Assembly (NCBI RefSeq): GCF_032191835.1
Contig: NC_083234.1
Location: 47,802,001-47,866,000, forward strand
Length of the DNA: 64,000 nucleotides
Direction of reading: 5' to 3'
From: Heteronotia binoei
Lineage: Eukaryota
Part shown: positions 1 to 64,000 of the stretch, piece after piece
Layout of the letters: each line of letters begins with the position of its first letter
Position numbering within the stretch: the first letter of the stretch is position 1
Notes under the pieces: model-generated
The model's database searches: none
Seen by the model: only the letters and a program-made list of their open reading frames with translations
What the model was told of the DNA's origin: nothing
Made by a program: the position numbers and the translations under genes

Positions 1-162
1 TCTGGGTAAATAATTTAGGATTAAGCTATAAATCTGTTTCAAACAGAAGATTAGATTATTCTCTAACAATTTTTAGTTGGGATAAATGCCAGCCTGGAGC
101 CATTTAAGAGCTCCAAAGCTTTGCTATCTTTCTGCACTTTGGAACCGCTGATATGAACACCA

Positions 163-171
163 TATATATAT
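163..171 (+). promoter_or_regulatory. Candidate TATA box of GKN3-like gene
   Basis: TATATATAT 70 nt upstream of the ATG; TATA-to-ATG spacing in the other three genes is 53-79 nt. Confidence 0.4.
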
Positions 172-232
172 TTACACATAACGTTTGAAATGTTTTTAGT
201 GGGTTTTGAGGCACATCTGACAGGTGGATAAA

Positions 233-244
233 ATGAAGTTCTTG
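233..244 (+). CDS. GKN3: GKN3-like exon 1 (MKFL)
   Basis: aaaATGAAGTTCTTG|gtaagt; 12-nt coding first exon as in the other three genes. Confidence 0.75.
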
Positions 245-3200
245 GTAAGTACATTTCCTAGCTTAATTAAAATAACATTTTATCTTATAGTGATCCAGTG
301 CAAAAATATTTTACTCTTACTCCCCAGCTTGTTTATAACCTAAAACAATAGAAAAAGTGACACAAATACTTTTTTGTGTGTGGGGGGGGGGGGTGGGGTC
401 AATTGTGGTGCAAAAAATTAATATGCTGCATATTCTAAGCAGATATTGATAATCAGATGGGTCTGAGCTTTTTGGTACCAAGACACAACACCTCTGTTGG
501 TCTATTTGTTATGCAGACAGAATGTTTACTGTATCTGTCATCTCATGAATATGTCTTTATTTCATTCATTCTTTTTATATCCCCAAGAAAAACTCTATGG
601 GATAGGCCAGCCTAGCCCAGCATCCTGTTTGCAATGACAGCCAACCAGGTGCTTTTAGGAAGTTCACAAGAGGAGCAGGAGAGCAACTTCTCTCCCCGTG
701 GTTTAAATATCAGCTCCTGAGTGACAAATGAATCTTTCCTCCTTCAGGATTTGATAATATTATCAAACCTACTATTTGTTGATTGACTACAAACTTGTTG
801 AACCCCCTTCAAAAACATTTATAAGAAAATGAAGAGTTTTGCACAATTGTATTGCTGAGAGGATTCTAGCAACAGAGCACTGAGGACATGATACCTTTGT
901 AGCCTTAAATGCTCTGCTTCTGATAGGTTTCTTGAATGTTCCAGGTTCTGATAGGATTGTGATTCTTTTCTTGTCCTGTCTGCATTTTAAAGAAGAGCAC
1001 ATGAAGCTGGCTTATACCAGCCATGTTTACAGGTTATAGTGAATGCACATTTAGTCTTTATACAGTGTACACATAATTGTGTGTAATACATGCCTTGGGG
1101 GTAATAATTCAGTGCCTGTACAGCATAACATGTGGTAAAAACTACTCATTTCAGGTACTGGTCCCTGGCTTTAGTGGAAAAATGAACACACATTGACTGT
1201 TTCTTACAGATGTATGCATGTTCACTGTAACATCTGGACAGGACTACTAATTCAAACCATTAGCCCGTTAAGGCCAGGACTCTAATTGGTAGCAACTATC
1301 TATCATCTCGGGAAGAGGTCTTTCACATTACCTATTATCTGATCCTTTTAGCTTGAGATATCTGGAACTGAACCTGAATCTTCTGCATGCATAGCAGATG
1401 CTCTACCACTGAACCAGATGTGGTGAGCTGCAATCTGCACATCTCCCTGAACATCCAGACCAATTAACCATACTTAAATCTCATTGTGGTGATCACTATG
1501 TGCAAAAAATGGCAATCTGAATTATTATTTCTTATCAGTATCAATATATATAACAAATAAAAAGGAAAGTGACATATTCACAGAAGGTAGACATGCCAAT
1601 GGATGTCATGCGTGGCCAGTCCAAACATGGATCTGACTTGTGTATGATATCCATGTTCTCCTTCTGGTTGTTGGATGGTTACTGTTGAAGACAAAATACT
1701 GGACTAGGTGGATCCTTGGATTGATATAATCAGGTACTTACAATTCTTTCCCTCCCCTAATTTTGTAAGCTCAGGAAGCAGATATTCTGCTTGAGTCTTT
1801 GAGACTCCTTCTCTAAAACAATGGAACTGGTTTCTCTTTCAGAAAGCCCTTGCTGCATTTTTTGGAGTCATCCTATCTTGGTCTTTGGCCAGTGAAGTAA
1901 GTAAGTGAAATAAAAGCAAGAAGAAGGAGGGGAATTGTCCTCCTATGTAGTTTTGGCTGTGCTTTTGTATGCGCCAGTGATGAGTTTTTGTAATGGCCTG
2001 ATAACCAAAAATGTGAAGCTCTTCCTGGCATGAATGTGAATGTTGATTTCTGAAAAAACTTATCCTGAGCCATTTAAAACATTTCTCCTACTTCAATGAG
2101 CTGTAGGATTGCCAGCTCCTGGTTGGGAAACACCTGGAGATGTCTGTGGTGGAGCCTGAGGAGGGTAGTGTTTGGGAAGGTGAGAAACTTCAATGGGGCC
2201 CACCTTCCAAAGTGGCCATTTTCTCCAGGTGAATTGATCTCTGTTATCTGGATATCAGTTGTAATCTCACACCTCCAGCTACCACCTGGAGGTTGGCAAA
2301 CCTAACAATTTAAGATCTGGTTCTGCTCATAAGGCAGTCAGCCCAGGTAATGGGGACAAGCTGAGTTGTTCCTAAAGAAAAAAAAAAGCCGGAGAGGATC
2401 CTCTTCTGTACACTATTTAAGAACCCACCAGTACCGTAAGTTGTTCCGTGCATGAGATGAACAACAAATGTATGGGCAGGAGAGGTCAATTTGAATCTCT
2501 CAGGGGTGCCCTTAATGGTGCCACAAAATCCTCTTCCTGAAGAGATGTGCCTCATTTCCACTTTCTTTGCTGGGCAACCTGAATGCTGATTGAACAATGT
2601 CTATAGAATCTATTACTTGTTCATGACTATTTTGGTCAACATGTTCCTACCATGCTGTGTAACTGAGAGGCTCTGAATGTCCAGTCCTTCACAGGGCTGC
2701 TAACTGGCCAAGAGGGAGGGGGAAGATGTCCTTTCACTTTTACAGAGTCTTAAGATGTGGAAGTGGGCAGCTGAAGGTTTTCATGGCATGGAGGTAAACA
2801 GTACTGGAATATTTGGATAATATAGCAGTTTGCCCAGTAACAGAATGCTAAATACTAAAATAGATACTAAATGCAGTAAATAAATCTCCCAAGAAGTATA
2901 TTGCAAAGAAAAAACTTGCATTCCTTTAAGTAGATCCAATTCACATTCAGGTTGCAGTCAAAAGGAGAGAAAGAAGTCTAATCTAAAGAGTAGTTTCCCT
3001 ATCACAAATGGCCAGCTTGTCTGGTATTATGTGTGTGAGAGTATGAGAGCACTATATCTCTATGGACAGCCATGTGCAGTAAGAGGACAAAAGAGAGAGG
3101 AAGGCTCAGAAGGCAGCTGCCAGGTTAAGACAAAAAAAAAGGCATCCTATTCAAGGAGACAGCACCTATAAATCTTTAGAATTATGTATTGCACCCCACC

Positions 3201-6200
3201 CCCTGTGTTCGGGCATGTTGAGTCGCTCACTCCAACAAACAAGTATCACCTGTTATTTGCTGCAGATCAAATTAGTAGTAAAGGGACAGGTTAGAAGGAC
3301 CAGTTCAAAAGTTGGCAGCTCTAATAGCCCTTCATTGCTCTTTCAGATTTGGGTCCTGGATATCCCTGACCTCCTCTCCATTTGTACAAGAAATATTTAG
3401 AGAGGAGGGAGATCCAGGAAAGTCAAGGTGATCTCTCTCTCTCTTTTAGATGTCCTTGACTTAAGTAAATGCTGTTTTTCTTCCCATGAAAGTTGATCTG
3501 CTGTGATACAACCACCCACCCAAGAAACTGCCAAACAGGACTCCTCTGCCAGCCATGACAGAGTTTCACAGCATCCCTCTCCACCCCACTGAGTTTCACA
3601 CTAGGGCCTCCCCAATGATTCATTCTCATCATTCTGTTTGGCTTTCTAGGTTATCAATGCGAGCAACCAAAGAAATGTTGATAGCAACACCCATCAAGCT
3701 GTGAATGTCAACCAACAAGCTCAGATTGTCAATATCCACAATTACCATGGGTGGAACGGATGGGATGCCATCTGGGACTACAGGAAGGCAAGGCGATAAT
3801 CTTCTATATCCAATAATTATATTTAGGACAGTAGCAATCTTTGTATTTAAACTTAAAATCTGAGGTTGACAGTAGATTTGTTGTGTTGTAAAGGGTCTTT
3901 TTGCTACCAGGCTGTTCCGTAAGAGGGCTTGTGTGGTGGCAACAATGGATCTGAAGACATTCCCAAGGCTGGAGACACTTAGCAGTTTCAGAGGACACAA
4001 GGTAAGATGCCAGTAGGCTTGCAAAAGTTGCAAGAAAAAAAATTGCAATAGAATCAGGAAACTCAGCAGTCTTGAGTCTTGGAGTCTCCTCCCTCTCCTC
4101 CACTGTCCCCTCCCCCCCGGCATGGATATTTATTCCTGTCCTCATCTGTTGTGATAAACAATCCAGGCATCCTAAGCAACTGGATGCCGGACAGGCAGGA
4201 AAAGTCACATAGAGTCTCCATCTGGGCATCCCAGAGGATGGGCCGGAAGGTATAGCACTTCCAAGCAGGTGCTTGGCAGGAACTGCAGAACAAAGTTTGA
4301 GTCCAGTGACACCCTTAAGACCAACAAAGTTTTATTCAAGGTGTGAGCTTTCATGTGCACACACACTTCCTCAGACAAAGTGAAATGAAATATACCAGTC
4401 CACACATATAAGGCAGAGATTGAACAGCACGTTAGCATACAATATAATGAAATGTTTTAACTGATGCAAAGAGGATTAACAATCTAAGTTTATAAGGTCA
4501 TCATTGTTTGGATTTTAATTTCAGGGGGGAACAGTGAGGCAAATAAATATGTAAGAATTGGTGCTATATATATAAATGTATCCTCAATTATGGAGTGCTA
4601 AGAGCAATCAACTGAGACCCTGCTGTCCCGCTCCATCTGTCTCCTCTCAAGCATGGAGGTAACTAATAGCATCTTTTTCTTGGAGGTGGAGTGATTTGTA
4701 GTGTGTGTTACCAGACCAGAGGAATGCATTTCACTTTGTCTGAGGAAGTGTGCCTGCACACAAAATCTCACACCTTGACACTTTGATACCCAGGAAGACA
4801 CCCCTGTACTTATTCCCAATCCATGCACCCCTGGAATGTGATATTGCAATGTAACCCTAGAATATTAATTGGATACAGCAATGCGCATTTGAATTGGAAT
4901 GGTCTTTCTTGCACATAAGGGAGACAAATCCAGTTCCTTCTTGACCCAAAGCAGGTCTGTAATGTGATTCTGGTTCACAAGCCAGAACAACATGATGCCA
5001 GCTGAAAGGTTGAGAAGCATCCATCTTTCTGCTCCTGGGAATGAAAATGTTCTGGGCCCAGAGAGACTGGTGGGCAGTGCCATAAAAATTCCTTCACTTT
5101 TGGAAACTTTTAAAAGTTCTGTTATCAAAGCATAAGGAAATAAGAATGAACCAGGAAACGTCCAACACAAATAAATGGCTTGTGTCTGTTATTCCTCAGG
5201 ACAAGATAGCAGGAACACGAAGGTTAGAGGCTAAGTACCCCTCTTGTTGTGAATGTGTGGTATAACCTGTAAACTGATATCACAATTTTGACTCTTAACA
5301 AAGTTTCTATTTTTCTTTAATTAATTGCTAAGGCCATCAAAGTCAGCCAGTCCCCTGACCACTTGATGGATGCCTATCCATGGTTGACACTAAGAGAGAA
5401 ATCTATCACTTTTGGGGAGCTTCAAAGGAACCAGTTTTGGGAAAAACAAGGCCATAAAGTCATTTGGCCAGTGTAATTAAAATTCCTGTTGGGGTATGGA
5501 TCTATGATACGAATGGTCTCTGATTGGATATTACACATATGACACCCCGATTTTCCATTGGTGTGACACTCTTCCCCCTCATTGGGTAAGTTAATTGAGT
5601 GATGTGATGTAATTTACCCTAGAAAACAGACAACCCAATATGTCAGGTTAGCTGGTTGCAGAAGAAGAAAAAGGAAGGAAAAAGGGATTCCCTTCATCCT
5701 CTCCTTCCTCCACCCCCTTCCTACCCTCACCCCCCCTTCCTCTCAAGAGAAATCTCCCTCCAGAGGCCTTGCATTTCCTCTGACTGAGCCTACCCTGCAA
5801 AGATCTAGGTATTGTATCACCTTCCCCAATCCATACTGATTCAGGTAACCTCTTTGTAATTCCTCTTGTATGCTTGAAATTGTTTGATTGAGATGTAACT
5901 ATTTGAAACCCTAAGCTATAATAAAATCCATTATTAACCAAAAGATTTTCAGTGGTCTATCACCGTAGACAAAGACATAGATCGTATGCACCTCACCTCT
6001 CGTAGGCCTACCATTTTGAGCTAAGAAATATTAATATTCCCCAATAAAAAGTTGTTTGAGGTGTAACAACTTGGTCTTAAATGTTCCACTGGACTCAGAC
6101 TTTGTTCTACTGCTTCAGACCAACACAGCTGCCCACTTGGATCTGTAGGAATTAATTGTGACCTCCTATTAACACTTTCCCCTTTTCCTCCCCGTTCCAG

Positions 6201-7439
6201 ACTGGAAAAAACATTCCTTTATCCCATGACTCAAGATTCTCAATTGGCAAGACCCATGTCAAGAACCTTGCCCAGTTTGGACTTGCAATTGAGCAGCTGT
6301 GCAGAGGGATCCCCACATACTATGCACATCCGGAACAAGGTAGGAAGCATCTCCCCTTGCACTGGGGGAAGAAGTCTAGGTGATTAATCCATGGATCATA
6401 ATCACATGTGGTTTGAAATCAGCAGAGGAGGGAGGAGGAAGTGCCCTCCCAGCCTCTCTAAATAGTGACCTTGCTGGGGAGCATCAGCATATCATACTGC
6501 ATGTGTTGTGCATCTGAAACTGATGGCTCTTTGAAGGGGGAAGGAAGACTTCCCAAAAGCTGAACGTATAGCTTGGATTTCAACTCCTTTAACCAGTTAC
6601 ATGTTGATAAACTTGTATGCCTGTTTTGCAAAAGGGGTCAACATCACAATATACTCTCTGACCTCCTTTATCCTGCATATTGCAAGGCAAGCCTGGCTCT
6701 GAAGAGCACAACCACCTTCAATTTTCTTGAACTGTCAGTAGCCCCTTTCAAATGTTACAACCACATATATCAAGATCCCAGCAAATGCACGTATCAGAAG
6801 GGCACACTACCACCGTGCTCCTGATATGTGCAGTTGCCATGTTGCCTGAATAGAGCAACACATGTATTTTGCAAGCGTGCAGAGTTTCAGCACATGCAAA
6901 CTGACCACTAGATTTTTCAAGATTTTGGTTTGTGCATGCCAAAGCTGTATATGCATGTGGTATTAGGAGCATTTAGGGTAGCGTCAGTAGTATGCAGGGT
7001 TGCTGGTTGCCCATAAGAGTGGATGTAACTTCAGAAAAGGGTTCCTATTTCTATCCAAAGGAGACCTGGACATTCTTGTCCTGTGGAAGGGTAAAGTATT
7101 GCTAGTGAAGAAATCATGATACCATACAGAAATACAATTCCAAGGATACTTTGGGGGAAAGCATGAGAGTTGAGGTGGTTTCAAACTAATTTCAGCATGT
7201 AATATATACATGCGGTCAGATCTGGCCCTGTAGGCAGTGCAGGATATAGCCTGATAAGGGCGTGGGACCTATCAAATCTCCCAAGATTGGCAGTTGACTG
7301 TGCATTTGCTTTGCTTTTTGGATCTTCATCTTTCCCCTTTACAGGAACAAATCTTCCTGCATTAAGTCCAGGTTGTGCAAATGTTGGAATCCTAAACTTA
7401 TTTGGCATCTCTCTGTGTGGTAACATTCCCAACTGCTAA
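233..7439 (+). CDS. GKN3: Gastrokine-3-like BRICHOS protein, 181 aa, six exons: join(233..244,1843..1896,3650..3787,3894..4001,6201..6339,7345..7439)
   Basis: Spliced 546-nt ORF with no internal stop: MKFL-KALAAFFGVILSWSLASE-VINASN...GWNGWDAIWDYRK-GLFATRLFRKRACVV...-...VKNLAQFGLAIEQLCRGIPTYYAHPEQ-GTNLPALSPGCANVGILNLFGISLCGNIPNC*. KNLAQ(F/Y)G, GT.L and the SxCGxIP ending resemble rodent Gkn3 as recalled. Its position, convergent on GKN2, matches GKN3. Confidence 0.8.
1843..1896 (+). CDS. GKN3: GKN3-like exon 2 (signal peptide)
   Basis: tttctctttcag|AAAGCC...AGTGAA|gtaagt; 54 nt; KALAAFFGVILSWSLASE. Confidence 0.88.
2104..2304. mobile_element. Short hAT-type MITE (TAGG(G/A)TTGCCA family, about 200 bp)
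   Basis: taggattgccag...ttggcaaaccta termini. Related copies at about 26230-26475, 27334-27550, 49915-50097 and 50428-50646. Confidence 0.6.
3650..3787 (+). CDS. GKN3: GKN3-like exon 3
   Basis: ttctag|GTTATC...AGGAAG|gcaag (GC donor); 138 nt; carries GWNGWDAIWDY. Confidence 0.88.
3894..4001 (+). CDS. GKN3: GKN3-like exon 4 (first BRICHOS Cys)
   Basis: gtaaag|GGTCTT...CACAAG|gtaag; GLFATRLFRKRACVVATMD. Confidence 0.9.
4262..6144. mobile_element. Penelope-like element remnants with inverted arms in GKN3 intron 4
   Basis: 4362-4387 is the exact reverse complement of 4727-4752. 6068-6144 is an inverted copy of the 4285-4330 motif. The same terminal motif occurs at 57041-57160. Confidence 0.5.
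6201..6339 (+). CDS. GKN3: GKN3-like exon 5 (second BRICHOS Cys)
   Basis: ttccag|ACTGGA...CAAG|gtagg; IEQLCRGIPTYYA. Confidence 0.92.
7345..7439 (+). CDS. GKN3: GKN3-like exon 6 (C-terminal hairpin, stop)
   Basis: tttacag|GAACA...TGCTAA; CANVGILNLFGISLCGNIPNC*. Confidence 0.9.
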
Positions 7440-7576
7440 GACTGCCACAGACTCAACCCTCGGTTTTCCCTGCATTCTCCTCAGAATAGTCCTGCTAATT
7501 CCTGCTATCATATTTCCCATTCATCATTTGATTTTCCTGATTAAAAGTCCATCCTGGCTTCCAGTTGTTAAATAAT

Positions 7577-7582
7577 AATAAA
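7577..7582 (+). terminator. Polyadenylation signal of GKN3-like gene
   Basis: AATAAA about 140 nt after the stop codon. Confidence 0.6.
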
Positions 7583-8356
7583 AAAGCTGTCATGAATGTT
7601 TCTTGATTTTCATTTTCTTGGAGTTTTGAGTAAGTTTCAATAGTGGGCAAAACTAGATGTTCGGTGTGGTGTAGCTTCAGGGGGAAGCACAAGGTAGCAG
7701 GTATTCCACTGTGTGTGTGTGTTCACATGCATTCACCCCAACTGGTTTTCCCCCGGTGGGAGAAAATATAAGTCAGTTTGTTGTAGCAGCTACAGCATCA
7801 GACTGGAATCTGAAAGACTCAGGTTCAAATCTCTCCTCTGCCACAGGAACTTGCTACGTGACCTTGGGGCAGTCAGTCTTTCTCAGCCAAACCTGCTTTA
7901 CAGGGTGATTGTTCTGAGGACACTGGGGGGGGGGGGTAGAGGGAGCGATGCGCTACGTTACTTTAGGTCTTACTTCAGGGTGAAATGCAAGGTATAAATA
8001 TCTAAAAAGGTCAAGAGAAAGGTTTAAAGTAGGGTTGACAGTCCCCCACTTTAGAACCACTCCCTCAGCAAGGCTATTGGGCAGCAGGGGGGAACTGGCT
8101 ACTGAAAAAGGATGTGCCATCATTCCTTCCTCTATGGAAGGAAGACAAGTTTAAGGGCAGAACATCCCCTACACTTAAAAGCTCGACTGCACGGCAAGAG
8201 GAGGTAGGTTAGAGACAGCTCCCCTTATAGGGTCCAAAGCCTGCCAGCACCATCAGCTGCCCACCCCTATTGAGTTCAGGCTGACTGGTGGGCACTCGTT
8301 CTTTTCAAATTGTTTGTGTGTGGGGGGAGGTCAAGTCACATTGGGTGGGGTGGGGA

Positions 8357-8424
8357 GGAAGGAAGGAAGGAAGGAAGGAAGGAAGGAAGGAAGGAAGGAA
8401 GGAAGGAAGGAAGGAAGGAAGGAA
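8357..8424. repeat. (GGAA)n microsatellite
   Basis: About 17 perfect GGAA units. Confidence 0.97.
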
Positions 8425-8694
8425 GCAACTTACAACTTTAGTTAGGTGCTTGGCTAGTCCCACAGAAGTGCAAGTATATATACACATAGCACAGTGTGAG
8501 AACAGCTACCTCTTAAACCATCCCCTTTTAACCAAGCCTCCCTGCAGTCCTTCAATTTGTCCTTCAATCATTCCTCACCCTCAACCAGCTGAGTGACTGA
8601 GAGATCGATCTCTGAATATGAAAGTCCCTGGTTCAGCTCATGTTTCTGCCATGCATTTACTCAGTAGCTGTAGGATTTTCAAAACAAGAGATGA

Positions 8695-8830
8695 ACAGAG
8701 GTGGTTTGCCATTGCCAGCCTCTACCTAGCAATCCTGGACTTCCTTGGAGGACTCTCATTCAAATACTAATCAGGGCTGACTCTGCCTAGCCTCTGAGAT
8801 CTGATGAGATCTGGCTAGCCTGGGCCATCC
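8695..8830 (-). mobile_element. 5S rRNA-derived SINE, degenerate
   Basis: Reverse strand reads gatctcatcagatctcagaggctaggcagagtcagccctgattagtatttgaatgagag, similar to the 5S internal promoter region. Confidence 0.6.
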
Positions 8831-9175
8831 AAGTCAGAGCCCCCAGGATACTACAGATGAGAAATGTAACAAGAAGGGCCAGGTTCAGTGGAATACTTAT
8901 GTGGCACAAGCCCCTGGTCTGAAGTCCCCAGAGAGTTCTCAACACCCCAGAGAGTTCTGAACAAAACACATAAAAGTAACATCTCTTAATGTGTACTTTG
9001 CTATCTATGACAAAATGAGGGCTGAAACCAAATAACATAATCATATTCAGCATGGCTCCTGCTGAGTGACTGGAGAAAATTCTGGAGGGGAAAATTCTGG
9101 AGCTATTGCCATAGCTCCACATGGAAAAAGTTTCTCTTCCTGAATTGATATCTGCTTCTTTCTGCATTTCCACAC

Positions 9176-9454
9176 TGTTGTGTCTTGCATTTCAGTCCCG
9201 AAATTACAACACAGCGGATACTACGGAGGTGACCAGTGGAAGTCCACTGGTCCCCGGATGTGGTTCTGCAAATACGCTCCGCCAATCAAGATCTGTGGCG
9301 GGAAGTTTAACTGGCCCGAATTGGACCTGGCCAGACTGAGGGTTGTTCCGGGGTATGTATATAATCGGGACCCGGCCCGCGTTGCCTTGCCTTATGATGT
9401 ACTCACTAATAAAGCATGTTGCCTTCAACACGTCTCGTCACTCAGTACATTACA
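9176..9454 (+). repeat. 5' LTR
   Basis: TGTTG...ATTACA; TATA-like tatataat near 9358; AATAAA near 9408. Confidence 0.96.
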
Positions 9455-9455
9455 G

Positions 9456-9475
9456 TGGCGACGAAGGTGGGATTC
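9456..9475 (+). other. Primer-binding site, tRNA-Ser(GCT)-like
   Basis: TGGCGACGAAGGTGGGATTC one base after the LTR; complementary to a ...GAATCCCACCTTCGTCGCCA 3' end (tRNA-Ser identity recalled, not searched). Confidence 0.7.
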
Positions 9476-9569
9476 TAGCCAGGTAACTCCCCAAGCGGGA
9501 CTTCGCTGACCGGCCAGAGATGAGGAAGGCACGCATTCAAGGGAGACGGAAGCGCCCGCTGCCGCCGCC

Positions 9570-12500
9570 ATGGCTAACCCAAGTGGGATGATGGGCCATC
9601 TTGCAGAGTTCGACCCTGCCAACCCCGATAGGTGGGAGACCTACACGGAGCGGGTCGACTGCTACCTACGAGCGAACATGATTACAGACGTCAGCCGTAA
9701 GAGAGACATGCTCCTGAGTGTCTGCGGGGAAGCCACATTGGAGATCACAAAGGGTCTCTCAGCCCCCGCGAAGATCACAAAGAAAACGTATGAGGAGATA
9801 GTCAGACTCCTGACCGGGCACTTCTTGCCCCAGCCTTCCATCATTGCCAGCCGATTCCTCTTCCACAAGAGGGATCAAGGGGCGGGAGAGACAGCCGCCG
9901 TCTACCTGGCCGCCCTTTGCCAAATTGTGGGGAACTGCAGCTTCGACAAGCTGGATGAAGCCCTGAGGGATCGCTTTGTCTGGGGCCTCCGAGACGAAAG
10001 ACTGCAGCAAAAGCTCATTGCAAAGGAAGAGCTCACCCTCCAACTCACCTTCAACGAAGCCACTGTGTTCGAGAGAGCAACCAAAACTTACAACAACCTG
10101 CGAGCGGAAGCCGTCCACCAGGAGGAGATGGCACCAGGCAACCCAGAGGAGGAGGAGGCAAACCAGCTATGTCGCCAACCAGGAATGGGGCCGAGAGTGC
10201 CCACTCAGCCACGAGCAACAGAGAGACCAGCCAACACCAAGTGCGCCAGCTGTGGGGATCCACACGCGCTTTGGGACTGCCCCTATTGCAACGTGGACTG
10301 CAGGAACTGCGGAAGAGTGGGACACATAGCGCGGGCTTGCTGGGTCAAGGCCACCCGTAGACGCCAGTCCACCAACCATGATTCGACCGATGCCTACTCG
10401 ACCACATCGACTAGTGTGCAGGTAATGAACTTGCCCCTCACCACCCCAGATAAGGTCAGGGGGTTGGTCCAAATCGAGGGCACTCCATGTCTAATGGAGC
10501 TGGACTCGGGCTCCTCCATCTCCATAATTTCGGAGGAGTCTCTAAGAAAACTTTGTCCCCGTGGCCAGCCCTGGCTGCAACCGGTGGACTTCATACTGCA
10601 GGACTTTCAAAAAAACCCTGTACAGATTTTGGGTTGGGCCACTGTAAGGGTAGAGTTTAAGAACTTTAAGGGCAAGCTGGACATACTCGTGGTCAAACGC
10701 CAGCTCACCACATTACTGGGGCTGGCCTGGTTTCGACCGCTGGGTATTCAAATAGTGGGGGTGCAGCAGATGCGAACGCAAAATTTCGAGCACGTGTGCC
10801 GGGAATTCCCAGAAGTGTTTGATGGGTCCTTGGGGTGCTACAAGGGGCCTCCCATCACCTTACCCCTCGATCCCCATGTGAGACCAATAAGGCTGAAGGC
10901 CAGGCGAGTTCCGTTCGCTCTTAAACCAAAAATAGAAGCGGCGCTGGACCGCCTCATGGCCCAGGGAGTGCTAGAACAGGTATCCTATGCTGCATGGGAA
11001 ACACCCATAGTCACTCCAGTGAAGCCAAATGGAGATGTGCGCATATGCGCTGATTACAAGTGCACAATAAATAAGGCACTTCAGGACAACCCATACCCCA
11101 TTCCGGTGGTCAGCCACGTACTGGCAGCCCTAGCAGGCTCTAAGGATTTTGGGAAACTGGACTTGGCCCAGGCGTACCAGCAACTCTATGCTGTGAGCCG
11201 CCCTGAGCCACTTGTTGGGAAGGGCAGGATACAGCAGAAGCCCAGACCATTGTGACTCACAGAAGAGCTTTTCGGGTGTGATGGTTGCAATTTGGGGTTA
11301 GTGTGGCTCCGGGGATTTTTCAGAGCATAATGGATTCTCTTCTCAAAGGGATCCCCGGAGTGCAACCGTTTTTTGATGACGTTTTGATCGCCACCCCGGG
11401 CGCTGAGGAGTTCAGCAGCCGTCTGCGTGAGGTACTCCGCCGTTTCCAGGTGGTGGGACTTAAAGTAAAGCAGTAGAAATGTTCCCTCGGGGTGTCGAGG
11501 GTAGAGTTCTTGGGGTTTGCAGTAGACGCCACGGGAATCCACCTGACGGCCGACAAGACCAGGGCTAATGTCCATGCCCCAGCCCCCACGTGCAAGATGG
11601 AGTTACAAAGTTTCTTGGGATTATTAAATTTTTATCATTCATTTTTGCCCCACAAAGAGGCCATCGCAGAACCCCTTCATAGGCTCCTCGATAAAAACAC
11701 CCCATGGGTCTGGGAAAAGAAGCAGGCCTTCACTTTTCAGGCAGTCAAGGACCTCCTAGTTTCCAATGATGTGCTCCACCATTTTGACGAATCCTTACCA
11801 GTGATTCTGGCTTGCAATGCTTCCCCATACGGGGTGGGCGCCGTTCTGGGGCACCAACTCCCAGACGGGAGGGAGGTTCCCGTGGCCTATTATTTGAGGA
11901 CCCTGACCCCCGCGGAGCGCAACTATGCCCAGAGAGACAAGGAAGCCTTGGCAATAGCGGCGGGTGTGCATAAATTCAACAACTACCTGTGCAGTAGGCA
12001 TTTCACGATCGCCACGGACCATAAGCCACTACTGGGCCTCCTCGCCCCAGACCGCCAGACACCGCAAATTCTGTCACAGTGTGTCCTGCGGTGGAACCAG
12101 TTCCTCAACTCGTACACATATGCCCTGGTCCACCGCCCCAGCAAAGCTATGGGACATGTGGACGCCCTCAGCCGCCTGCCGCTGCCCTCTATGGACCTGG
12201 ATCCCGCCCCCACCCACCATGTGATGTTTATAGAGACTCTACCAGAGAGGCCCTTCTACGTCACTGAGGTAGTTAGGGCCACGGGTAGAGACTTCATCCT
12301 CGCATGTGTTTTAGACTGGGTTGGAAGGGGGTGGCCCGCGGGCAAACTGGATGCAGAATTCAGGGCATTTGCATCACGGAGAGAAGAACTGTCCATGCAC
12401 AAGGGGTGCCCTCTCTGGGATAGCAGGGAGGTGGTTCCCCCCCCCCCCCCCAATTGCGGAAGCAAGTGCTGGAAGTCCTACACAAAACACACCCGGGGAT

Positions 12501-13648
12501 AGTGCACATGAAGGCCCTGGCACGTAGCTATGTATGGTGGCCGGGAATGGATGAGGAATAGAAGGGTGGGTTCGAAGGTGCCAACCCTGCCAAGAGTCCT
12601 GACCGCATCCGCCCAGTGCCCCTGTCCACTGCTGAGAGTCCAACAGGAGGCCATGGTCCCGGTTACACCTAGACTTTGCGGGGCCATACCAGGGCCAAAT
12701 ATTCTTTATCTTGGTCGATGCATACACCAAGTGGTTGGAAGTGATTCCCGTAGCTTCAACCTCCACCGCGGCGGTGGTCAGAGCCTTGCGAAAGGTCTTT
12801 TGCACTCATGGGATTCCCGAGACCCTCGTCACGGACAATGGGACCGCTTTCACCTCCTGGGAATTCCAGGAGTTCTTGAATCGGTACCTCATCCAGCACA
12901 TTCGGTCTGCCCCTTTCCATCCAGCCACCAACGGCCAAGCAGAGTGCATGGTGCGCACCACTAAAGAGGCCCTGGGTCGCATTGTACAGGGAGATTGGGA
13001 TCACCGCCTGGCAGCCTTCCTACTTGATAACAGAATCACCCCCAACCCTGTCACTGGGTTAAGCCCTGCCGAGTTACTAATGGGGAGGAAGTTGATCCTG
13101 AGGCTAGACAGGTTGCATCCTGACTGGGCGACAGACCTCCGCAGTTCCCCCGAAACCAGGGAAGCCGCTAGGGGATTCTTTCCAGGGGATCCGGTATACG
13201 CAAAGAACTTTGCAAGCGGACCAGAGTGGTTAGCCGCCCGGGGTGCTGCGGGTCACCGGGTCCTGCTCCCACGAGGTCTCGTTGGAGCCAAATCCTAAGG
13301 AGGCATATTGACCAGCTGCGCCGTCGCACATTGCCGGAAGAACCGACAGCAATCGGGGGAGTGGGGAGTGGGGGAGTACTAACAGCAACACCCCTGGAAG
13401 CTGCGCAGCCTATGCTGGCTGCACCGACTATGCGGGCGGAAGAGCACCACAGCGGAGGGAGCACCCCCCCCAGAGAGGAGATTCCGGAACAGCAACAGGT
13501 GACGGACAGCCCTTTTCTGGCATCACCCCACTACGAGGAACCAGCCGCCCCGCCAGCCATGGCGGCCGCTCCAACTCCCCAGATAACCCCGAGGAGATCG
13601 ACCCGGGAACACAGGGCGCCAGCCTACTTGAAAGACTTCGTGTCTTGA
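9570..13648 (+). pseudogene. Gypsy gag-pol remnant (gag with two CCHC-type knuckles, aspartic protease, RT, RNase H, integrase)
   Basis: CASCGDPHALWDC and CRNCGRVGHIARAC knuckles; LDSGS protease; PFFDDVL RT; NYAQRDKEALA RNase H; VDAYTKWLEV integrase; RRSTREHRAPAYLKDFVS tail. Broken by a 44-nt insertion (11187-11230), in-frame TGA and TAG stops, a poly-C frameshift near 12440 and further frameshifts. Confidence 0.95.
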
Positions 13649-13650
13649 AC

Positions 13651-13667
13651 TGGGGTGGGGGGAGGAG
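13651..13667 (+). other. Polypurine tract
   Basis: tggggtggggggaggag immediately before the 3' LTR. Confidence 0.85.
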
Positions 13668-13946
13668 TGCTGTGTCTTGCATTTCAGTCCCGAAATTACA
13701 ACACAGCGGACGCTACGGAGGTGACCAGTGGAAGTCCACTGGTCTCCGGATGTAGCTCCGCAAATATGCTCCGCCAATCAAGATCTGTGGCGGGAAGTTT
13801 TACTGGCCAGGATTGGATCTGGCCAGACTGAGGGTTGTTCCAGGGTATGTATATAATCAGGACCCGGCCCGTGTTGCCTTGCCTTGTGATGTACTAGCTA
13901 ATAAAGCATGTTGCCTTCAACACGTCTCGTCACTCAGTACATTACA
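13668..13946 (+). repeat. 3' LTR
   Basis: 279 bp; about 18 substitutions versus the 5' LTR by manual count, no indels. Confidence 0.96.
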
Positions 13947-14722
13947 CACACACTTGTTGAGTAGGTGAAGGCTGGCTTCCTTTCCTGAAAGAGAAGTGCT
14001 GGGGCTAAAGCCCCACTAGTTCCTTCCTAGTGTGGGAAAGGCACTCCATGCATACTCAAAGGGACTCTTCTTTGCAAATGCCACAGCTCAGTTAGGCACT
14101 GAACATGGGTCTCAGGGCTAAACCCTGTGATATTTGGAATGAAATGTAGGTCTGTTGGTGACAATACAGATTGTCTTAGTAATGCTGTTATAGGTGTAAA
14201 ATGGGGAGGGAACTGTCTCTGGTCTAGAGATGCTCCTTCAATGGGCACAGATGGTTCACAAATATCTTTCCAATAGCAGTGATGGCTTTTCATGGCTGGT
14301 GGTTACTGGCAACAACACATACCTCTCTGGAGTAAAACAATTTGTGATCTGGAATGAAGGCAGCAAAGGGACAAGAGCCTCTCTTTTTTGTAATTGGTGT
14401 TTGCATATGGGGATCCTGATGCAGCTCTAAGGATTAACTTCTGAGCAACTGGATGCTTGCCCTGCACTTCCCTTCCCCATGTAAAGTTTGTATGTCTGAA
14501 AAGAAACAGATTCCCTCCCACCCCAAATGGTATGAGTCTGCTGCGCATCCTTCATGTAGAAAATGACCCTGTTTAATGGCTGCTGCCCTTGGAACTTGCA
14601 GCTGCTCAAAGAAGGTGGGAGCTATGAAATAATTGTTTTTCCTTCTTTGGTACAGAATGAAAAGCTCTCAAAATTCACAGACGCACATGCACACACATAA
14701 GAGACCTGAAAGGTCGCTCTTC

Positions 14723-14728
14723 TTTATT
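14723..14728 (-). terminator. Polyadenylation signal of GKN2
   Basis: tttatt on + (AATAAA on -), about 150 nt past the stop. Confidence 0.65.
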
Positions 14729-14874
14729 AGTAGCTATTGGGTTTGCAGCGCTGAAATGAAATACAAGAGAGCCTGAGAAGCCTGAAAATGGAGATCATTT
14801 CCCAAATTCTCAATGAGGTGGAAAGTTTCTTGGTTGGGAAGGGATCCAGCAAATGGCATCCTGATCAGCTCACA

Positions 14875-14957
14875 TTACAGGTTTATACGTCCACAGATTG
14901 AAATGCCCAAAATGCCAAGGATACCTGCTTTGGCACATCCTCCAGCACCCACTGTAC
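14875..14957 (-). CDS. GKN2: GKN2 exon 6
   Basis: catctag|GTACAGTG...CTGTAA on the minus strand. Confidence 0.93.
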
Positions 14958-16058
14958 CTAGATGTGAAACAGAAAATATAAATTGGTTACTCATACATGC
15001 ACAAATGCAAACACACTCCAAACTCAAATAGTTTAAGCTATTGTTTCAATATAGACCAAACTTTCTTCCATATAGGTAGACGTGGAAAAAAGCAAAAAGA
15101 CATTGGAAGGAAATACATGGAGAAATGCAGAATATATGAAAATTTAAATTCCCCATGGAAGCCAAAAATATGCTACTAGGTATATTGCCTAATAATTTGC
15201 CAAAAAATTGGAAGAGATATTCAAATACATGGTGACAGTGGCTAGAACGATCTATGCAGCAAAATGGAAAGTAGACCTTTATCCAAGCTTAGAAATAGGG
15301 AAAAATAAACTTGCCCAATATGCAGTGATGGTGAAATTAACAACTTTGAGAAACAGATCAGTTATGAAATCTGAGGAGAGATGGAGTATGTACTATGCAA
15401 ATAGAAATCAAATTTGGAAGAGCAGTAGTCTAAAATAATGTATACAATTGTATTGCAATGAAGAAGCAGAATGAAAATCAGCTCTAAATGTAATATGTTG
15501 AATATGAATGTGTATAAGGAGGCAGGTTTTGAAGAGAAACATTTTTTATTTTCTGCTATAAGATATATCTGGATAGCCTGGATGTGCCAAGATCTCGTGC
15601 CAAGATTTCATCAGATCTTGGAAGCTAAGCAGGACCTTGGAAGCTAAGCAACCCTGACAAATACTTGGAAGGGAGACCTTCTTGAAATACCAGGGCTAGG
15701 AGGCAGAGGCAGGATGTATCAAGCCACTTCTCTGAACATCCTCCATGTCCCAGTAAGGAATGCCAGAGTCACCATGACTTCCAGGCATGCATGCGTGCGT
15801 GCGTGCACACACACACACACACACACATGCACAAATACCCCCAGAAGATATACAATAGTCCTCCCTTCTGTATTTTTGTTATATTACCTAATTGCCAAAA
15901 GTAATAGCAACTGTGAGTATGCAGAAATGGCAAAACGTGTATTACTAAGTACACAGCAATGGTGAAATTAATAATTCAGTTGAAAAATACATTAAGTATA
16001 AAATTCAAAATGTAAAATATTGAATATAAATGTATCCCAATAGAAGTCAGTTTTATAT

Positions 16059-16105
<47 letters not shown>

Positions 16106-19100
16106 TTCCGTAACTTATATCCCGCCCTTCCCACAAGTGGCTCAGGGCGGCTTACAACAAATAATAAAACAATAAAATCGGAACAAATTAATACATTTAA
16201 ATTCAAACATTTTAAACCTAAAAACCTTAAAATTTTACATTTTACATTAAAACTGTGCAGTATAATCACAAAAATCTAAGATCTAGAAAGCTACATTTGT
16301 CTAGTCAGGCGTAGGCTAACCAGAAGAGGGTCGTCTTACAGACCCTGCGGAACTGAGTAAGATCCCGCAGGGCCCTCACCTCTTCCGGTAGCTGGTTCCA
16401 CCACATAGGGGCCGTTGTGGAAAAGGCCCTGTCTCTAGTTGTTTTGAGGCGCACTTCCTTGGGCCCGGGGATGGTGAGAAGATTTTGAGTCCCAGATCTC
16501 AGTACTCTCTGGGGAACGTGTGGGGAGAGACGGTCCCTCAGGTAGGCAGGTCCCAGGCCATATAGGGCTTTAAAGGTAATGACCAGCACCTTGTACCGGA
16601 CTCGGTATATTATTGGAAGCCAGTGCAGAGCCCGAAGACCTGGCCGAATGTGCCCCCATCTTGGGAGGCCCAATAACAGCCGGGCCGCGGCATTCTGCAC
16701 CAGCTGCAATTTCCGGGTCCGGCACAGGGGCAGCCCCATGTAGAGGGCATTGCAGTAATCCAACCTCGAGGTGACCGTAGCATGGATCACTGTTGCTAGG
16801 TCGTCGGGGTCCAGGAAGGGGGCCAACTGCCTTGCCCGTCTAAGATGAAAAAACGCGGACTTGGCAGTGGTCGCTATCTGGGCCTCCATATTTAGGGATG
16901 GCTCCAGTAGCACCCCCAAGCTTTTGACCCTGTCCGCCGGCCTCAGCGGGACACCGCCAAAAGCTGGCAGGGGGATTTCCCCCCCCCGGCCCCCGACGGC
17001 CCAAACAAAGGACCTCTGTCTTCGCAGGATTCAATGCCAGTCCACTCAGTCTGAGCCACTCGGCCACGGCCTGTAATGCCCGATCTAAGTTATCTGGAGC
17101 GCAGACCGGTCGGCCGTCCATAAGCAGAAAGAGCTGGGTGTCATCAGCATACTGGTGGCACCCCAGCCCATACCTTCGGGCAATCTGGGCAAGAGGTCGC
17201 ATATAGATGTTAAATAACATCGGGGAGAGAACCGCTCCCTGGGGCACCCCACAGTCGAGTGAGCGCCTCTGGGATAGTTCCCCCCCAATCGCGACCCTTT
17301 GTCCCCGACCTTCAAGGAAAGAGGAAAGCCACTGCAAGGCCAACCCCTGAATCCCTGCGTCGGCGAGGCGGCAAGTCAGCAACTGATGGTTGACTGTATC
17401 GAACGCCGCTGATAGGTCCAACAGCATCAGCACTGCCGAGCCACCCCGATCCAGATGCCGTTGGAGGTCATCTACTAGGGCGACCAACACCGTCTCCGTC
17501 CCATGACCTGGGCGGAAGCTGGACTGAAGTGGGTCAAGGATGGAAGCGTCCTCCAGGAATTTTGTAGACAGTGACCCCAAAACCTTTCAATGTAATGAAG
17601 GGGATGATGGGGATAAATATTTTCTATTTCGTAGATGTTTAATATTTTGGGTAATATGATTAACTTCTTATGAGCATTAAAATGGCAGATTATGGAAAAA
17701 GTGGTTAAAAATATTAGGGGCTGTAAATGCCTCAGAAAGTGATGCTGTCTGTTTCATCATTGTTATAGTAACTGTACCAGCAAATCTGTCATTCCAGGTG
17801 GCAGAACTGTTTAAATCTAGCTGAATCCAAGTTCCCATTGTACTTCAGCAATAGGTTACAAAGCAATTCTGTAAAGGCTCAGTTCTAAACAAAGGAGCAC
17901 TTGCGTTCTTCATACTCACTTTCAACTCTTTCAACTTTGTAAATAGGCACACCCTTGCAGAGCTTCTCGATAGAGCTGCCAAAGACAAGCCACTCCTTGA
18001 TTTCTCCAAAGAAAGAATTACTGGGTTCATATTGCACCCATATATTTTTTGGGGAGAACATCTTGTTCAGCATCTGAAAGAAGAGCATGTTTAAAAAAGA
18101 AAAAGATGAGGATTTTTTCCTGGTGGCTCCAGACCCATTGAAACTGCCCTTCTCCCCAAATGGGATGGTTGTAGGGATCTTGAATAGTTTTCCTTGCATA
18201 TACTCTTCCTAACTTTTATACTCTCAATAACCCAGAATCTAGACATCATATTTGTTGGAATCCAGACAGATAAGTCAGGAATTCACCTGGTTCCCTAAAA
18301 TTATTTTCTGCCGCCACTCAAGAAGTGATAGTTGTCATATTGGATCTCATGCAATCTGTTGTCTACTTTCAATATTCTCACAGTAGGCTATGCTTGGAGA
18401 AGGAAGAAGTTTGATTTGGGTTCAGGTTCAGATAACATTCAAAGACTGGGGGACACACTACCCCCTAGCAGTGCCCACAGTCCTGAACTTGGTCATCTGG
18501 CTAGCCTACTGAATCTTCAGCCCCTTCCCAGTGATCCAAAGCTCTTACACTAGTGCCATCTGTTGATGCTGCATCTGTGTGCACAGTAGCAGTGCTGTTG
18601 TTAGCCACCCTGAGCCTACTCTGGCAGGGAGGGCGGGATATAAATACGAAAAATAAATAAATAAATAAATAAATAAACAAAAATACTGCGTGTAGCAGCA
18701 AATTTGGATCCAAGATCCAGTCCCTGACCTTGGAAGGCATTGCGCTAAATTGCAGCTAAAGCCCTAGTAACTATTGCTAGCCTTTTCTGGGTACTATGGT
18801 ATAATCCGTATGTATCACTCTGGTATCCAGACATGGTTTGCCTGTTGTCATCATAGGACATACCTATACCACAGATGTCAACAAGGAAGCTGGAACCTGT
18901 AATGCTGTGATGGAAGGCTATGGAAATCTAGCAGAATTCACAGCAATCTTGAAAAACTACATTCTTTGGTGGAAGCCATAAATTAATAGTATAAAACCAA
19001 AATATGTATATAAAATGGATATGCCCATATAGATTTCTCTATCCTTCCCCAATACAGTTACCTGTTTCTCATAAGCAAGCTTTCCAATTAAGTCCAGTTC

Positions 19101-22100
19101 TGGAATGTAGCCTTTTTCCATCTTGTACACAAAGCAGGCTCGTCGAGAAAACAATCTTGTTGCAATGTATCCCTGTCATTTACAAAAGCAAGAAATAACT
19201 GAGCAAGGATAGACAATTATGAGATGTGGAAATCTATACATGATAAGGTTCCCTACTCTGCCATTGTTTGCCAAGGCAAGAGTCATGGGTTTTAATAGCA
19301 TTAAGGCTGAACTAAAGGAAGATGATGGAAAGATAAAACTCAATGACAAAGAAAGTTCAAAACAAATTGTAAGTACTGTAAGAAAAATGTGTATGCCTTT
19401 TTGAATTCCATGCAACTAACTGTTCCTAGTCAAACATTCATTCATAAACACTATTTCTTGTGCAAAAAAAAAAAAATCTCCTGGCCACATATGAGCCCAA
19501 TGGATATTGTTTATGGTAATGCTAAAATCAGATTAATATATAATCTTGACACTGGGTAATTAAGTTTTGTTGTAATGCGCATTTAACAGATAAACGGTTC
19601 CATCTGGGTATGATTCACAATGGACTCCAAAGAGTGTGCACAAATGGAGACAGTTGTAAAGAGAGGCAGATCTTTAGATAACTTACATGTTTGTAGTCAA
19701 AAATTGTATCGGAAGAGCATGTTCCACCATATACATGGATATTGGCTACTTGATTCTCATTATCAATGGTCACTGTTTGCTGGGTATAATCACCAGTGTC
19801 ACTGGGGATCCTGTAGACCTAAGAATAAAAGAAGCAGAAACTATTTTATTTTCAGCACTTCTTTCCAGAAAGTGAAAACAAGGAAAGTGTGTTGCCTGTT
19901 GCAATTTCACAGCACAGCTAAGCTGTGGCAGTCCCATTAGAGTATGTCTTCTTACTAACTTTGAAAGAAGATCTAAAACTAAATGTCTCTCCATAGTGGC
20001 AGGGACTACTAAGAAGTGTCTCTTGGGTCCAAGAAGTCTGGGTCATGTAAAGAAGCACAGCAGATTCAGAGAAACACGGGAAACTGTAGCAGTTGCAAAT
20101 TGTAACCCAGAGTTTCCCAAGCTTCTAATAACAGGATGTATACTTTGTACATTTAAAACTTTGCAGGCATATTTCATTCTTATACTTTAAAAAAAGCATG
20201 TAAGAATTACCCATTCTCATAGGAGCCAACCAACTCCTTATACTTCTGCCTGCTGTAGACCTGAGATTTCATCCTCAGAAGGAGGCAAGCCCAGAACAGT
20301 GGTTCATACAGAGATACACCAGGGACCATCATTTAAGGCTGGTATTTCTGCTGAATTTCTGCATGGGAAGCCACTGAATGAACCAAGCGTACCCAAAACA
20401 GTTATGTAGCAAAATTATCTGTAATCTCCCAACAGTGGTTGATTGGAAGAAGAATGGCAAGAACAATTTCATCATGCAGAGACATAGCAGGCAATTTCCT
20501 TTGGCTAATAGGAGAGCCTGGCACAGAGTTTGGAAATTTCTGTTTTAATCCAATGTGGAAGTGCAGTCTTTTTCTTTCACCATTTTGGTGGTGCAGTAGA
20601 GACAGCCTGTTCTGTTTCTTGGATCTCATGCCCTCCCTCCCATTGTCTAGTATTTTTTCCCCTTGGATATACAAAATGGAACATAAAACTTTGTATTTTG
20701 CTTACCTGAAAAGTTGCAGAAGCTTGACACCAGAAGACCCCCAGAACAGCGACTAGTATTAGCTGGAAAAGAAGGGAAATAGCAGGATTATTATTCCAAA
20801 GGAAATTTGGGCCACAATCATTCTTTTTCTGGGTCCCTTCTAAATTTATGCTATACACTGAGTCTAGAATAAGCCTAGGACTACCATCAAGGGTTGACAA
20901 CCTCAAGGTGTGGTCTGGAGTCCTCCTGGAATTACAACTGATCTTTAGACTAGAGGGGACAGTTTTCCTGGAGGAAACGACAGTTTCAAAAGAGAGGTTC
21001 TGTGGCATCACATGCTTGCTGAGCTCCCTCCCAAGGCTACACTCCAAATTCTCCAGGAGTTTCCAAAGCCAGAGTAAGCAACTGTAAGTGAGCCAACACC
21101 AGTCTCCTGTTCTGCTAGTGAATATGCAGAGCTCCTTGCAGACAATTGTGTGCATATAGCTTGCTGCTCTCTGCAAAGATCTGAGGCACGGAATGGTAAC
21201 TCTCTCGCTGGTGGGGGTATATTGACCCTTTAATTCACCTGGCAAGTTTCTAGTGGGTCACTGCCCTGAACAATTGGGAGCAGTCCACCAAGCCAAGTGC
21301 TAATGGCATAATTAGAACCACATGAGCTCTTAAGCTCTAGGTCAACAGCAATATAAGCTAGGGTAGGCAACCAAGAAGAGCATCAAAGATGTGTAGTGCA
21401 TATATTTCACTGGTTTTAGGTTGGGTTGATACTCAGTTTTTAAAAGTCGCATACTAAATATTTATGCCTTTTTTCTCTTATCTTTCTTTCTTCTGCAAAT
21501 TTTACAATGTGAATTATTAAATGAATTTGTTGCATTAATACTTTTATTTGGAAATTAACCTCCCCCCCCCCAAAAAAATGTATAGATTGCAAACAGAATA
21601 GGCCCTTTCACAATGTGGCAAAGCCAGAAAGTCAAGTTGAGGTGCCAGCAATAGCAGAGAAGTGGGAAGCAAATGGGTTATAGTCCATCAGATTCTTCTC
21701 TTGTGTATGCCCCACTGAAACAAACAGGACTGAGAATAGCTCTGTGTCTGAATACAACTGCTATTGACTCCAGGGAGGTTTGTGGAAGAGAATTTGCTGG
21801 CAGATTGTGCTCTATGTCAACATAGAGGATTGTATGTCTCAAGAGCCAAACTATTTGAGGCTGGTCTCATATCAAAAGCATAGAATATGTTCCTGCTGTT
21901 ACTTAACTGTCCTCAGAAATGGATGCTGCAGTTACAGAAATACGTTCAGGCAAAAACCAGCCTAATACTCCCTCTGGTGAGAAGATCCCCCAGTGAATCT
22001 ACTGGTGTGTATATTTTGGCAAGGAAAACTGGCTTCTGTCCTCTTATACGACCTAATGAATGATGGCATATGATTTATCTCAAAGAGTTCCCCCTCTTAC

Positions 22101-22199
22101 AGAGACAATCCACAAGTATTACAGAGACAATCCACAAAATACATTTTTGTTGTTGTTAAAAGAAAGGAATGTATCAAATATACTCACAAGCCTGGTCAT
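14875..22199 (-). CDS. GKN2: Gastrokine-2, 182 aa, six exons: complement(join(14875..14957,17920..18073,19062..19172,19687..19818,20706..20762,22188..22199))
   Basis: Spliced 549-nt ORF: [23 protein letters not shown]-...TVTIDNEN...[27 protein letters not shown]...[19 protein letters not shown]...[16 protein letters not shown]...[27 protein letters not shown]. Closely matches human GKN2 motifs ([39 protein letters not shown]). Minus strand, head-to-head with GKN1 as in mammals. Confidence 0.95.
15030..15450 (+). mobile_element. L1/Tx1-like LINE ORF2 3' fragment
   Basis: [15 protein letters not shown]-like motif typical of L1-clade ORF2 C-termini; degenerate. A related fragment lies at about 15830-16020. 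Confidence 0.5.
15571..15789 (+). mobile_element. 5S rRNA-derived SINE with two internal micro-duplications
   Basis: gatcttggaagctaagcagg...tacttggaagggagacc (5S A/C boxes); gtgccaagat and ttggaagctaagca each occur twice. Confidence 0.7.
16057..17560 (-). mobile_element. L2-clade LINE, 5'-truncated, in GKN2 intron 5
   Basis: RT motifs [31 protein letters not shown] and LHWLP in two overlapping ORFs (one frameshift); 3' UTR ending gccgccctgagcc...gggcgggatataa with a (TAAA)n tail at 16057-16106. Confidence 0.93.
17920..18073 (-). CDS. GKN2: GKN2 exon 5
   Basis: tctttcag|ATGCTG...GAAA|gtgagt; 154 nt. Confidence 0.94.
18595..18676 (+). mobile_element. Short L2 3' end with (TAAA)n tail
   Basis: gccaccctgagcc...gggagggcgggatataaata...aaataaataaataaa. 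Confidence 0.75.
19062..19172 (-). CDS. GKN2: GKN2 exon 4
   Basis: tgacag|GGATAC...AAACAG|gtaact; 111 nt. Confidence 0.94.
19687..19818 (-). CDS. GKN2: GKN2 exon 3
   Basis: ttcttag|GTCTAC...AAACAT|gtaagt; 132 nt. Confidence 0.94.
20706..20762 (-). CDS. GKN2: GKN2 exon 2 (signal peptide)
   Basis: cttttccag|CTAATA...TTTCAG|gtaag; 57 nt. Confidence 0.88.
22188..22199 (-). CDS. GKN2: GKN2 exon 1 (MTRL)
   Basis: aaaaATGACCAGGCTT|gtgagt, with a TATA box about 70 nt upstream. Confidence 0.8.
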
Positions 22200-22265
22200 T
22201 TTTCCTCAGATAAGAGCGAGAGGCTAATAAGGAGCAAATGGAATAAAATTACGGAGACTTCAGAT

Positions 22266-22272
22266 TTTTATA
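22266..22272 (-). promoter_or_regulatory. GKN2 TATA box
   Basis: TATAAAA on the minus strand; WGATAR sites at 22364-22369 and 22386-22391. Confidence 0.65.
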
Positions 22273-23127
22273 TCTTGCCATTAGGTGTGAGAAACACTTC
22301 CCAGAAATATGCCTCGTGAACTCAGCGATTCCATATCTGTGGGACACGCCACAGTAAACGGCTTTATCTGAATTTTAGCCTGTGCAGATAGCCAGGCCCT
22401 GATACCTCCAGAGCTCATTAACAAGCCATGACAAATACCAAATTGGTCATTTTGCAAATATTAATTAACTCTTTCAGGTTGCTTGCATGTCCTGTGTGGT
22501 ATCACTATTGGGACACCAATGTCATTTCTTTTTAAAATCTTGGCCTTCTTAAAATGTAGCAGCAAAGAGGACATGTGCATTTGGAGATAAGACTCTAGAA
22601 TCACTGAGTTGGTGGGAATCACAAGGCCATCTAGTGAACTAGCCTAGTCTGGAAGGCAGAAACAGGCCAACTATGGCCTGAGGGCAGGGGCCACATCCAG
22701 CTCTCAAGCTGCTTAACAATTTGTCAGGGGCATCAGCCCACTAAACTACAACATCAGCTAGGAGGCCAATCCTGAACAACAGCTCAGGAGCCATGAGGAG
22801 CAGCAGAGTGACTGAGAGAGAGTCACATTTGTGCCTCTGGCCACTTCTGATGTCTCCAAATTGGACACTGAAGTCTTAGCAGTCAGTGCTGCAAGAATCA
22901 GCATCCAAGTTAAATTCCTCAATATCTATCAGGAAGCCCCAAACCCATAGGTGCTGAGGGACAAAAGGACCCTGCTTCTATGTGACCTTGTCCATAATTC
23001 ACAAGGGCGCTTTTAAACAATTGATTTGCTTTTAGAAAGTATGCCCTGATGCAGTCTTGAAGATTAATAGCAAGAGGTAATATGTATACCATGGTTATAA
23101 AGTGGTTTTGGAGTGTTCTAAGCTTAT

Positions 23128-23423
23128 GCCCCATGGCACAGAGTGGTAAAGCTGCAGTACTGCAGTCCTAAGCTCTGCTCACGACCTGAGTTTGATCCCA
23201 GCGGAAGCTGGGTTCAAGTAGCCAGCTCCAGGTTGACTCAGCCTTCCATCCTTCCAAGGTTGGTAAAATGAGTGCCCAGCTTGCTGGGGGGAAAGTGTAG
23301 ATGACTGGAGAAGGCAATGCCAAACCACCCAGTAAAAAAAGTCTGCCATGAAAACGTCATGATGTGACATCACTCCAGATTGGAAACAACTGGTGATTGC
23401 ACAGGGGACTACCTTTACCTTTT
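23128..23423 (+). mobile_element. Sauria-type tRNA-derived SINE
   Basis: gcagagtggtaaagctgcagtactgcag head and ACCTTTACCTTT tail; TSD-like flanks taagcttat/taagcatat. Confidence 0.8.
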
Positions 23424-24381
23424 TAAGCATATGGACCCATAGGTTGTAGCTTTCTCACAAGCGCCCTGCATGGCAGATCAGGATTACCATCCTGTGTTAT
23501 AAAAGGACCTCCCCAAAAATGGCCTCATGAATTCATGGTGGAGGCAAGATTTGCTTGTGCTAAGCTATTTACATAACAAATGGAGGCTGAGGAAAGGAGG
23601 ACGAATCTTGCTTGCCTCTGGGTTCAATATTATTAAACTGCACACTAATCTGTTAAATATTTTCAGGGTTTCGTTCTCTCCTTCATACAGCATACTGTGA
23701 GCCAACATCACAAGTGTTGATATTTTTTTTGTAGACTTCCAGTTGTTTTCATTTGTAAATTTTGTTTTTAATCTTCCTGCAAGATTGAAGGGCAATGCAG
23801 TGTTCATACAACTGGATGAATTGGCAGATTTTTAAAAACTGGCTTTTGGTTTGTTGTTTTATTGTCTTTCCTCAAATGATCCTGTAGTTTGATTTCCAGT
23901 TGTTGCAAAAACCACATATTTTACACAGTGATTTTATAAGGGTCATATTTGCATGCAATCTGTGTCCTACACCTCCATTTGTGAGTCTTTCCTGAACCTT
24001 TGATGAGGTAAGTGGCTTGATTGATGGTTTCTGGATGAAGCTAGGAATATGTTTCTACAGTTCTGTAACTTGCTATGAAAAGCTAGAGTTAATTTTAGCA
24101 ACTGAAACAGTTCTATCAAGACCAAGTGGAAGTTTAAGTGCAATCCTAAACAGAATAAGACTCTTCAAACATCAGATGAAGTCAGTGGGATTAGAAAGGT
24201 GTATCTCTGCTTAGACTTGTAATGTAAGATTTGATTTCTGAGCATTCATCAGTGGCATCCTCCATCCTGCATCATCTAGTCTGACAAATGCCTTGAAGTA
24301 ACACATGCCTTGGAACTGCATCTCAGTTGCAGTTGTGATAATATTTTCAAAGAAGGCAACTCCAACAGTACTGAAAACAAG

Positions 24382-24943
24382 CAGGGGTGTTGAACTCATT
24401 TGTTATGAGGATCTGACATAAATGAGACCTTGCTGGACCAGGCCATGTGTGACATAAAATGTAATGTCAGGTAGCAGAGATATAAACTTTATAAAGGGCA
24501 CAAACACAAAGATTTTTTAAAAACATGCTTAAAACACTAGCACATGTTGGACTTAAAGGTGCTTTCTTTGTATCTCTCCCATGCAATCCAGGCTCTCTCA
24601 GTTGCACAGCAAAGCTACTGAGCCAAGCCTCTCTTCCTTCTATTGGCTGAGGCTCTCCCTCCTCCTGGTCCCTTGGAGAAGGAAGGAAAGAGCCAGAGCT
24701 TCCTTTGAAGCAAGCTATCCCTCCCCACCTTCCTCCCCAAGGGAGGAGCCTCAGTCAATGGAGAAAATAGAGGCTTTGCTCTATAGCTCCTGAGCATTAA
24801 GCAAGCTTGGCAAAGCAAGCTGTGATGCAGAAGGAAGCAAGAGAGAGAGAGAAAGAAGCAGATGATAGCCAGTTGCTCAAGGGCCTGAAAGGAGCCCTCT
24901 GGGGGCCTGATTTGGCCCCCAGGACACATGTTTGACACCCCTG
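24382..24943. mobile_element. Non-autonomous hAT-like DNA transposon
   Basis: Termini caggggtgttgaac...tttgacacccctg; no TSD resolved. Confidence 0.55.
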
Positions 24944-25046
24944 CGTTACAGGGAGGGGAATTATTTATTATGAGCTTTGCAGCATCACCACTACTCATGT
25001 TATCTGCCTCTGAAGTAAGGATTCACAATGGACTTGAAACTTAGAA

Positions 25047-25442
25047 TTGCCAATTCTACATTGGGAAATACCTGGAAATTTGAAGGGGGGTGTGGAGCCT
25101 GGAGAGAGCAAGGTTTGGGAGGGGAGGGGCTTCAATAAGTTATAATGTCATACAGTCCGCCCAGTGCCGGTCTTAAACTGTTTGGCACCCTAGGCAAGGC
25201 ACCCTAACTTCTGGCACCCCACCCTGCACTGATAACATCGCCAAGTCACATGGGGGTGTCCAATTTGTCTCCCTCAGAAGGCCAGTGCCTTAGACAATCA
25301 CCTAGTTTGCCTAGTGGCAAGGCTGCCCCTGAGTCCTCCCTCCAAAGCAGCCATTTTCTCCAGGTGCACTAATATCTATCACCTGGAGATCAGTTGTACT
25401 AGCTGAAGATCTCTAACCATCACCTGGAGGCTGGCAAACCTA
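25047..25442. mobile_element. Short hAT MITE carrying a nested MITE (25162-25331)
   Basis: Inner element cagtgccgg...ggctgcccctg is flanked by agtccgcc/agtcctcc (7 of 8 match). Confidence 0.6.
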
Positions 25443-28062
25443 TAAAACTGCATGCCATGTAACCTTTCAAAATTGCATGCCATGAATTTCAATTCACTCT
25501 GTAGATACTGAAGCAGCCAGCTAGGACAGAGCAATTTATCTCTTTGAAAAATTTGCCCCAAGTGTCAGAATAGACGGTGTTGATATGTGGCAGAAAAAGG
25601 GCCAAGCAAAGATCTTCAGCAGAAATAGTTAATGTTGTCTCCACAGAAGTAAGGGAAGTGTAGTGTCATAAAAAAACACAAAACCTGGAAAGTCCCAACC
25701 AGAGCACTTTCTGTGACTTCGTATCAAGTACACACCTTTGAAAGCTCACCCTTTTCCTTACTTACAGGTGCTCACAGAAGTGGCTCCTGCCTTTAACAAA
25801 CATTTTTGTCCACACCTCTTGTCAGCTAACTTATTAATTAAAAGGGAGGAGAAGGGAAGGCAGGGTGCTTCGTTTTGTGCTCCAGTCCTAAGAGTGTTTA
25901 CTTGCATAGTTTAAATTGAATCTAGGGCTTCAAATGCCTTCATATGTACATATGTATGCAAATGTTTAAAGACACATATATACCATCCCTTTCTAACTGG
26001 CCCATATTTTGAACTAAACTGAAAGGACCAAGAACATGCTCTTTAACCTCTTCTGTCCTAACAGGGGCTTTAGATACATGGGGAGCACTGACAGCTGATA
26101 GCATTACATCACTTTTTGGGAAAACCTGGAAGTGGCATTAGTCTGTTCTAGGAGTTACTCTATGGTATGAGTCTCCAGCAATTCCTAGAGCAGACTGATA
26201 TCACCTCCAGGTTTTCCCTAAAAGTGATATAATATTGTCAACCAGCAGCTATTATTATTATTTGTCTCCTGACAACCATCGGATTGGAAGCAGCACACAG
26301 AATTATGATTGGTTTGCAGAGATCAGTTCACCTGGAGAGAATAACTATTTTGGAGGGTAGACTATATGGCATTATATCCCACAGAATTCCCTCCCTTCCC
26401 CCAAACCCCAGCCTCCCCAGTGTCCACCTCTATATCTCCAGGAATTTTCAAACTCCAGAGTTGGCATTGGCAACTGTTTGGGAGAAAGTGACTAAGATGC
26501 ATAATAACTTGTGGAGGGTCCTTGGGTTCAGAGGCAATGAAATCAAACTTAAATTAAATTAAAATTAAATGCTAGAGACTAAGTGTGGAAGACCTTTGGG
26601 CTCTGGATTTGTCCCTGGACGTCCACTTGTCTTACATGGAAGCCACATGGCCAGTGTGGGCCTGGATTTCCTTGTGTCAGATGGCATGTAAACCCTACCT
26701 TAATTCACAGAATGTTCCTCCAAGCAAACATTCTTAGCACATTGAAAATTAGCATGTTATCCTGGAAGCCTTCTGCCTGATTTCTAAGCCAAGAGAGGGG
26801 ACTTGCATGGAGGGGGATCACATGAGTCTGCCACCTGCCTGAAGTGGTCCAACCCAGTGAGATGAATCACCGCAGTGAGAAGCCAGAAAAGAAGTCAAAA
26901 ACATCATTTCAGAAGGTTATGGATTCAATATTAAAAGATTGTGAGATGCCCTTTAAAAGTTCTGCTTGGGGCGTTGGGGAGGACTTTTTCATGAATGCAT
27001 TCTGCTAGCGTAAAATATAAATATCTGCAATCACACAAGCAAAGTGAACTGAGTGACAGAAGAGGCTTCAGAATCCTTGGGGAAGGCACCAGTTCCACAG
27101 AAAGGCTCACACAGTTGGCTCAATACCTATAGTTGTGGGACTTTCATCAATGTCATGATGTTTTAAGTAACAAGCCAAAGATGGTTGCCACCCCAAAGAA
27201 CTTAGGCCTGACTTAAATATGATGCGGACAACAAGTAGAACTTAGTTGTACAGCTTTGCTTGCTCATGTCCAGCATCTTGTTCAAACTGGGACACTAAAT
27301 ATGCAAAACATATGCATTGTAAGCATAGCAGCATAAGGTTGCCAAGGTGCTGCGAAATTCCTGGAGATTTAGGGAATGGATCCTGGGGAGGGCAGAGTTT
27401 AGGGAGGGGAGGGACTTCAGCAGGATATAAAACCATAGAATCCACCTTCCAAAGCAGCTCTTTTCTCCTAGGGAAACTGACCTCTGTAGTCTGGAGATCA
27501 GTTGTAATGCCAGGAGATCTCCAGTACCCACCTGGAGGCTGGCAACCCTAAGATCTCTGGCATAAATTCTGCCTCAGTGCCACTGGTAGATCTGGATCTC
27601 CAGCCAAGCTGCCCAAGTGACTTCTAGGGGAGGCACAGTGAGGTGGGCATTGATGCACTCCAGGAGCTTGGCTCATTACCAGCCCTCAGTGACACAGGAG
27701 GTGGCTGGCATCATCTCTTAAGTGTGCTCTGCACCACCAGGGCCCTAGCCAAGATGCCCAGGATCTGGACTGGGAACTGGGCAGTAGCAGCAGCACAGGC
27801 CCAGGAGTTAAAGGGGAAAAAAATATGCATTGCTTTTCATCCACCCAATGCCTATATGTTATCTGCCCTCAATAAAATCTAAGCTTACAAATCTAATTTT
27901 GCCAGAACTTCTGACATGTGCACTGATTTTACTGTATGGAATCTTATTTGTTTTATAAGATTAAACTCTGTCTAAATTAAGCATACTTTTTAAAATAAAA
28001 AGGACACATCCCACCCATTTGTTCTGTGTGATCAAAATGTTATTGATTATACTGTTTCCAGG

Positions 28063-28197
28063 TTATCTTTTATCTACAAAGTATAACTTATCTGTAGGGT
28101 GTCACCCAAGAAAGGCTGTGCTGTAATTCTAGAGAGATAAGGGACCATATCTCAATGACCTGTCTGCACCTAACTTTTGGAGAGCCATGTATATAAA
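28063..28197 (+). promoter_or_regulatory. GKN1 proximal promoter: four GATA sites plus TATA box
   Basis: TTATCT at 28063, 28070 and 28088; AGATAA at 28135; TATAAA at 28192-28197, 53 nt before the ATG. Confidence 0.7.
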
Positions 28198-28244
28198 GTG
28201 TAGGGTTGAACTCTGACTAGTCCCACATCTCTTCTAGCAACAAA

Positions 28245-28256
28245 ATGAAGCTGATT
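28245..28256 (+). CDS. GKN1: GKN1 exon 1 (MKLI)
   Basis: caaaATGAAGCTGATT|gtgagt. Confidence 0.82.
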
Positions 28257-31200
28257 GTGAGTATGCTTTTTCAAAAATTTCTTTTCAAAATCCTGGAACA
28301 TTTGGACTGTAGCCATTTTTTAAAGTTTTCAAACAGAGGGAAATTAATTTTGTAAAAAAAAAAAATCTGGAAGGTTCCTTAAAACCCACAGTACTTTGCT
28401 CAAGGAATAGTATTTTTAGAGTCACCATTTGGCTTTTGGGGATGATTTCCCCTTTAACTACTGGCTGGTTCACTATCTGTGGCAGTCAGATGGACTCATC
28501 TGTAAGGAGACATTACTTTAAACAGTCACATGGAAACTGAAATCTCTGTGACTGAATCAAGGCAATGTATTAATCACTAAACTGCAGTGCCATGTGGTGA
28601 CTGAATGCTCCCTTAAGACGTAATCTTTGCAGGGCACAGCCACCAAACATTAAGGGAGAAACTGAGGTTTCTTTGTTTATTTCAGGCTCAAACTGAAAAC
28701 CTTGTTTCCTGGCCTATAAACAGTCAACGTACCTATTAAAACTTTTACTTAAAAATAATTTGATCATTCTGTATCTGATAAAATATTATTAAATAGACGC
28801 ACAAAACACTGCCATACTCCATAGAATTTTATCCTGCATATATGCCTACCTAATTTGATTTCAAGAAAACGGGTTAAATTTCCAAGCTTTTTATCTCAGG
28901 GGAAAATGGATTTCACTGAATTCCAAATATAAGAGATGCAGGGATGATGGGGTGAGCTAGCTTATATAGATGGTATTACATTAGGCCAACACATTCCTTT
29001 TCTGAAATTTCATTTGTTTTCTCTAAAGGTGCGATATGATGCACTTCTGAGCATGTTCCACCAGACATTATATTCACAGTAGAGGGTTTCTCCCCTCCCC
29101 TAAGCATCAAATTAACTTCGTGGCTATGTTCTATGTTGAGAGGAGAGCTAGACTCCCAGAAGACCAACCTTTTATAATTCAGTATATATAAACAATACAT
29201 TATTTGGCCTGCTTGTTTGATTTGAAGAAAGAATAACTTTTACAAGAAACCTGGAATGGGGCGGGGGAAATCTATCAGCAAGATCAAGCAAGTCTTGTAC
29301 ATCTATAAATTGCATAAGCAAAACTGCAAAGGATACACTATGCCTCATAACAAAGCCATCTGTTCCCCGTAGCTTCTTTTTGGATAGGGACTTCTATATC
29401 TCCTTTAGCTTCCTAGGAGGCTGCTGTCATTTCCAATGTACTAATTGCTTGAGTAAATACAAGCTGCTTGAGTCTACTCATTGAACCCAGGGCTTAGTGG
29501 AATGCTGAGACACACAAAACAGATTTAAATTTGTTTTAAACTAATTGCATTACTATGCCTGCCCTAGGGTTGCCAATCCCCAGGTGGGGGCAGGGGATCC
29601 CCCAGTTTAGAGGCTCTCCCCCCACTTCAGGGTCATCAGAAAGCGGGGGGGAGGGGAGGGAAATGTCTGCTGGGAACTCTATTATTCCCTATAGAGATTT
29701 ATTCCCATAGAAAATCATGGAGAATTGGTATCTGGGGCTCGGGGGGGGCTGTTTTTTAGGGTAGTGGCACCAATTTTTCAGTATAGTGTCTAGTGCCTCT
29801 CCCCAAAATACCCCCCAAGTTTCAAAAAGATTGGACCAGGGGGTCCAATTCTATGAGCCCCAAAAGAAGGTGCCCCTATCCATTATTTCCTATGGAAGGA
29901 AGGCATTGAAAAGGTCGTCCCTTTAAATGTGATGGCCAGAACTCCCTTTGGAGTTCAATGATGCTTGTCACAGCCTTGATCTTGGCTCTACCCCAATGTC
30001 TCCTGGCTCCACCCCCAAAGTCCCCAGATATTTCTTGAATTGGACTTGGCAACCCTAGCCTGCCCCAAAGAACCTCAAGAAATGTTGACTTGCAAGGGAA
30101 GTTGGACTTCATAAATTTCATAAAGCCCTAGCTCTATACAGAACTACATTCCCTCATAACTTCAGCTGGGAGTCATGTTGTACAAGTTTCAGACTTGTAC
30201 AACAAGTTCTCAATAAGTAGTGCAAGGGCTATATGTTTTCCGCTAAATAGATCACATTGCTTTTTGCCTTCTTCCCTGCCAACTACATGGTTTGCTTCCT
30301 CTGGTTCTAAAATACTGGTTAGTAGAAGTTTTCCAGAAAAAGTAAACATAATGGAGAACTGGAAAGCCATGGGATTGTCAAAGGGATTCTGAATAGCCTG
30401 AAATTTGTCAAAATTGTCAAAAGTCTGTTTGAGGCAGAAGCTCAGTTCATGCTCCACATGTCCATATATGCATTACAGATTGAGTACAAAGAAGCTAGTG
30501 TGGACCTGGTGCGAGTATTCCATTGCATGTATGCCCATTGGAGGGTTGCAACTAGCGATAGTTCCCTGGTGCATATGCAACAAGTACTGAGACTGTGAAA
30601 TAGGTTAGTCATGGGTATTCTTAAGTCACAATTGAGCAACCCAGTAATGAATTTGAGCAAAAACCTACTGATTGCAGTGGGCCAGATTATTTTGGATTGT
30701 GGTTTTAAATCTATACAGTGCAAAGTGACCCAAGTACACCACCAGCAAATATCTGCATATAAGTATGAATTATGGTATTTTTGAAGGATGCAAATTCCCA
30801 TTTTGAAACTATATGAAAGGATGAACATTTGAACCATTTGAAGAATCCCCACCTCCTTTTTCCGCCTATCCAAAATAATTTCTTGTACAATATATGCTTG
30901 GGTCTATTCATCCTCATAAAATATTGAGAATAACTTTATTTGAATGAGACAATCTATTCAATTCAATGCTGCCATTCTTCTGAAATTCATTTCAGATTCT
31001 GAGTGCTGCTCTTCTGGGAGTTTTTCTGGCCCCAATCTTGGCCAGTAATGTAAGTACTGTGACAATTTACAGTTATTGCTTTCATACTGGCATTTCACAT
31101 TGTGCTTTGTTATTCAGTAGAATTTTGATAGTATATCTCCCTTATCTTACATTCTAATAGTCAAGTGTGGCCCAATCTGCAGATATCAAAATCCACAGAT

Positions 31201-34101
31201 TGGGGTCACACTGACTGTAAACAAACAGTTCTATAAACTTTGGGGGACCCCCAGATTTGCAAAAATATCTGAAAACTTTAAACCAGGGGTGTCAAACATG
31301 TGGCCCAGTGATGGCAGTGTCTGGGAGCCACTCTTTCTGGGCCTGGACCTAGGTGCAACAGCAGCAAAGTCCAGGAACTGCTCTGGGTCTGGGCTTGGTG
31401 ATGGCAGACTCCAGAAGCTGCTCTGGGCCCAGAGGTGGCTGCAGAGTCTTGGAACTATGCCAGGTTCGCTGACACTGGTGAGGAGGCCTCCTCTTTTACC
31501 CTTTCAATTCCACAGAGGTCAGTAGACTTAGAAGGGTGTAACCGTTAGAACTGCATTGTATAACTATTTTTAAAAACTCTTTCTTGGGAGATCTGGAATG
31601 CTGAATTCATGACTTTATCTTTTTTTTTTTGTCTTGTCTATTTTCCATCCAAGAATGTCAATGTAAATAACCAGGGAAATAGAGGAGGAAATTCCCACCA
31701 GTCCGTGAGTATCGATCACCAAAAGCAGGTGGTGAATGTTGACAATAACAACGGATGGCATTCATGGAACACCATTTGGGATTATGGCAATGTAAGGCAC
31801 CTGTGTGCACTTTTATTCCTTTATTTTACATATGATTGGGTTGGTATTGTTTCAAATAAATTTGTACTAATGGATTCTCATATACAATTATAAATTAAGG
31901 CTGACATCTTCAGCACATTCCTCTGAAAGTAGCTAGACTGTCTTCTGTGCAAATATATTTGCTTGTGTATAGACAATGGCAGTGACTCATTCACAATACT
32001 AACTTATTATAATGTCTAGTGTCTATATAGTATTCAAAACTTGTATTGCCTCAGTGATCCTTACAAGAGCATTGCAAAGTAGGCAACTATTATTTCCCCC
32101 CTATAGCAGTGTAAGCTACAATGCAGTGTATTCTGAGAGAATTTTTTGCCCTGGTTTATTGGGGAGGGGCCAAAGCTCAGTGGTAGGGTTTGTGAGGCTG
32201 AATGCCAAATGAGGCTGAATGAGGCTGAATACCACCACTTAAGTGATTTTCAGGTTGCAGAGCTGGAAACAACCTCACTTTATCCTGGTCCCTGGAGAAC
32301 CAGCCAAGCAGAGTACACATCGCAGAGCAAGATGGACCAGTGGTCTCTCTGAATCCAAAATGCATCTATGTACATTAAGTCAGACAAGACAAAGAACAGA
32401 AATTATATAGAAAATGAGCAATTTATTTCCTAAATTCCTATGCTATTTGTAACATGTGGCTGATTACCATATTGTTTGAACAGGGCTACACAGCTACCCG
32501 TATATTTACCAAGAAAGCCTGCGTTATTGCACCTCTGAATAAACAGATAATGCCCGATGTGACTGTCCTTCCACAAACCATCAAGGAAAAGCAGGTATGG
32601 TAAAAAGGATGCTTGATGCATGCTTTTTGGTAACAGTGGAGGCATTTGTTTTGTTTAAGTGAAGGAAAGTTTGGTGTAGTGGTTAAGTGTGCAGACTCTT
32701 ATCTGGGAGAACTGGGTTTGATTCTCCACTCCCCCACTTGCAGCTGCTGGAATGGCCTTGGATCAGCCATAGCTCTTGCAAGAGTTGTCCTTGAAAGGGC
32801 AGCTTTTGAGAGCACTCTCTCAGCCCCACCCACCTCACAGAGTGTCTGTTGTGGGAGAGGAAGATAAAGAATATTGTGAGCCGCTCTGAAACTCTGAGAT
32901 TCAGAATGGAGGGTGGAATATAAATCTCATATCATCGTCATCATCATATTCAGTACGGTAGGCTAAGAATAGTCAAAAAGAACATATAAAAAAGAATAGA
33001 CAAATTCTGATCTTTCAGTTGGCTACTAGTCATTTCCTCATGAATCCTCCATATAGAATTGCTGAACACTAATGGAGTCATCATTTTCATACCCTTCCAG
33101 GGATATTCTCCCTGGGATGTCTGACAGATTTAAACAGCAGGTTTTTATGGCAGACATACAGAAATGTAATATTAAATTGACCACTAGAGGGAACAAAACA
33201 TGCAGAAAAGAAAAAAAATGAAGCAATAGGAACTCAAAAGCAATGAAAATGAGAATGCGGAAGAGCCTATGAGCTGTAAAATCTGAATTTTCCCACTTAC
33301 ACAGTAAAGACTTTGTTGTGATCATTCCCAAATCTCTGGAGCAAAACAGGTTTGAGAAAGATAGGAGAAAAGCTGGTGAAATGCCCCAAAGTGCTCAGTG
33401 TGGATAACCCATGCAGAAATTGGCCAAGACTTAGTCCAGATTACAGTAAAGACAAAAAAACAAGGCCTCCCTGGCCTGGTTCCATAACTATATCCACTGA
33501 TCATATCAGAGCCAGTCTTTCAATGCTGTATCACTATTCTTTTTTTTTCTTTGTTGCATTTAGAAGAGTGGTTCTCAAGGACCTCCAGACAAGCAACTGA
33601 CTTACACTATCTCTCGGAATAAAGTCACTGACCTGAGCACATATGGAAAGAGTATTGAAAATCTGTGCAGAGGGATTCCCACTTACCTTGCCCATGAAGT
33701 TAAAGGTGAGCATAACTTTTGAGCAACTTTCATAAACCTGTATGTTTTTGCAGAATGCAAACAAGAGTGTTTCTTTGTTAGGAACATGCAGTGGTTTTGC
33801 CCTGCTGCCCACCTTACACTTACAATAGTGTAATTTATGAGGAATGAGTCCTACAAAAGCGGGGGGGCGGGGAGCCACAAGAGTTATTGGTACAAAATCA
33901 ACTTGGTTTGTGTAGATATACTCATAAGCTGCAGGGCCCTAAAAATGACATTGCCCTGTTTCTTTCCAAGTGTCAGCCTGACAATGCTACTTCTTTTCTT
34001 TTTCAGCACCAAGTTTTCTCTATGTCTCTGGATCATGTTTCAACGCTAACATCCTTTGCATCCTTGGAATAAGCTTCTGTGGAGAAACTTGGGGATACTG
34101 A
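28245..34101 (+). CDS. GKN1: Gastrokine-1, 183 aa, six exons: join(28245..28256,30996..31049,31654..31791,32484..32594,33564..33705,34007..34101)
   Basis: Spliced 552-nt ORF: MKLI-ILSAALLGVFLAPILASN-NVNVNN...VNVDNNNGWHSWNTIWDYGN-GYTATRIFTKKACVI...KEKQ-KSGSQGPPDKQLTY...IENLCRGIPTYLAHEVK-APSFLYVSGSCFNANILCILGISFCGETWGY*. Matches human GKN1 motifs LLGVFLAP, NVDNNNGWDSWNSIWDYGN, CRGIPTY and ISFCG. Confidence 0.95.
29565..30057. mobile_element. hAT MITE (about 490 bp) in GKN1 intron 1
   Basis: TIRs TAGGGTTGCCAA / TTGGCAACCCTA; perfect 8-bp TSD GCCTGCCC. Confidence 0.9.
30996..31049 (+). CDS. GKN1: GKN1 exon 2 (signal peptide)
   Basis: atttcag|ATTCTG...AGTAAT|gtaagt; 54 nt. Confidence 0.92.
31654..31791 (+). 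CDS. GKN1: GKN1 exon 3
   Basis: catccaag|AATGTC...GGCAAT|gtaagg; 138 nt. Confidence 0.94.
32484..32594 (+). CDS. GKN1: GKN1 exon 4
   Basis: gaacag|GGCTAC...AAGCAG|gtatgg; 111 nt. Confidence 0.93.
32661..32947 (+). mobile_element. Squam3-like tRNA-derived SINE with L2-type tail
   Basis: gtttggtgtagtggttaagtg (A box)...gggtttgattc (B box)...tgtgagccgctctga...(TCA)n tail. Confidence 0.8.
33564..33705 (+). CDS. GKN1: GKN1 exon 5
   Basis: atttag|AAGAGT...AAAG|gtgag; 142 nt. Confidence 0.94.
34007..34101 (+). CDS. GKN1: GKN1 exon 6
   Basis: ttttcag|CACCA...TACTGA; 95 nt. Confidence 0.92.
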
Positions 34102-35392
34102 TAAGCCTGTCATGGCTCTTATGTGGGAACTTGCTCAAAATCCAATTGTTCTTAGATAAAAATCTCTTTTGAGTTTTATTCCATTTTTGTTCCTTTTATG
34201 CTTGAAGCATAGAAAAATGTCAACTGTATACAGGCTAATTGCCTATTAAATGTGCCTGAAATGATCAAATCCGTGGTAATTGTTGGTTCTTCACTTTTAT
34301 AACCTGTTCTTTCTTCATCTTACCCTTTCAACAGCCCCATGGGGGAGATTTGACTGAGAGATGATGACCACAGATGTGGCCACAAACATCCCATTCCAAC
34401 ACTCTTCTGTTTGACTTCTCCACACTGTACCCGAACAGCACAATTATCATGCTGTGCATCTCTGGGATATATAAATTAATTCTAAAAAACCACATGTGTA
34501 TGCTGGGCACAGCAAAGCATTTTAATCATGTTTTAAGTGTACAAACCAGTCTAAGAACATTAAGAAATGGGACCCAAACAACCTAACACCCAGCCCCCCC
34601 CCCAAAAAAAAAATTCTGTCAGGGTTTCCCAAAGTCATATTGTTCACTAGTTCAGGAATCAATCATCTTAGTTCTGGTGGGCATATATTTCTGTTCCCTC
34701 CAGTCTCGTCTCTGAAGCAAGACTCTGTAGGGAAAGATGCAATGGACATGGGAGAAGCATGAACCAACATAACACAATTATAGGTATATTACTATAGCCT
34801 GGGGCTACTTGCATATTTCCCCAGTTTTAAAGTGGGATGATAGTGCTTTGCTGTCCCAGCATAGCTTTGGGAGACAGGGAAAGCTAGGGATCAGTGTTTC
34901 ATCTAAACTGAGTTAGTGTAAGCTAGCTCACTTTTTCTAGCTTCCAGCTCACACATTTTTGCCTTAGCTCAGGAAGGATGGCCCCAGAGCATACTAATTT
35001 ATGCAGCAGCCAAATTGCTCACTCACAACTTTAATGCCAGTAGCGTAGCTCATGGAGTAGAATTTTTGCTCACAAGATTCCACAGTTTAGGGGGAGCATT
35101 GCTAGGGATCACATGAAATTCTTGGAATCCTTGCAAAACTACTGTTGTCAGGATTCTTTGGCAAGTCATGTCATCCAAAATGGATTAGTTTATTTTATGG
35201 AATGCAGTTATGTTCGATGAGTGCTAGAAATATACCATTTTTGTTTTATAGTACATCTCCCCAAAAGTTAATGGTGTATTTACAAAAAATAGTTTCACAT
35301 TTCAGATTACTGGAAGCCTTAACAGTGACAAAACTGTCAGTAAAGATATATCCCATCTTCACTATGTCTAATAGTAATCTGGCTGCCCCCCT

Positions 35393-35580
35393 ATGTAGCC
35401 CAGGCTAGCTGGATCTCATCAGATGTCGGAAGCTAAGCAGGGTCAGCCCTGGCTAGTATCTGGGTGGGAGACCTCAAAGGAATACCAGGGTTGTGGCATG
35501 GAGGGAGGCAACAGCAAAGTCCCTTGCCTTGAAAACCCTATGGGGTCACCAGAAGTCAACTGTGACTTGACAGCACACAC
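35393..35580 (+). mobile_element. 5S rRNA-derived SINE
   Basis: gatctcatcagatgtcggaagctaagcagggtcagccctggctagtatctgggtgggagacc...gaataccaggg aligns with the 5S rRNA core, followed by a non-5S tail. Confidence 0.75.
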
Positions 35581-37428
35581 ACTGGCTGCCTCCTTCTGCA
35601 AAACCAGACCACTTGCAAACAGGTTAGGAGTCTCTATGTACTTGGAGACTGTCCCAGTTATGCAGAAAAACAGAGACTTTGTAAATTAGCCAATAGAAAA
35701 AGACCTCCCTGCCAAACAAAATTCCCGATAAGGACTGAAGACACTCCAGAAGTGTAGAACATGGAGAGCTATGGAGTGTCAGTTTAAAAGGTGTGTGTGT
35801 GTGGTTGGGGGGAACCGAAGGAATTAGCTTATGTTGTGGAATTAAGGATGAATTGAGCCACAGTTGTCTGCTTAAGTTAACCCTGTGCTATTCCAACAGC
35901 TATATTAATAACTTCTAGTTGAAACTTTGGTTCTGTTTCCTAGAAGACATAGGACGCTTTGGGTGATGTGACCTTCCTGATGCAGATAATGCTATATGTG
36001 TCTTTTGCCTCATGTGACTTTGCCTTTTGGAATGTTTATATACTATCAGATTCTAAATAGACAGAGTATCAGAACCTAGCTTCCCGGGTCTCTCTTCGTT
36101 AACACTGACTCTGAGTCAACTTAGCTTAAGACTGCTTTCCTTGGTCTTCTTGACTCCAAGAAATAGAGACTTGCTGAGCTCTATCACATATGTCACTATA
36201 TGTCAGATGCTCGTCACAGAGTTGACTGGCAGTTACATTAGCGCCTATGGATGGGAAAAGGTACTTAATGTGTGAATATATCCTTGTTCCTTGTTGTTCC
36301 GGCCAACTACCATGAGTTATGGGACTTGGCAGAATAACCAAGGATATGTCCTTTATAACATTACAGAGCACTCTAGTTGAGTATTTGATTAATTCTATAT
36401 GCTACATACCTGTGTTTTATATGTTTTAATGAATTTACATTTGGGATTGCAATTAAATAAGAGGCTTTAGAACAACTGTCTCTCTTTCTTGGTACAATTG
36501 GGAAACCAGCTTCCCTTCCTCCCCAGAATGAACACAGCGGGGGTGGAAATGCATGAAAAGGTTCCTGCACCCCTAATTTCCCCAACAGCTTACTGAAGCT
36601 CTGAGAGTTTACAGAATTGTGGGAGGGGCTTGAAGTAGAATCTAAATTGTGCTCCCCTCCCATGATTCCTTGTGGGACTTCAGCTTGTCCTAATATTAAG
36701 TTGCCCAGAACCATAATTAATCAAACCGAATAAGTATTGGTTGTGGTACTTCTGTTAAATATTTGTTTCACTCATAAGAAATCATGTGAAGTTGAACTAT
36801 ATAGCTGAGGGGGAGGTGGAACCTGGATTTCTCTTTCTTCTCTGGGTAAATATTGTTTAATAAGTGTTACTTAAGTTAAACTTCAACACTGGATCTCGCT
36901 GGTCCCATAGTAAATATTGAACTATTGCCTGTTCTCATGACAGTTGGAAGTAGAAGAGGGGAACAAGACTTGCTAACCGTTACATCCAGGGTAAGGAATT
37001 ATTCACACCGCTCTTATTCACACCGACTTATCCACAATAAGGAATGGTCTGTGCTGAGTTCTTGTTGCATCGCAACCTCATAGGTTCCAATTTATTTATT
37101 TGTTTACTTGATTTATACCCCACCTTTCTTCTCAGCATTGTTCTCTTTTCTTACATTGTTATCCTCACAACAACCTTGTGAGGAAGGTAAAGCAGAGAGT
37201 GTATCACTGGCCCAAGAACACACAGCAAGGTTTCTTGGCAGAGCTTTAACCATTAAATTATGTTACCCAAATTGGTATACACATCAGGACCATAATATGC
37301 AAAGGCATCCAGCTGCTTGCATGGAACAAATACATGTATTTTGGGCGCCTACATACATGGGATCTTAGCCTGTGTATACCAAAATCCACATTCAGATCAA
37401 CACTAGGAAAATGAGGGGGTGGGGTGAC

Positions 37429-37622
37429 TAGGGCTTTTTTTGTAGAAAAAGCCCTGCAGAAACTCAATTGCATATTAGGCCACACACCCTGATGTCACCA
37501 TGATTTCACACAAAGCTTTTCGTAGAAAAAAATCCAGCAGGAACTCATTTGCATATCAGGCCGCCACACACACCCTGACACCAAGCCAGCCGGAACTGTG
37601 TTCCTGCTCAAATAAAGCCCTG
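37429..37622. mobile_element. hAT MITE (CAGGGCTTTTTT family, carries ATTTGCAT octamer)
   Basis: (c/t)agggcttttttt...aaagccctg; flanks ggggtgac/gggctgat. Family copies at 38583-38965, 54089-54267, 55589-55767 and 59780-59927. Confidence 0.7.
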
Positions 37623-37929
37623 GGGCTGATTATTAAACAAAAGGGGGTTTTATTGTATAAACCTTTCAAAACTATGTGCAAAAATTTAGAGGACTGTGCT
37701 TTAGGTTACCATCCATCTCTAACAAATAAATTGAATGTGCAAAAAGCCAAGATTCAGATTGGGGTTGTGCAGAAAGAAAAAAGCCCCAGTTTGAATATGG
37801 ACTTTGTGCACATGGCGGTTACTTGAGAGACAGATGGAGATCGGGGGTGGGGAGAGTTGTCCTCAGTTAATGCATCTTTTCTCTAGAGCAAATGCATTTA
37901 AATTCTTTCACATAAATTATAATTATAAA

Positions 37930-38098
37930 NNNNNNNNNNNNNNNNNNNNNNNNNNNNNNNNNNNNNNNNNNNNNNNNNNNNNNNNNNNNNNNNNNNNNNN
38001 NNNNNNNNNNNNNNNNNNNNNNNNNNNNNNNNNNNNNNNNNNNNNNNNNNNNNNNNNNNNNNNNNNNNNNNNNNNNNNNNNNNNNNNNNNNNNNNNNN
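37930..38098. other. Assembly gap (169 N)
   Basis: Run of N. Confidence 1.
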
Positions 38099-38397
38099 TT
38101 GACATGTGACTGTAACTTAATGCTATAATAATATGTCACTTACTGATTTTGGGAGGAAAGCTGGAGCAAGAAAAGTGTGGGGGGAAATGCCAAGTGGATG
38201 CTCCATTACCACTGTAAATGTCTTTGCATTTGCAGAAGCACTGCATGCTCCACAGAGAATCATTGCTGTGTGGAAACAGCTGAAATCTGCAAACAAAGAA
38301 TAAGACAGGAATAACCACATCCCCATCTACAGGGACTATGTTCTGTTTCCATTTTATCTTCTGAGAACTATCCACCATCAGCTTCATTTATATCTGT

Positions 38398-38923
38398 AGC
38401 AATCCATACCAAGAGGTGTTCCCTTGCTCACAGGCCATCTTTTGGAGGGGGTTGCCATGGCTGGGTGGAAAGGCCCACACAGTGCCCTTTAACACACACA
38501 CACACACACACACACCGTCATTCCCTCCTTGGTTTCACAAATTGAGAAACACAGTTATCACCACCAGTGCTTTGACTTTATTCAGGGCTTTTTTGGTAGA
38601 AAAAGCCCAGCAGGAACTCATTTGCATATTAGGCCACACCCCCAACACCAAGCCACCAGTGCTTTGACTTTAATTGAAGCAATCCATACTAAGAGGTGTT
38701 GCCTTGCTCACAGGCCATCTTTTGGAGGGGGTTGCCATGGCTGGGTGGAAAGGCCCACACAGTGCCCTTTAACACACACACCCCGTCATTCCCTCCTTGG
38801 TTTCACAAATTGAGAAACACAGTTATCACCACCAGTGCTTTGACTTTATTCAGGGCTTTTTTGGTAGAAAAAGCCCAGCAGGAACTCATTTGCATATTAG
38901 GTCACACCCCCAACACCAAGCCA
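38398..38923. repeat. Tandem duplication of an approximately 250-bp unit
   Basis: Copies 38398-38655 and 38678-38923, separated by a 22-nt junction. Confidence 0.92.
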
Positions 38924-39721
38924 GTCAGAACTGTGTTCCTGTATGTCCCTGCTCAAAAAAGGTCCTCCCTTATGGTTTTGTAAACAAGCATCCCAAATTC
39001 CTTTGATTCTCTCCCAAATCTCTTCTCCTCAAGGCCACACTCCAACAGATGATAAGGAACAGGAGTTTCTTGAGGGATAGAAAATGGCAATCCAATTCTA
39101 ATTCCAATAACCTTTAATGGCATAACAATAGCTTACAGAAAGAAATGAACATACAATTTGCCCAAAACTGAGGTGGTCAGTATAGTGCAGCCAGTTTATC
39201 AGAACTCAGGGAAATTGGGATATTGAGGAAAGTAGGGTCTGAAGCTGAGGGGACTTTTGGCTCATTATTACCTCTCCTGTCTCAAGGGTGCATGTGAGAA
39301 TCTTGGGACAAATGCAGTCCATGTGGTCCTGAACTCCTTAGGAAAGAGTCAGGGTGCAAATATGTTAAATTCCAAATGAGTAATGTGATAGATGTGAGAA
39401 AGGATTGTCATTGTTTTTGAGTTGTGCTGTTTAGGAGATCTCCTACCAAAAGGTTTTGATAAGAGTGGGTGGGGGTGACTATAATAGGAAATGGCTAAAA
39501 ATGCTGCAAAGACAGTGAAGAAGAGAAAGAAGTTATGTTCCCAGGCTGATGGGAACCCAAACTGCAGTCCTTGATCAAATAAAGAAGAGGAGAAGCAAGA
39601 GAGAGAAAAGAACAATTTCAAACCTCATTGGTAAATATGTAGCACAAACTATTTAGTTTTCTCCTGAGTGTCTCAGAGATCCAAAATGAGAAAAATAAAT
39701 ATTTTATCAAGGAGAGCGCTT

Positions 39722-39755
39722 ATTTGCATGACTCTTATGCGTAGAGGTATATAAA
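39722..39755 (+). promoter_or_regulatory. Promoter of the fourth gastrokine: octamer ATTTGCAT plus TATATAAA
   Basis: ATTTGCAT at 39722-39729, TATATAAA at 39748-39755, TTATCA (GATA) at 39704; ATG at 39827. Confidence 0.65.
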
Positions 39756-39826
39756 GGAGAAGGAGAAGAAGACATGGATAAATCCCTTCATCTTGATCTT
39801 TCATTTGTGCTTGGTCCGGTATCAAA

Positions 39827-39838
39827 ATGAAAACCCTT
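39827..39838 (+). CDS. Fourth gastrokine exon 1 (MKTL)
   Basis: caaaATGAAAACCCTT|gtaagt. Confidence 0.82.
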
Positions 39839-42381
39839 GTAAGTATATGTATAAATTTCAAACTTTAACATGAGGTAGGACATAGAAGCATAGTGCAGAG
39901 AGTTGCAAGTGGAAATGAGGCTTGAAGATCAGATGAAGTAAGGAGGTTAGGCAAGGAGCTGCTACAATGATCCTAGAGTGCTTTAATATGCATATAGTTG
40001 CATTTCATGTGCATATGTTTCATGTTCCAAGAAGAGGAACTGTAGGTGTGTCTTTCCTTCTTTTATGTCCTGTTATCTTTTTCCAGTCTGTGAGGCATAG
40101 GCCATCCAAGCAGAATGACTATATGAGCCTTGCCATTAAGTTGTTATTTTTGACCAATCATTCCCAAACTATCTACCGATCTGTAGAACATTTTTTCATC
40201 ATTGATATATCTACTGAGGAACCCCTGAGCATCAGACCTGAAGCCACATCCATTGCAAAGGGTTTGGCCAAATGTTGCAGTCAGGCCTCATTCGTTTCTC
40301 TGTCACCCTCCACTAACCAATAAAATTTCCTGGGATGCCCCTCAAACTCTCTCTCAACAGGACAATGACAAAGAAACTGGTAAGTGTGGGCATTGTTCAA
40401 GATGGGGGATCCGATTAAACTCTGAGGAGTCCCAGTGTTTCCCAGAATACAGATGCAAAATTAGGGCGGAGTACACCTATGAAGGACATATAGGTTGGGG
40501 CCAAGGCACCTCACTGTCACTGCTTCTGTCTCCTGTTGTTAAAGGTTGTTCAGTATGTCCCTAATGGAGTTTCCAGCACATGGTCACAGAACTCTTTTCA
40601 GGACCAGAGCATGTAGATTTTATTATTAGCTTATCTATGGCATGACAGCTACAATTAATCACTTGTGCATCTCTTCAGCCAACTGAATCCATCTATGCAG
40701 TGGGGTAGCTATGGAGCTGATAGTGCAGTGCTATACAGACTAGACCCTTCTCAGTCCATTGAAGTCTTAGAAGGGTGTATATCTGTTTAGCATTGCTTTG
40801 TGAATGTTCATCAAGAAAGAATAACTGCTTTCTTGAACCACCATAGCCTTTCTAGGTGTCCCCTTGAATTGTAATATTTTGTTTTATGTCCTATCTCAGA
40901 CAACTGCAAACCAGGTAATTAAAATGGAGTTATTCTAGAACTAACCAAGAGCAGGTGTCCTTTAAGTTAACTAAGGGAGACCATGTCAAGAAGTAACAAT
41001 ATGCTTCCATCATTCACCTCTCCTCCATTTTATCCTCACAACAATCCTGTGAGATAAATTAGGCTGAGTGTATATGACTGACCCAGTGCCACCCAGCAAG
41101 TTTCCACAGTAGAGATTTCAACCTGGTCTCCCAGATCCTCGTCTGACACTGAAACAACCACAAAATGAAAAATCTGTTAGCTACAGTATTCTGTTTAAAT
41201 TGTTCATCACAGTTGATTGTAGGGAAAATGGAATGTGAGGTTGGGGATCCCATCCAACTGCATAGGATTTAAGGACATGTAAAACAGACCTGAATATGAC
41301 TGTTTTGTTTTCATTCTGTCTTCAAGATTCTGGCTGTTGTACTGGTGGAGCTTCTAACAGTCTCAGCCTCAGAGAGCAATGTAAGTAGCCAAGCAAACTT
41401 TGCTCCTTTACTCAGTCCTCAGCCCTGCTTCCTCTTTGTGCATGTCTTATTTTAACAATAGAGAGGAGTCAGATGCACTCCGTGTTCTCTTGCCACAGCT
41501 GCCTGCAATAGTTAGAGATTCTTCAGAGCTTGCAGTGTGTGTTGGGATCAGACTACATTTCAGCCCCATCACTATTGCAATGAATTCATTAATTAGCCTT
41601 AGGCAAAATATTGGCTCTCAGCCCTCCATCTGAAATATGGAGTTCATAATGTTGCCATACCTTACAAGGTTCTTACAAGGCTTCTAAGATCAACGATGGG
41701 ATTCCATTTCAGTATTTAGGGAAAAGATCATAATATAAATAGAATGATTATTTTTGCATTAAATCCAGCATTTGGGCTATATGGTCTGTTCTCATTTTTC
41801 TAATGTTCTTCTCGTGGCTTGCATTTGGGAACATCCTAAGAGCAAGGCTGACCCAAGACTTGGTGCCTAAGACAGAAGTTCAACTATTGCATGACCTCAC
41901 TGAAGTGAATGAGAGAGACCAATGAGCATTGTGGTATTCTTGCTCTCATTCCCTTCAGTGAAGTTTACACTCGAAAAGCATTCTTGGGGGCTGTGTTCCA
42001 TCCATTGTTCAATCTCTAGTGAAAAGGATCTTGAGAGATGGACCAAATTATCTGACTTGATATAAATTAGTGTCATACCACAGATGTGGTCAATGGACTT
42101 GGTCTGCTGGTTTCTGCTGCCAATTCACAGTGCGCAAAGCTGCCACATGATATCGCTGGCTCACCTTGCCTTCCAAAGTATAATTTGACATGGATTTTTT
42201 GTTTTTTAGGCTATACAGCTCATAAACAAGGGAAATGACGGAGGAACTGTCTATCAGACAGTGAACATCAACAATAATATTAATGTTGCTTCCTTTAACA
42301 CCTACTTTGGAACACACTCAACCAATGCAATCGTTGACTACAATAATGTAAGTATCAAGCCAAGTTATTTGGTTAAATTGC

Positions 42382-42419
<38 letters not shown>

Positions 42420-45400
42420 GGTGGGAAAGATAATGCTGGAATCTCCCTTTAGAGATTCCAGTTTGGTGTAGTGGTTAAGTGTGTAGACTCTTATCTGGGA
42501 GAACTAGGTTTGATTCCCCACTCCTCCACTTGCACCTACTAGCATGGCCTTGGGTCAGTCATAGCTCTGGCAGAGGTTGTCCTTGAAAGGGCAGCTGCTG
42601 TGAGAGCCCTTTCCAGCCCCACCCACCTCACAGGGTGTCTGTTGTGGGGGAGGAAGGTAAAGGAGAATGTGAGCCACTCTGAGACTCTTCGGAGTGGAGG
42701 GTGGGATATAAATCCAATATCTTCTTCTTCTTCTCTGAAGCATCCATTTAATTCCTCTGAAGAGCAAGGCTGTTAGTACCAAAAGACAGTCTCTGATAGA
42801 GAGGTGGGGTTAGATCAAAACCATATTTCCTGCTAACAAAAGGCACTTCCATCGGCAGAACTTGACTTTCCTGCCTCTCTCTCATACTGTAGACCCTTGT
42901 TCTCCCTGAAATGCTGGTCCAGGGGGACAGGGGACACTCACAAATGGCATGGGGGCAAATCAGGGGTCTGCAACAGGAAGAAGGAATTTGTAGAAATTAT
43001 ACCTCTCCTTCCATTAGTGGAAAATCTAGACTAGATCCAGCCCAGCATCTCCATTCTTTTAAAGTTCATGTAACTTTATGAGGTCAGCCCTCTCAAACTA
43101 ACAGAGAAATAGAAATGATGTAGAAATAAAGTGCCCTAAAGAGGAAAGGAAATACCATCAGCAGTGCCAGCTCTAGGTTTCTGGGGCAAAACTCTTACAA
43201 TATGAGCTTGTACCCTGCCCATACAGTGTGCCTATTCCTCATAGCATCAGTTGAGGACAAACAAGAGAGTGTTGCTCCGCCTACTTAGCTCACTGCTACC
43301 AGCCACCATCCCAGAATGGAACAAATATATGCTGTGCAGCAGCAAAGAGCACCTGTAGATGCAGAGGGCTCCAGATGATGGACCTATGCTGGGATATTTA
43401 TGGGTTCCCAAATGTGCCACACACTGACACTACAAATAGATCAAAAGGCAGTAATACTCCAGATGTAATGTCCTGCCCAGATATTTACAGTTACTTATTT
43501 ATATATCCCCATCAGGGTAAATGTTTTATAGAATAGCATAAGCAAACGGCAAAGCTCCTTGCCCCAAGGAGCTTACAGTCTAGGAACATGATCCAGCCCT
43601 TCCGCTCCATGTGCTGACGTGGGCCTTTTAAATTTTCTGTTTAGCTATGAGCATAACAGGATGAGGAAAAGTAATATAGGAAAAGAGTTGTTGTTTTAAT
43701 GTCTGGTGTAATTTTAGGTTGTTTTATTGTTGTTTATTGTATGTGTTGTAATAAATACTATACAAATTAAGTCAGTCAGTAAATAAACGAGGGGAAGAGG
43801 AAGAAGAGCTGGATTGAACCGTAAGTTTTGTGTGTGATGGCGACAATGGAAGGATAGGAGACAGGGGTAAATGAAAGCAAATGCAGAATCAAGCTTTTCT
43901 TCAGTTTGGGGTAAGGATTTAGAAAGAGTATACTTCCTGACTTTCTATGTAAAGCACTAGCATTGTCTGAAAGCTTTATTTAATAAAATTATCAATGAAG
44001 AATTTAAACTTGGAGATTTTTCCCGTCCAGAAGTTAGCAACATTTGGGAGAATCTACAGCACAGAACAGAACTGAATGGTGACAAACTTGTTTCTAACAT
44101 TTGCCCTTATGTTTTGCAGGGGTTGATTGTTTACCAGATGCCTTACAGGCGGCTCTGTATTGTGTCCCGGATGAATCGAAGCACCTTTCCAAGCATATCA
44201 GAGCTTCAGAACCTAATCCATGAGGTACTCAGTGAAGATACAGAATCAGGGCTGGCCCAAGACATGTGGGTGCCTGAGGAAGAAAAACAGCGCCCCTTGA
44301 CCACTAATTCCCCTGGAGTACAATCCAGCGGAGAGGCCTCCTGTATAAGATTCGTTGAGAGTTATTAGGATTATTCAAGAGACCTGTACATCTTCCCAAC
44401 ACTAGATGCCCTGGAGGAACTAGAACTGAAACTTTCTGTGCCTAGATAATATAGATAAGACCCAGAATAACAGTTAACTCAAAATTTGACTGGAATTTTG
44501 AGGCAAATATGGAGGGATTTTGCTTAGCTGAATGTCCACCTATCTATCACATTTGTATCTCACCCATAAAATGTTAAGAGAAGCAAAAGGAATTTCAGTA
44601 TGACATGAAATTTCTCGGGTGTGTTTGTGTTGCTCTAGGGCAACAATACTGTGGGGGAGTTGCCTCACTGCCCTGCCTATACCAGCCACCTGAAGGGAAG
44701 AAATGCCAGAAACCAACAAGAGTAGGTGGAAGATGGCTCTTGCAAACTGGTTGTTTAATCGCCATTGAAACCATCAACAGTTTGTCTGAAGCATAGTTAA
44801 TGATGCAAAGTGACTTGTTTTCTATTTCTAATTTTTTTTCTGCCACAAAGGAGAATCCAGCACTGCACCCCCTCAACAGAAACTATGGTATCTCTCGCAA
44901 GATAGTCAGAAATCTGTATCAGCTTGGAATGCCTGCCCAAGCAATGTGTGGAGGTTTCACTACCTACTGGGCCACAGAATTCCAACGTGAGTTTTTTCAA
45001 AATTCACCGTGTTCCTAAGAGCAGGGGTAGGATCACACCTATTCATTGATTCCACAGCAGGGGACTTGTAGGGTTGCCAGGTCTGTGTTGGGAAATACCT
45101 TGAGACTTTGGGGGTGGGTCCAGGAGAGGGTGGGGTCTGGGGAGGGGCCTCATCATGGTACAATGCCATAAAGTCCACCCTTCAAAGCAGGGTGAACTGA
45201 TCTCCGTCAGCTGGAGAGCAGTTGTATATAGGGTTGCCATGTCAAGAAATATCTGGGGACTTTGGGGGTGGAGCCAAGAGATTTGGGAGTAGAGCCGGGA
45301 GCAAGGGTGTGATAAGCAGGGGTCATTTTGTAGAAAAATAGGTGGTGGAGCTCATCCAGGGATTGTTAAGCAGCTGCACCTCCTATTCAATGGACAAGAT

Positions 45401-48151
45401 AGGTAGGTGGGGAGGAAGAGAGGGAACCCTCAGAAAGGTTCAGGAGCTGTGCTCCTGTGAGCTCCTGCTGAACTCAAGGCCTGGTTACAAGCATGATTGA
45501 ACTCCAAAGGGAGTTCTGGCAATCACATTTAAAGGGACCAAATGGCTTTTAAGTGCCTTCCCTCTATTGGAAATAATGCAGGATAGAGACACCTTTTGGG
45601 GGCTTATAGAATTGAACCCCCTGGCCCAATCTTTGTGAAACTTGGGAGGGGTGTTTTGAGGAAAGGCACCAGATGCAATGCTGAAAAGTTGGTGCCTCTA
45701 CCTCAGAAACAGCCACTCAGAGTCCCAGATACCCACAGATCAATTTTCCATTATACCTGATGGAATCAGTCTCCATAGGGTATAATGGAGTGCCCAGCAG
45801 AAATCCCCCCCCCCCCAGCTTTCTGATAACCCTGGAGCAGGGGAAGAGCCTCCAAACTGGAAGATCCCCTGCCCCCAACTACGGATTAGGCAAACTAGAA
45901 ACCACAGTGTACAGATTGATAAGAAAACAACAAAACACTATGTAAATTACATGCTTCAAGTAAATACTTTACATTCTTTACTAATGCATCACTTCTTATG
46001 GCTAGCATCAAATGCTCTTAGCCCAATACTGAAACTTAAAGAGTACACAGTCCTCAAACAAAGGCTCTATTGCAAATAGGATCCAAACTGGATGATGCAA
46101 ACAATAGGTACCAAATCCTGCTGTCTTTATATGTCTCTTGCTGGTAGATGCAGATAGTACGGCTACCTCAGGATTGATTCAAGGATATACAGTACCATCT
46201 GTGTCTACCAGCAAGAGGGATATAAAGACAGCAGGATTTGGTACCTATTGTTTGCAGCTCCAGTTTGGATCCTATTTGCAACAGAGCCTTTATTTGAGGA
46301 CTGTGGACTCTAAGTTTCAGTATTGGGTTAAGAACATTTGATGCTAGTCATAATAAGTGATGCATGAGTAAAGAATGTAAAGCATTTACCTGAAGCATGT
46401 AATTTACAGTGTTTTGTTGTTTTCTTACCCAACTGGGGATTGGCAGTCCTAAAGGGAAAGGTCTCCAGGCCCCACTTGGAGACTGGCAACCATACTTCAA
46501 GTAAGAGCTTTGTAAGTGGATTGATATCTGGGTCCCTACGCGCTTTTGGGGGTTCTCAGTTGGATGCATCTCTCACTATTTCCTAGACAGAGTCCCAGGT
46601 ATGGTCGTTTGTTCCACTCTGTTTCTCTTAATGGCATTTGAAGTCTTTCTTTACCTATTGGGGGGGATGATCAGCCCACTATCAGAACATAAGAGAAGCC
46701 ATGTTGGATCAGGCCAATGGCCATCCAGTCCAACACTCTGTGTCACACAATGGCCAAAAAACCCAGGTGCCATCAGGAGGTCCATTAGTGGGACCAGGAT
46801 ACTAGAAGCCCTCCCACTGTCCCCCCCCCCCAAGCACCAACAATACAGAGCATCGCTGCTCCAGACAAAGAGTTTCAACAATACGCTGTGACTAATAGCC
46901 ACTGATGAATCTCTACTCCATATGTTTATCCAATCCCCTTTTGAAGCTATCTACGCTCATAGCTGCCACCACCTCCTATGGCAGTGAATTTCATGTGTTA
47001 ATCACCCTTTGGGTGAAGAAGTGCTTCCTTTTATCTGTTCAAACCTGACTGCTCAGCAATTTCATTGAATGTCCACAAGTTCTTGTAATGTGAGAAAGGG
47101 AGAAAAGTACTTCTTTCTCTGCCTCCTCTATCCCATGCATAATCTTGTAAACCTCTATCATTTCATCCCTCAGTTGATGTTTCTCCAAGCTAAAGAGCCC
47201 CAAGCGTTTTAACCTTTCTTCATAAGAAAAGTGTGCCAACCCTTTAATCATTCTAGTTTGCTTTTTCTGCACTTTTTCCGATGCTATAATCTCTTTTTGA
47301 GGTGTGATAAGAATTGTACACAGTATTCCAAGTGAGGCTGCACCATTGATTTATACAGGGACATTATGATACTGGCTGATTGTTTTCAATTCCCTTCCTA
47401 ATAATTCCCAGCATAGCATTGGCCTCTTTCATTGCAGTCGCACACTATTTGCCACTTAGGGTTGCCAAGTCCCCCATGGCCTCTGGTGGTATAGAGTTCC
47501 CCCCAAATTGCTAGAGCATCCAGGAAAACCATAGAGTTTTCCCAGAAAATCCCAAAGTGGCTGGCACACTACGTTGCTGCGTGTGATGATGTCACTTCTG
47601 GGTGATGTCATCACACAGGCGACATCATGTGGGGATCCCCCCAGCGGCCCGCTGTGGGCCAGGGGGATGGGGACCCACAAAGCAGGAGAACCCCCGCCCC
47701 ACCCGAGAACTTGGCAGCCCTACTGCCATTGCAACCTGGCAGGCTGATGTTCCTGGCAAATAATTCAGCAGTTTGAAGGCTAAATATGACTCCTGGGTTG
47801 TAATTCTTCCACTTCTGTTTTCAATGGCCACTTCATAAGGTACATAAGATGCAGTGGAGAAAAGGGGAAGAAAAAGGCCTAGGTGCACAGATCCTCAGAC
47901 AGACACCGCAATATTGGCAAATCCTCTCAATAAACCATTTGGGGTTATTAAAATTGTAATTTCCCATCAGAACAATATTACAGGAACACTGTCTTTTGGC
48001 AGTACAGCACAGTACACACGTTGGTGAATGCCTGCCTAACTTGCATTTTCTTTAATCTACAGAACCAGTAGCAGTTGGAGGCAAAGCCTGTGCAGATGTG
48101 CACCTTCTTATTCTCAATGTGAACCTATGCGGAGGCATTTCCCTCTTCTAA
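39827..48151 (+). CDS. Fourth, divergent gastrokine-like BRICHOS protein, 177 aa, six exons: join(39827..39838,41327..41380,42210..42347,44120..44224,44851..44986,48063..48151)
   Basis: Spliced 534-nt ORF with no stop: MKTL-ILAVVLVELLTVSASESN-AIQLINKGNDGGTVYQTVNINNNINVASFNTYFGTHSTNAIVDYNN-GLIVYQMPYRRLCIVSRMNRSTFPSISELQNLIHE-ENPALHPLNRNYGISRKIVRNLYQLGMPAQAMCGGFTTYWATEFQ-QPVAVGGKACADVHLLILNVNLCGGISLF*. Same intron phases as the other three genes; all four canonical Cys and the BRICHOS DY motif are kept. Confidence 0.88.
41327..41380 (+). CDS. Fourth gastrokine exon 2
   Basis: cttcaag|ATTCTG...AGCAAT|gtaagt; 54 nt. Confidence 0.85.
42210..42347 (+). CDS. Fourth gastrokine exon 3
   Basis: ttttag|GCTATA...AATAAT|gtaagt; 138 nt. 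Confidence 0.92.
42385..42416. repeat. (CT)n microsatellite
   Basis: About 16 CT units. Confidence 0.9.
42451..42734 (+). mobile_element. Squam3-like SINE
   Basis: Same head and body as 32661; (TCT)n tail. Confidence 0.82.
44120..44224 (+). CDS. Fourth gastrokine exon 4
   Basis: ttgcag|GGGTTG...CATGAG|gtactc; 105 nt. The donor is non-optimal, so the 3' boundary is less certain. Confidence 0.8.
44851..44986 (+). CDS. Fourth gastrokine exon 5
   Basis: cacaaag|GAGAAT...CCAAC|gtgagt; 136 nt. Confidence 0.88.
45069..45897. mobile_element. Three-layer nest of hAT-type MITEs in intron 5 of the fourth gastrokine
   Basis: A short MITE from 45069; an inverted long MITE 45229-45897; an inner element 45317-45483 flanked by gtgataag/gttacaag. 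Confidence 0.65.
46685..47445 (-). mobile_element. CR1 LINE 3' fragment, degenerate
   Basis: aacataagagaagccatgttggatcagg 3' end; ORF2 remnant MIKGLAHFSYEERLKRLGLFSLEK. Confidence 0.88.
47457..47722. mobile_element. hAT MITE with a distinct interior
   Basis: tagggttgccaag...ttggcagcccta; flanks ttgccact/ctgccatt. Confidence 0.65.
48063..48151 (+). CDS. Fourth gastrokine exon 6
   Basis: ctacag|AACCA...TTCTAA; 89 nt. Confidence 0.88.
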
Positions 48152-48879
48152 CCAGGAAAAGATGTGTGTCTCCCAGTTTAAACAGGAAAAGAAGTCTATC
48201 TCTCAGCTTAACTCTATTTGACATTCTCCAATCCAAAGCTACACACCTTGTGTGACCCATCAAAGCAAATACAGCCCTCCACCCATGTTTTGTGGCCTGA
48301 CAAGTACTAGACAACCTCCATTTGTACAGTCTCAAAGAGGCAGCAAAGAGAGGCAGTTCATCAACCCCCCAGGGAACTGCCATATCAATCAAGTGGACTA
48401 TATTTGGACTGAAGGGTCACAATCTGTGGAAATCTGACCTACTCCAGCAATCTCTCATTCAATTGTCAAATGATGGCCCATAGAAGCAGTAAAAATTTAA
48501 GGACCAAGTCTGTAGAAAAATGCATACAAGAGTGGGCTGTTGGTAAGCTGTTGCCCACTTCTAGCTATTTAACAAATGTCAAAACCAACACTAACCATCT
48601 CCCGTTTAGAGAGAGGAGGGAATCCAGCTACTACCAGGAGCCTTTTCAGGGTGGTGCTTTCATTGCTTAGGTATTTTTGGTCACATCTTTGGTCATAATT
48701 GGAAGGGTGAATGAGAAAGTTGTGAGTTTGGTGATGTTCCTTTATTGAACAATTTAGTGATTTTCCCCGGATCCCTTAGAGCCAAAAAGCCTGGGCTATA
48801 GTTTGGTTTCACTTCCTCTCCTGGTTGGCTGTGTAGTTCTTGTTCAAGCAGAGGTGAGGAAAGGCACTGCTTCTGCTCC

Positions 48880-48885
48880 AATAAA
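48880..48885 (+). terminator. Candidate polyadenylation signal of the fourth gastrokine
   Basis: First AATAAA seen after the stop, about 730 nt downstream. Confidence 0.35.
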
Positions 48886-48974
48886 ACTTTCAGTCCTTCT
48901 AACACAGTGTGCCTGTGGATTTATTACAGATCCTTTTTGTGGAAACTCTGGGTCTTTTTCTCAGTGGTAAGGAG

Positions 48975-49457
48975 TAGGGTTGCCAATCCCCAGGTGGGGG
49001 CAGGGGATCCCCCGGTTTGGAGACCCTCCCCCCGCTTCAGGGTCATAAGAAACCGGGGGAGGGGAGGGGAGGGAAATGTCTGCCTGGAACTCTATTATTC
49101 CCTATGGAGATTTATTCCCATAGAAAATCATGGAGAATTGATCTGTGGGTATCTGGGGGGGCTGTTTTTTGGGGGTAAAGTCACCAAATTTTCAGTATAG
49201 CATCTAGTACCTCTCCCCAAAATACTCCCCAAGTTTCAAAAAGATTGGACCAGGCGGTCCAATTCTATGAGCCCCAAAAGAAGGTGCCCCTATCCTTCAT
49301 TATTTCCTATGGAAGGAAGGAATTGAAAAGGTGTGCCGTCCCTTTAAATGTGATGGCCAGAACTCCCTTTGGAGTTCAATTATGCTTGGCACAGCCTTGA
49401 TTTTGGCTCCACCCCCAAAGTCCCCAGATATTTCTTGAATTGGACTTGGCAACCCTA
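48975..49457. mobile_element. hAT MITE (same family as 29565)
   Basis: Same TIRs and interior; perfect 8-bp TSD GTAAGGAG. Confidence 0.9.
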
Positions 49458-50740
49458 GTAAGGAGCCTAAGGCCACTCTAGCAATTGCAAAATTTGCCTT
49501 GGTCCTTTAAGCCCTTGCATAAAAAAAATAAGGAATAGCTGTCTTCTGCTGCTCAAGATTTGTGAATCACTAAGCTTCTAAAGGTACAAAAGGGGGGAAA
49601 GATCTTTTTTGCATTGTTTTCATAATTATAAAAAATATATAAAAGAATTTTTATTTTTTAAAAAAATGCAACTGGCAATGTTTCTCATTATATTAGGAAT
49701 GAAGTTGGTGATTTAAATGTGCAGTGGTAGATCCTGTTCAGACCAGCTGTTTAATCTGAAATTACCATAATTTATTCATTTAGTTTTTAAATGACAATTC
49801 AGATGACACCATGATCCGTGCAATGAAATCCCATACTTTCAATTTTGTTCTGTGTTTTGTCAAATCTGTTTTGTAGTTCACAAGATCATGAAAAGAGTAG
49901 GGAGTGACTGACTTCTAGAGCTGCCAGGTCTGTGTTGGAAAATACCTGGAGACTTCAGGGGTGGAGCCAGGAGAGGGCAGGGTTTGGGGAGGGGAGGGGA
50001 GAGACCTCAGCATGGTGCAGTGCCATGGAGCCCAGCCTTCAAAGCAGCCATTTGTAAAGGAGATCTCCAGGCCCCACCTGGAGGCTGGCAAACCTACGAC
50101 ATTAGATGTACCACTTACTTTGGTTCCCACACTGGCATTGAATGCAGACAAAAGTCTGCATTAAAAAAAAATTCCCTGGCGTAGATCTTTCATTTTATTA
50201 CTCAAAAAGCATGTTCTTATATCCGTATCTTCAATTGTACACATATTTATGACATCCTGTAATGACATGACTTTGGAACTTGGTGGCAGCCAAGCAAAAC
50301 ATTCTGCTAATTCAAAGTGCCCAAAGAGACCTATTATCCCACTGGCACAAAGCTCTCTGGCTTTGTACTGATCTTGGTTTACAGGCCAATGTGAGATTGC
50401 ACTGCTTAAGACCCAAACAGTTTGATCTAGGATTGCCAAGTCTGTGTTAGAAAATACCTGGAGACCTTGGGGATGGGTCCAGGAGAAGGCAAAGTTTGGG
50501 GAGGGGAGGAGTCTCAGAAGGGTACAATTCCATAGAGTCCACTCTTCAAAGTAGCCATTTTCTCCCGGGGAGCTGATCTCTGCCAGCTGGAGATCAATTG
50601 TAAATGTGGGGGATCTCCAGGCCCCACCTGGAGGCTGGCAAGCCTGCTTTGGGGTAGCAAACACATTGTTCCCAAGTCCACATATGCCAAGATAAAGTGA
50701 AGGGGATGGGGATTTTTAGTATTTTAAAGCTATCGTGCTT

Positions 50741-51018
50741 GAAGAAGAATTGCAGATTTATACCCCACCCTTCTCTCTGAATCAGAGACCCAGAGTGGCT
50801 TACAATCTCCTTTATCTTCTCCCCACACAACAAACACCTTATAAGGTGGGTGGGGCAGAGAGGGCTCTCACAGCAGCTGCCCTTTCAAGGACAACCTCTG
50901 CTATAGCTATGGCTAACTCAAGGCCATTCCACCAGGTGCAAGTGGAGGAGTGGGGAATCAAACCTGGTTCTCTCAGATAAGAGTCCATGCAATTAACCAC
51001 TACACCAAACTGGCTCTC
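50741..51018 (-). mobile_element. Squam3-like SINE
   Basis: Reverse complement of the 32661/42451 family. Confidence 0.8.
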
Positions 51019-51216
51019 TCTCATCTTCAAGGAGCACCCCTGTATTTCCAGTGTAATATTTCAGTGTCCTGTTCCACAATTCTGTTTGCAGAAGTAAAAT
51101 CTATAAATTCTCAGTGGGGATTTCCTCCCTTGTGGTATCTGCACTGTTAAACTCTTGGTCCAGAGCAAATCCTCCCGTTTATTTCCTTATAAGGCTTTTG
51201 GTAACTGACAAAAATA

Positions 51217-52731
51217 TTAAGAACATAAGAACATAAGAACATAAGAGAAGCCATGTTGGATCAGGCCAACGGCCCATCAAGTCCAACACTCTGTGTCACA
51301 CAGTGGCAAAAAATGTTATATACACACATACACTGTGGCTAATAGCCACTGGTGGACCTGTGCTCCATACACTGTGGCTAATAGCCACTGATGGACCTGT
51401 GCTCCATATTTTTATCTAAACCCCTCTTGAAGGTGGCTATACTTGTGGCCGCCACCACCTCCTGTGGCAGTGAATTCCACATGTTAATCACCCTTTGGGT
51501 GAAGAAGTACTTCCTTTTATCCGTCTTAACCTGTCTGCTCAGCAATTTCATCGAATGCCCACGAGTTCTTGTATTGTGAGAAAGGGAGAAAAGTACTTCT
51601 TTCTCTACTTTCTCCATTCCATGCATTATCTTGTAAACCTCTATCATGTCACCCCGCAGTCGACGTTTCTCCAAGCTAAAGAGTCCCAAGCGTTTCAACC
51701 TTTCTTCATAGGGAAAGTGCTCCAGCCCTTTAATCATTCTAGTTGCCCTTCTCTGCACCTTCTCTAAAGCTATAATATCCTTTTTGAGGTGCGGCGACCA
51801 GAACTGCACACAGTACTCCAAATGAGACCGCACCATCGATTTATACAGGGGCATTATGATACTGGCTGATTTGTTTTCAATTCCCTTCCTAATAATTCCC
51901 AGCATGGCATTGGCCTTTTTTATTGCAAACGCACACTGTCTTGACACTTTCAGTGAGTTATCTATCATGACCCCAAGATCTCTCTCTTGATCAGTCTCTG
52001 CCAGTTCACACCCCATCAACTTGTATTTGTAGCTGGGATTCTTAGCCCCAATGTGCATTACTTTGCACTTGGCCACATTGAACCGCATCTGCCACGTTGA
52101 CGCCCACTCACCCAGCCTCAACAGATCCCTTTGGAGTTCCTCACAATCCTCTCTGGTTCTCACCACCCTGAACAATTTAGTGTCATCCGCAAACTTGGCC
52201 ACTTCACTGCTCACTCCGAACTCTAAATCATTTATGAACAAGTTAAAAAGCATGGGACCCAGTACCGAGCCCTGCGGCACCCCACTGCTTACCGTCCTCC
52301 ACTGCGAAGACTGCCCATTTATACTCACTCTCTGCTTCCTATTACTCAGCCAGTTTTTGATCCACAAGAGGACCTGTCCTTTTACTCCATGATTCTCAAG
52401 CTTTCTAAGGAGCCTTTGATGAGGAACTTTATCAAAAGCTTTCTGGAAGTCAAGGTAAACAACATCTATCGGGTCTCCTTTGTCCACATGTTTGTTCACC
52501 CCCTCAAAGAAATGCAACAGGTTAGTGAGGCAAGATCTTCCCTTGCAGAACCCATGCTGAGTCTTCCTCAATAACCCGTGTTCATCAATGTGCCTACTCA
52601 TTCTGTCCTTGATAATGGTTTCTACCAACTTTCCCGGTATTGAAGTCAGACTGACTGGCCTGTAGTTTCCCGGATCTCCTCTGGAACCTTTTTTAAAGAT
52701 GGGGGTGACATTTGCTACCTTCCAGTCCTCA
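51217..52731 (-). mobile_element. CR1 LINE, 5'-truncated, with uninterrupted RT ORF (51378-52628, 416 aa)
   Basis: YLDFQKAFDKVPH, GVPQGSVLGP, KFADDTKL and LEYCVQFWSP motifs; (TTCTTATG)n-type tail at 51217-51246. Confidence 0.96.
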
Positions 52732-53488
52732 GATTCCTGTCTTCATGAGTTTTCTTTGCCATCAATGATGGTTAATTCTCAGCTGTTGTTTTAATTTTAG
52801 ACCACCGTCACTAGAATGTGTGTTTGCAATAACACCCTACTTGGTTCAGTACAGGATATGTTAAAGTGAGTGTACATTAGTTTTATTTAATGTCTTTATT
52901 TTTATTATTTTATTATTTTTATTGGCTCTTACTTGGGATGTTATTGTTCTGTAGTTCTAATCCCTTGGTTTAAGTCAACATGAATGCTTTTAATATAGAA
53001 GTAATCATCAGGTTAAAATATAAATGACTATATCACAAAAAATCCATACAAAATATTACCTGAGTGAAAACTTGCAGGACCAAATGCTACCTTGAGAGAT
53101 GAAAGACGAGTTTGTTTTGTTTTCCCCAAGGCATTTCTTTTTTCTTTTCTTGTCAAGAACAGGCCTGTTACCATAGAAACCACAAGATAATTGTTGTTCC
53201 AGGAAAGACATCGCTATAACTGTAGCCACAGAATTTATTTATCATAATGTTAGGGACCATACAACCCAAGAGAATATAGAATGCTAAAAGAGTTGCAGAA
53301 ATGCATGAGAATTCTGATGTGACAACCTGATTGTGTATTCACCAATCATCTTCCATGAAGACGTGAAATCTCTCTTCTTTCGGCTTCAGATTCCCTTGAA
53401 ATTTCTAGCACAGGTTTTATAATGCAGTATTATAATAAGAAGTTATCAAAAAAGATAACATTGATGTTTCATTGAGAAAGAGAACTTT

Positions 53489-53773
53489 TGAGTGGTAAAG
53501 CTGCAGTACTGCAGTCCAAACTCTCTGCTCACAATCTGAGTTCGATCCTGGCAGAAGCTGGGTTCAAGTAGTCAGCTCAAGATTGACTCAGCCTTCTATC
53601 CTTCTGAGATCGGTAAAATGAGTACCCAGCTTGCTGGGGAAAAAGTGCAGATGACTGGGAAAGGCCATGGCAAACCACCCTGTAAAAAGTCTGCTGTGAA
53701 AACGTTGTGAAAGCAACGTCACCCCAGAGTCGGAAATGACTGGTGCTTGCACAGGGGACTACCTTTACCTTTT
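53489..53773 (+). mobile_element. Sauria-type SINE
   Basis: Same body as 23128; ACCTTTACCTTT tail. Confidence 0.8.
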
Positions 53774-54088
53774 AAAATAACATATACAATCAATGTATGT
53801 TGTGCGAATAGGATTCAACTCACTGGACTTGTTCTCAGTTTTCTTATGGAGTGTGTGGATTATACAATCAGCAGACAGTGGACAGCTTTGGGCCAGTAGA
53901 TCTGATCATGCTTCCCATATCTGTATGCAGATGCGTTATCTTGATGTAACCATTTCATGCTCTGATCTTACATATTGTTACATATGGCCTGCATGAATAT
54001 TTCCAGGGAATGAGCTTACTCAAGTTGGTCCCACCTTTGGAACATTGAAGATGTATTGCATTTTTATACCACTTCCTTTATTTAAAAG

Positions 54089-54267
54089 CAGGGCTTTTTT
54101 GAGCAGGAATGCAGTTCCAGTTGGCTTGGTGTCAGGGGGTATGGCCTAATATGTTCCTGCTGGGCTTTTTCTACAAATAAACCAGTGTGAAACTATGGTG
54201 ATGTCAGAAGGTGTGACTTAATATGCAAATGAGTTCCTGCTGGGCTTTTTCTACCAAAAAAGCCCTG
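54089..54267. mobile_element. hAT MITE (CAGGGCTTTTTT family)
   Basis: TIR cagggctttttt/aaaaagccctg; TSD tttaaaag/tttaaaaa. Confidence 0.8.
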
Positions 54268-54809
54268 TTTAAAAATATACAGGTAGGGCACAGATGGAAG
54301 CACAGAGGAGGAGGTCTAACAGGATACCAGATTTGCCACACAGATCAGATCCCCAGAGAGAGAAAGAGATAGAGACAGACAGATTGTATCCCCAAGCTGC
54401 TTCAGCCAACTCACAGAAGTGTCTATCTTCTGAGGGGATATCCAGAAGATTTTTGTTTTAAGAAGGAAGTTTATGGTAAGTTTACTAGCACCCAGCACAT
54501 ACATACAGAGGAATTTATGTGTGAAGAGTTGGAGGGATAGTACCCAGAGACATGTATGTAAATGGTAGGTGAAATGTTGGAGACTAAATTGCAACAGCTG
54601 CTCTTGCTTGCATACCTGTGTCCTCTTCTGTGCCTGAAGAGGGCTTGGAGGCTGAGCATATACAATCTCAAATAGTTTACCAAGCAGAATCCCAGCCTCC
54701 AGCAATGAGAGATCCAGCCTAGCAGATCCTGAAAGACCAAATTCTCTTGACTTTTGTTAGGAAATTGGTAGGGGGGTTTCCTAAATGCTGAGAGCAATTG
54801 GAAGGTAAC

Positions 54810-55250
54810 AGAGATAGCCAAGACTGGCTTCAATGAGGGCCAGGGCCTTTTTGGTCCAGGCCCCTACCTGGTGGAATTAGCTCCTGCTAGATATCCGGGC
54901 TGTGCGGGACTTATCCAGGTTTCACAGGGCCTGCAAGATGGAGCTCTTCTGCCAGGCTTTTAACTGATCCAGTGGGCATCCTCTGAAAGTCATTGCTTCC
55001 CCTAGCACCTTATCACCATGGTGCTTATGTTGTGTTGAAAGTTACCAGCCTACATGCTGTTGCATGGACTTGCTGCCAATGTTGTCTCTGATTTGGTAAT
55101 ACCCATTTTTATGATGCTGTTTTAATCTTGATATGTGGATTTTAATCTTAATATGTTGTTAATATGTTGTTTTATTGCTGCAAGCCGCCCTGAGCCCGCT
55201 TGTGGGATAGGGTGGGACATAAATTGAAAAATTAAATTAAATTAAAAATT
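54810..55250 (+). mobile_element. L2 3' fragment
   Basis: ccagggccttt...cctggtggaa...ctcttctgccaggc, then gccgccctgagccc...gggtgggacataaat and an A/T-rich tail. Confidence 0.75.
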
Positions 55251-57040
55251 AAAGATTGTTGAACATAATTAGTTCTCCTGCAAGAAAATTAAAATTGAAG
55301 GGGGGATTTACAATTATAACATTAATTACTGATTATAATTGACTTCCTGATTAAGGGGGAAGTTGTTATAAAGAATTAACATTTACTAAGAAGCACAACA
55401 TCCAGAATAACCTGCTGTGAAGAATCAAAATATTCCTATTATAAAAAAAATTAAATTCCTATGGATCTGCTCAAATTAACAAGCATTTTCAAAAGCAAGG
55501 ACAGGAACATTAGAACCATTTTGGAAAAATGGTTCATCTGTTTCTGAAACAAAACATGCCTGTGTGGAATACAATAATAATATCCTTACAGGGCTTTTTT
55601 GGTAGCAGGAACTTCTTTGCATATTAGGCCACACCCTCTGATGTAGCCAATCCTGCTGGAGCTTACAGTAGGCCCTGTACTAAGAGCCTGTAAACTCTTG
55701 GAGAATTGGCTACATCAGGGGAGTGTGGCCTAATATGCAAAGGAGTTCCTGCTACAAAAAAGCCCTGCAAAATAAAAAGACTGTGATGAATATCTATGAG
55801 GGCTCACATATGCTGCATTGTAAGCAATTTTTAAAATGAGAAAGATAATTTTCTCCAAAATGAGACTTCTACATACTGACCAGATTTTCTTGACTCTTTG
55901 ATGGGGACAGGTTTGCAGTGAGTAGTGCAGCCTTCAATTTTTTTTCCAACAGCATAGAAGATTTCTCTTATTATTCTGTACAAAATACCTTTCAAGTGAT
56001 CTTGGCATTCTATTTTTATCAAATAGTTGAGAAAGGATGAGTCAGAAACTGAAGATCCCTTGAAAAATGGGAATTTAAGCAAAAGCAGGGCAGGGGAAAT
56101 GATGTTGCAAGATGGTGATAAGGTGCTGGTGCAAGCAATCAGAGGACGCCCACTGGATCAGTTAAAAGCCGGGAAGAAGAGCCTCCTCTTGCAGGCCCTG
56201 AGAAACCTGGATAAGTCCCACAGGTCTTATAAAAGTAGGTGCTGGAAAGTCAAAATACAAGAGTATAAATAGATAACTGTTTCAAAATATGTTGAACAGT
56301 TTTTAGGGTCATGCAATTACATTAATATATACATTGAACCCACATGTTGATTGGATAAAATTGTGTTAATTGAGGATTATTTACTGTCCAATACAGTAAC
56401 ATAGCTTGCTGAGTTACAGCTTGCGCTGCAGTTCAAAAGCCAGCCCTGATTGAAACTGGCATCTCTAGCACCAAATTTGCGAATATATTCTTATCAAAGC
56501 AAATACAATTTCAGCCATGTGGTGTCGCTCTTGAGTTCTGTGTGATTTTATGTTTGTTTAAACGCTCACTCTTTCCTATTTAGCTAAAAAGGTACCATCA
56601 GAGTTCCTCTGACTGCAGTTTGAGAAACACTGTGCTATTCTGTGACATCACAGTGACATCGCTGATGGTGACATAATAAATCCTTTAGAGTGGACCAACA
56701 CAAAGTCACAAAGCTCACTTGAGCAAACTCTTGAGTTTTTCCCAGAGCACTTTCTCAGAGTCAGTTCTAATCCAAAATAAAATCTAAGGGTGGCCGTGGA
56801 AGAAAAGAAAGCTGGGCAGATGCCTTGCGAGGCTCAGGGTTTAGAATAATGGGAACGCTCCCCTATTAATATACTGTCAAGCCCTCCACCATACAATTTC
56901 TGGCAATGGACATACACCAATTATTCTTCCTCATTTGTTGCCACCATTATTACTGGAAAACTTGGACCTTGCAAAGGACACTGCAGTTATGCAAATTATA
57001 CTTTAAAGATAGGAAAGACCCTTCATAACTATAATAATGC

Positions 57041-57160
57041 ATCTGACAAAGAGCGCTATGTTTCTCGAAAGCTGCAATAAAATTTGTTAGGTCTTAAAGG
57101 TGCTACTGGTCGCTTTACTGTTTTGCAGCAACAGACTAACACGGCTAACTCCTCTGGATC
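57041..57160 (+). mobile_element. Penelope-like terminal repeat fragment
   Basis: ctcgaaagct...aataaaatttgttaggtcttaaaggtgctactgg...cagactaacacggcta. Confidence 0.6.
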
Positions 57161-57179
57161 CATAGCTGTAATGGGAATT

Positions 57180-58160
57180 ATTGCCGGATGTATTTCCTGG
57201 CAGCAGTTTTGTTTTGTTTTTTAAACGAGACGGTCCTCGCGTTTCTTACGGATGAATTACGCTAAACGGTTTCGTAAATACTTCAACCATTAGATGGCAG
57301 CCTTGGGACTCGCTTAGTAAGAAAGAAGCCTGGAGCCCACTACCCGCAATAACAACAGTAATGATGGAAGGGGGGGGGGGGGAGAATGAGCCTTCCCACA
57401 TTCTCTGAAATCTGGGACAAAGCAAAAAATCGTCCGGAAACTGCTTATTGCATTGCAGACAGAAGGGATGTTTCCTTCTCGGGGCTGTGAGCAAAAGAGC
57501 GAGAAGGCTCTGAAATAGGAAAAAAAGAGCGAGGGACGGAGAGAGCGGCAGGCAGCCCTACTTGTGCATCTTGAAATCCGAAACCAAGCGAAGTCTTGCA
57601 ACTTGGGGAGGACAACTTTCCGCGAGGGGCCGATGCGAAGCCCTTGCTTGGCTTTGCAGAAGACGGCGTTCAGATAAAGGGAGCCTGGGGAGAAAGTCGA
57701 CAACGCTCGGGCTGGGATCTCACCATGGCCCCGGCGAAAGCTCCGCGCTGGGCTCTGCGCTGGGTCTTCTTGGCTGCCACGGCTCTGGTCGCTTGTGATG
57801 GGCAGGGCGGCAGGAGCCGGGAGAACGGCGGCTCTGCCTGCTATGGAGGCTTCGACCTCTACTTCATCTTGGACAAGTGAGTGCGGGGCGGGGGGTGGAG
57901 AGCGGAGCGGGCAGTCTCTGGGGGACCAGGATGGCTGATGAGTCTTGCAGATTTTGGAGCTGAAAGGGAGGCCGGCGGCTCCTCTCTCCCTCCTCGCCCA
58001 GACTTTTGTCTCGGTCGGTCCCTTCTTTGCAATTCTCCCCCCCCACCCCCCCACCCGGGCTCTTCTCTTTTCCAGCCCTTTAAATGCTGTGCTCTGTTCG
58101 ACCCTTGGCCTTAGACATTTCGTGGGGGGGAAAGGGAGAGCTTTGTTAGCGCGCTTTGGC
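57180..58160. promoter_or_regulatory. CpG-rich island over the ANTXR1 promoter and exon 1
   Basis: Visibly dense CpG and GC content against CpG-depleted flanks; ETS-like CCGGAAA near 57434. Confidence 0.7.
57725..57876 (+). CDS. ANTXR1: Anthrax toxin receptor 1 (TEM8), exon 1; the gene continues beyond the window
   Basis: caccATGG Kozak context; signal peptide, then [26 protein letters not shown] matching human [25 protein letters not shown]; phase-2 donor AA|gtgagt; syntenic with the GKN cluster. Confidence 0.96.
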
Positions 58161-60134
58161 TGAGTATTGCTAAAAACTTCTCCAAAGGAGGATGGCTATA
58201 GAATCTTCTCTGCAGCGTTCCTCTTTAGACCAACATCCAGATTCCCAAGAAATGGGAGCCCCATCTCTGTTTCAACCCCATCCCCGCATCCATACTTTTA
58301 ATGCCTTTGTTAATGCAAGACTGCCCTAGAGAGTCCAGGCAGCTCAGCTCGAAAGAAGTTTGGCCCAGTGAGTTGGGAAAGGCAGTGTCGTGCGTTTTGT
58401 TTTGTTTTGCTTTGCTTTCAGGTCTTTCTCTGTTCTCACGTCTGAATCACTTGGTCCCAGTTAATGAAATGCACATTTCCCCCTCTCCACCTCTAATAGT
58501 ATCCAGAGATGATCTAAAGTGCTTACTCATGTTATTTACCCCACACTTGACGCAAAGCCATTCTTTTGCATAAGTGGCTTCCTAGTGTATTTGGATCACT
58601 TGGTGCCCAGGAATGAAGCAGTGGGATGGTCTATAAAGCTAATAGAAAATAGACACATCAGGAAACAGAATAAAAACAAGTCTTGATGGAGGCCGGGTGC
58701 CAAAAATGCTACTTTAGGAACACTACAAAGGCTTGGGCGCTTGAGGTTTTGACCCGCTTTGCTTCCAGGAGCTGTCCCTGAAGGCTTCTCAGTTTCCAGA
58801 GTAATTTGCCAGCCAGTGGAGGACTATCATTTGGGAAACATAAGCCGCAAATCCCCATGGGCAGGGAAAGATAATGGTGTGGGTCATTGGTCCAAGCAGT
58901 TAAAAAAATGTCAATTGCATATGAATCCCACTTTTCCTCCAAGAAAGTCAAGGAGGCTATTTTATCTTATTTGTAGGGTAGATCAATCCAAAGTATGTGG
59001 TCCAAGGTCACCCAGAAACTAGAGCGTGGTATCATAGGTAGATTTGAACCCAGTTGGGTTTGAACCCAGGTCTTTGTGACAGTGGTGCAGCTAGGTAATT
59101 TCGAACTTGATGGATCTCTCTTAGATGCTAATATAGCCTTCAGATTTGAAGATACAGCCTGGTGGGTGGGTGTGGTCTCTGCTGGATCCTGGACTTGTGC
59201 CCCACAGTCTGACCCTGATGGCAGCCCCCTGCTGTTTTATTCAAATACAGCATTTTGTCTGCCAGTGCACATTGCTTCTCCTTTGCTTAGCTATACCATT
59301 TTGCACAGGTAAAATGTTTTATTAAAGTTACATGATATTAAAACGGCCTTAAAATTATTCATCATAACGTTCCTCTGATGAATTTTGCCACAGCCCCCAG
59401 ATTTCATTGTTCTATTTATTTTACATATTTATTCCCCACTTTTGCAGCCTGATAGTTCCGCCTAGACTGGTCTTGCCAGAGCTTGCTATGCAGAGAAAGG
59501 CAATGGCAAACCATCTCCACTCACCTCTTGCCTTGAAAACCCCATGATCCTATGGTCACTGTGTGAGTCTGTTACAACTTGATGGTGTACAGTTGTAACT
59601 CGTTTTTTCTTCCCAATGGAGCCCCAATGTGGCTTCCAGAGTTGTTCTCCTCTCTTCTAGTTTACCCTCACAATGACTCTCTGAGGTGAAGTAGGCTGAG
59701 AAAGAGATTGCTGAGGGACCTTCCATGGCAGAGTGGGGGTTTGAACTTGGCCATCCCTGATCCTAGTCCAACACTTTACCAGGGCTTTTTTTCTGGAAAA
59801 AAAAGATGCCGGAACTCTCTAGAGGGAAATGAAGGAAAAACACATGGGTGTCCTTCATTTTTTGAGAATTTTGTTTCCACATAGAAGTTCTGGAACTTCC
59901 ACATGTTCCCCCTGAAAAAAAGCCCTGACTTTAACCACTTCATCACGTTCACTCTCCAAATTATGTTGTTACAGGGGTCAGTATAAGACATCTCCCACTC
60001 CAGGCCATACTTGGCTTCTAGTCCAGGGTTGAAAGGCGAATGAAATAACTCCAGTGCTAATCTATGTATCAATCACATTTCTAGTCTGCATTTTTTTTCT
60101 TTCTTTTTTTGGTGGTATTGGGTGTGTGCGTATG

Positions 60135-60310
60135 TTCATGCCTCAAACTCATGGTTGACTTCTGGCGACCCCTAGTGAGGCTGGGACATTCAGAGGGGTG
60201 GCTTGCTATTGTGTCCCAGCCCTGGTATTCCTTTGAAGTGCTTGCCAGGGCCAGCCCTACTTAGCTTCTGAGATCTGAGGAGATTGGGCTTGCCTGGGCT
60301 ATTCAGGTCA
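60135..60310 (-). mobile_element. 5S rRNA-derived SINE
   Basis: Reverse strand reads aatctcctcagatctcagaagctaagtagggctggccctggcaagc...gaataccaggg. Confidence 0.65.
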
Positions 60311-60317
60311 AGGCTAG

Positions 60318-60885
60318 TGTCATGGGTGCTGGGGACCCTGCAGAAGAAGCTGAGCCTGCAGAAGAAAGTGTGCCCCTGCCACCTGCACCAGTGCCCCTGC
60401 CTCCTGCTGGAGAAGATCCAAGCCCCCCTGCCTCACCCTCTTGGGTGGCTCGTGTGCGTGACCGCCTTCGTCAGGACCTCAGGGATCGGAGGAGGGCAGC
60501 ACGCTCATGAGCAAGACGCTCCCTGAGCCCTGAGTTCTAAAAGGATCCTGGCCCTTCTAGGAGTGAGGATGCTTGAGTCTCAGCAGGATCCTGGCTGCCC
60601 TCTGAGCCAGCAATTAGCCCAAATGGGCAACAGACAGCAGAGGGCTATATAGCTGTGGGCTTTGGGAGGAGGCTTTGTGGAAGCAACTAGTCACTTACCT
60701 GATGTTCTAGCATCCACTGCGGCTTTTGACTTTGGCTACTGGACCCCCTGACTTCGGCTTCTGAACCCCTGACCTGCGATACCTGGACTGTGATTTGGTT
60801 TTGGCGCCTTGGACCCTCTTTGCTCACCAGCTACAGACCTTGGACTGCCCCTGGACTTTGCCTGACCCAGCCCCAGCTCATGGCA
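60318..60885 (+). mobile_element. Solo LTR (568 bp) in ANTXR1 intron 1
   Basis: TGTCATG...CATGGCA termini; perfect 5-bp TSD GCTAG (60313-60317 and 60886-60890); internal ctatatag TATA-like box (strand inferred from it). Confidence 0.82.
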
Positions 60886-62880
60886 GCTAGCTTGCATTTT
60901 CTTGTAGAAACTCAGGAAGAACTCAGGGTTCCCTTCCTCCACTGATCTTCATAACAACATTGTGAGGTAGGTTAGGTTGAAGCAGAGTGACCGGCCCCAA
61001 GCAAGGAGGATAGGCTGCCTCCTGGAATCCCCACGAGTTTTGGAGCGGGGAAAGAGAGGATGCAACATTGCACTACATGTCTGAGTTTTGTGGCTGAGAT
61101 TTTTGAGATTCTAGCCTGGCATTCTAACTGCAGCTGCTCTCATTAGTAGGCTACTTTGTGGGATAGGGGTTGAGGACTTGGCCCACTACCCCAATCTTAA
61201 GGTGGTCCTTTTGACAAAACTAGTTGGATGACCAGGGTATTTCTAGAGGCTGCCTCCAGCTGAAGTTGATTACAGGTTTATCATTTATCTATTTATTGTT
61301 TATTACTTTAGTTTTCTATCCCACCCTCTCTGCAAGCAGACTCAGGGCAGCTAACAAAGGTTAAGATGCTGAAGTTCCATTAGCTCCAGGAGAAAACAAG
61401 CAGTCTGGTAGGAAAAGCATGTTAACCTTCCTGTTCCTTAGTTCAGTTGTCTCCTCTAACTCCTTGCATTGGCTGCTTGAATTTTGAGTGTCCAGTTTCA
61501 TGGCTTTTCTTCAGGAGATGAAGAAGGCCACCTCAGTTATTAACTGTGCAGATGATTTACCAAGCTTTACACAGTCAAGCATGTGTAAATCTACAATCTG
61601 AACCAGGGAAACCAAATTCTCCATTCAGAATATATCCTGCCAATGAACAAAGCATTTGCTGACTCTGGATAATGAACTCTGTTTCCAGCAGTCATGTTTT
61701 GCAATGCTTGATGTGCTGGGATGACTTGGAAATAGAACAAAGGGAGAACGGGAGGGAGAGAAAGGCATGGAAGTTGCATACAGGCAGGGCTGGCTCCAAA
61801 GAGTATAGAGACTGGCGATTTCCTAGGTGTCCAAGACCAGCAAAGGATTACATCCCCTAATAGCACTTTGCATGCAGCACTTAAAAAAACCCCAAGGCAG
61901 TGGAAGAGAATTCCCACTTTACTTGCCTTGCCATTGTTAGATAAAGAGATCATGAAAAATGCTGGTGCCCGAAAGGACCTTGAAATCTGGCACATCTTCC
62001 AGTGCAGACCTTATAAGTGTAACCTTATAACACCTCTGGTCTTATACTCAGGACAGTTGCTACCAGCACCCTCAACACTGTAGCTGGATGCTCTTTTTTA
62101 CCTCCTGTATTTATTCCTCATGGAATGGACTATCATGATTTAGATGCAAAAGGAATGTTTGTTCTTTTGATTAAAGAGGTGCCATCAGTAGTTCAAAGGG
62201 AACTTCATAAACTTCATGGTACTTCATGGAGGAGAGGATATGCAGTGTGCCTAAAAGCTCAGATGCTGACACCCACAAATGGTTCTTGCAACATCCAAGC
62301 CATCTCTCTCCTGCCCTTTCTAAGGTCAGGCACTTACTTCCCTTGTTCGTTGTAGGGGTCCCTGAATTTCCATTCAGAATGGCAAAGAAAACCAGAGGGA
62401 TTGTAGAGCCTTAGTCACTTTTCTCCCTCCATCTGTTGTTTCTATCTGCTTATCTTTTCTCTTCTTTAGCTGCTTATTGTTCCTAGGAGCTGAAGCCAGA
62501 ACAGTTATCTGCTGGTCTCGGTCAGCTCTTTCTGCTTGCATCCAGGGAAGTCTTCAGTCAAGAGGTCTTGTACTTTTCATGTGAGTGAGATATCCTGTAG
62601 CTTTTGGGCCCATGTCCTGGTGTTTGGGGGGGGGGTCATCTGTCTTGGCAGAAGACTGAGGCTGAAAAGGTCAGGGAAGCCTTTCACTGGTAGTACCCCC
62701 TCATATGTTCATGGGGAACCTGGTAGTAAATCATTCATAAACAACTTGAGTCTCGATCAGGGGTTTGTAATAGCAGAGCAGCTCACTATAATACATGTTA
62801 CTGTCCTAATGCAAATAATTGTGTTTGAAGTTATGTGATTTGTATTATTCTCATAAAATGTGAACACATACATAATTTTG

Positions 62881-62920
<40 letters not shown>
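62881..62920. repeat. (TG)n(TA)n compound microsatellite
   Basis: Direct reading. Confidence 0.92.
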
Positions 62921-63887
62921 TTGCAATGGTTTGTTTCAACATCTGTATTTTTATCTTTGGGCCCATTGACCCATTACATATTTAGGTGCATACCCATATT
63001 GCAAACATGCACTTAGAAGTGTGAATGAAAGAAACACATGTTGCAGCAAGTGTGTGTATCACCCATGTACACTTGTCAAGGAGCTGTGACCAGCTGACTT
63101 GGCAAAACAATGTGAAATGTCCTTGTCTAACAACTTTTACATTCTTCTTAAAATTCTTGGGATTGTTTTTTGCTCAAACATTCCTGTCAGGTTTCAATTT
63201 GGTGGAAACTGCAGTCTAAATACACAAATAGCATTATACACCTTCCATGGATTTGCCTAGCTTTGTAACTCAACAGGTCAGAATTCAGAGGCATATTCAT
63301 TGCAAAAGAAAACAGAGGGTGTTTTACATCTGTGTTGCTGGATGTGTTATTGGTTGGGCAAGCCCCGAAAACGTGCCTCCACAGGTGAATGTGGTTTTAA
63401 AATATCTCTTCCCAGCATAGCAAGTCAGTGGGCCAGATGTTAACTAGCTACATGATCACAATGAGATTCTCACAAAATACCACAGGCCCTGAAATGTCTG
63501 CTTTCTCTTTCCCTGGTGCTTACTTGCATTTTACTGGGTGCAGCAGCATTGATTCCACCATGTAGCCACTTGGTTTTGTGAGCCTTGTATACTACGGGAG
63601 ATGCAAAGTCAACCTTTCTGCATGATGGTGGCTCTTCCAACAGGGTAGAAAAGCCCTCCAGCTAACTCCATGGCTAACAGCCTCTTTGGGTTTCACACTG
63701 TGGTCAAGAACTATTGGTGGTCTCCCTTAATCCAGATCAGGCAGGGCATGTAGACTGAGAATTCCCTACTTTGTTGGTTGCCTGTCTCAACTTAATGCCA
63801 GTCTTGGAGCCTCAGGAAACACAAACTGATCTTGTTGCCTTTTGGAGGCAACTTTAGTTGGGCATTCTAAAAAACATTATTTAAAAA

Positions 63888-64000
63888 GCCCCATGGCACA
63901 GAGTGATAAAGCTGCAGTACTGCAGTCCAAACTCTGCTCGTGACCTGAGTTCTATCCTGGCAGAAGCTGGGTTCAGGCAGCCGGTTCAGGTTGACTCAGC
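63888..64000 (+). mobile_element. Sauria-type SINE, 5' part (cut by window end)
   Basis: gccccatggcacagagtgataaagctgcagtactgcag. Confidence 0.78.

What the first reader, a model, noticed from the sequence alone, without database searches (positions are those of the whole stretch)
39827..48151. A fourth, deeply diverged gastrokine gene between GKN1 and ANTXR1
Seen: a complete six-exon gene with TATA box, AG/GT splice sites, family intron phases, a 177-aa ORF, the DY motif and four canonical Cys. Known: human and mouse have only GKN1-3, with GKN1 next to ANTXR1. By manual count of exon 3 it matches GKN1 at 17/46, GKN2 at 15/44 and GKN3 at 13/46 residues, so it is not a recent copy of any of them, and I could not align its introns or promoter with theirs. 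Inference: an ancient paralogue kept in squamates and lost in mammals, making a four-member secreted BRICHOS system. Automated annotation may already label it gastrokine-like; I cannot check whether it has been described.
Basis: partly seen in the sequence, partly recalled or inferred. Interest (0 to 1): 0.85.

Follow-up and report, generated by a model that had tools for sequence, protein, structure and literature searches.

The report
Fourth, ancient gastrokine gene (GKN4-like)
The gecko has an intact fourth gastrokine gene between GKN1 and ANTXR1; frogs, salamanders, caecilians, turtles and lizards carry it at the same spot, no mammal protein and no exons in two snakes were found, and databases list it only as "gastrokine-1/2/3-like".

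Summary
A six-exon, 177-aa BRICHOS gene lies at 39827-48151 (+). All its introns are GT-AG, and a TATA box sits 79 nt upstream of the ATG. The protein is identical to NCBI's model "gastrokine-1-like [Heteronotia binoei]". The window also holds intact GKN3-like, GKN2 and GKN1 genes and ANTXR1 exon 1, in the expected order.

The gene is not a gecko duplicate. Orthologues occur in lizards, an amphisbaenian, turtles, caecilians, salamanders and frogs. They form one clade (100/99 support) whose branching follows the species tree. This clade lies outside a GKN1+GKN2+GKN3 clade (99/91). Exon sizes are conserved, and the order GKN1 -> this gene -> ANTXR1 holds in Paroedura, Sceloporus, a sea turtle and Xenopus tropicalis.

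dN/dS is 0.21 between Heteronotia and Paroedura (CI 0.11-0.38), lower than GKN1 in the same pair (0.42). No mammal, bird or crocodilian protein joined the clade, and two snakes show no exon of it downstream of GKN1.

Expression could not be tested. I found no paper naming a fourth gastrokine. Verdict: a real, conserved, unnamed fourth subfamily of a known family. Interest is moderate.

The parts
39748..39757 (+). TATA box (TATATAAAGG), 79 nt upstream of the ATG
   Evidence: Read directly. The same gTATATAAAGG element sits at a similar distance in Paroedura and Sceloporus. Related elements occur in the turtle (ATATATAAGG) and Xenopus (CATATAAATAAGG) orthologues.
39827..39838 (+). Exon 1 coding part (MKTL), followed by a GT donor
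   Evidence: A 12-nt first coding exon is found in all five orthologues mapped and in the window's GKN1, GKN2 and GKN3.
41327..41380 (+). Exon 2, 54 nt: hydrophobic core and end of the signal peptide
   Evidence: It is the most hydrophobic AG..GT-bounded segment in the intron region. It is 54 nt in all orthologues.
42210..42347 (+). Exon 3, 138 nt: N-terminal beta strands up to the conserved D65-Y66
   Evidence: It is 138 nt in all orthologues.
44120..44224 (+). Exon 4, 105 nt: first BRICHOS Cys (C81) and the clade-specific Y73, P76 and Y77
44851..44986 (+). Exon 5, 136 nt, ends in phase 1: second BRICHOS Cys (C136) and the TYWATE motif with clade-specific W143
48063..48151 (+). Exon 6 coding part with the stop codon: hydrophobic C-terminal hairpin region with C158 and C171
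   Evidence: AF2 predicts strands 156-163 and 166-173.
48880..48885 (+). First AATAAA after the stop, a candidate polyadenylation signal about 730 nt downstream
   Evidence: Pattern scan only. Not verified by RNA.
233..7439 (+). Context: GKN3-type gene, six exons, 181 aa, intact. Intron 3 has a GC donor.
   Evidence: Gene model. It groups with mammalian gastrokine-3-like proteins at 99/93.
14875..22199 (-). Context: GKN2 gene, six exons, 182 aa, intact
   Evidence: Gene model. It groups with mammalian GKN2 at 100/100.
28245..34101 (+). Context: GKN1 gene, six exons, 183 aa, intact
   Evidence: Gene model. It groups with mammalian, crocodile, turtle and bird GKN1 at 99/95.
57725..57877 (+). Context: ANTXR1 exon 1 coding part (approximate ends), about 9.6 kb downstream of the stop codon
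   Evidence: An ORF ends with the [13 protein letters not shown] start of the VWA domain. The gene downstream of the orthologues carries Pfam VWA, Anth_Ig and Ant_C.

Best explanation
This is a functional, single-copy gene for a secreted gastrokine-type BRICHOS protein. It belongs to a fourth orthology group (in effect 'GKN4') that is separate from GKN1, GKN2 and GKN3. The group arose by tandem duplication in the BMP10-ANTXR1 gastrokine cluster no later than the common ancestor of amphibians and amniotes. It has kept its position as the last gastrokine before ANTXR1 and its six-exon structure. It survives in amphibians, turtles, lizards and amphisbaenians. It has gone from colubroid snakes and, as far as annotated proteins show, from mammals. 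Birds and crocodilians are unresolved.

Inferred mode of action, by homology only: a signal peptide (about residues 1-20) sends the protein into the secretory pathway. The BRICHOS domain (57-143) carries the family's two conserved Cys, C81 and C136. It holds the protein's own hydrophobic C-terminal beta-hairpin (about 156-173, which carries C158 and C171). The protein is then released, most likely from gastric surface mucous cells into the mucus layer, as for GKN1-3. All four mature Cys fall at family-conserved positions, and the extra Cys that the window's own GKN2 carries in exon 3 is absent. A GKN2-style disulfide heterodimer with TFF1 is therefore not expected.
For: Shown:
- The ORF and splice sites are intact and the protein equals an NCBI model.
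- Pfam BRICHOS matches at 1.3e-18.
- The AF2 model has pLDDT 83.4. Its best fold matches are gastrokines 1, 2 and 3 at TM 0.74-0.82, with no preference for one of them.
- There are 47 further D-type proteins at E 1e-30 to 1e-114 (48 hits with the query's own protein), all from squamates, turtles or amphibians.
- In the ML tree the clade has 100/99 support. Its internal order is caecilians, then salamanders, then frogs, with turtles plus squamates as the other half. GKN1+2+3 form a separate 99/91 clade.
- Amphibians that have this gene also have other gastrokines in the same genome, for example Spea, Geotrypetes and Ambystoma.
- The order GKN1-type gene -> this gene -> ANTXR1 on one strand holds in turtle, Xenopus, Paroedura and Sceloporus.
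- Exon sizes are 12/54/138/105-111/127-139/89-92 in all five mapped orthologues.
- dN/dS is 0.21 (bootstrap CI 0.11-0.38) for Heteronotia-Paroedura and 0.13-0.28 for other squamate pairs. GKN1 in the same pair gives 0.42.
- 51 residues are invariant across 17 squamate and turtle sequences.
- Seven residues are clade-diagnostic: Q25, Y37, Y73, P76, Y77, L111 and W143.
- Grouping this clade with mammalian GKN1 is rejected (AU p 0.02).

From the literature: the BRICHOS domain chaperones a C-terminal aggregation-prone hairpin, and Asp and two Cys are conserved (PMC10182729, PMC9627735). GKN2 forms a heterodimer with TFF1 (PMC6929139).
Against: - No RNA evidence was obtained. The only RNA runs that shared words with the gene covered intronic repeats, with zero depth on all four exons laid. 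No run held exon 6 plus the UTR. The tissues of those runs are unknown, so this says nothing either way.
- The tissue, secretion, disulfide pattern and chaperone function are inferred from relatives and were not tested.
- The exact branching is not settled. A tree that joins this clade with amniote GKN1 is only marginally worse (AU p 0.052). The alignment has only 181 columns.
- Absence in mammals, birds and crocodilians is shown at the level of annotated proteins plus short flanks only.
Confidence: 0.85

Rival explanations
1. It is an old sister lineage of GKN1 only. One duplication of a GKN1-like gene next to ANTXR1 gave both GKN1 and this gene, so it is not a lineage that split before GKN1, GKN2 and GKN3 separated.
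For: The AU test does not clearly reject this clade plus amniote GKN1 as one group (delta lnL 31, p 0.052). The gene is GKN1's direct neighbour on the same strand. GKN1 is the gecko paralogue with the highest identity to it, at 30%.
Against: The free ML tree puts GKN1 with GKN3 and GKN2 at 99/91, excluding this clade. Even under this rival the split predates the amphibian-amniote divergence, because amphibian members sit inside the clade at 100/99. It would therefore still be a fourth orthology group.
Confidence: 0.12
2. It is the true positional orthologue of mammalian GKN1, which is also the gene next to ANTXR1. On this view the sauropsid 'GKN1' is the extra copy, and nothing was lost in mammals.
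For: In mammals GKN1 is the gastrokine adjacent to ANTXR1 (PMC12372087). NCBI calls the Xenopus tropicalis member 'gastrokine-1'.
Against: Mammalian GKN1 (sheep, grey whale) groups with crocodile, turtle, bird and squamate GKN1 at 99/95. Forcing mammalian GKN1 together with this clade costs 43.7 lnL units (AU p 0.02). The clade-diagnostic residues occur in at most 7% of GKN1-3 sequences.
Confidence: 0.02
3. It is a gecko- or squamate-specific, fast-evolving duplicate, or a decaying or unexpressed copy.
For: Identity to GKN1-3 is low. No RNA support was obtained here.
Against: Orthologues occur in turtles and all three amphibian orders with conserved synteny and exon structure. The ORF is intact in every mapped species. 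dN/dS is 0.13-0.28 among squamates, and no bootstrap replicate reached 1.
Confidence: 0.01

Closest known systems
Gastrokine-1 (GKN1 / AMP-18 / CA11)
   Same: Same cluster and strand. Same six-exon layout with a 12-nt first coding exon and a phase-1 last intron. It has a signal peptide, a BRICHOS domain and a hydrophobic Cys-bracketed C-terminus. The predicted fold matches at TM 0.74-0.79.
   Different: Only 30% identity to the gecko's own GKN1. It lacks GKN1's NNNGW.SWN..WDY block. It has clade-specific Y73, P76, Y77 and W143. It is a separate clade. It is under tighter constraint than GKN1 in geckos, with omega 0.21 against 0.42.
Gastrokine-2 (GKN2 / TFIZ1 / blottin)
   Same: Same family and fold, with the best Foldseek hits at TM 0.79-0.82.
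   Different: 28% identity and the opposite strand in the cluster. GKN2 has a longer exon 5. The window's GKN2 carries an extra Cys in exon 3 (GGTCSS). The TFF1-GKN2 heterodimer is described in PMC6929139. This protein has only the four family-conserved Cys.
Gastrokine-3 (GKN3)
   Same: Same family and fold. GKN3 is a precedent for lineage-specific loss of a gastrokine: PMC12372087 reports Gkn2 and Gkn3 lost in monotremes, and a reference title it cites discusses GKN3 pseudogenicity in humans. NCBI even names the Xenopus laevis member of this clade 'gastrokine-3'.
   Different: 27.5% identity. The real GKN3 clade (marsupial, rodent, turtle and gecko gene A) is separate at 99/93. It lies at the other end of the cluster.
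Other BRICHOS families (proSP-C, BRICD5, ITM2A/B/C)
   Same: BRICHOS domain with the conserved Asp and two Cys. There is a weak structural match to proSP-C BRICHOS 2YAD and to ITM2B/C and BRICD5 models.
   Different: These are type II membrane proteins, not signal-peptide secreted proteins. They serve as the outgroup in the tree, and gastrokines including this clade are monophyletic at 100/100.

Membership tests
BRICHOS superfamily | Pfam PF04089 match above the curated cut-off | tested here: met
   67.4 bits against a cut-off of 25, E 1.3e-18, residues 57-143, covering profile positions 2-91 of 91.
BRICHOS superfamily | Conserved Asp and two conserved Cys in the domain (PMC10182729, PMC9627735) | tested here: met
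   D65, C81 and C136 are present. The two Cys are conserved in >=90% of all aligned gastrokines. D65 is >=90% conserved within the clade; one turtle has Asn, a substitution the literature also reports in GKN families.
BRICHOS superfamily | BRICHOS fold (beta sheet flanked by helices) with a C-terminal aggregation-prone hairpin | tested here: met
   In the AF2 model (pLDDT 83.4) helices 94-102 and 125-136 flank the strands, and the C-terminal strands are 156-163 and 166-173. The match to solved 2YAD is weak (E 6.7e-3, TM by target 0.56-0.65). This is a prediction, not a solved structure.
Gastrokine family | Secreted architecture: N-terminal signal peptide rather than a transmembrane anchor, about 180 aa, with a single BRICHOS domain | tested here: inconclusive
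   177 aa. A hydrophobic N-terminus (residues 5-17) is followed by small residues (SASES), and AF2 models a helix at 2-18. No signal-peptide predictor was available and secretion was not tested.
Gastrokine family | Location in the BMP10-ANTXR1 gastrokine cluster with the shared six-exon structure | tested here: met
   It lies between GKN1 and ANTXR1 exon 1. Its exon sizes parallel those of the three neighbours.
Gastrokine family | Groups with gastrokines rather than other BRICHOS families in a phylogeny | tested here: met
   Gastrokines including this clade have 100/100 support against proSP-C-like and BRICD5 sequences. The best fold hits are GKN1, GKN2 and GKN3.
Gastrokine family | Expression in gastric mucosa | not testable with these tools
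   No informative RNA run was available.
GKN1 orthology group | Clusters with mammalian GKN1 | tested here: not met
   The gecko's gene C, not this gene, groups with mammalian GKN1 at 99/95. This clade plus mammalian GKN1 is rejected at AU p 0.02. This clade plus all amniote GKN1 is borderline at p 0.052.
GKN2 orthology group | Clusters with mammalian GKN2; extra Cys in exon 3 | tested here: not met
   Gene B is the GKN2 orthologue at 100/100. No extra Cys is present here.
GKN3 orthology group | Clusters with mammalian GKN3 | tested here: not met
   Gene A groups with marsupial and rodent gastrokine-3-like proteins at 99/93.

The most novel reading that the evidence does not exclude
The clade is the sister of GKN1+GKN2+GKN3 together. 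That makes it the earliest-branching and most conservative tetrapod gastrokine; gar and coelacanth gastrokines score slightly better against it than against GKN1-3. It would then have been lost independently at least twice (mammals and snakes) and perhaps more often (crocodilians, most birds). Those lineages would be natural knock-outs for a component of the gastric mucus-protection system that mammalian work could never see.
Probability: 0.5. Interest if true: 0.55.

Novelty: new member of a known kind. Interest (0 to 1): 0.45.

Why it matters
Gastrokine biology covers gastric mucosal protection, tumour suppression, partnership with TFF peptides and BRICHOS chaperone activity. It has been built on three mammalian genes. 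Recent evolutionary and BRICHOS-classification papers still count only GKN1-3 (PMC12372087, PMC9627735, PMC10182729).

A fourth group matters for four reasons:
- It is at least as old as tetrapods, and in geckos it is more constrained than GKN1.
- It changes the reconstruction of the ancestral cluster.
- It explains the contradictory automated names (-1-like, -2-like, -3, -3-like) and warns that Xenopus 'gkn1' and 'gkn3' labels do not mean orthology to the mammalian genes.
- It gives clean loss events, such as snakes against lizards, to relate to stomach physiology.

It is an incremental addition to a known family, not a new kind of system.

Tried and rejected
1. RNA support. Three metatranscriptomic RNA runs shared 6-7% of the words of 42200-48160. 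When laid, their contigs covered only interspersed repeats in introns 3 and 5 (about 42399-42796 and 44986-47771), with depth 0 on exons 3-6. A second search with exon 6 plus the 3' flank listed no run. This gives no evidence either way.
2. The window's own protein could not be looked up as a locus. The own-genome search showed only the window's exons.
3. Crocodile GKN1 (P0049) is not on record as a gene call, so no crocodilian locus could be inspected.
4. The canary locus turned out to be a tandem array of GKN1-type BRICHOS genes away from ANTXR1. It says nothing about this gene.
5. The 10 kb downstream of grey whale GKN1 gave only noise (best E 0.07). The flank does not reach ANTXR1, so decayed mammalian exons are not excluded.
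6. My second word-index protein search, with a mixed GKN1-3 profile, was swamped by mammalian GKN2 and gave few named GKN1 or GKN3 sequences. Names for key tree tips came from cluster look-ups instead.
7. Foldseek against the PDB gave no hit at E <= 0.001.
8. Literature searches for GKN4, 'gastrokine 4' and 'fourth gastrokine' found nothing relevant; the 'gkn4' hits are NAR DOIs. Geahlen et al. 2013 on the gastrokine locus is not held, so I could not check whether it mentions non-mammalian extra copies.
9. Papers that mention 'GKN1' in caecilian or frog stomach do not say which paralogue is meant, or matched only a DOI.
Full report
**1. What is in the window.**
The window comes from Heteronotia binoei (Bynoe's gecko), chromosome-scale contig C12. 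The segments are 39827-39838, 41327-41380, 42210-42347, 44120-44224, 44851-44986 and 48063-48151. Every intron starts with GT and ends with AG. Introns 1-4 are phase 0 and intron 5 is phase 1.

A TATA box (TATATAAAGG, 39748-39757) lies 79 nt upstream of the ATG. The first AATAAA after the stop is at 48880.

The protein hits Pfam BRICHOS at E 1.3e-18 over residues 57-143. It is 100% identical to an existing NCBI model named 'gastrokine-1-like [Heteronotia binoei]'. A six-frame search of the whole assembly finds only these exons, so the gene is single-copy.

**2. The neighbours.**
I built models for the other three gastrokines in the window:
- Gene A runs from 233 to 7439 on the + strand and encodes 181 aa.
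- Gene B runs from 22199 to 14875 on the - strand and encodes 182 aa.
- Gene C runs from 28245 to 34101 on the + strand and encodes 183 aa.

All three are intact. All have the same six-exon plan, with a 12-nt first coding exon, a 54-57-nt signal exon, a 132-138-nt exon 3 and a phase-1 last intron.

ANTXR1 exon 1 lies at about 57725-57877 on the + strand. The order is therefore A(+), B(-), C(+), the candidate 'D'(+), ANTXR1(+).

**3. Relatives.**
A word-index search with D found 16 orthologues at 52-88% identity in geckos, iguanians, a lacertid, a cordylid, a skink, an anguid, an amphisbaenian and three turtles. Among these 17 sequences, 51 residues are invariant.

An exhaustive HMM search of 1.84 billion representatives gave only five hits better than 1e-30. 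These were D's own cluster, a fused turtle model, a frog, a caecilian and a nine-unit bird protein. The bird units and the caecilian hit fall outside the D clade in the tree (section 4).

A third search used a squamate, turtle and frog profile. It returned 48 proteins at E <= 1e-20. All are from squamates, turtles, caecilians (Rhinatrema, Geotrypetes), salamanders (Lissotriton, Ambystoma) or frogs (Ascaphus, Bombina, Xenopus, Spea, Rana and others).

NCBI names for these proteins are gastrokine-1-like, -2-like, -3, -3-like or -1, with no consistency. No mammal, bird, crocodilian or snake protein appears among them.

**4. Phylogeny.**
I ran a careful IQ-TREE analysis (LG+C20+F+G4 PMSF, 93 rows, 181 columns). 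proSP-C-like and BRICD5 proteins served as the outgroup; they were identified. The main results:
- Gastrokines are monophyletic at 100/100.
- The D clade has 31 rows and 100/99 support. It splits into turtles plus squamates (99/92) and amphibians (100/98).
- Within the amphibians, caecilians, salamanders and frogs branch as in the species tree, with Ascaphus first and Bombina next among frogs.
- A separate clade (99/91) holds GKN2 (mammals plus sauropsids, 100/100, with gene B) and GKN3 (marsupial, rodent, turtle and gecko gene A, 99/93).
- That same clade holds GKN1 (sheep, whale, crocodile, turtle, tinamou, squamates and gene C, 99/95).

Several amphibians have both a D-type protein and other gastrokines in one genome. 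D is therefore a distinct locus that predates the amphibian-amniote split.

AU tests: D plus mammalian GKN1 is rejected (delta lnL 43.7, p 0.02). D plus all amniote GKN1 is borderline (delta lnL 31.2, p 0.052). So 'a fourth orthology group at least as old as tetrapods' is firm. 'Sister to GKN1-3 together' is favoured but not proven.

**5. Synteny and gene structure.**
A GKN1-type BRICHOS gene, then the D orthologue, then a gene with VWA, Anth_Ig and Ant_C domains (ANTXR1) lie on one strand in four species:
- Lepidochelys kempii
- Xenopus tropicalis
- Paroedura picta
- Sceloporus undulatus

A fused Eretmochelys model has two GKN1-type units followed by one D-type unit, which matches that order.

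Exact mapping of five orthologous proteins onto their loci gives exon sizes of 12, 54, 138, 105-111, 127-139 and 89-92 nt. The TATA element is also conserved.

**6. Selection.**

| Comparison | dN | dS | omega (NG86) | 95% bootstrap CI |
|---|---|---|---|---|
| D, Heteronotia-Paroedura | 0.059 | 0.281 | 0.21 | 0.11-0.38 |
| D, Heteronotia-Eublepharis | 0.129 | 0.466 | 0.28 | 0.17-0.43 |
| D, Heteronotia-Sceloporus | 0.193 | 1.485 | 0.13 | 0.06-0.22 |
| GKN1, Heteronotia-Paroedura | 0.103 | 0.248 | 0.42 | not computed |

No bootstrap replicate for D reached 1. D is therefore at least as constrained as its well-known neighbour.

**7. Losses.**
In Thamnophis elegans, GKN2(-), GKN1(+) and ANTXR1(+) are present. 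The 7.7-kb GKN1-ANTXR1 interval has no called gene and no D-like exon; the best tBLASTn E value is 0.03 and looks like noise.

In Crotalus adamanteus, the 10 kb after GKN1 is likewise empty of D exons. The same search on the Sceloporus interval recovers four exons at E 1e-9 to 1e-20. Snake GKN1 and GKN2 proteins are abundant in the databases, but no snake D-type protein was found. The gene is therefore lost at least in colubroid snakes.

For mammals the evidence is absence from annotated proteins and one uninformative 10-kb whale flank.

For birds, the annotated gastrokine-like arrays are GKN1-type. One bird locus (L008) ends just after an AG/GT-bounded 54-nt exon. Its 18 residues match turtle D signal exons at 13 of 18, and all the best matches are D-clade proteins. 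Birds are therefore unresolved. No crocodilian locus could be fetched.

**8. Structure and likely mechanism.**
An AF2 model built with a 46-sequence alignment has mean pLDDT 83.4 and pTM 0.76. It shows an N-terminal helix at 2-18 (the signal peptide), a beta-rich N-terminal part, helices at 94-102 and 125-136, and a C-terminal strand pair at 156-163 and 166-173.

The best structural neighbours are gastrokine-2, -3 and -1 of rat, human, mouse and pig (TM 0.74-0.82, 21-33% identity). ITM2C/B and BRICD5 follow. The only solved relative, proSP-C BRICHOS 2YAD, matches weakly.

The literature describes BRICHOS as an intramolecular chaperone. It holds the protein's own C-terminal aggregation-prone hairpin and depends on a conserved Asp and two Cys (PMC10182729, PMC9627735). 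D has these residues (D65, C81, C136) plus C158 and C171 around the hydrophobic tail.

All four Cys sit at positions conserved across the family. D lacks the extra exon-3 Cys of the window's GKN2. GKN2 is reported to form a disulfide heterodimer with TFF1 (PMC6929139). I therefore infer a secreted, monomeric or non-covalently associating mucosal protein. Secretion, tissue and activity are inferences.

**9. Novelty.**
A 2025 survey of stomach genes treats the cluster as Gkn1-3 between Bmp10 and Antxr1, with some unplaced 'GKN-like' fish sequences (PMC12372087). BRICHOS classifications list GKN1, GKN2 and GKN3 only.

Searches for GKN4, 'gastrokine 4' and 'fourth gastrokine' found nothing. One key paper, Geahlen et al. 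2013, is not in the library.

The gene models themselves are public under inconsistent names. What appears to be new is the recognition of a fourth, ancient orthology group and its pattern of loss. That makes it a new member of a known family, of moderate interest.

**10. Housekeeping.**
The N run at 37930-38098, between GKN1 and D, was left untouched.

Noticed in passing
L008:24039-24092 and L008:20357-20461 (bird assembly GCA_036370855.1): Downstream of a bird GKN1 gene there is a lone GKN1-type exon 4 (50-57% identical to crocodile and turtle GKN1). Further on there is an AG/GT-bounded 54-nt exon whose 18 residues match turtle signal exons of the new clade at 13/18, and all top matches are members of that clade. 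The locus ends 116 nt later and no gene is called there. It may be an unannotated or decaying bird orthologue.
   Followed up: partly
L014:15944-23691 (Thamnophis elegans); L015:14596-24596 (Crotalus adamanteus): Two colubroid snakes have GKN2 and GKN1 but no recognisable exon of the fourth gastrokine: Thamnophis in the whole GKN1-ANTXR1 interval, Crotalus in the 10 kb after GKN1. This is a loss within squamates.
   Followed up: yes
P0018 (Pithys albifrons, 1483 aa); L007 (Serinus canaria): Birds carry tandem arrays of GKN1-type BRICHOS units. One model has nine units, and a canary microchromosome has at least four adjacent BRICHOS genes. They form a long-branch clade inside sauropsid GKN1. 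Multi-BRICHOS GKN1 precursors are already noted in PMC9627735.
   Followed up: partly
P0146, P0147, P0148, P0264 (sea and big-headed turtles); L001:1-6903: Turtles have two GKN1-type copies upstream of the fourth gastrokine. Several turtle gene models wrongly fuse two or three neighbouring gastrokines into one protein.
   Followed up: partly
window:3785-3793: Intron 3 of the GKN3-type gene uses a GC donor (AAG|GCAAGG) rather than GT. The gene is otherwise intact, whereas a paper title cited in PMC12372087 discusses pseudogenicity of human GKN3.
   Followed up: no
window:45934-46415: Intron 5 holds a near-perfect palindrome of about 480 nt, made of nested inverted arms of 108, 53 and 65 nt at 90-94% complementarity. 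It looks like a foldback or MITE-type element.
   Followed up: partly
window:42399-42796, 44986-45980, 46379-47771: Interspersed repeats in introns 3 and 5 are very abundant in contigs of three metatranscriptomic RNA runs at 90-99% identity, while the flanking exons have no coverage. These are transcribed repeat families, not evidence for this gene.
   Followed up: partly
window:51378-52628 (-): A 416-aa ORF with a reverse-transcriptase domain (Pfam RVT_1, E 1.2e-30) lies between the fourth gastrokine and ANTXR1. It is a LINE-type retroelement fragment.
   Followed up: partly
window:8350-8425 and 42385-42416: There are two simple repeats: a (GGAA)n run after the GKN3-type gene and a (CT)n run at the start of intron 3 of the fourth gastrokine.
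   Followed up: no
P0279, P0280 (Xenopus laevis, X. tropicalis): The Xenopus genes that NCBI names 'gastrokine-3' (X. laevis) and 'gastrokine-1' (X. tropicalis) belong to the fourth clade, not to mammalian GKN3 or GKN1. Results reported under those symbols in frogs should not be transferred to the mammalian genes.
   Followed up: yes
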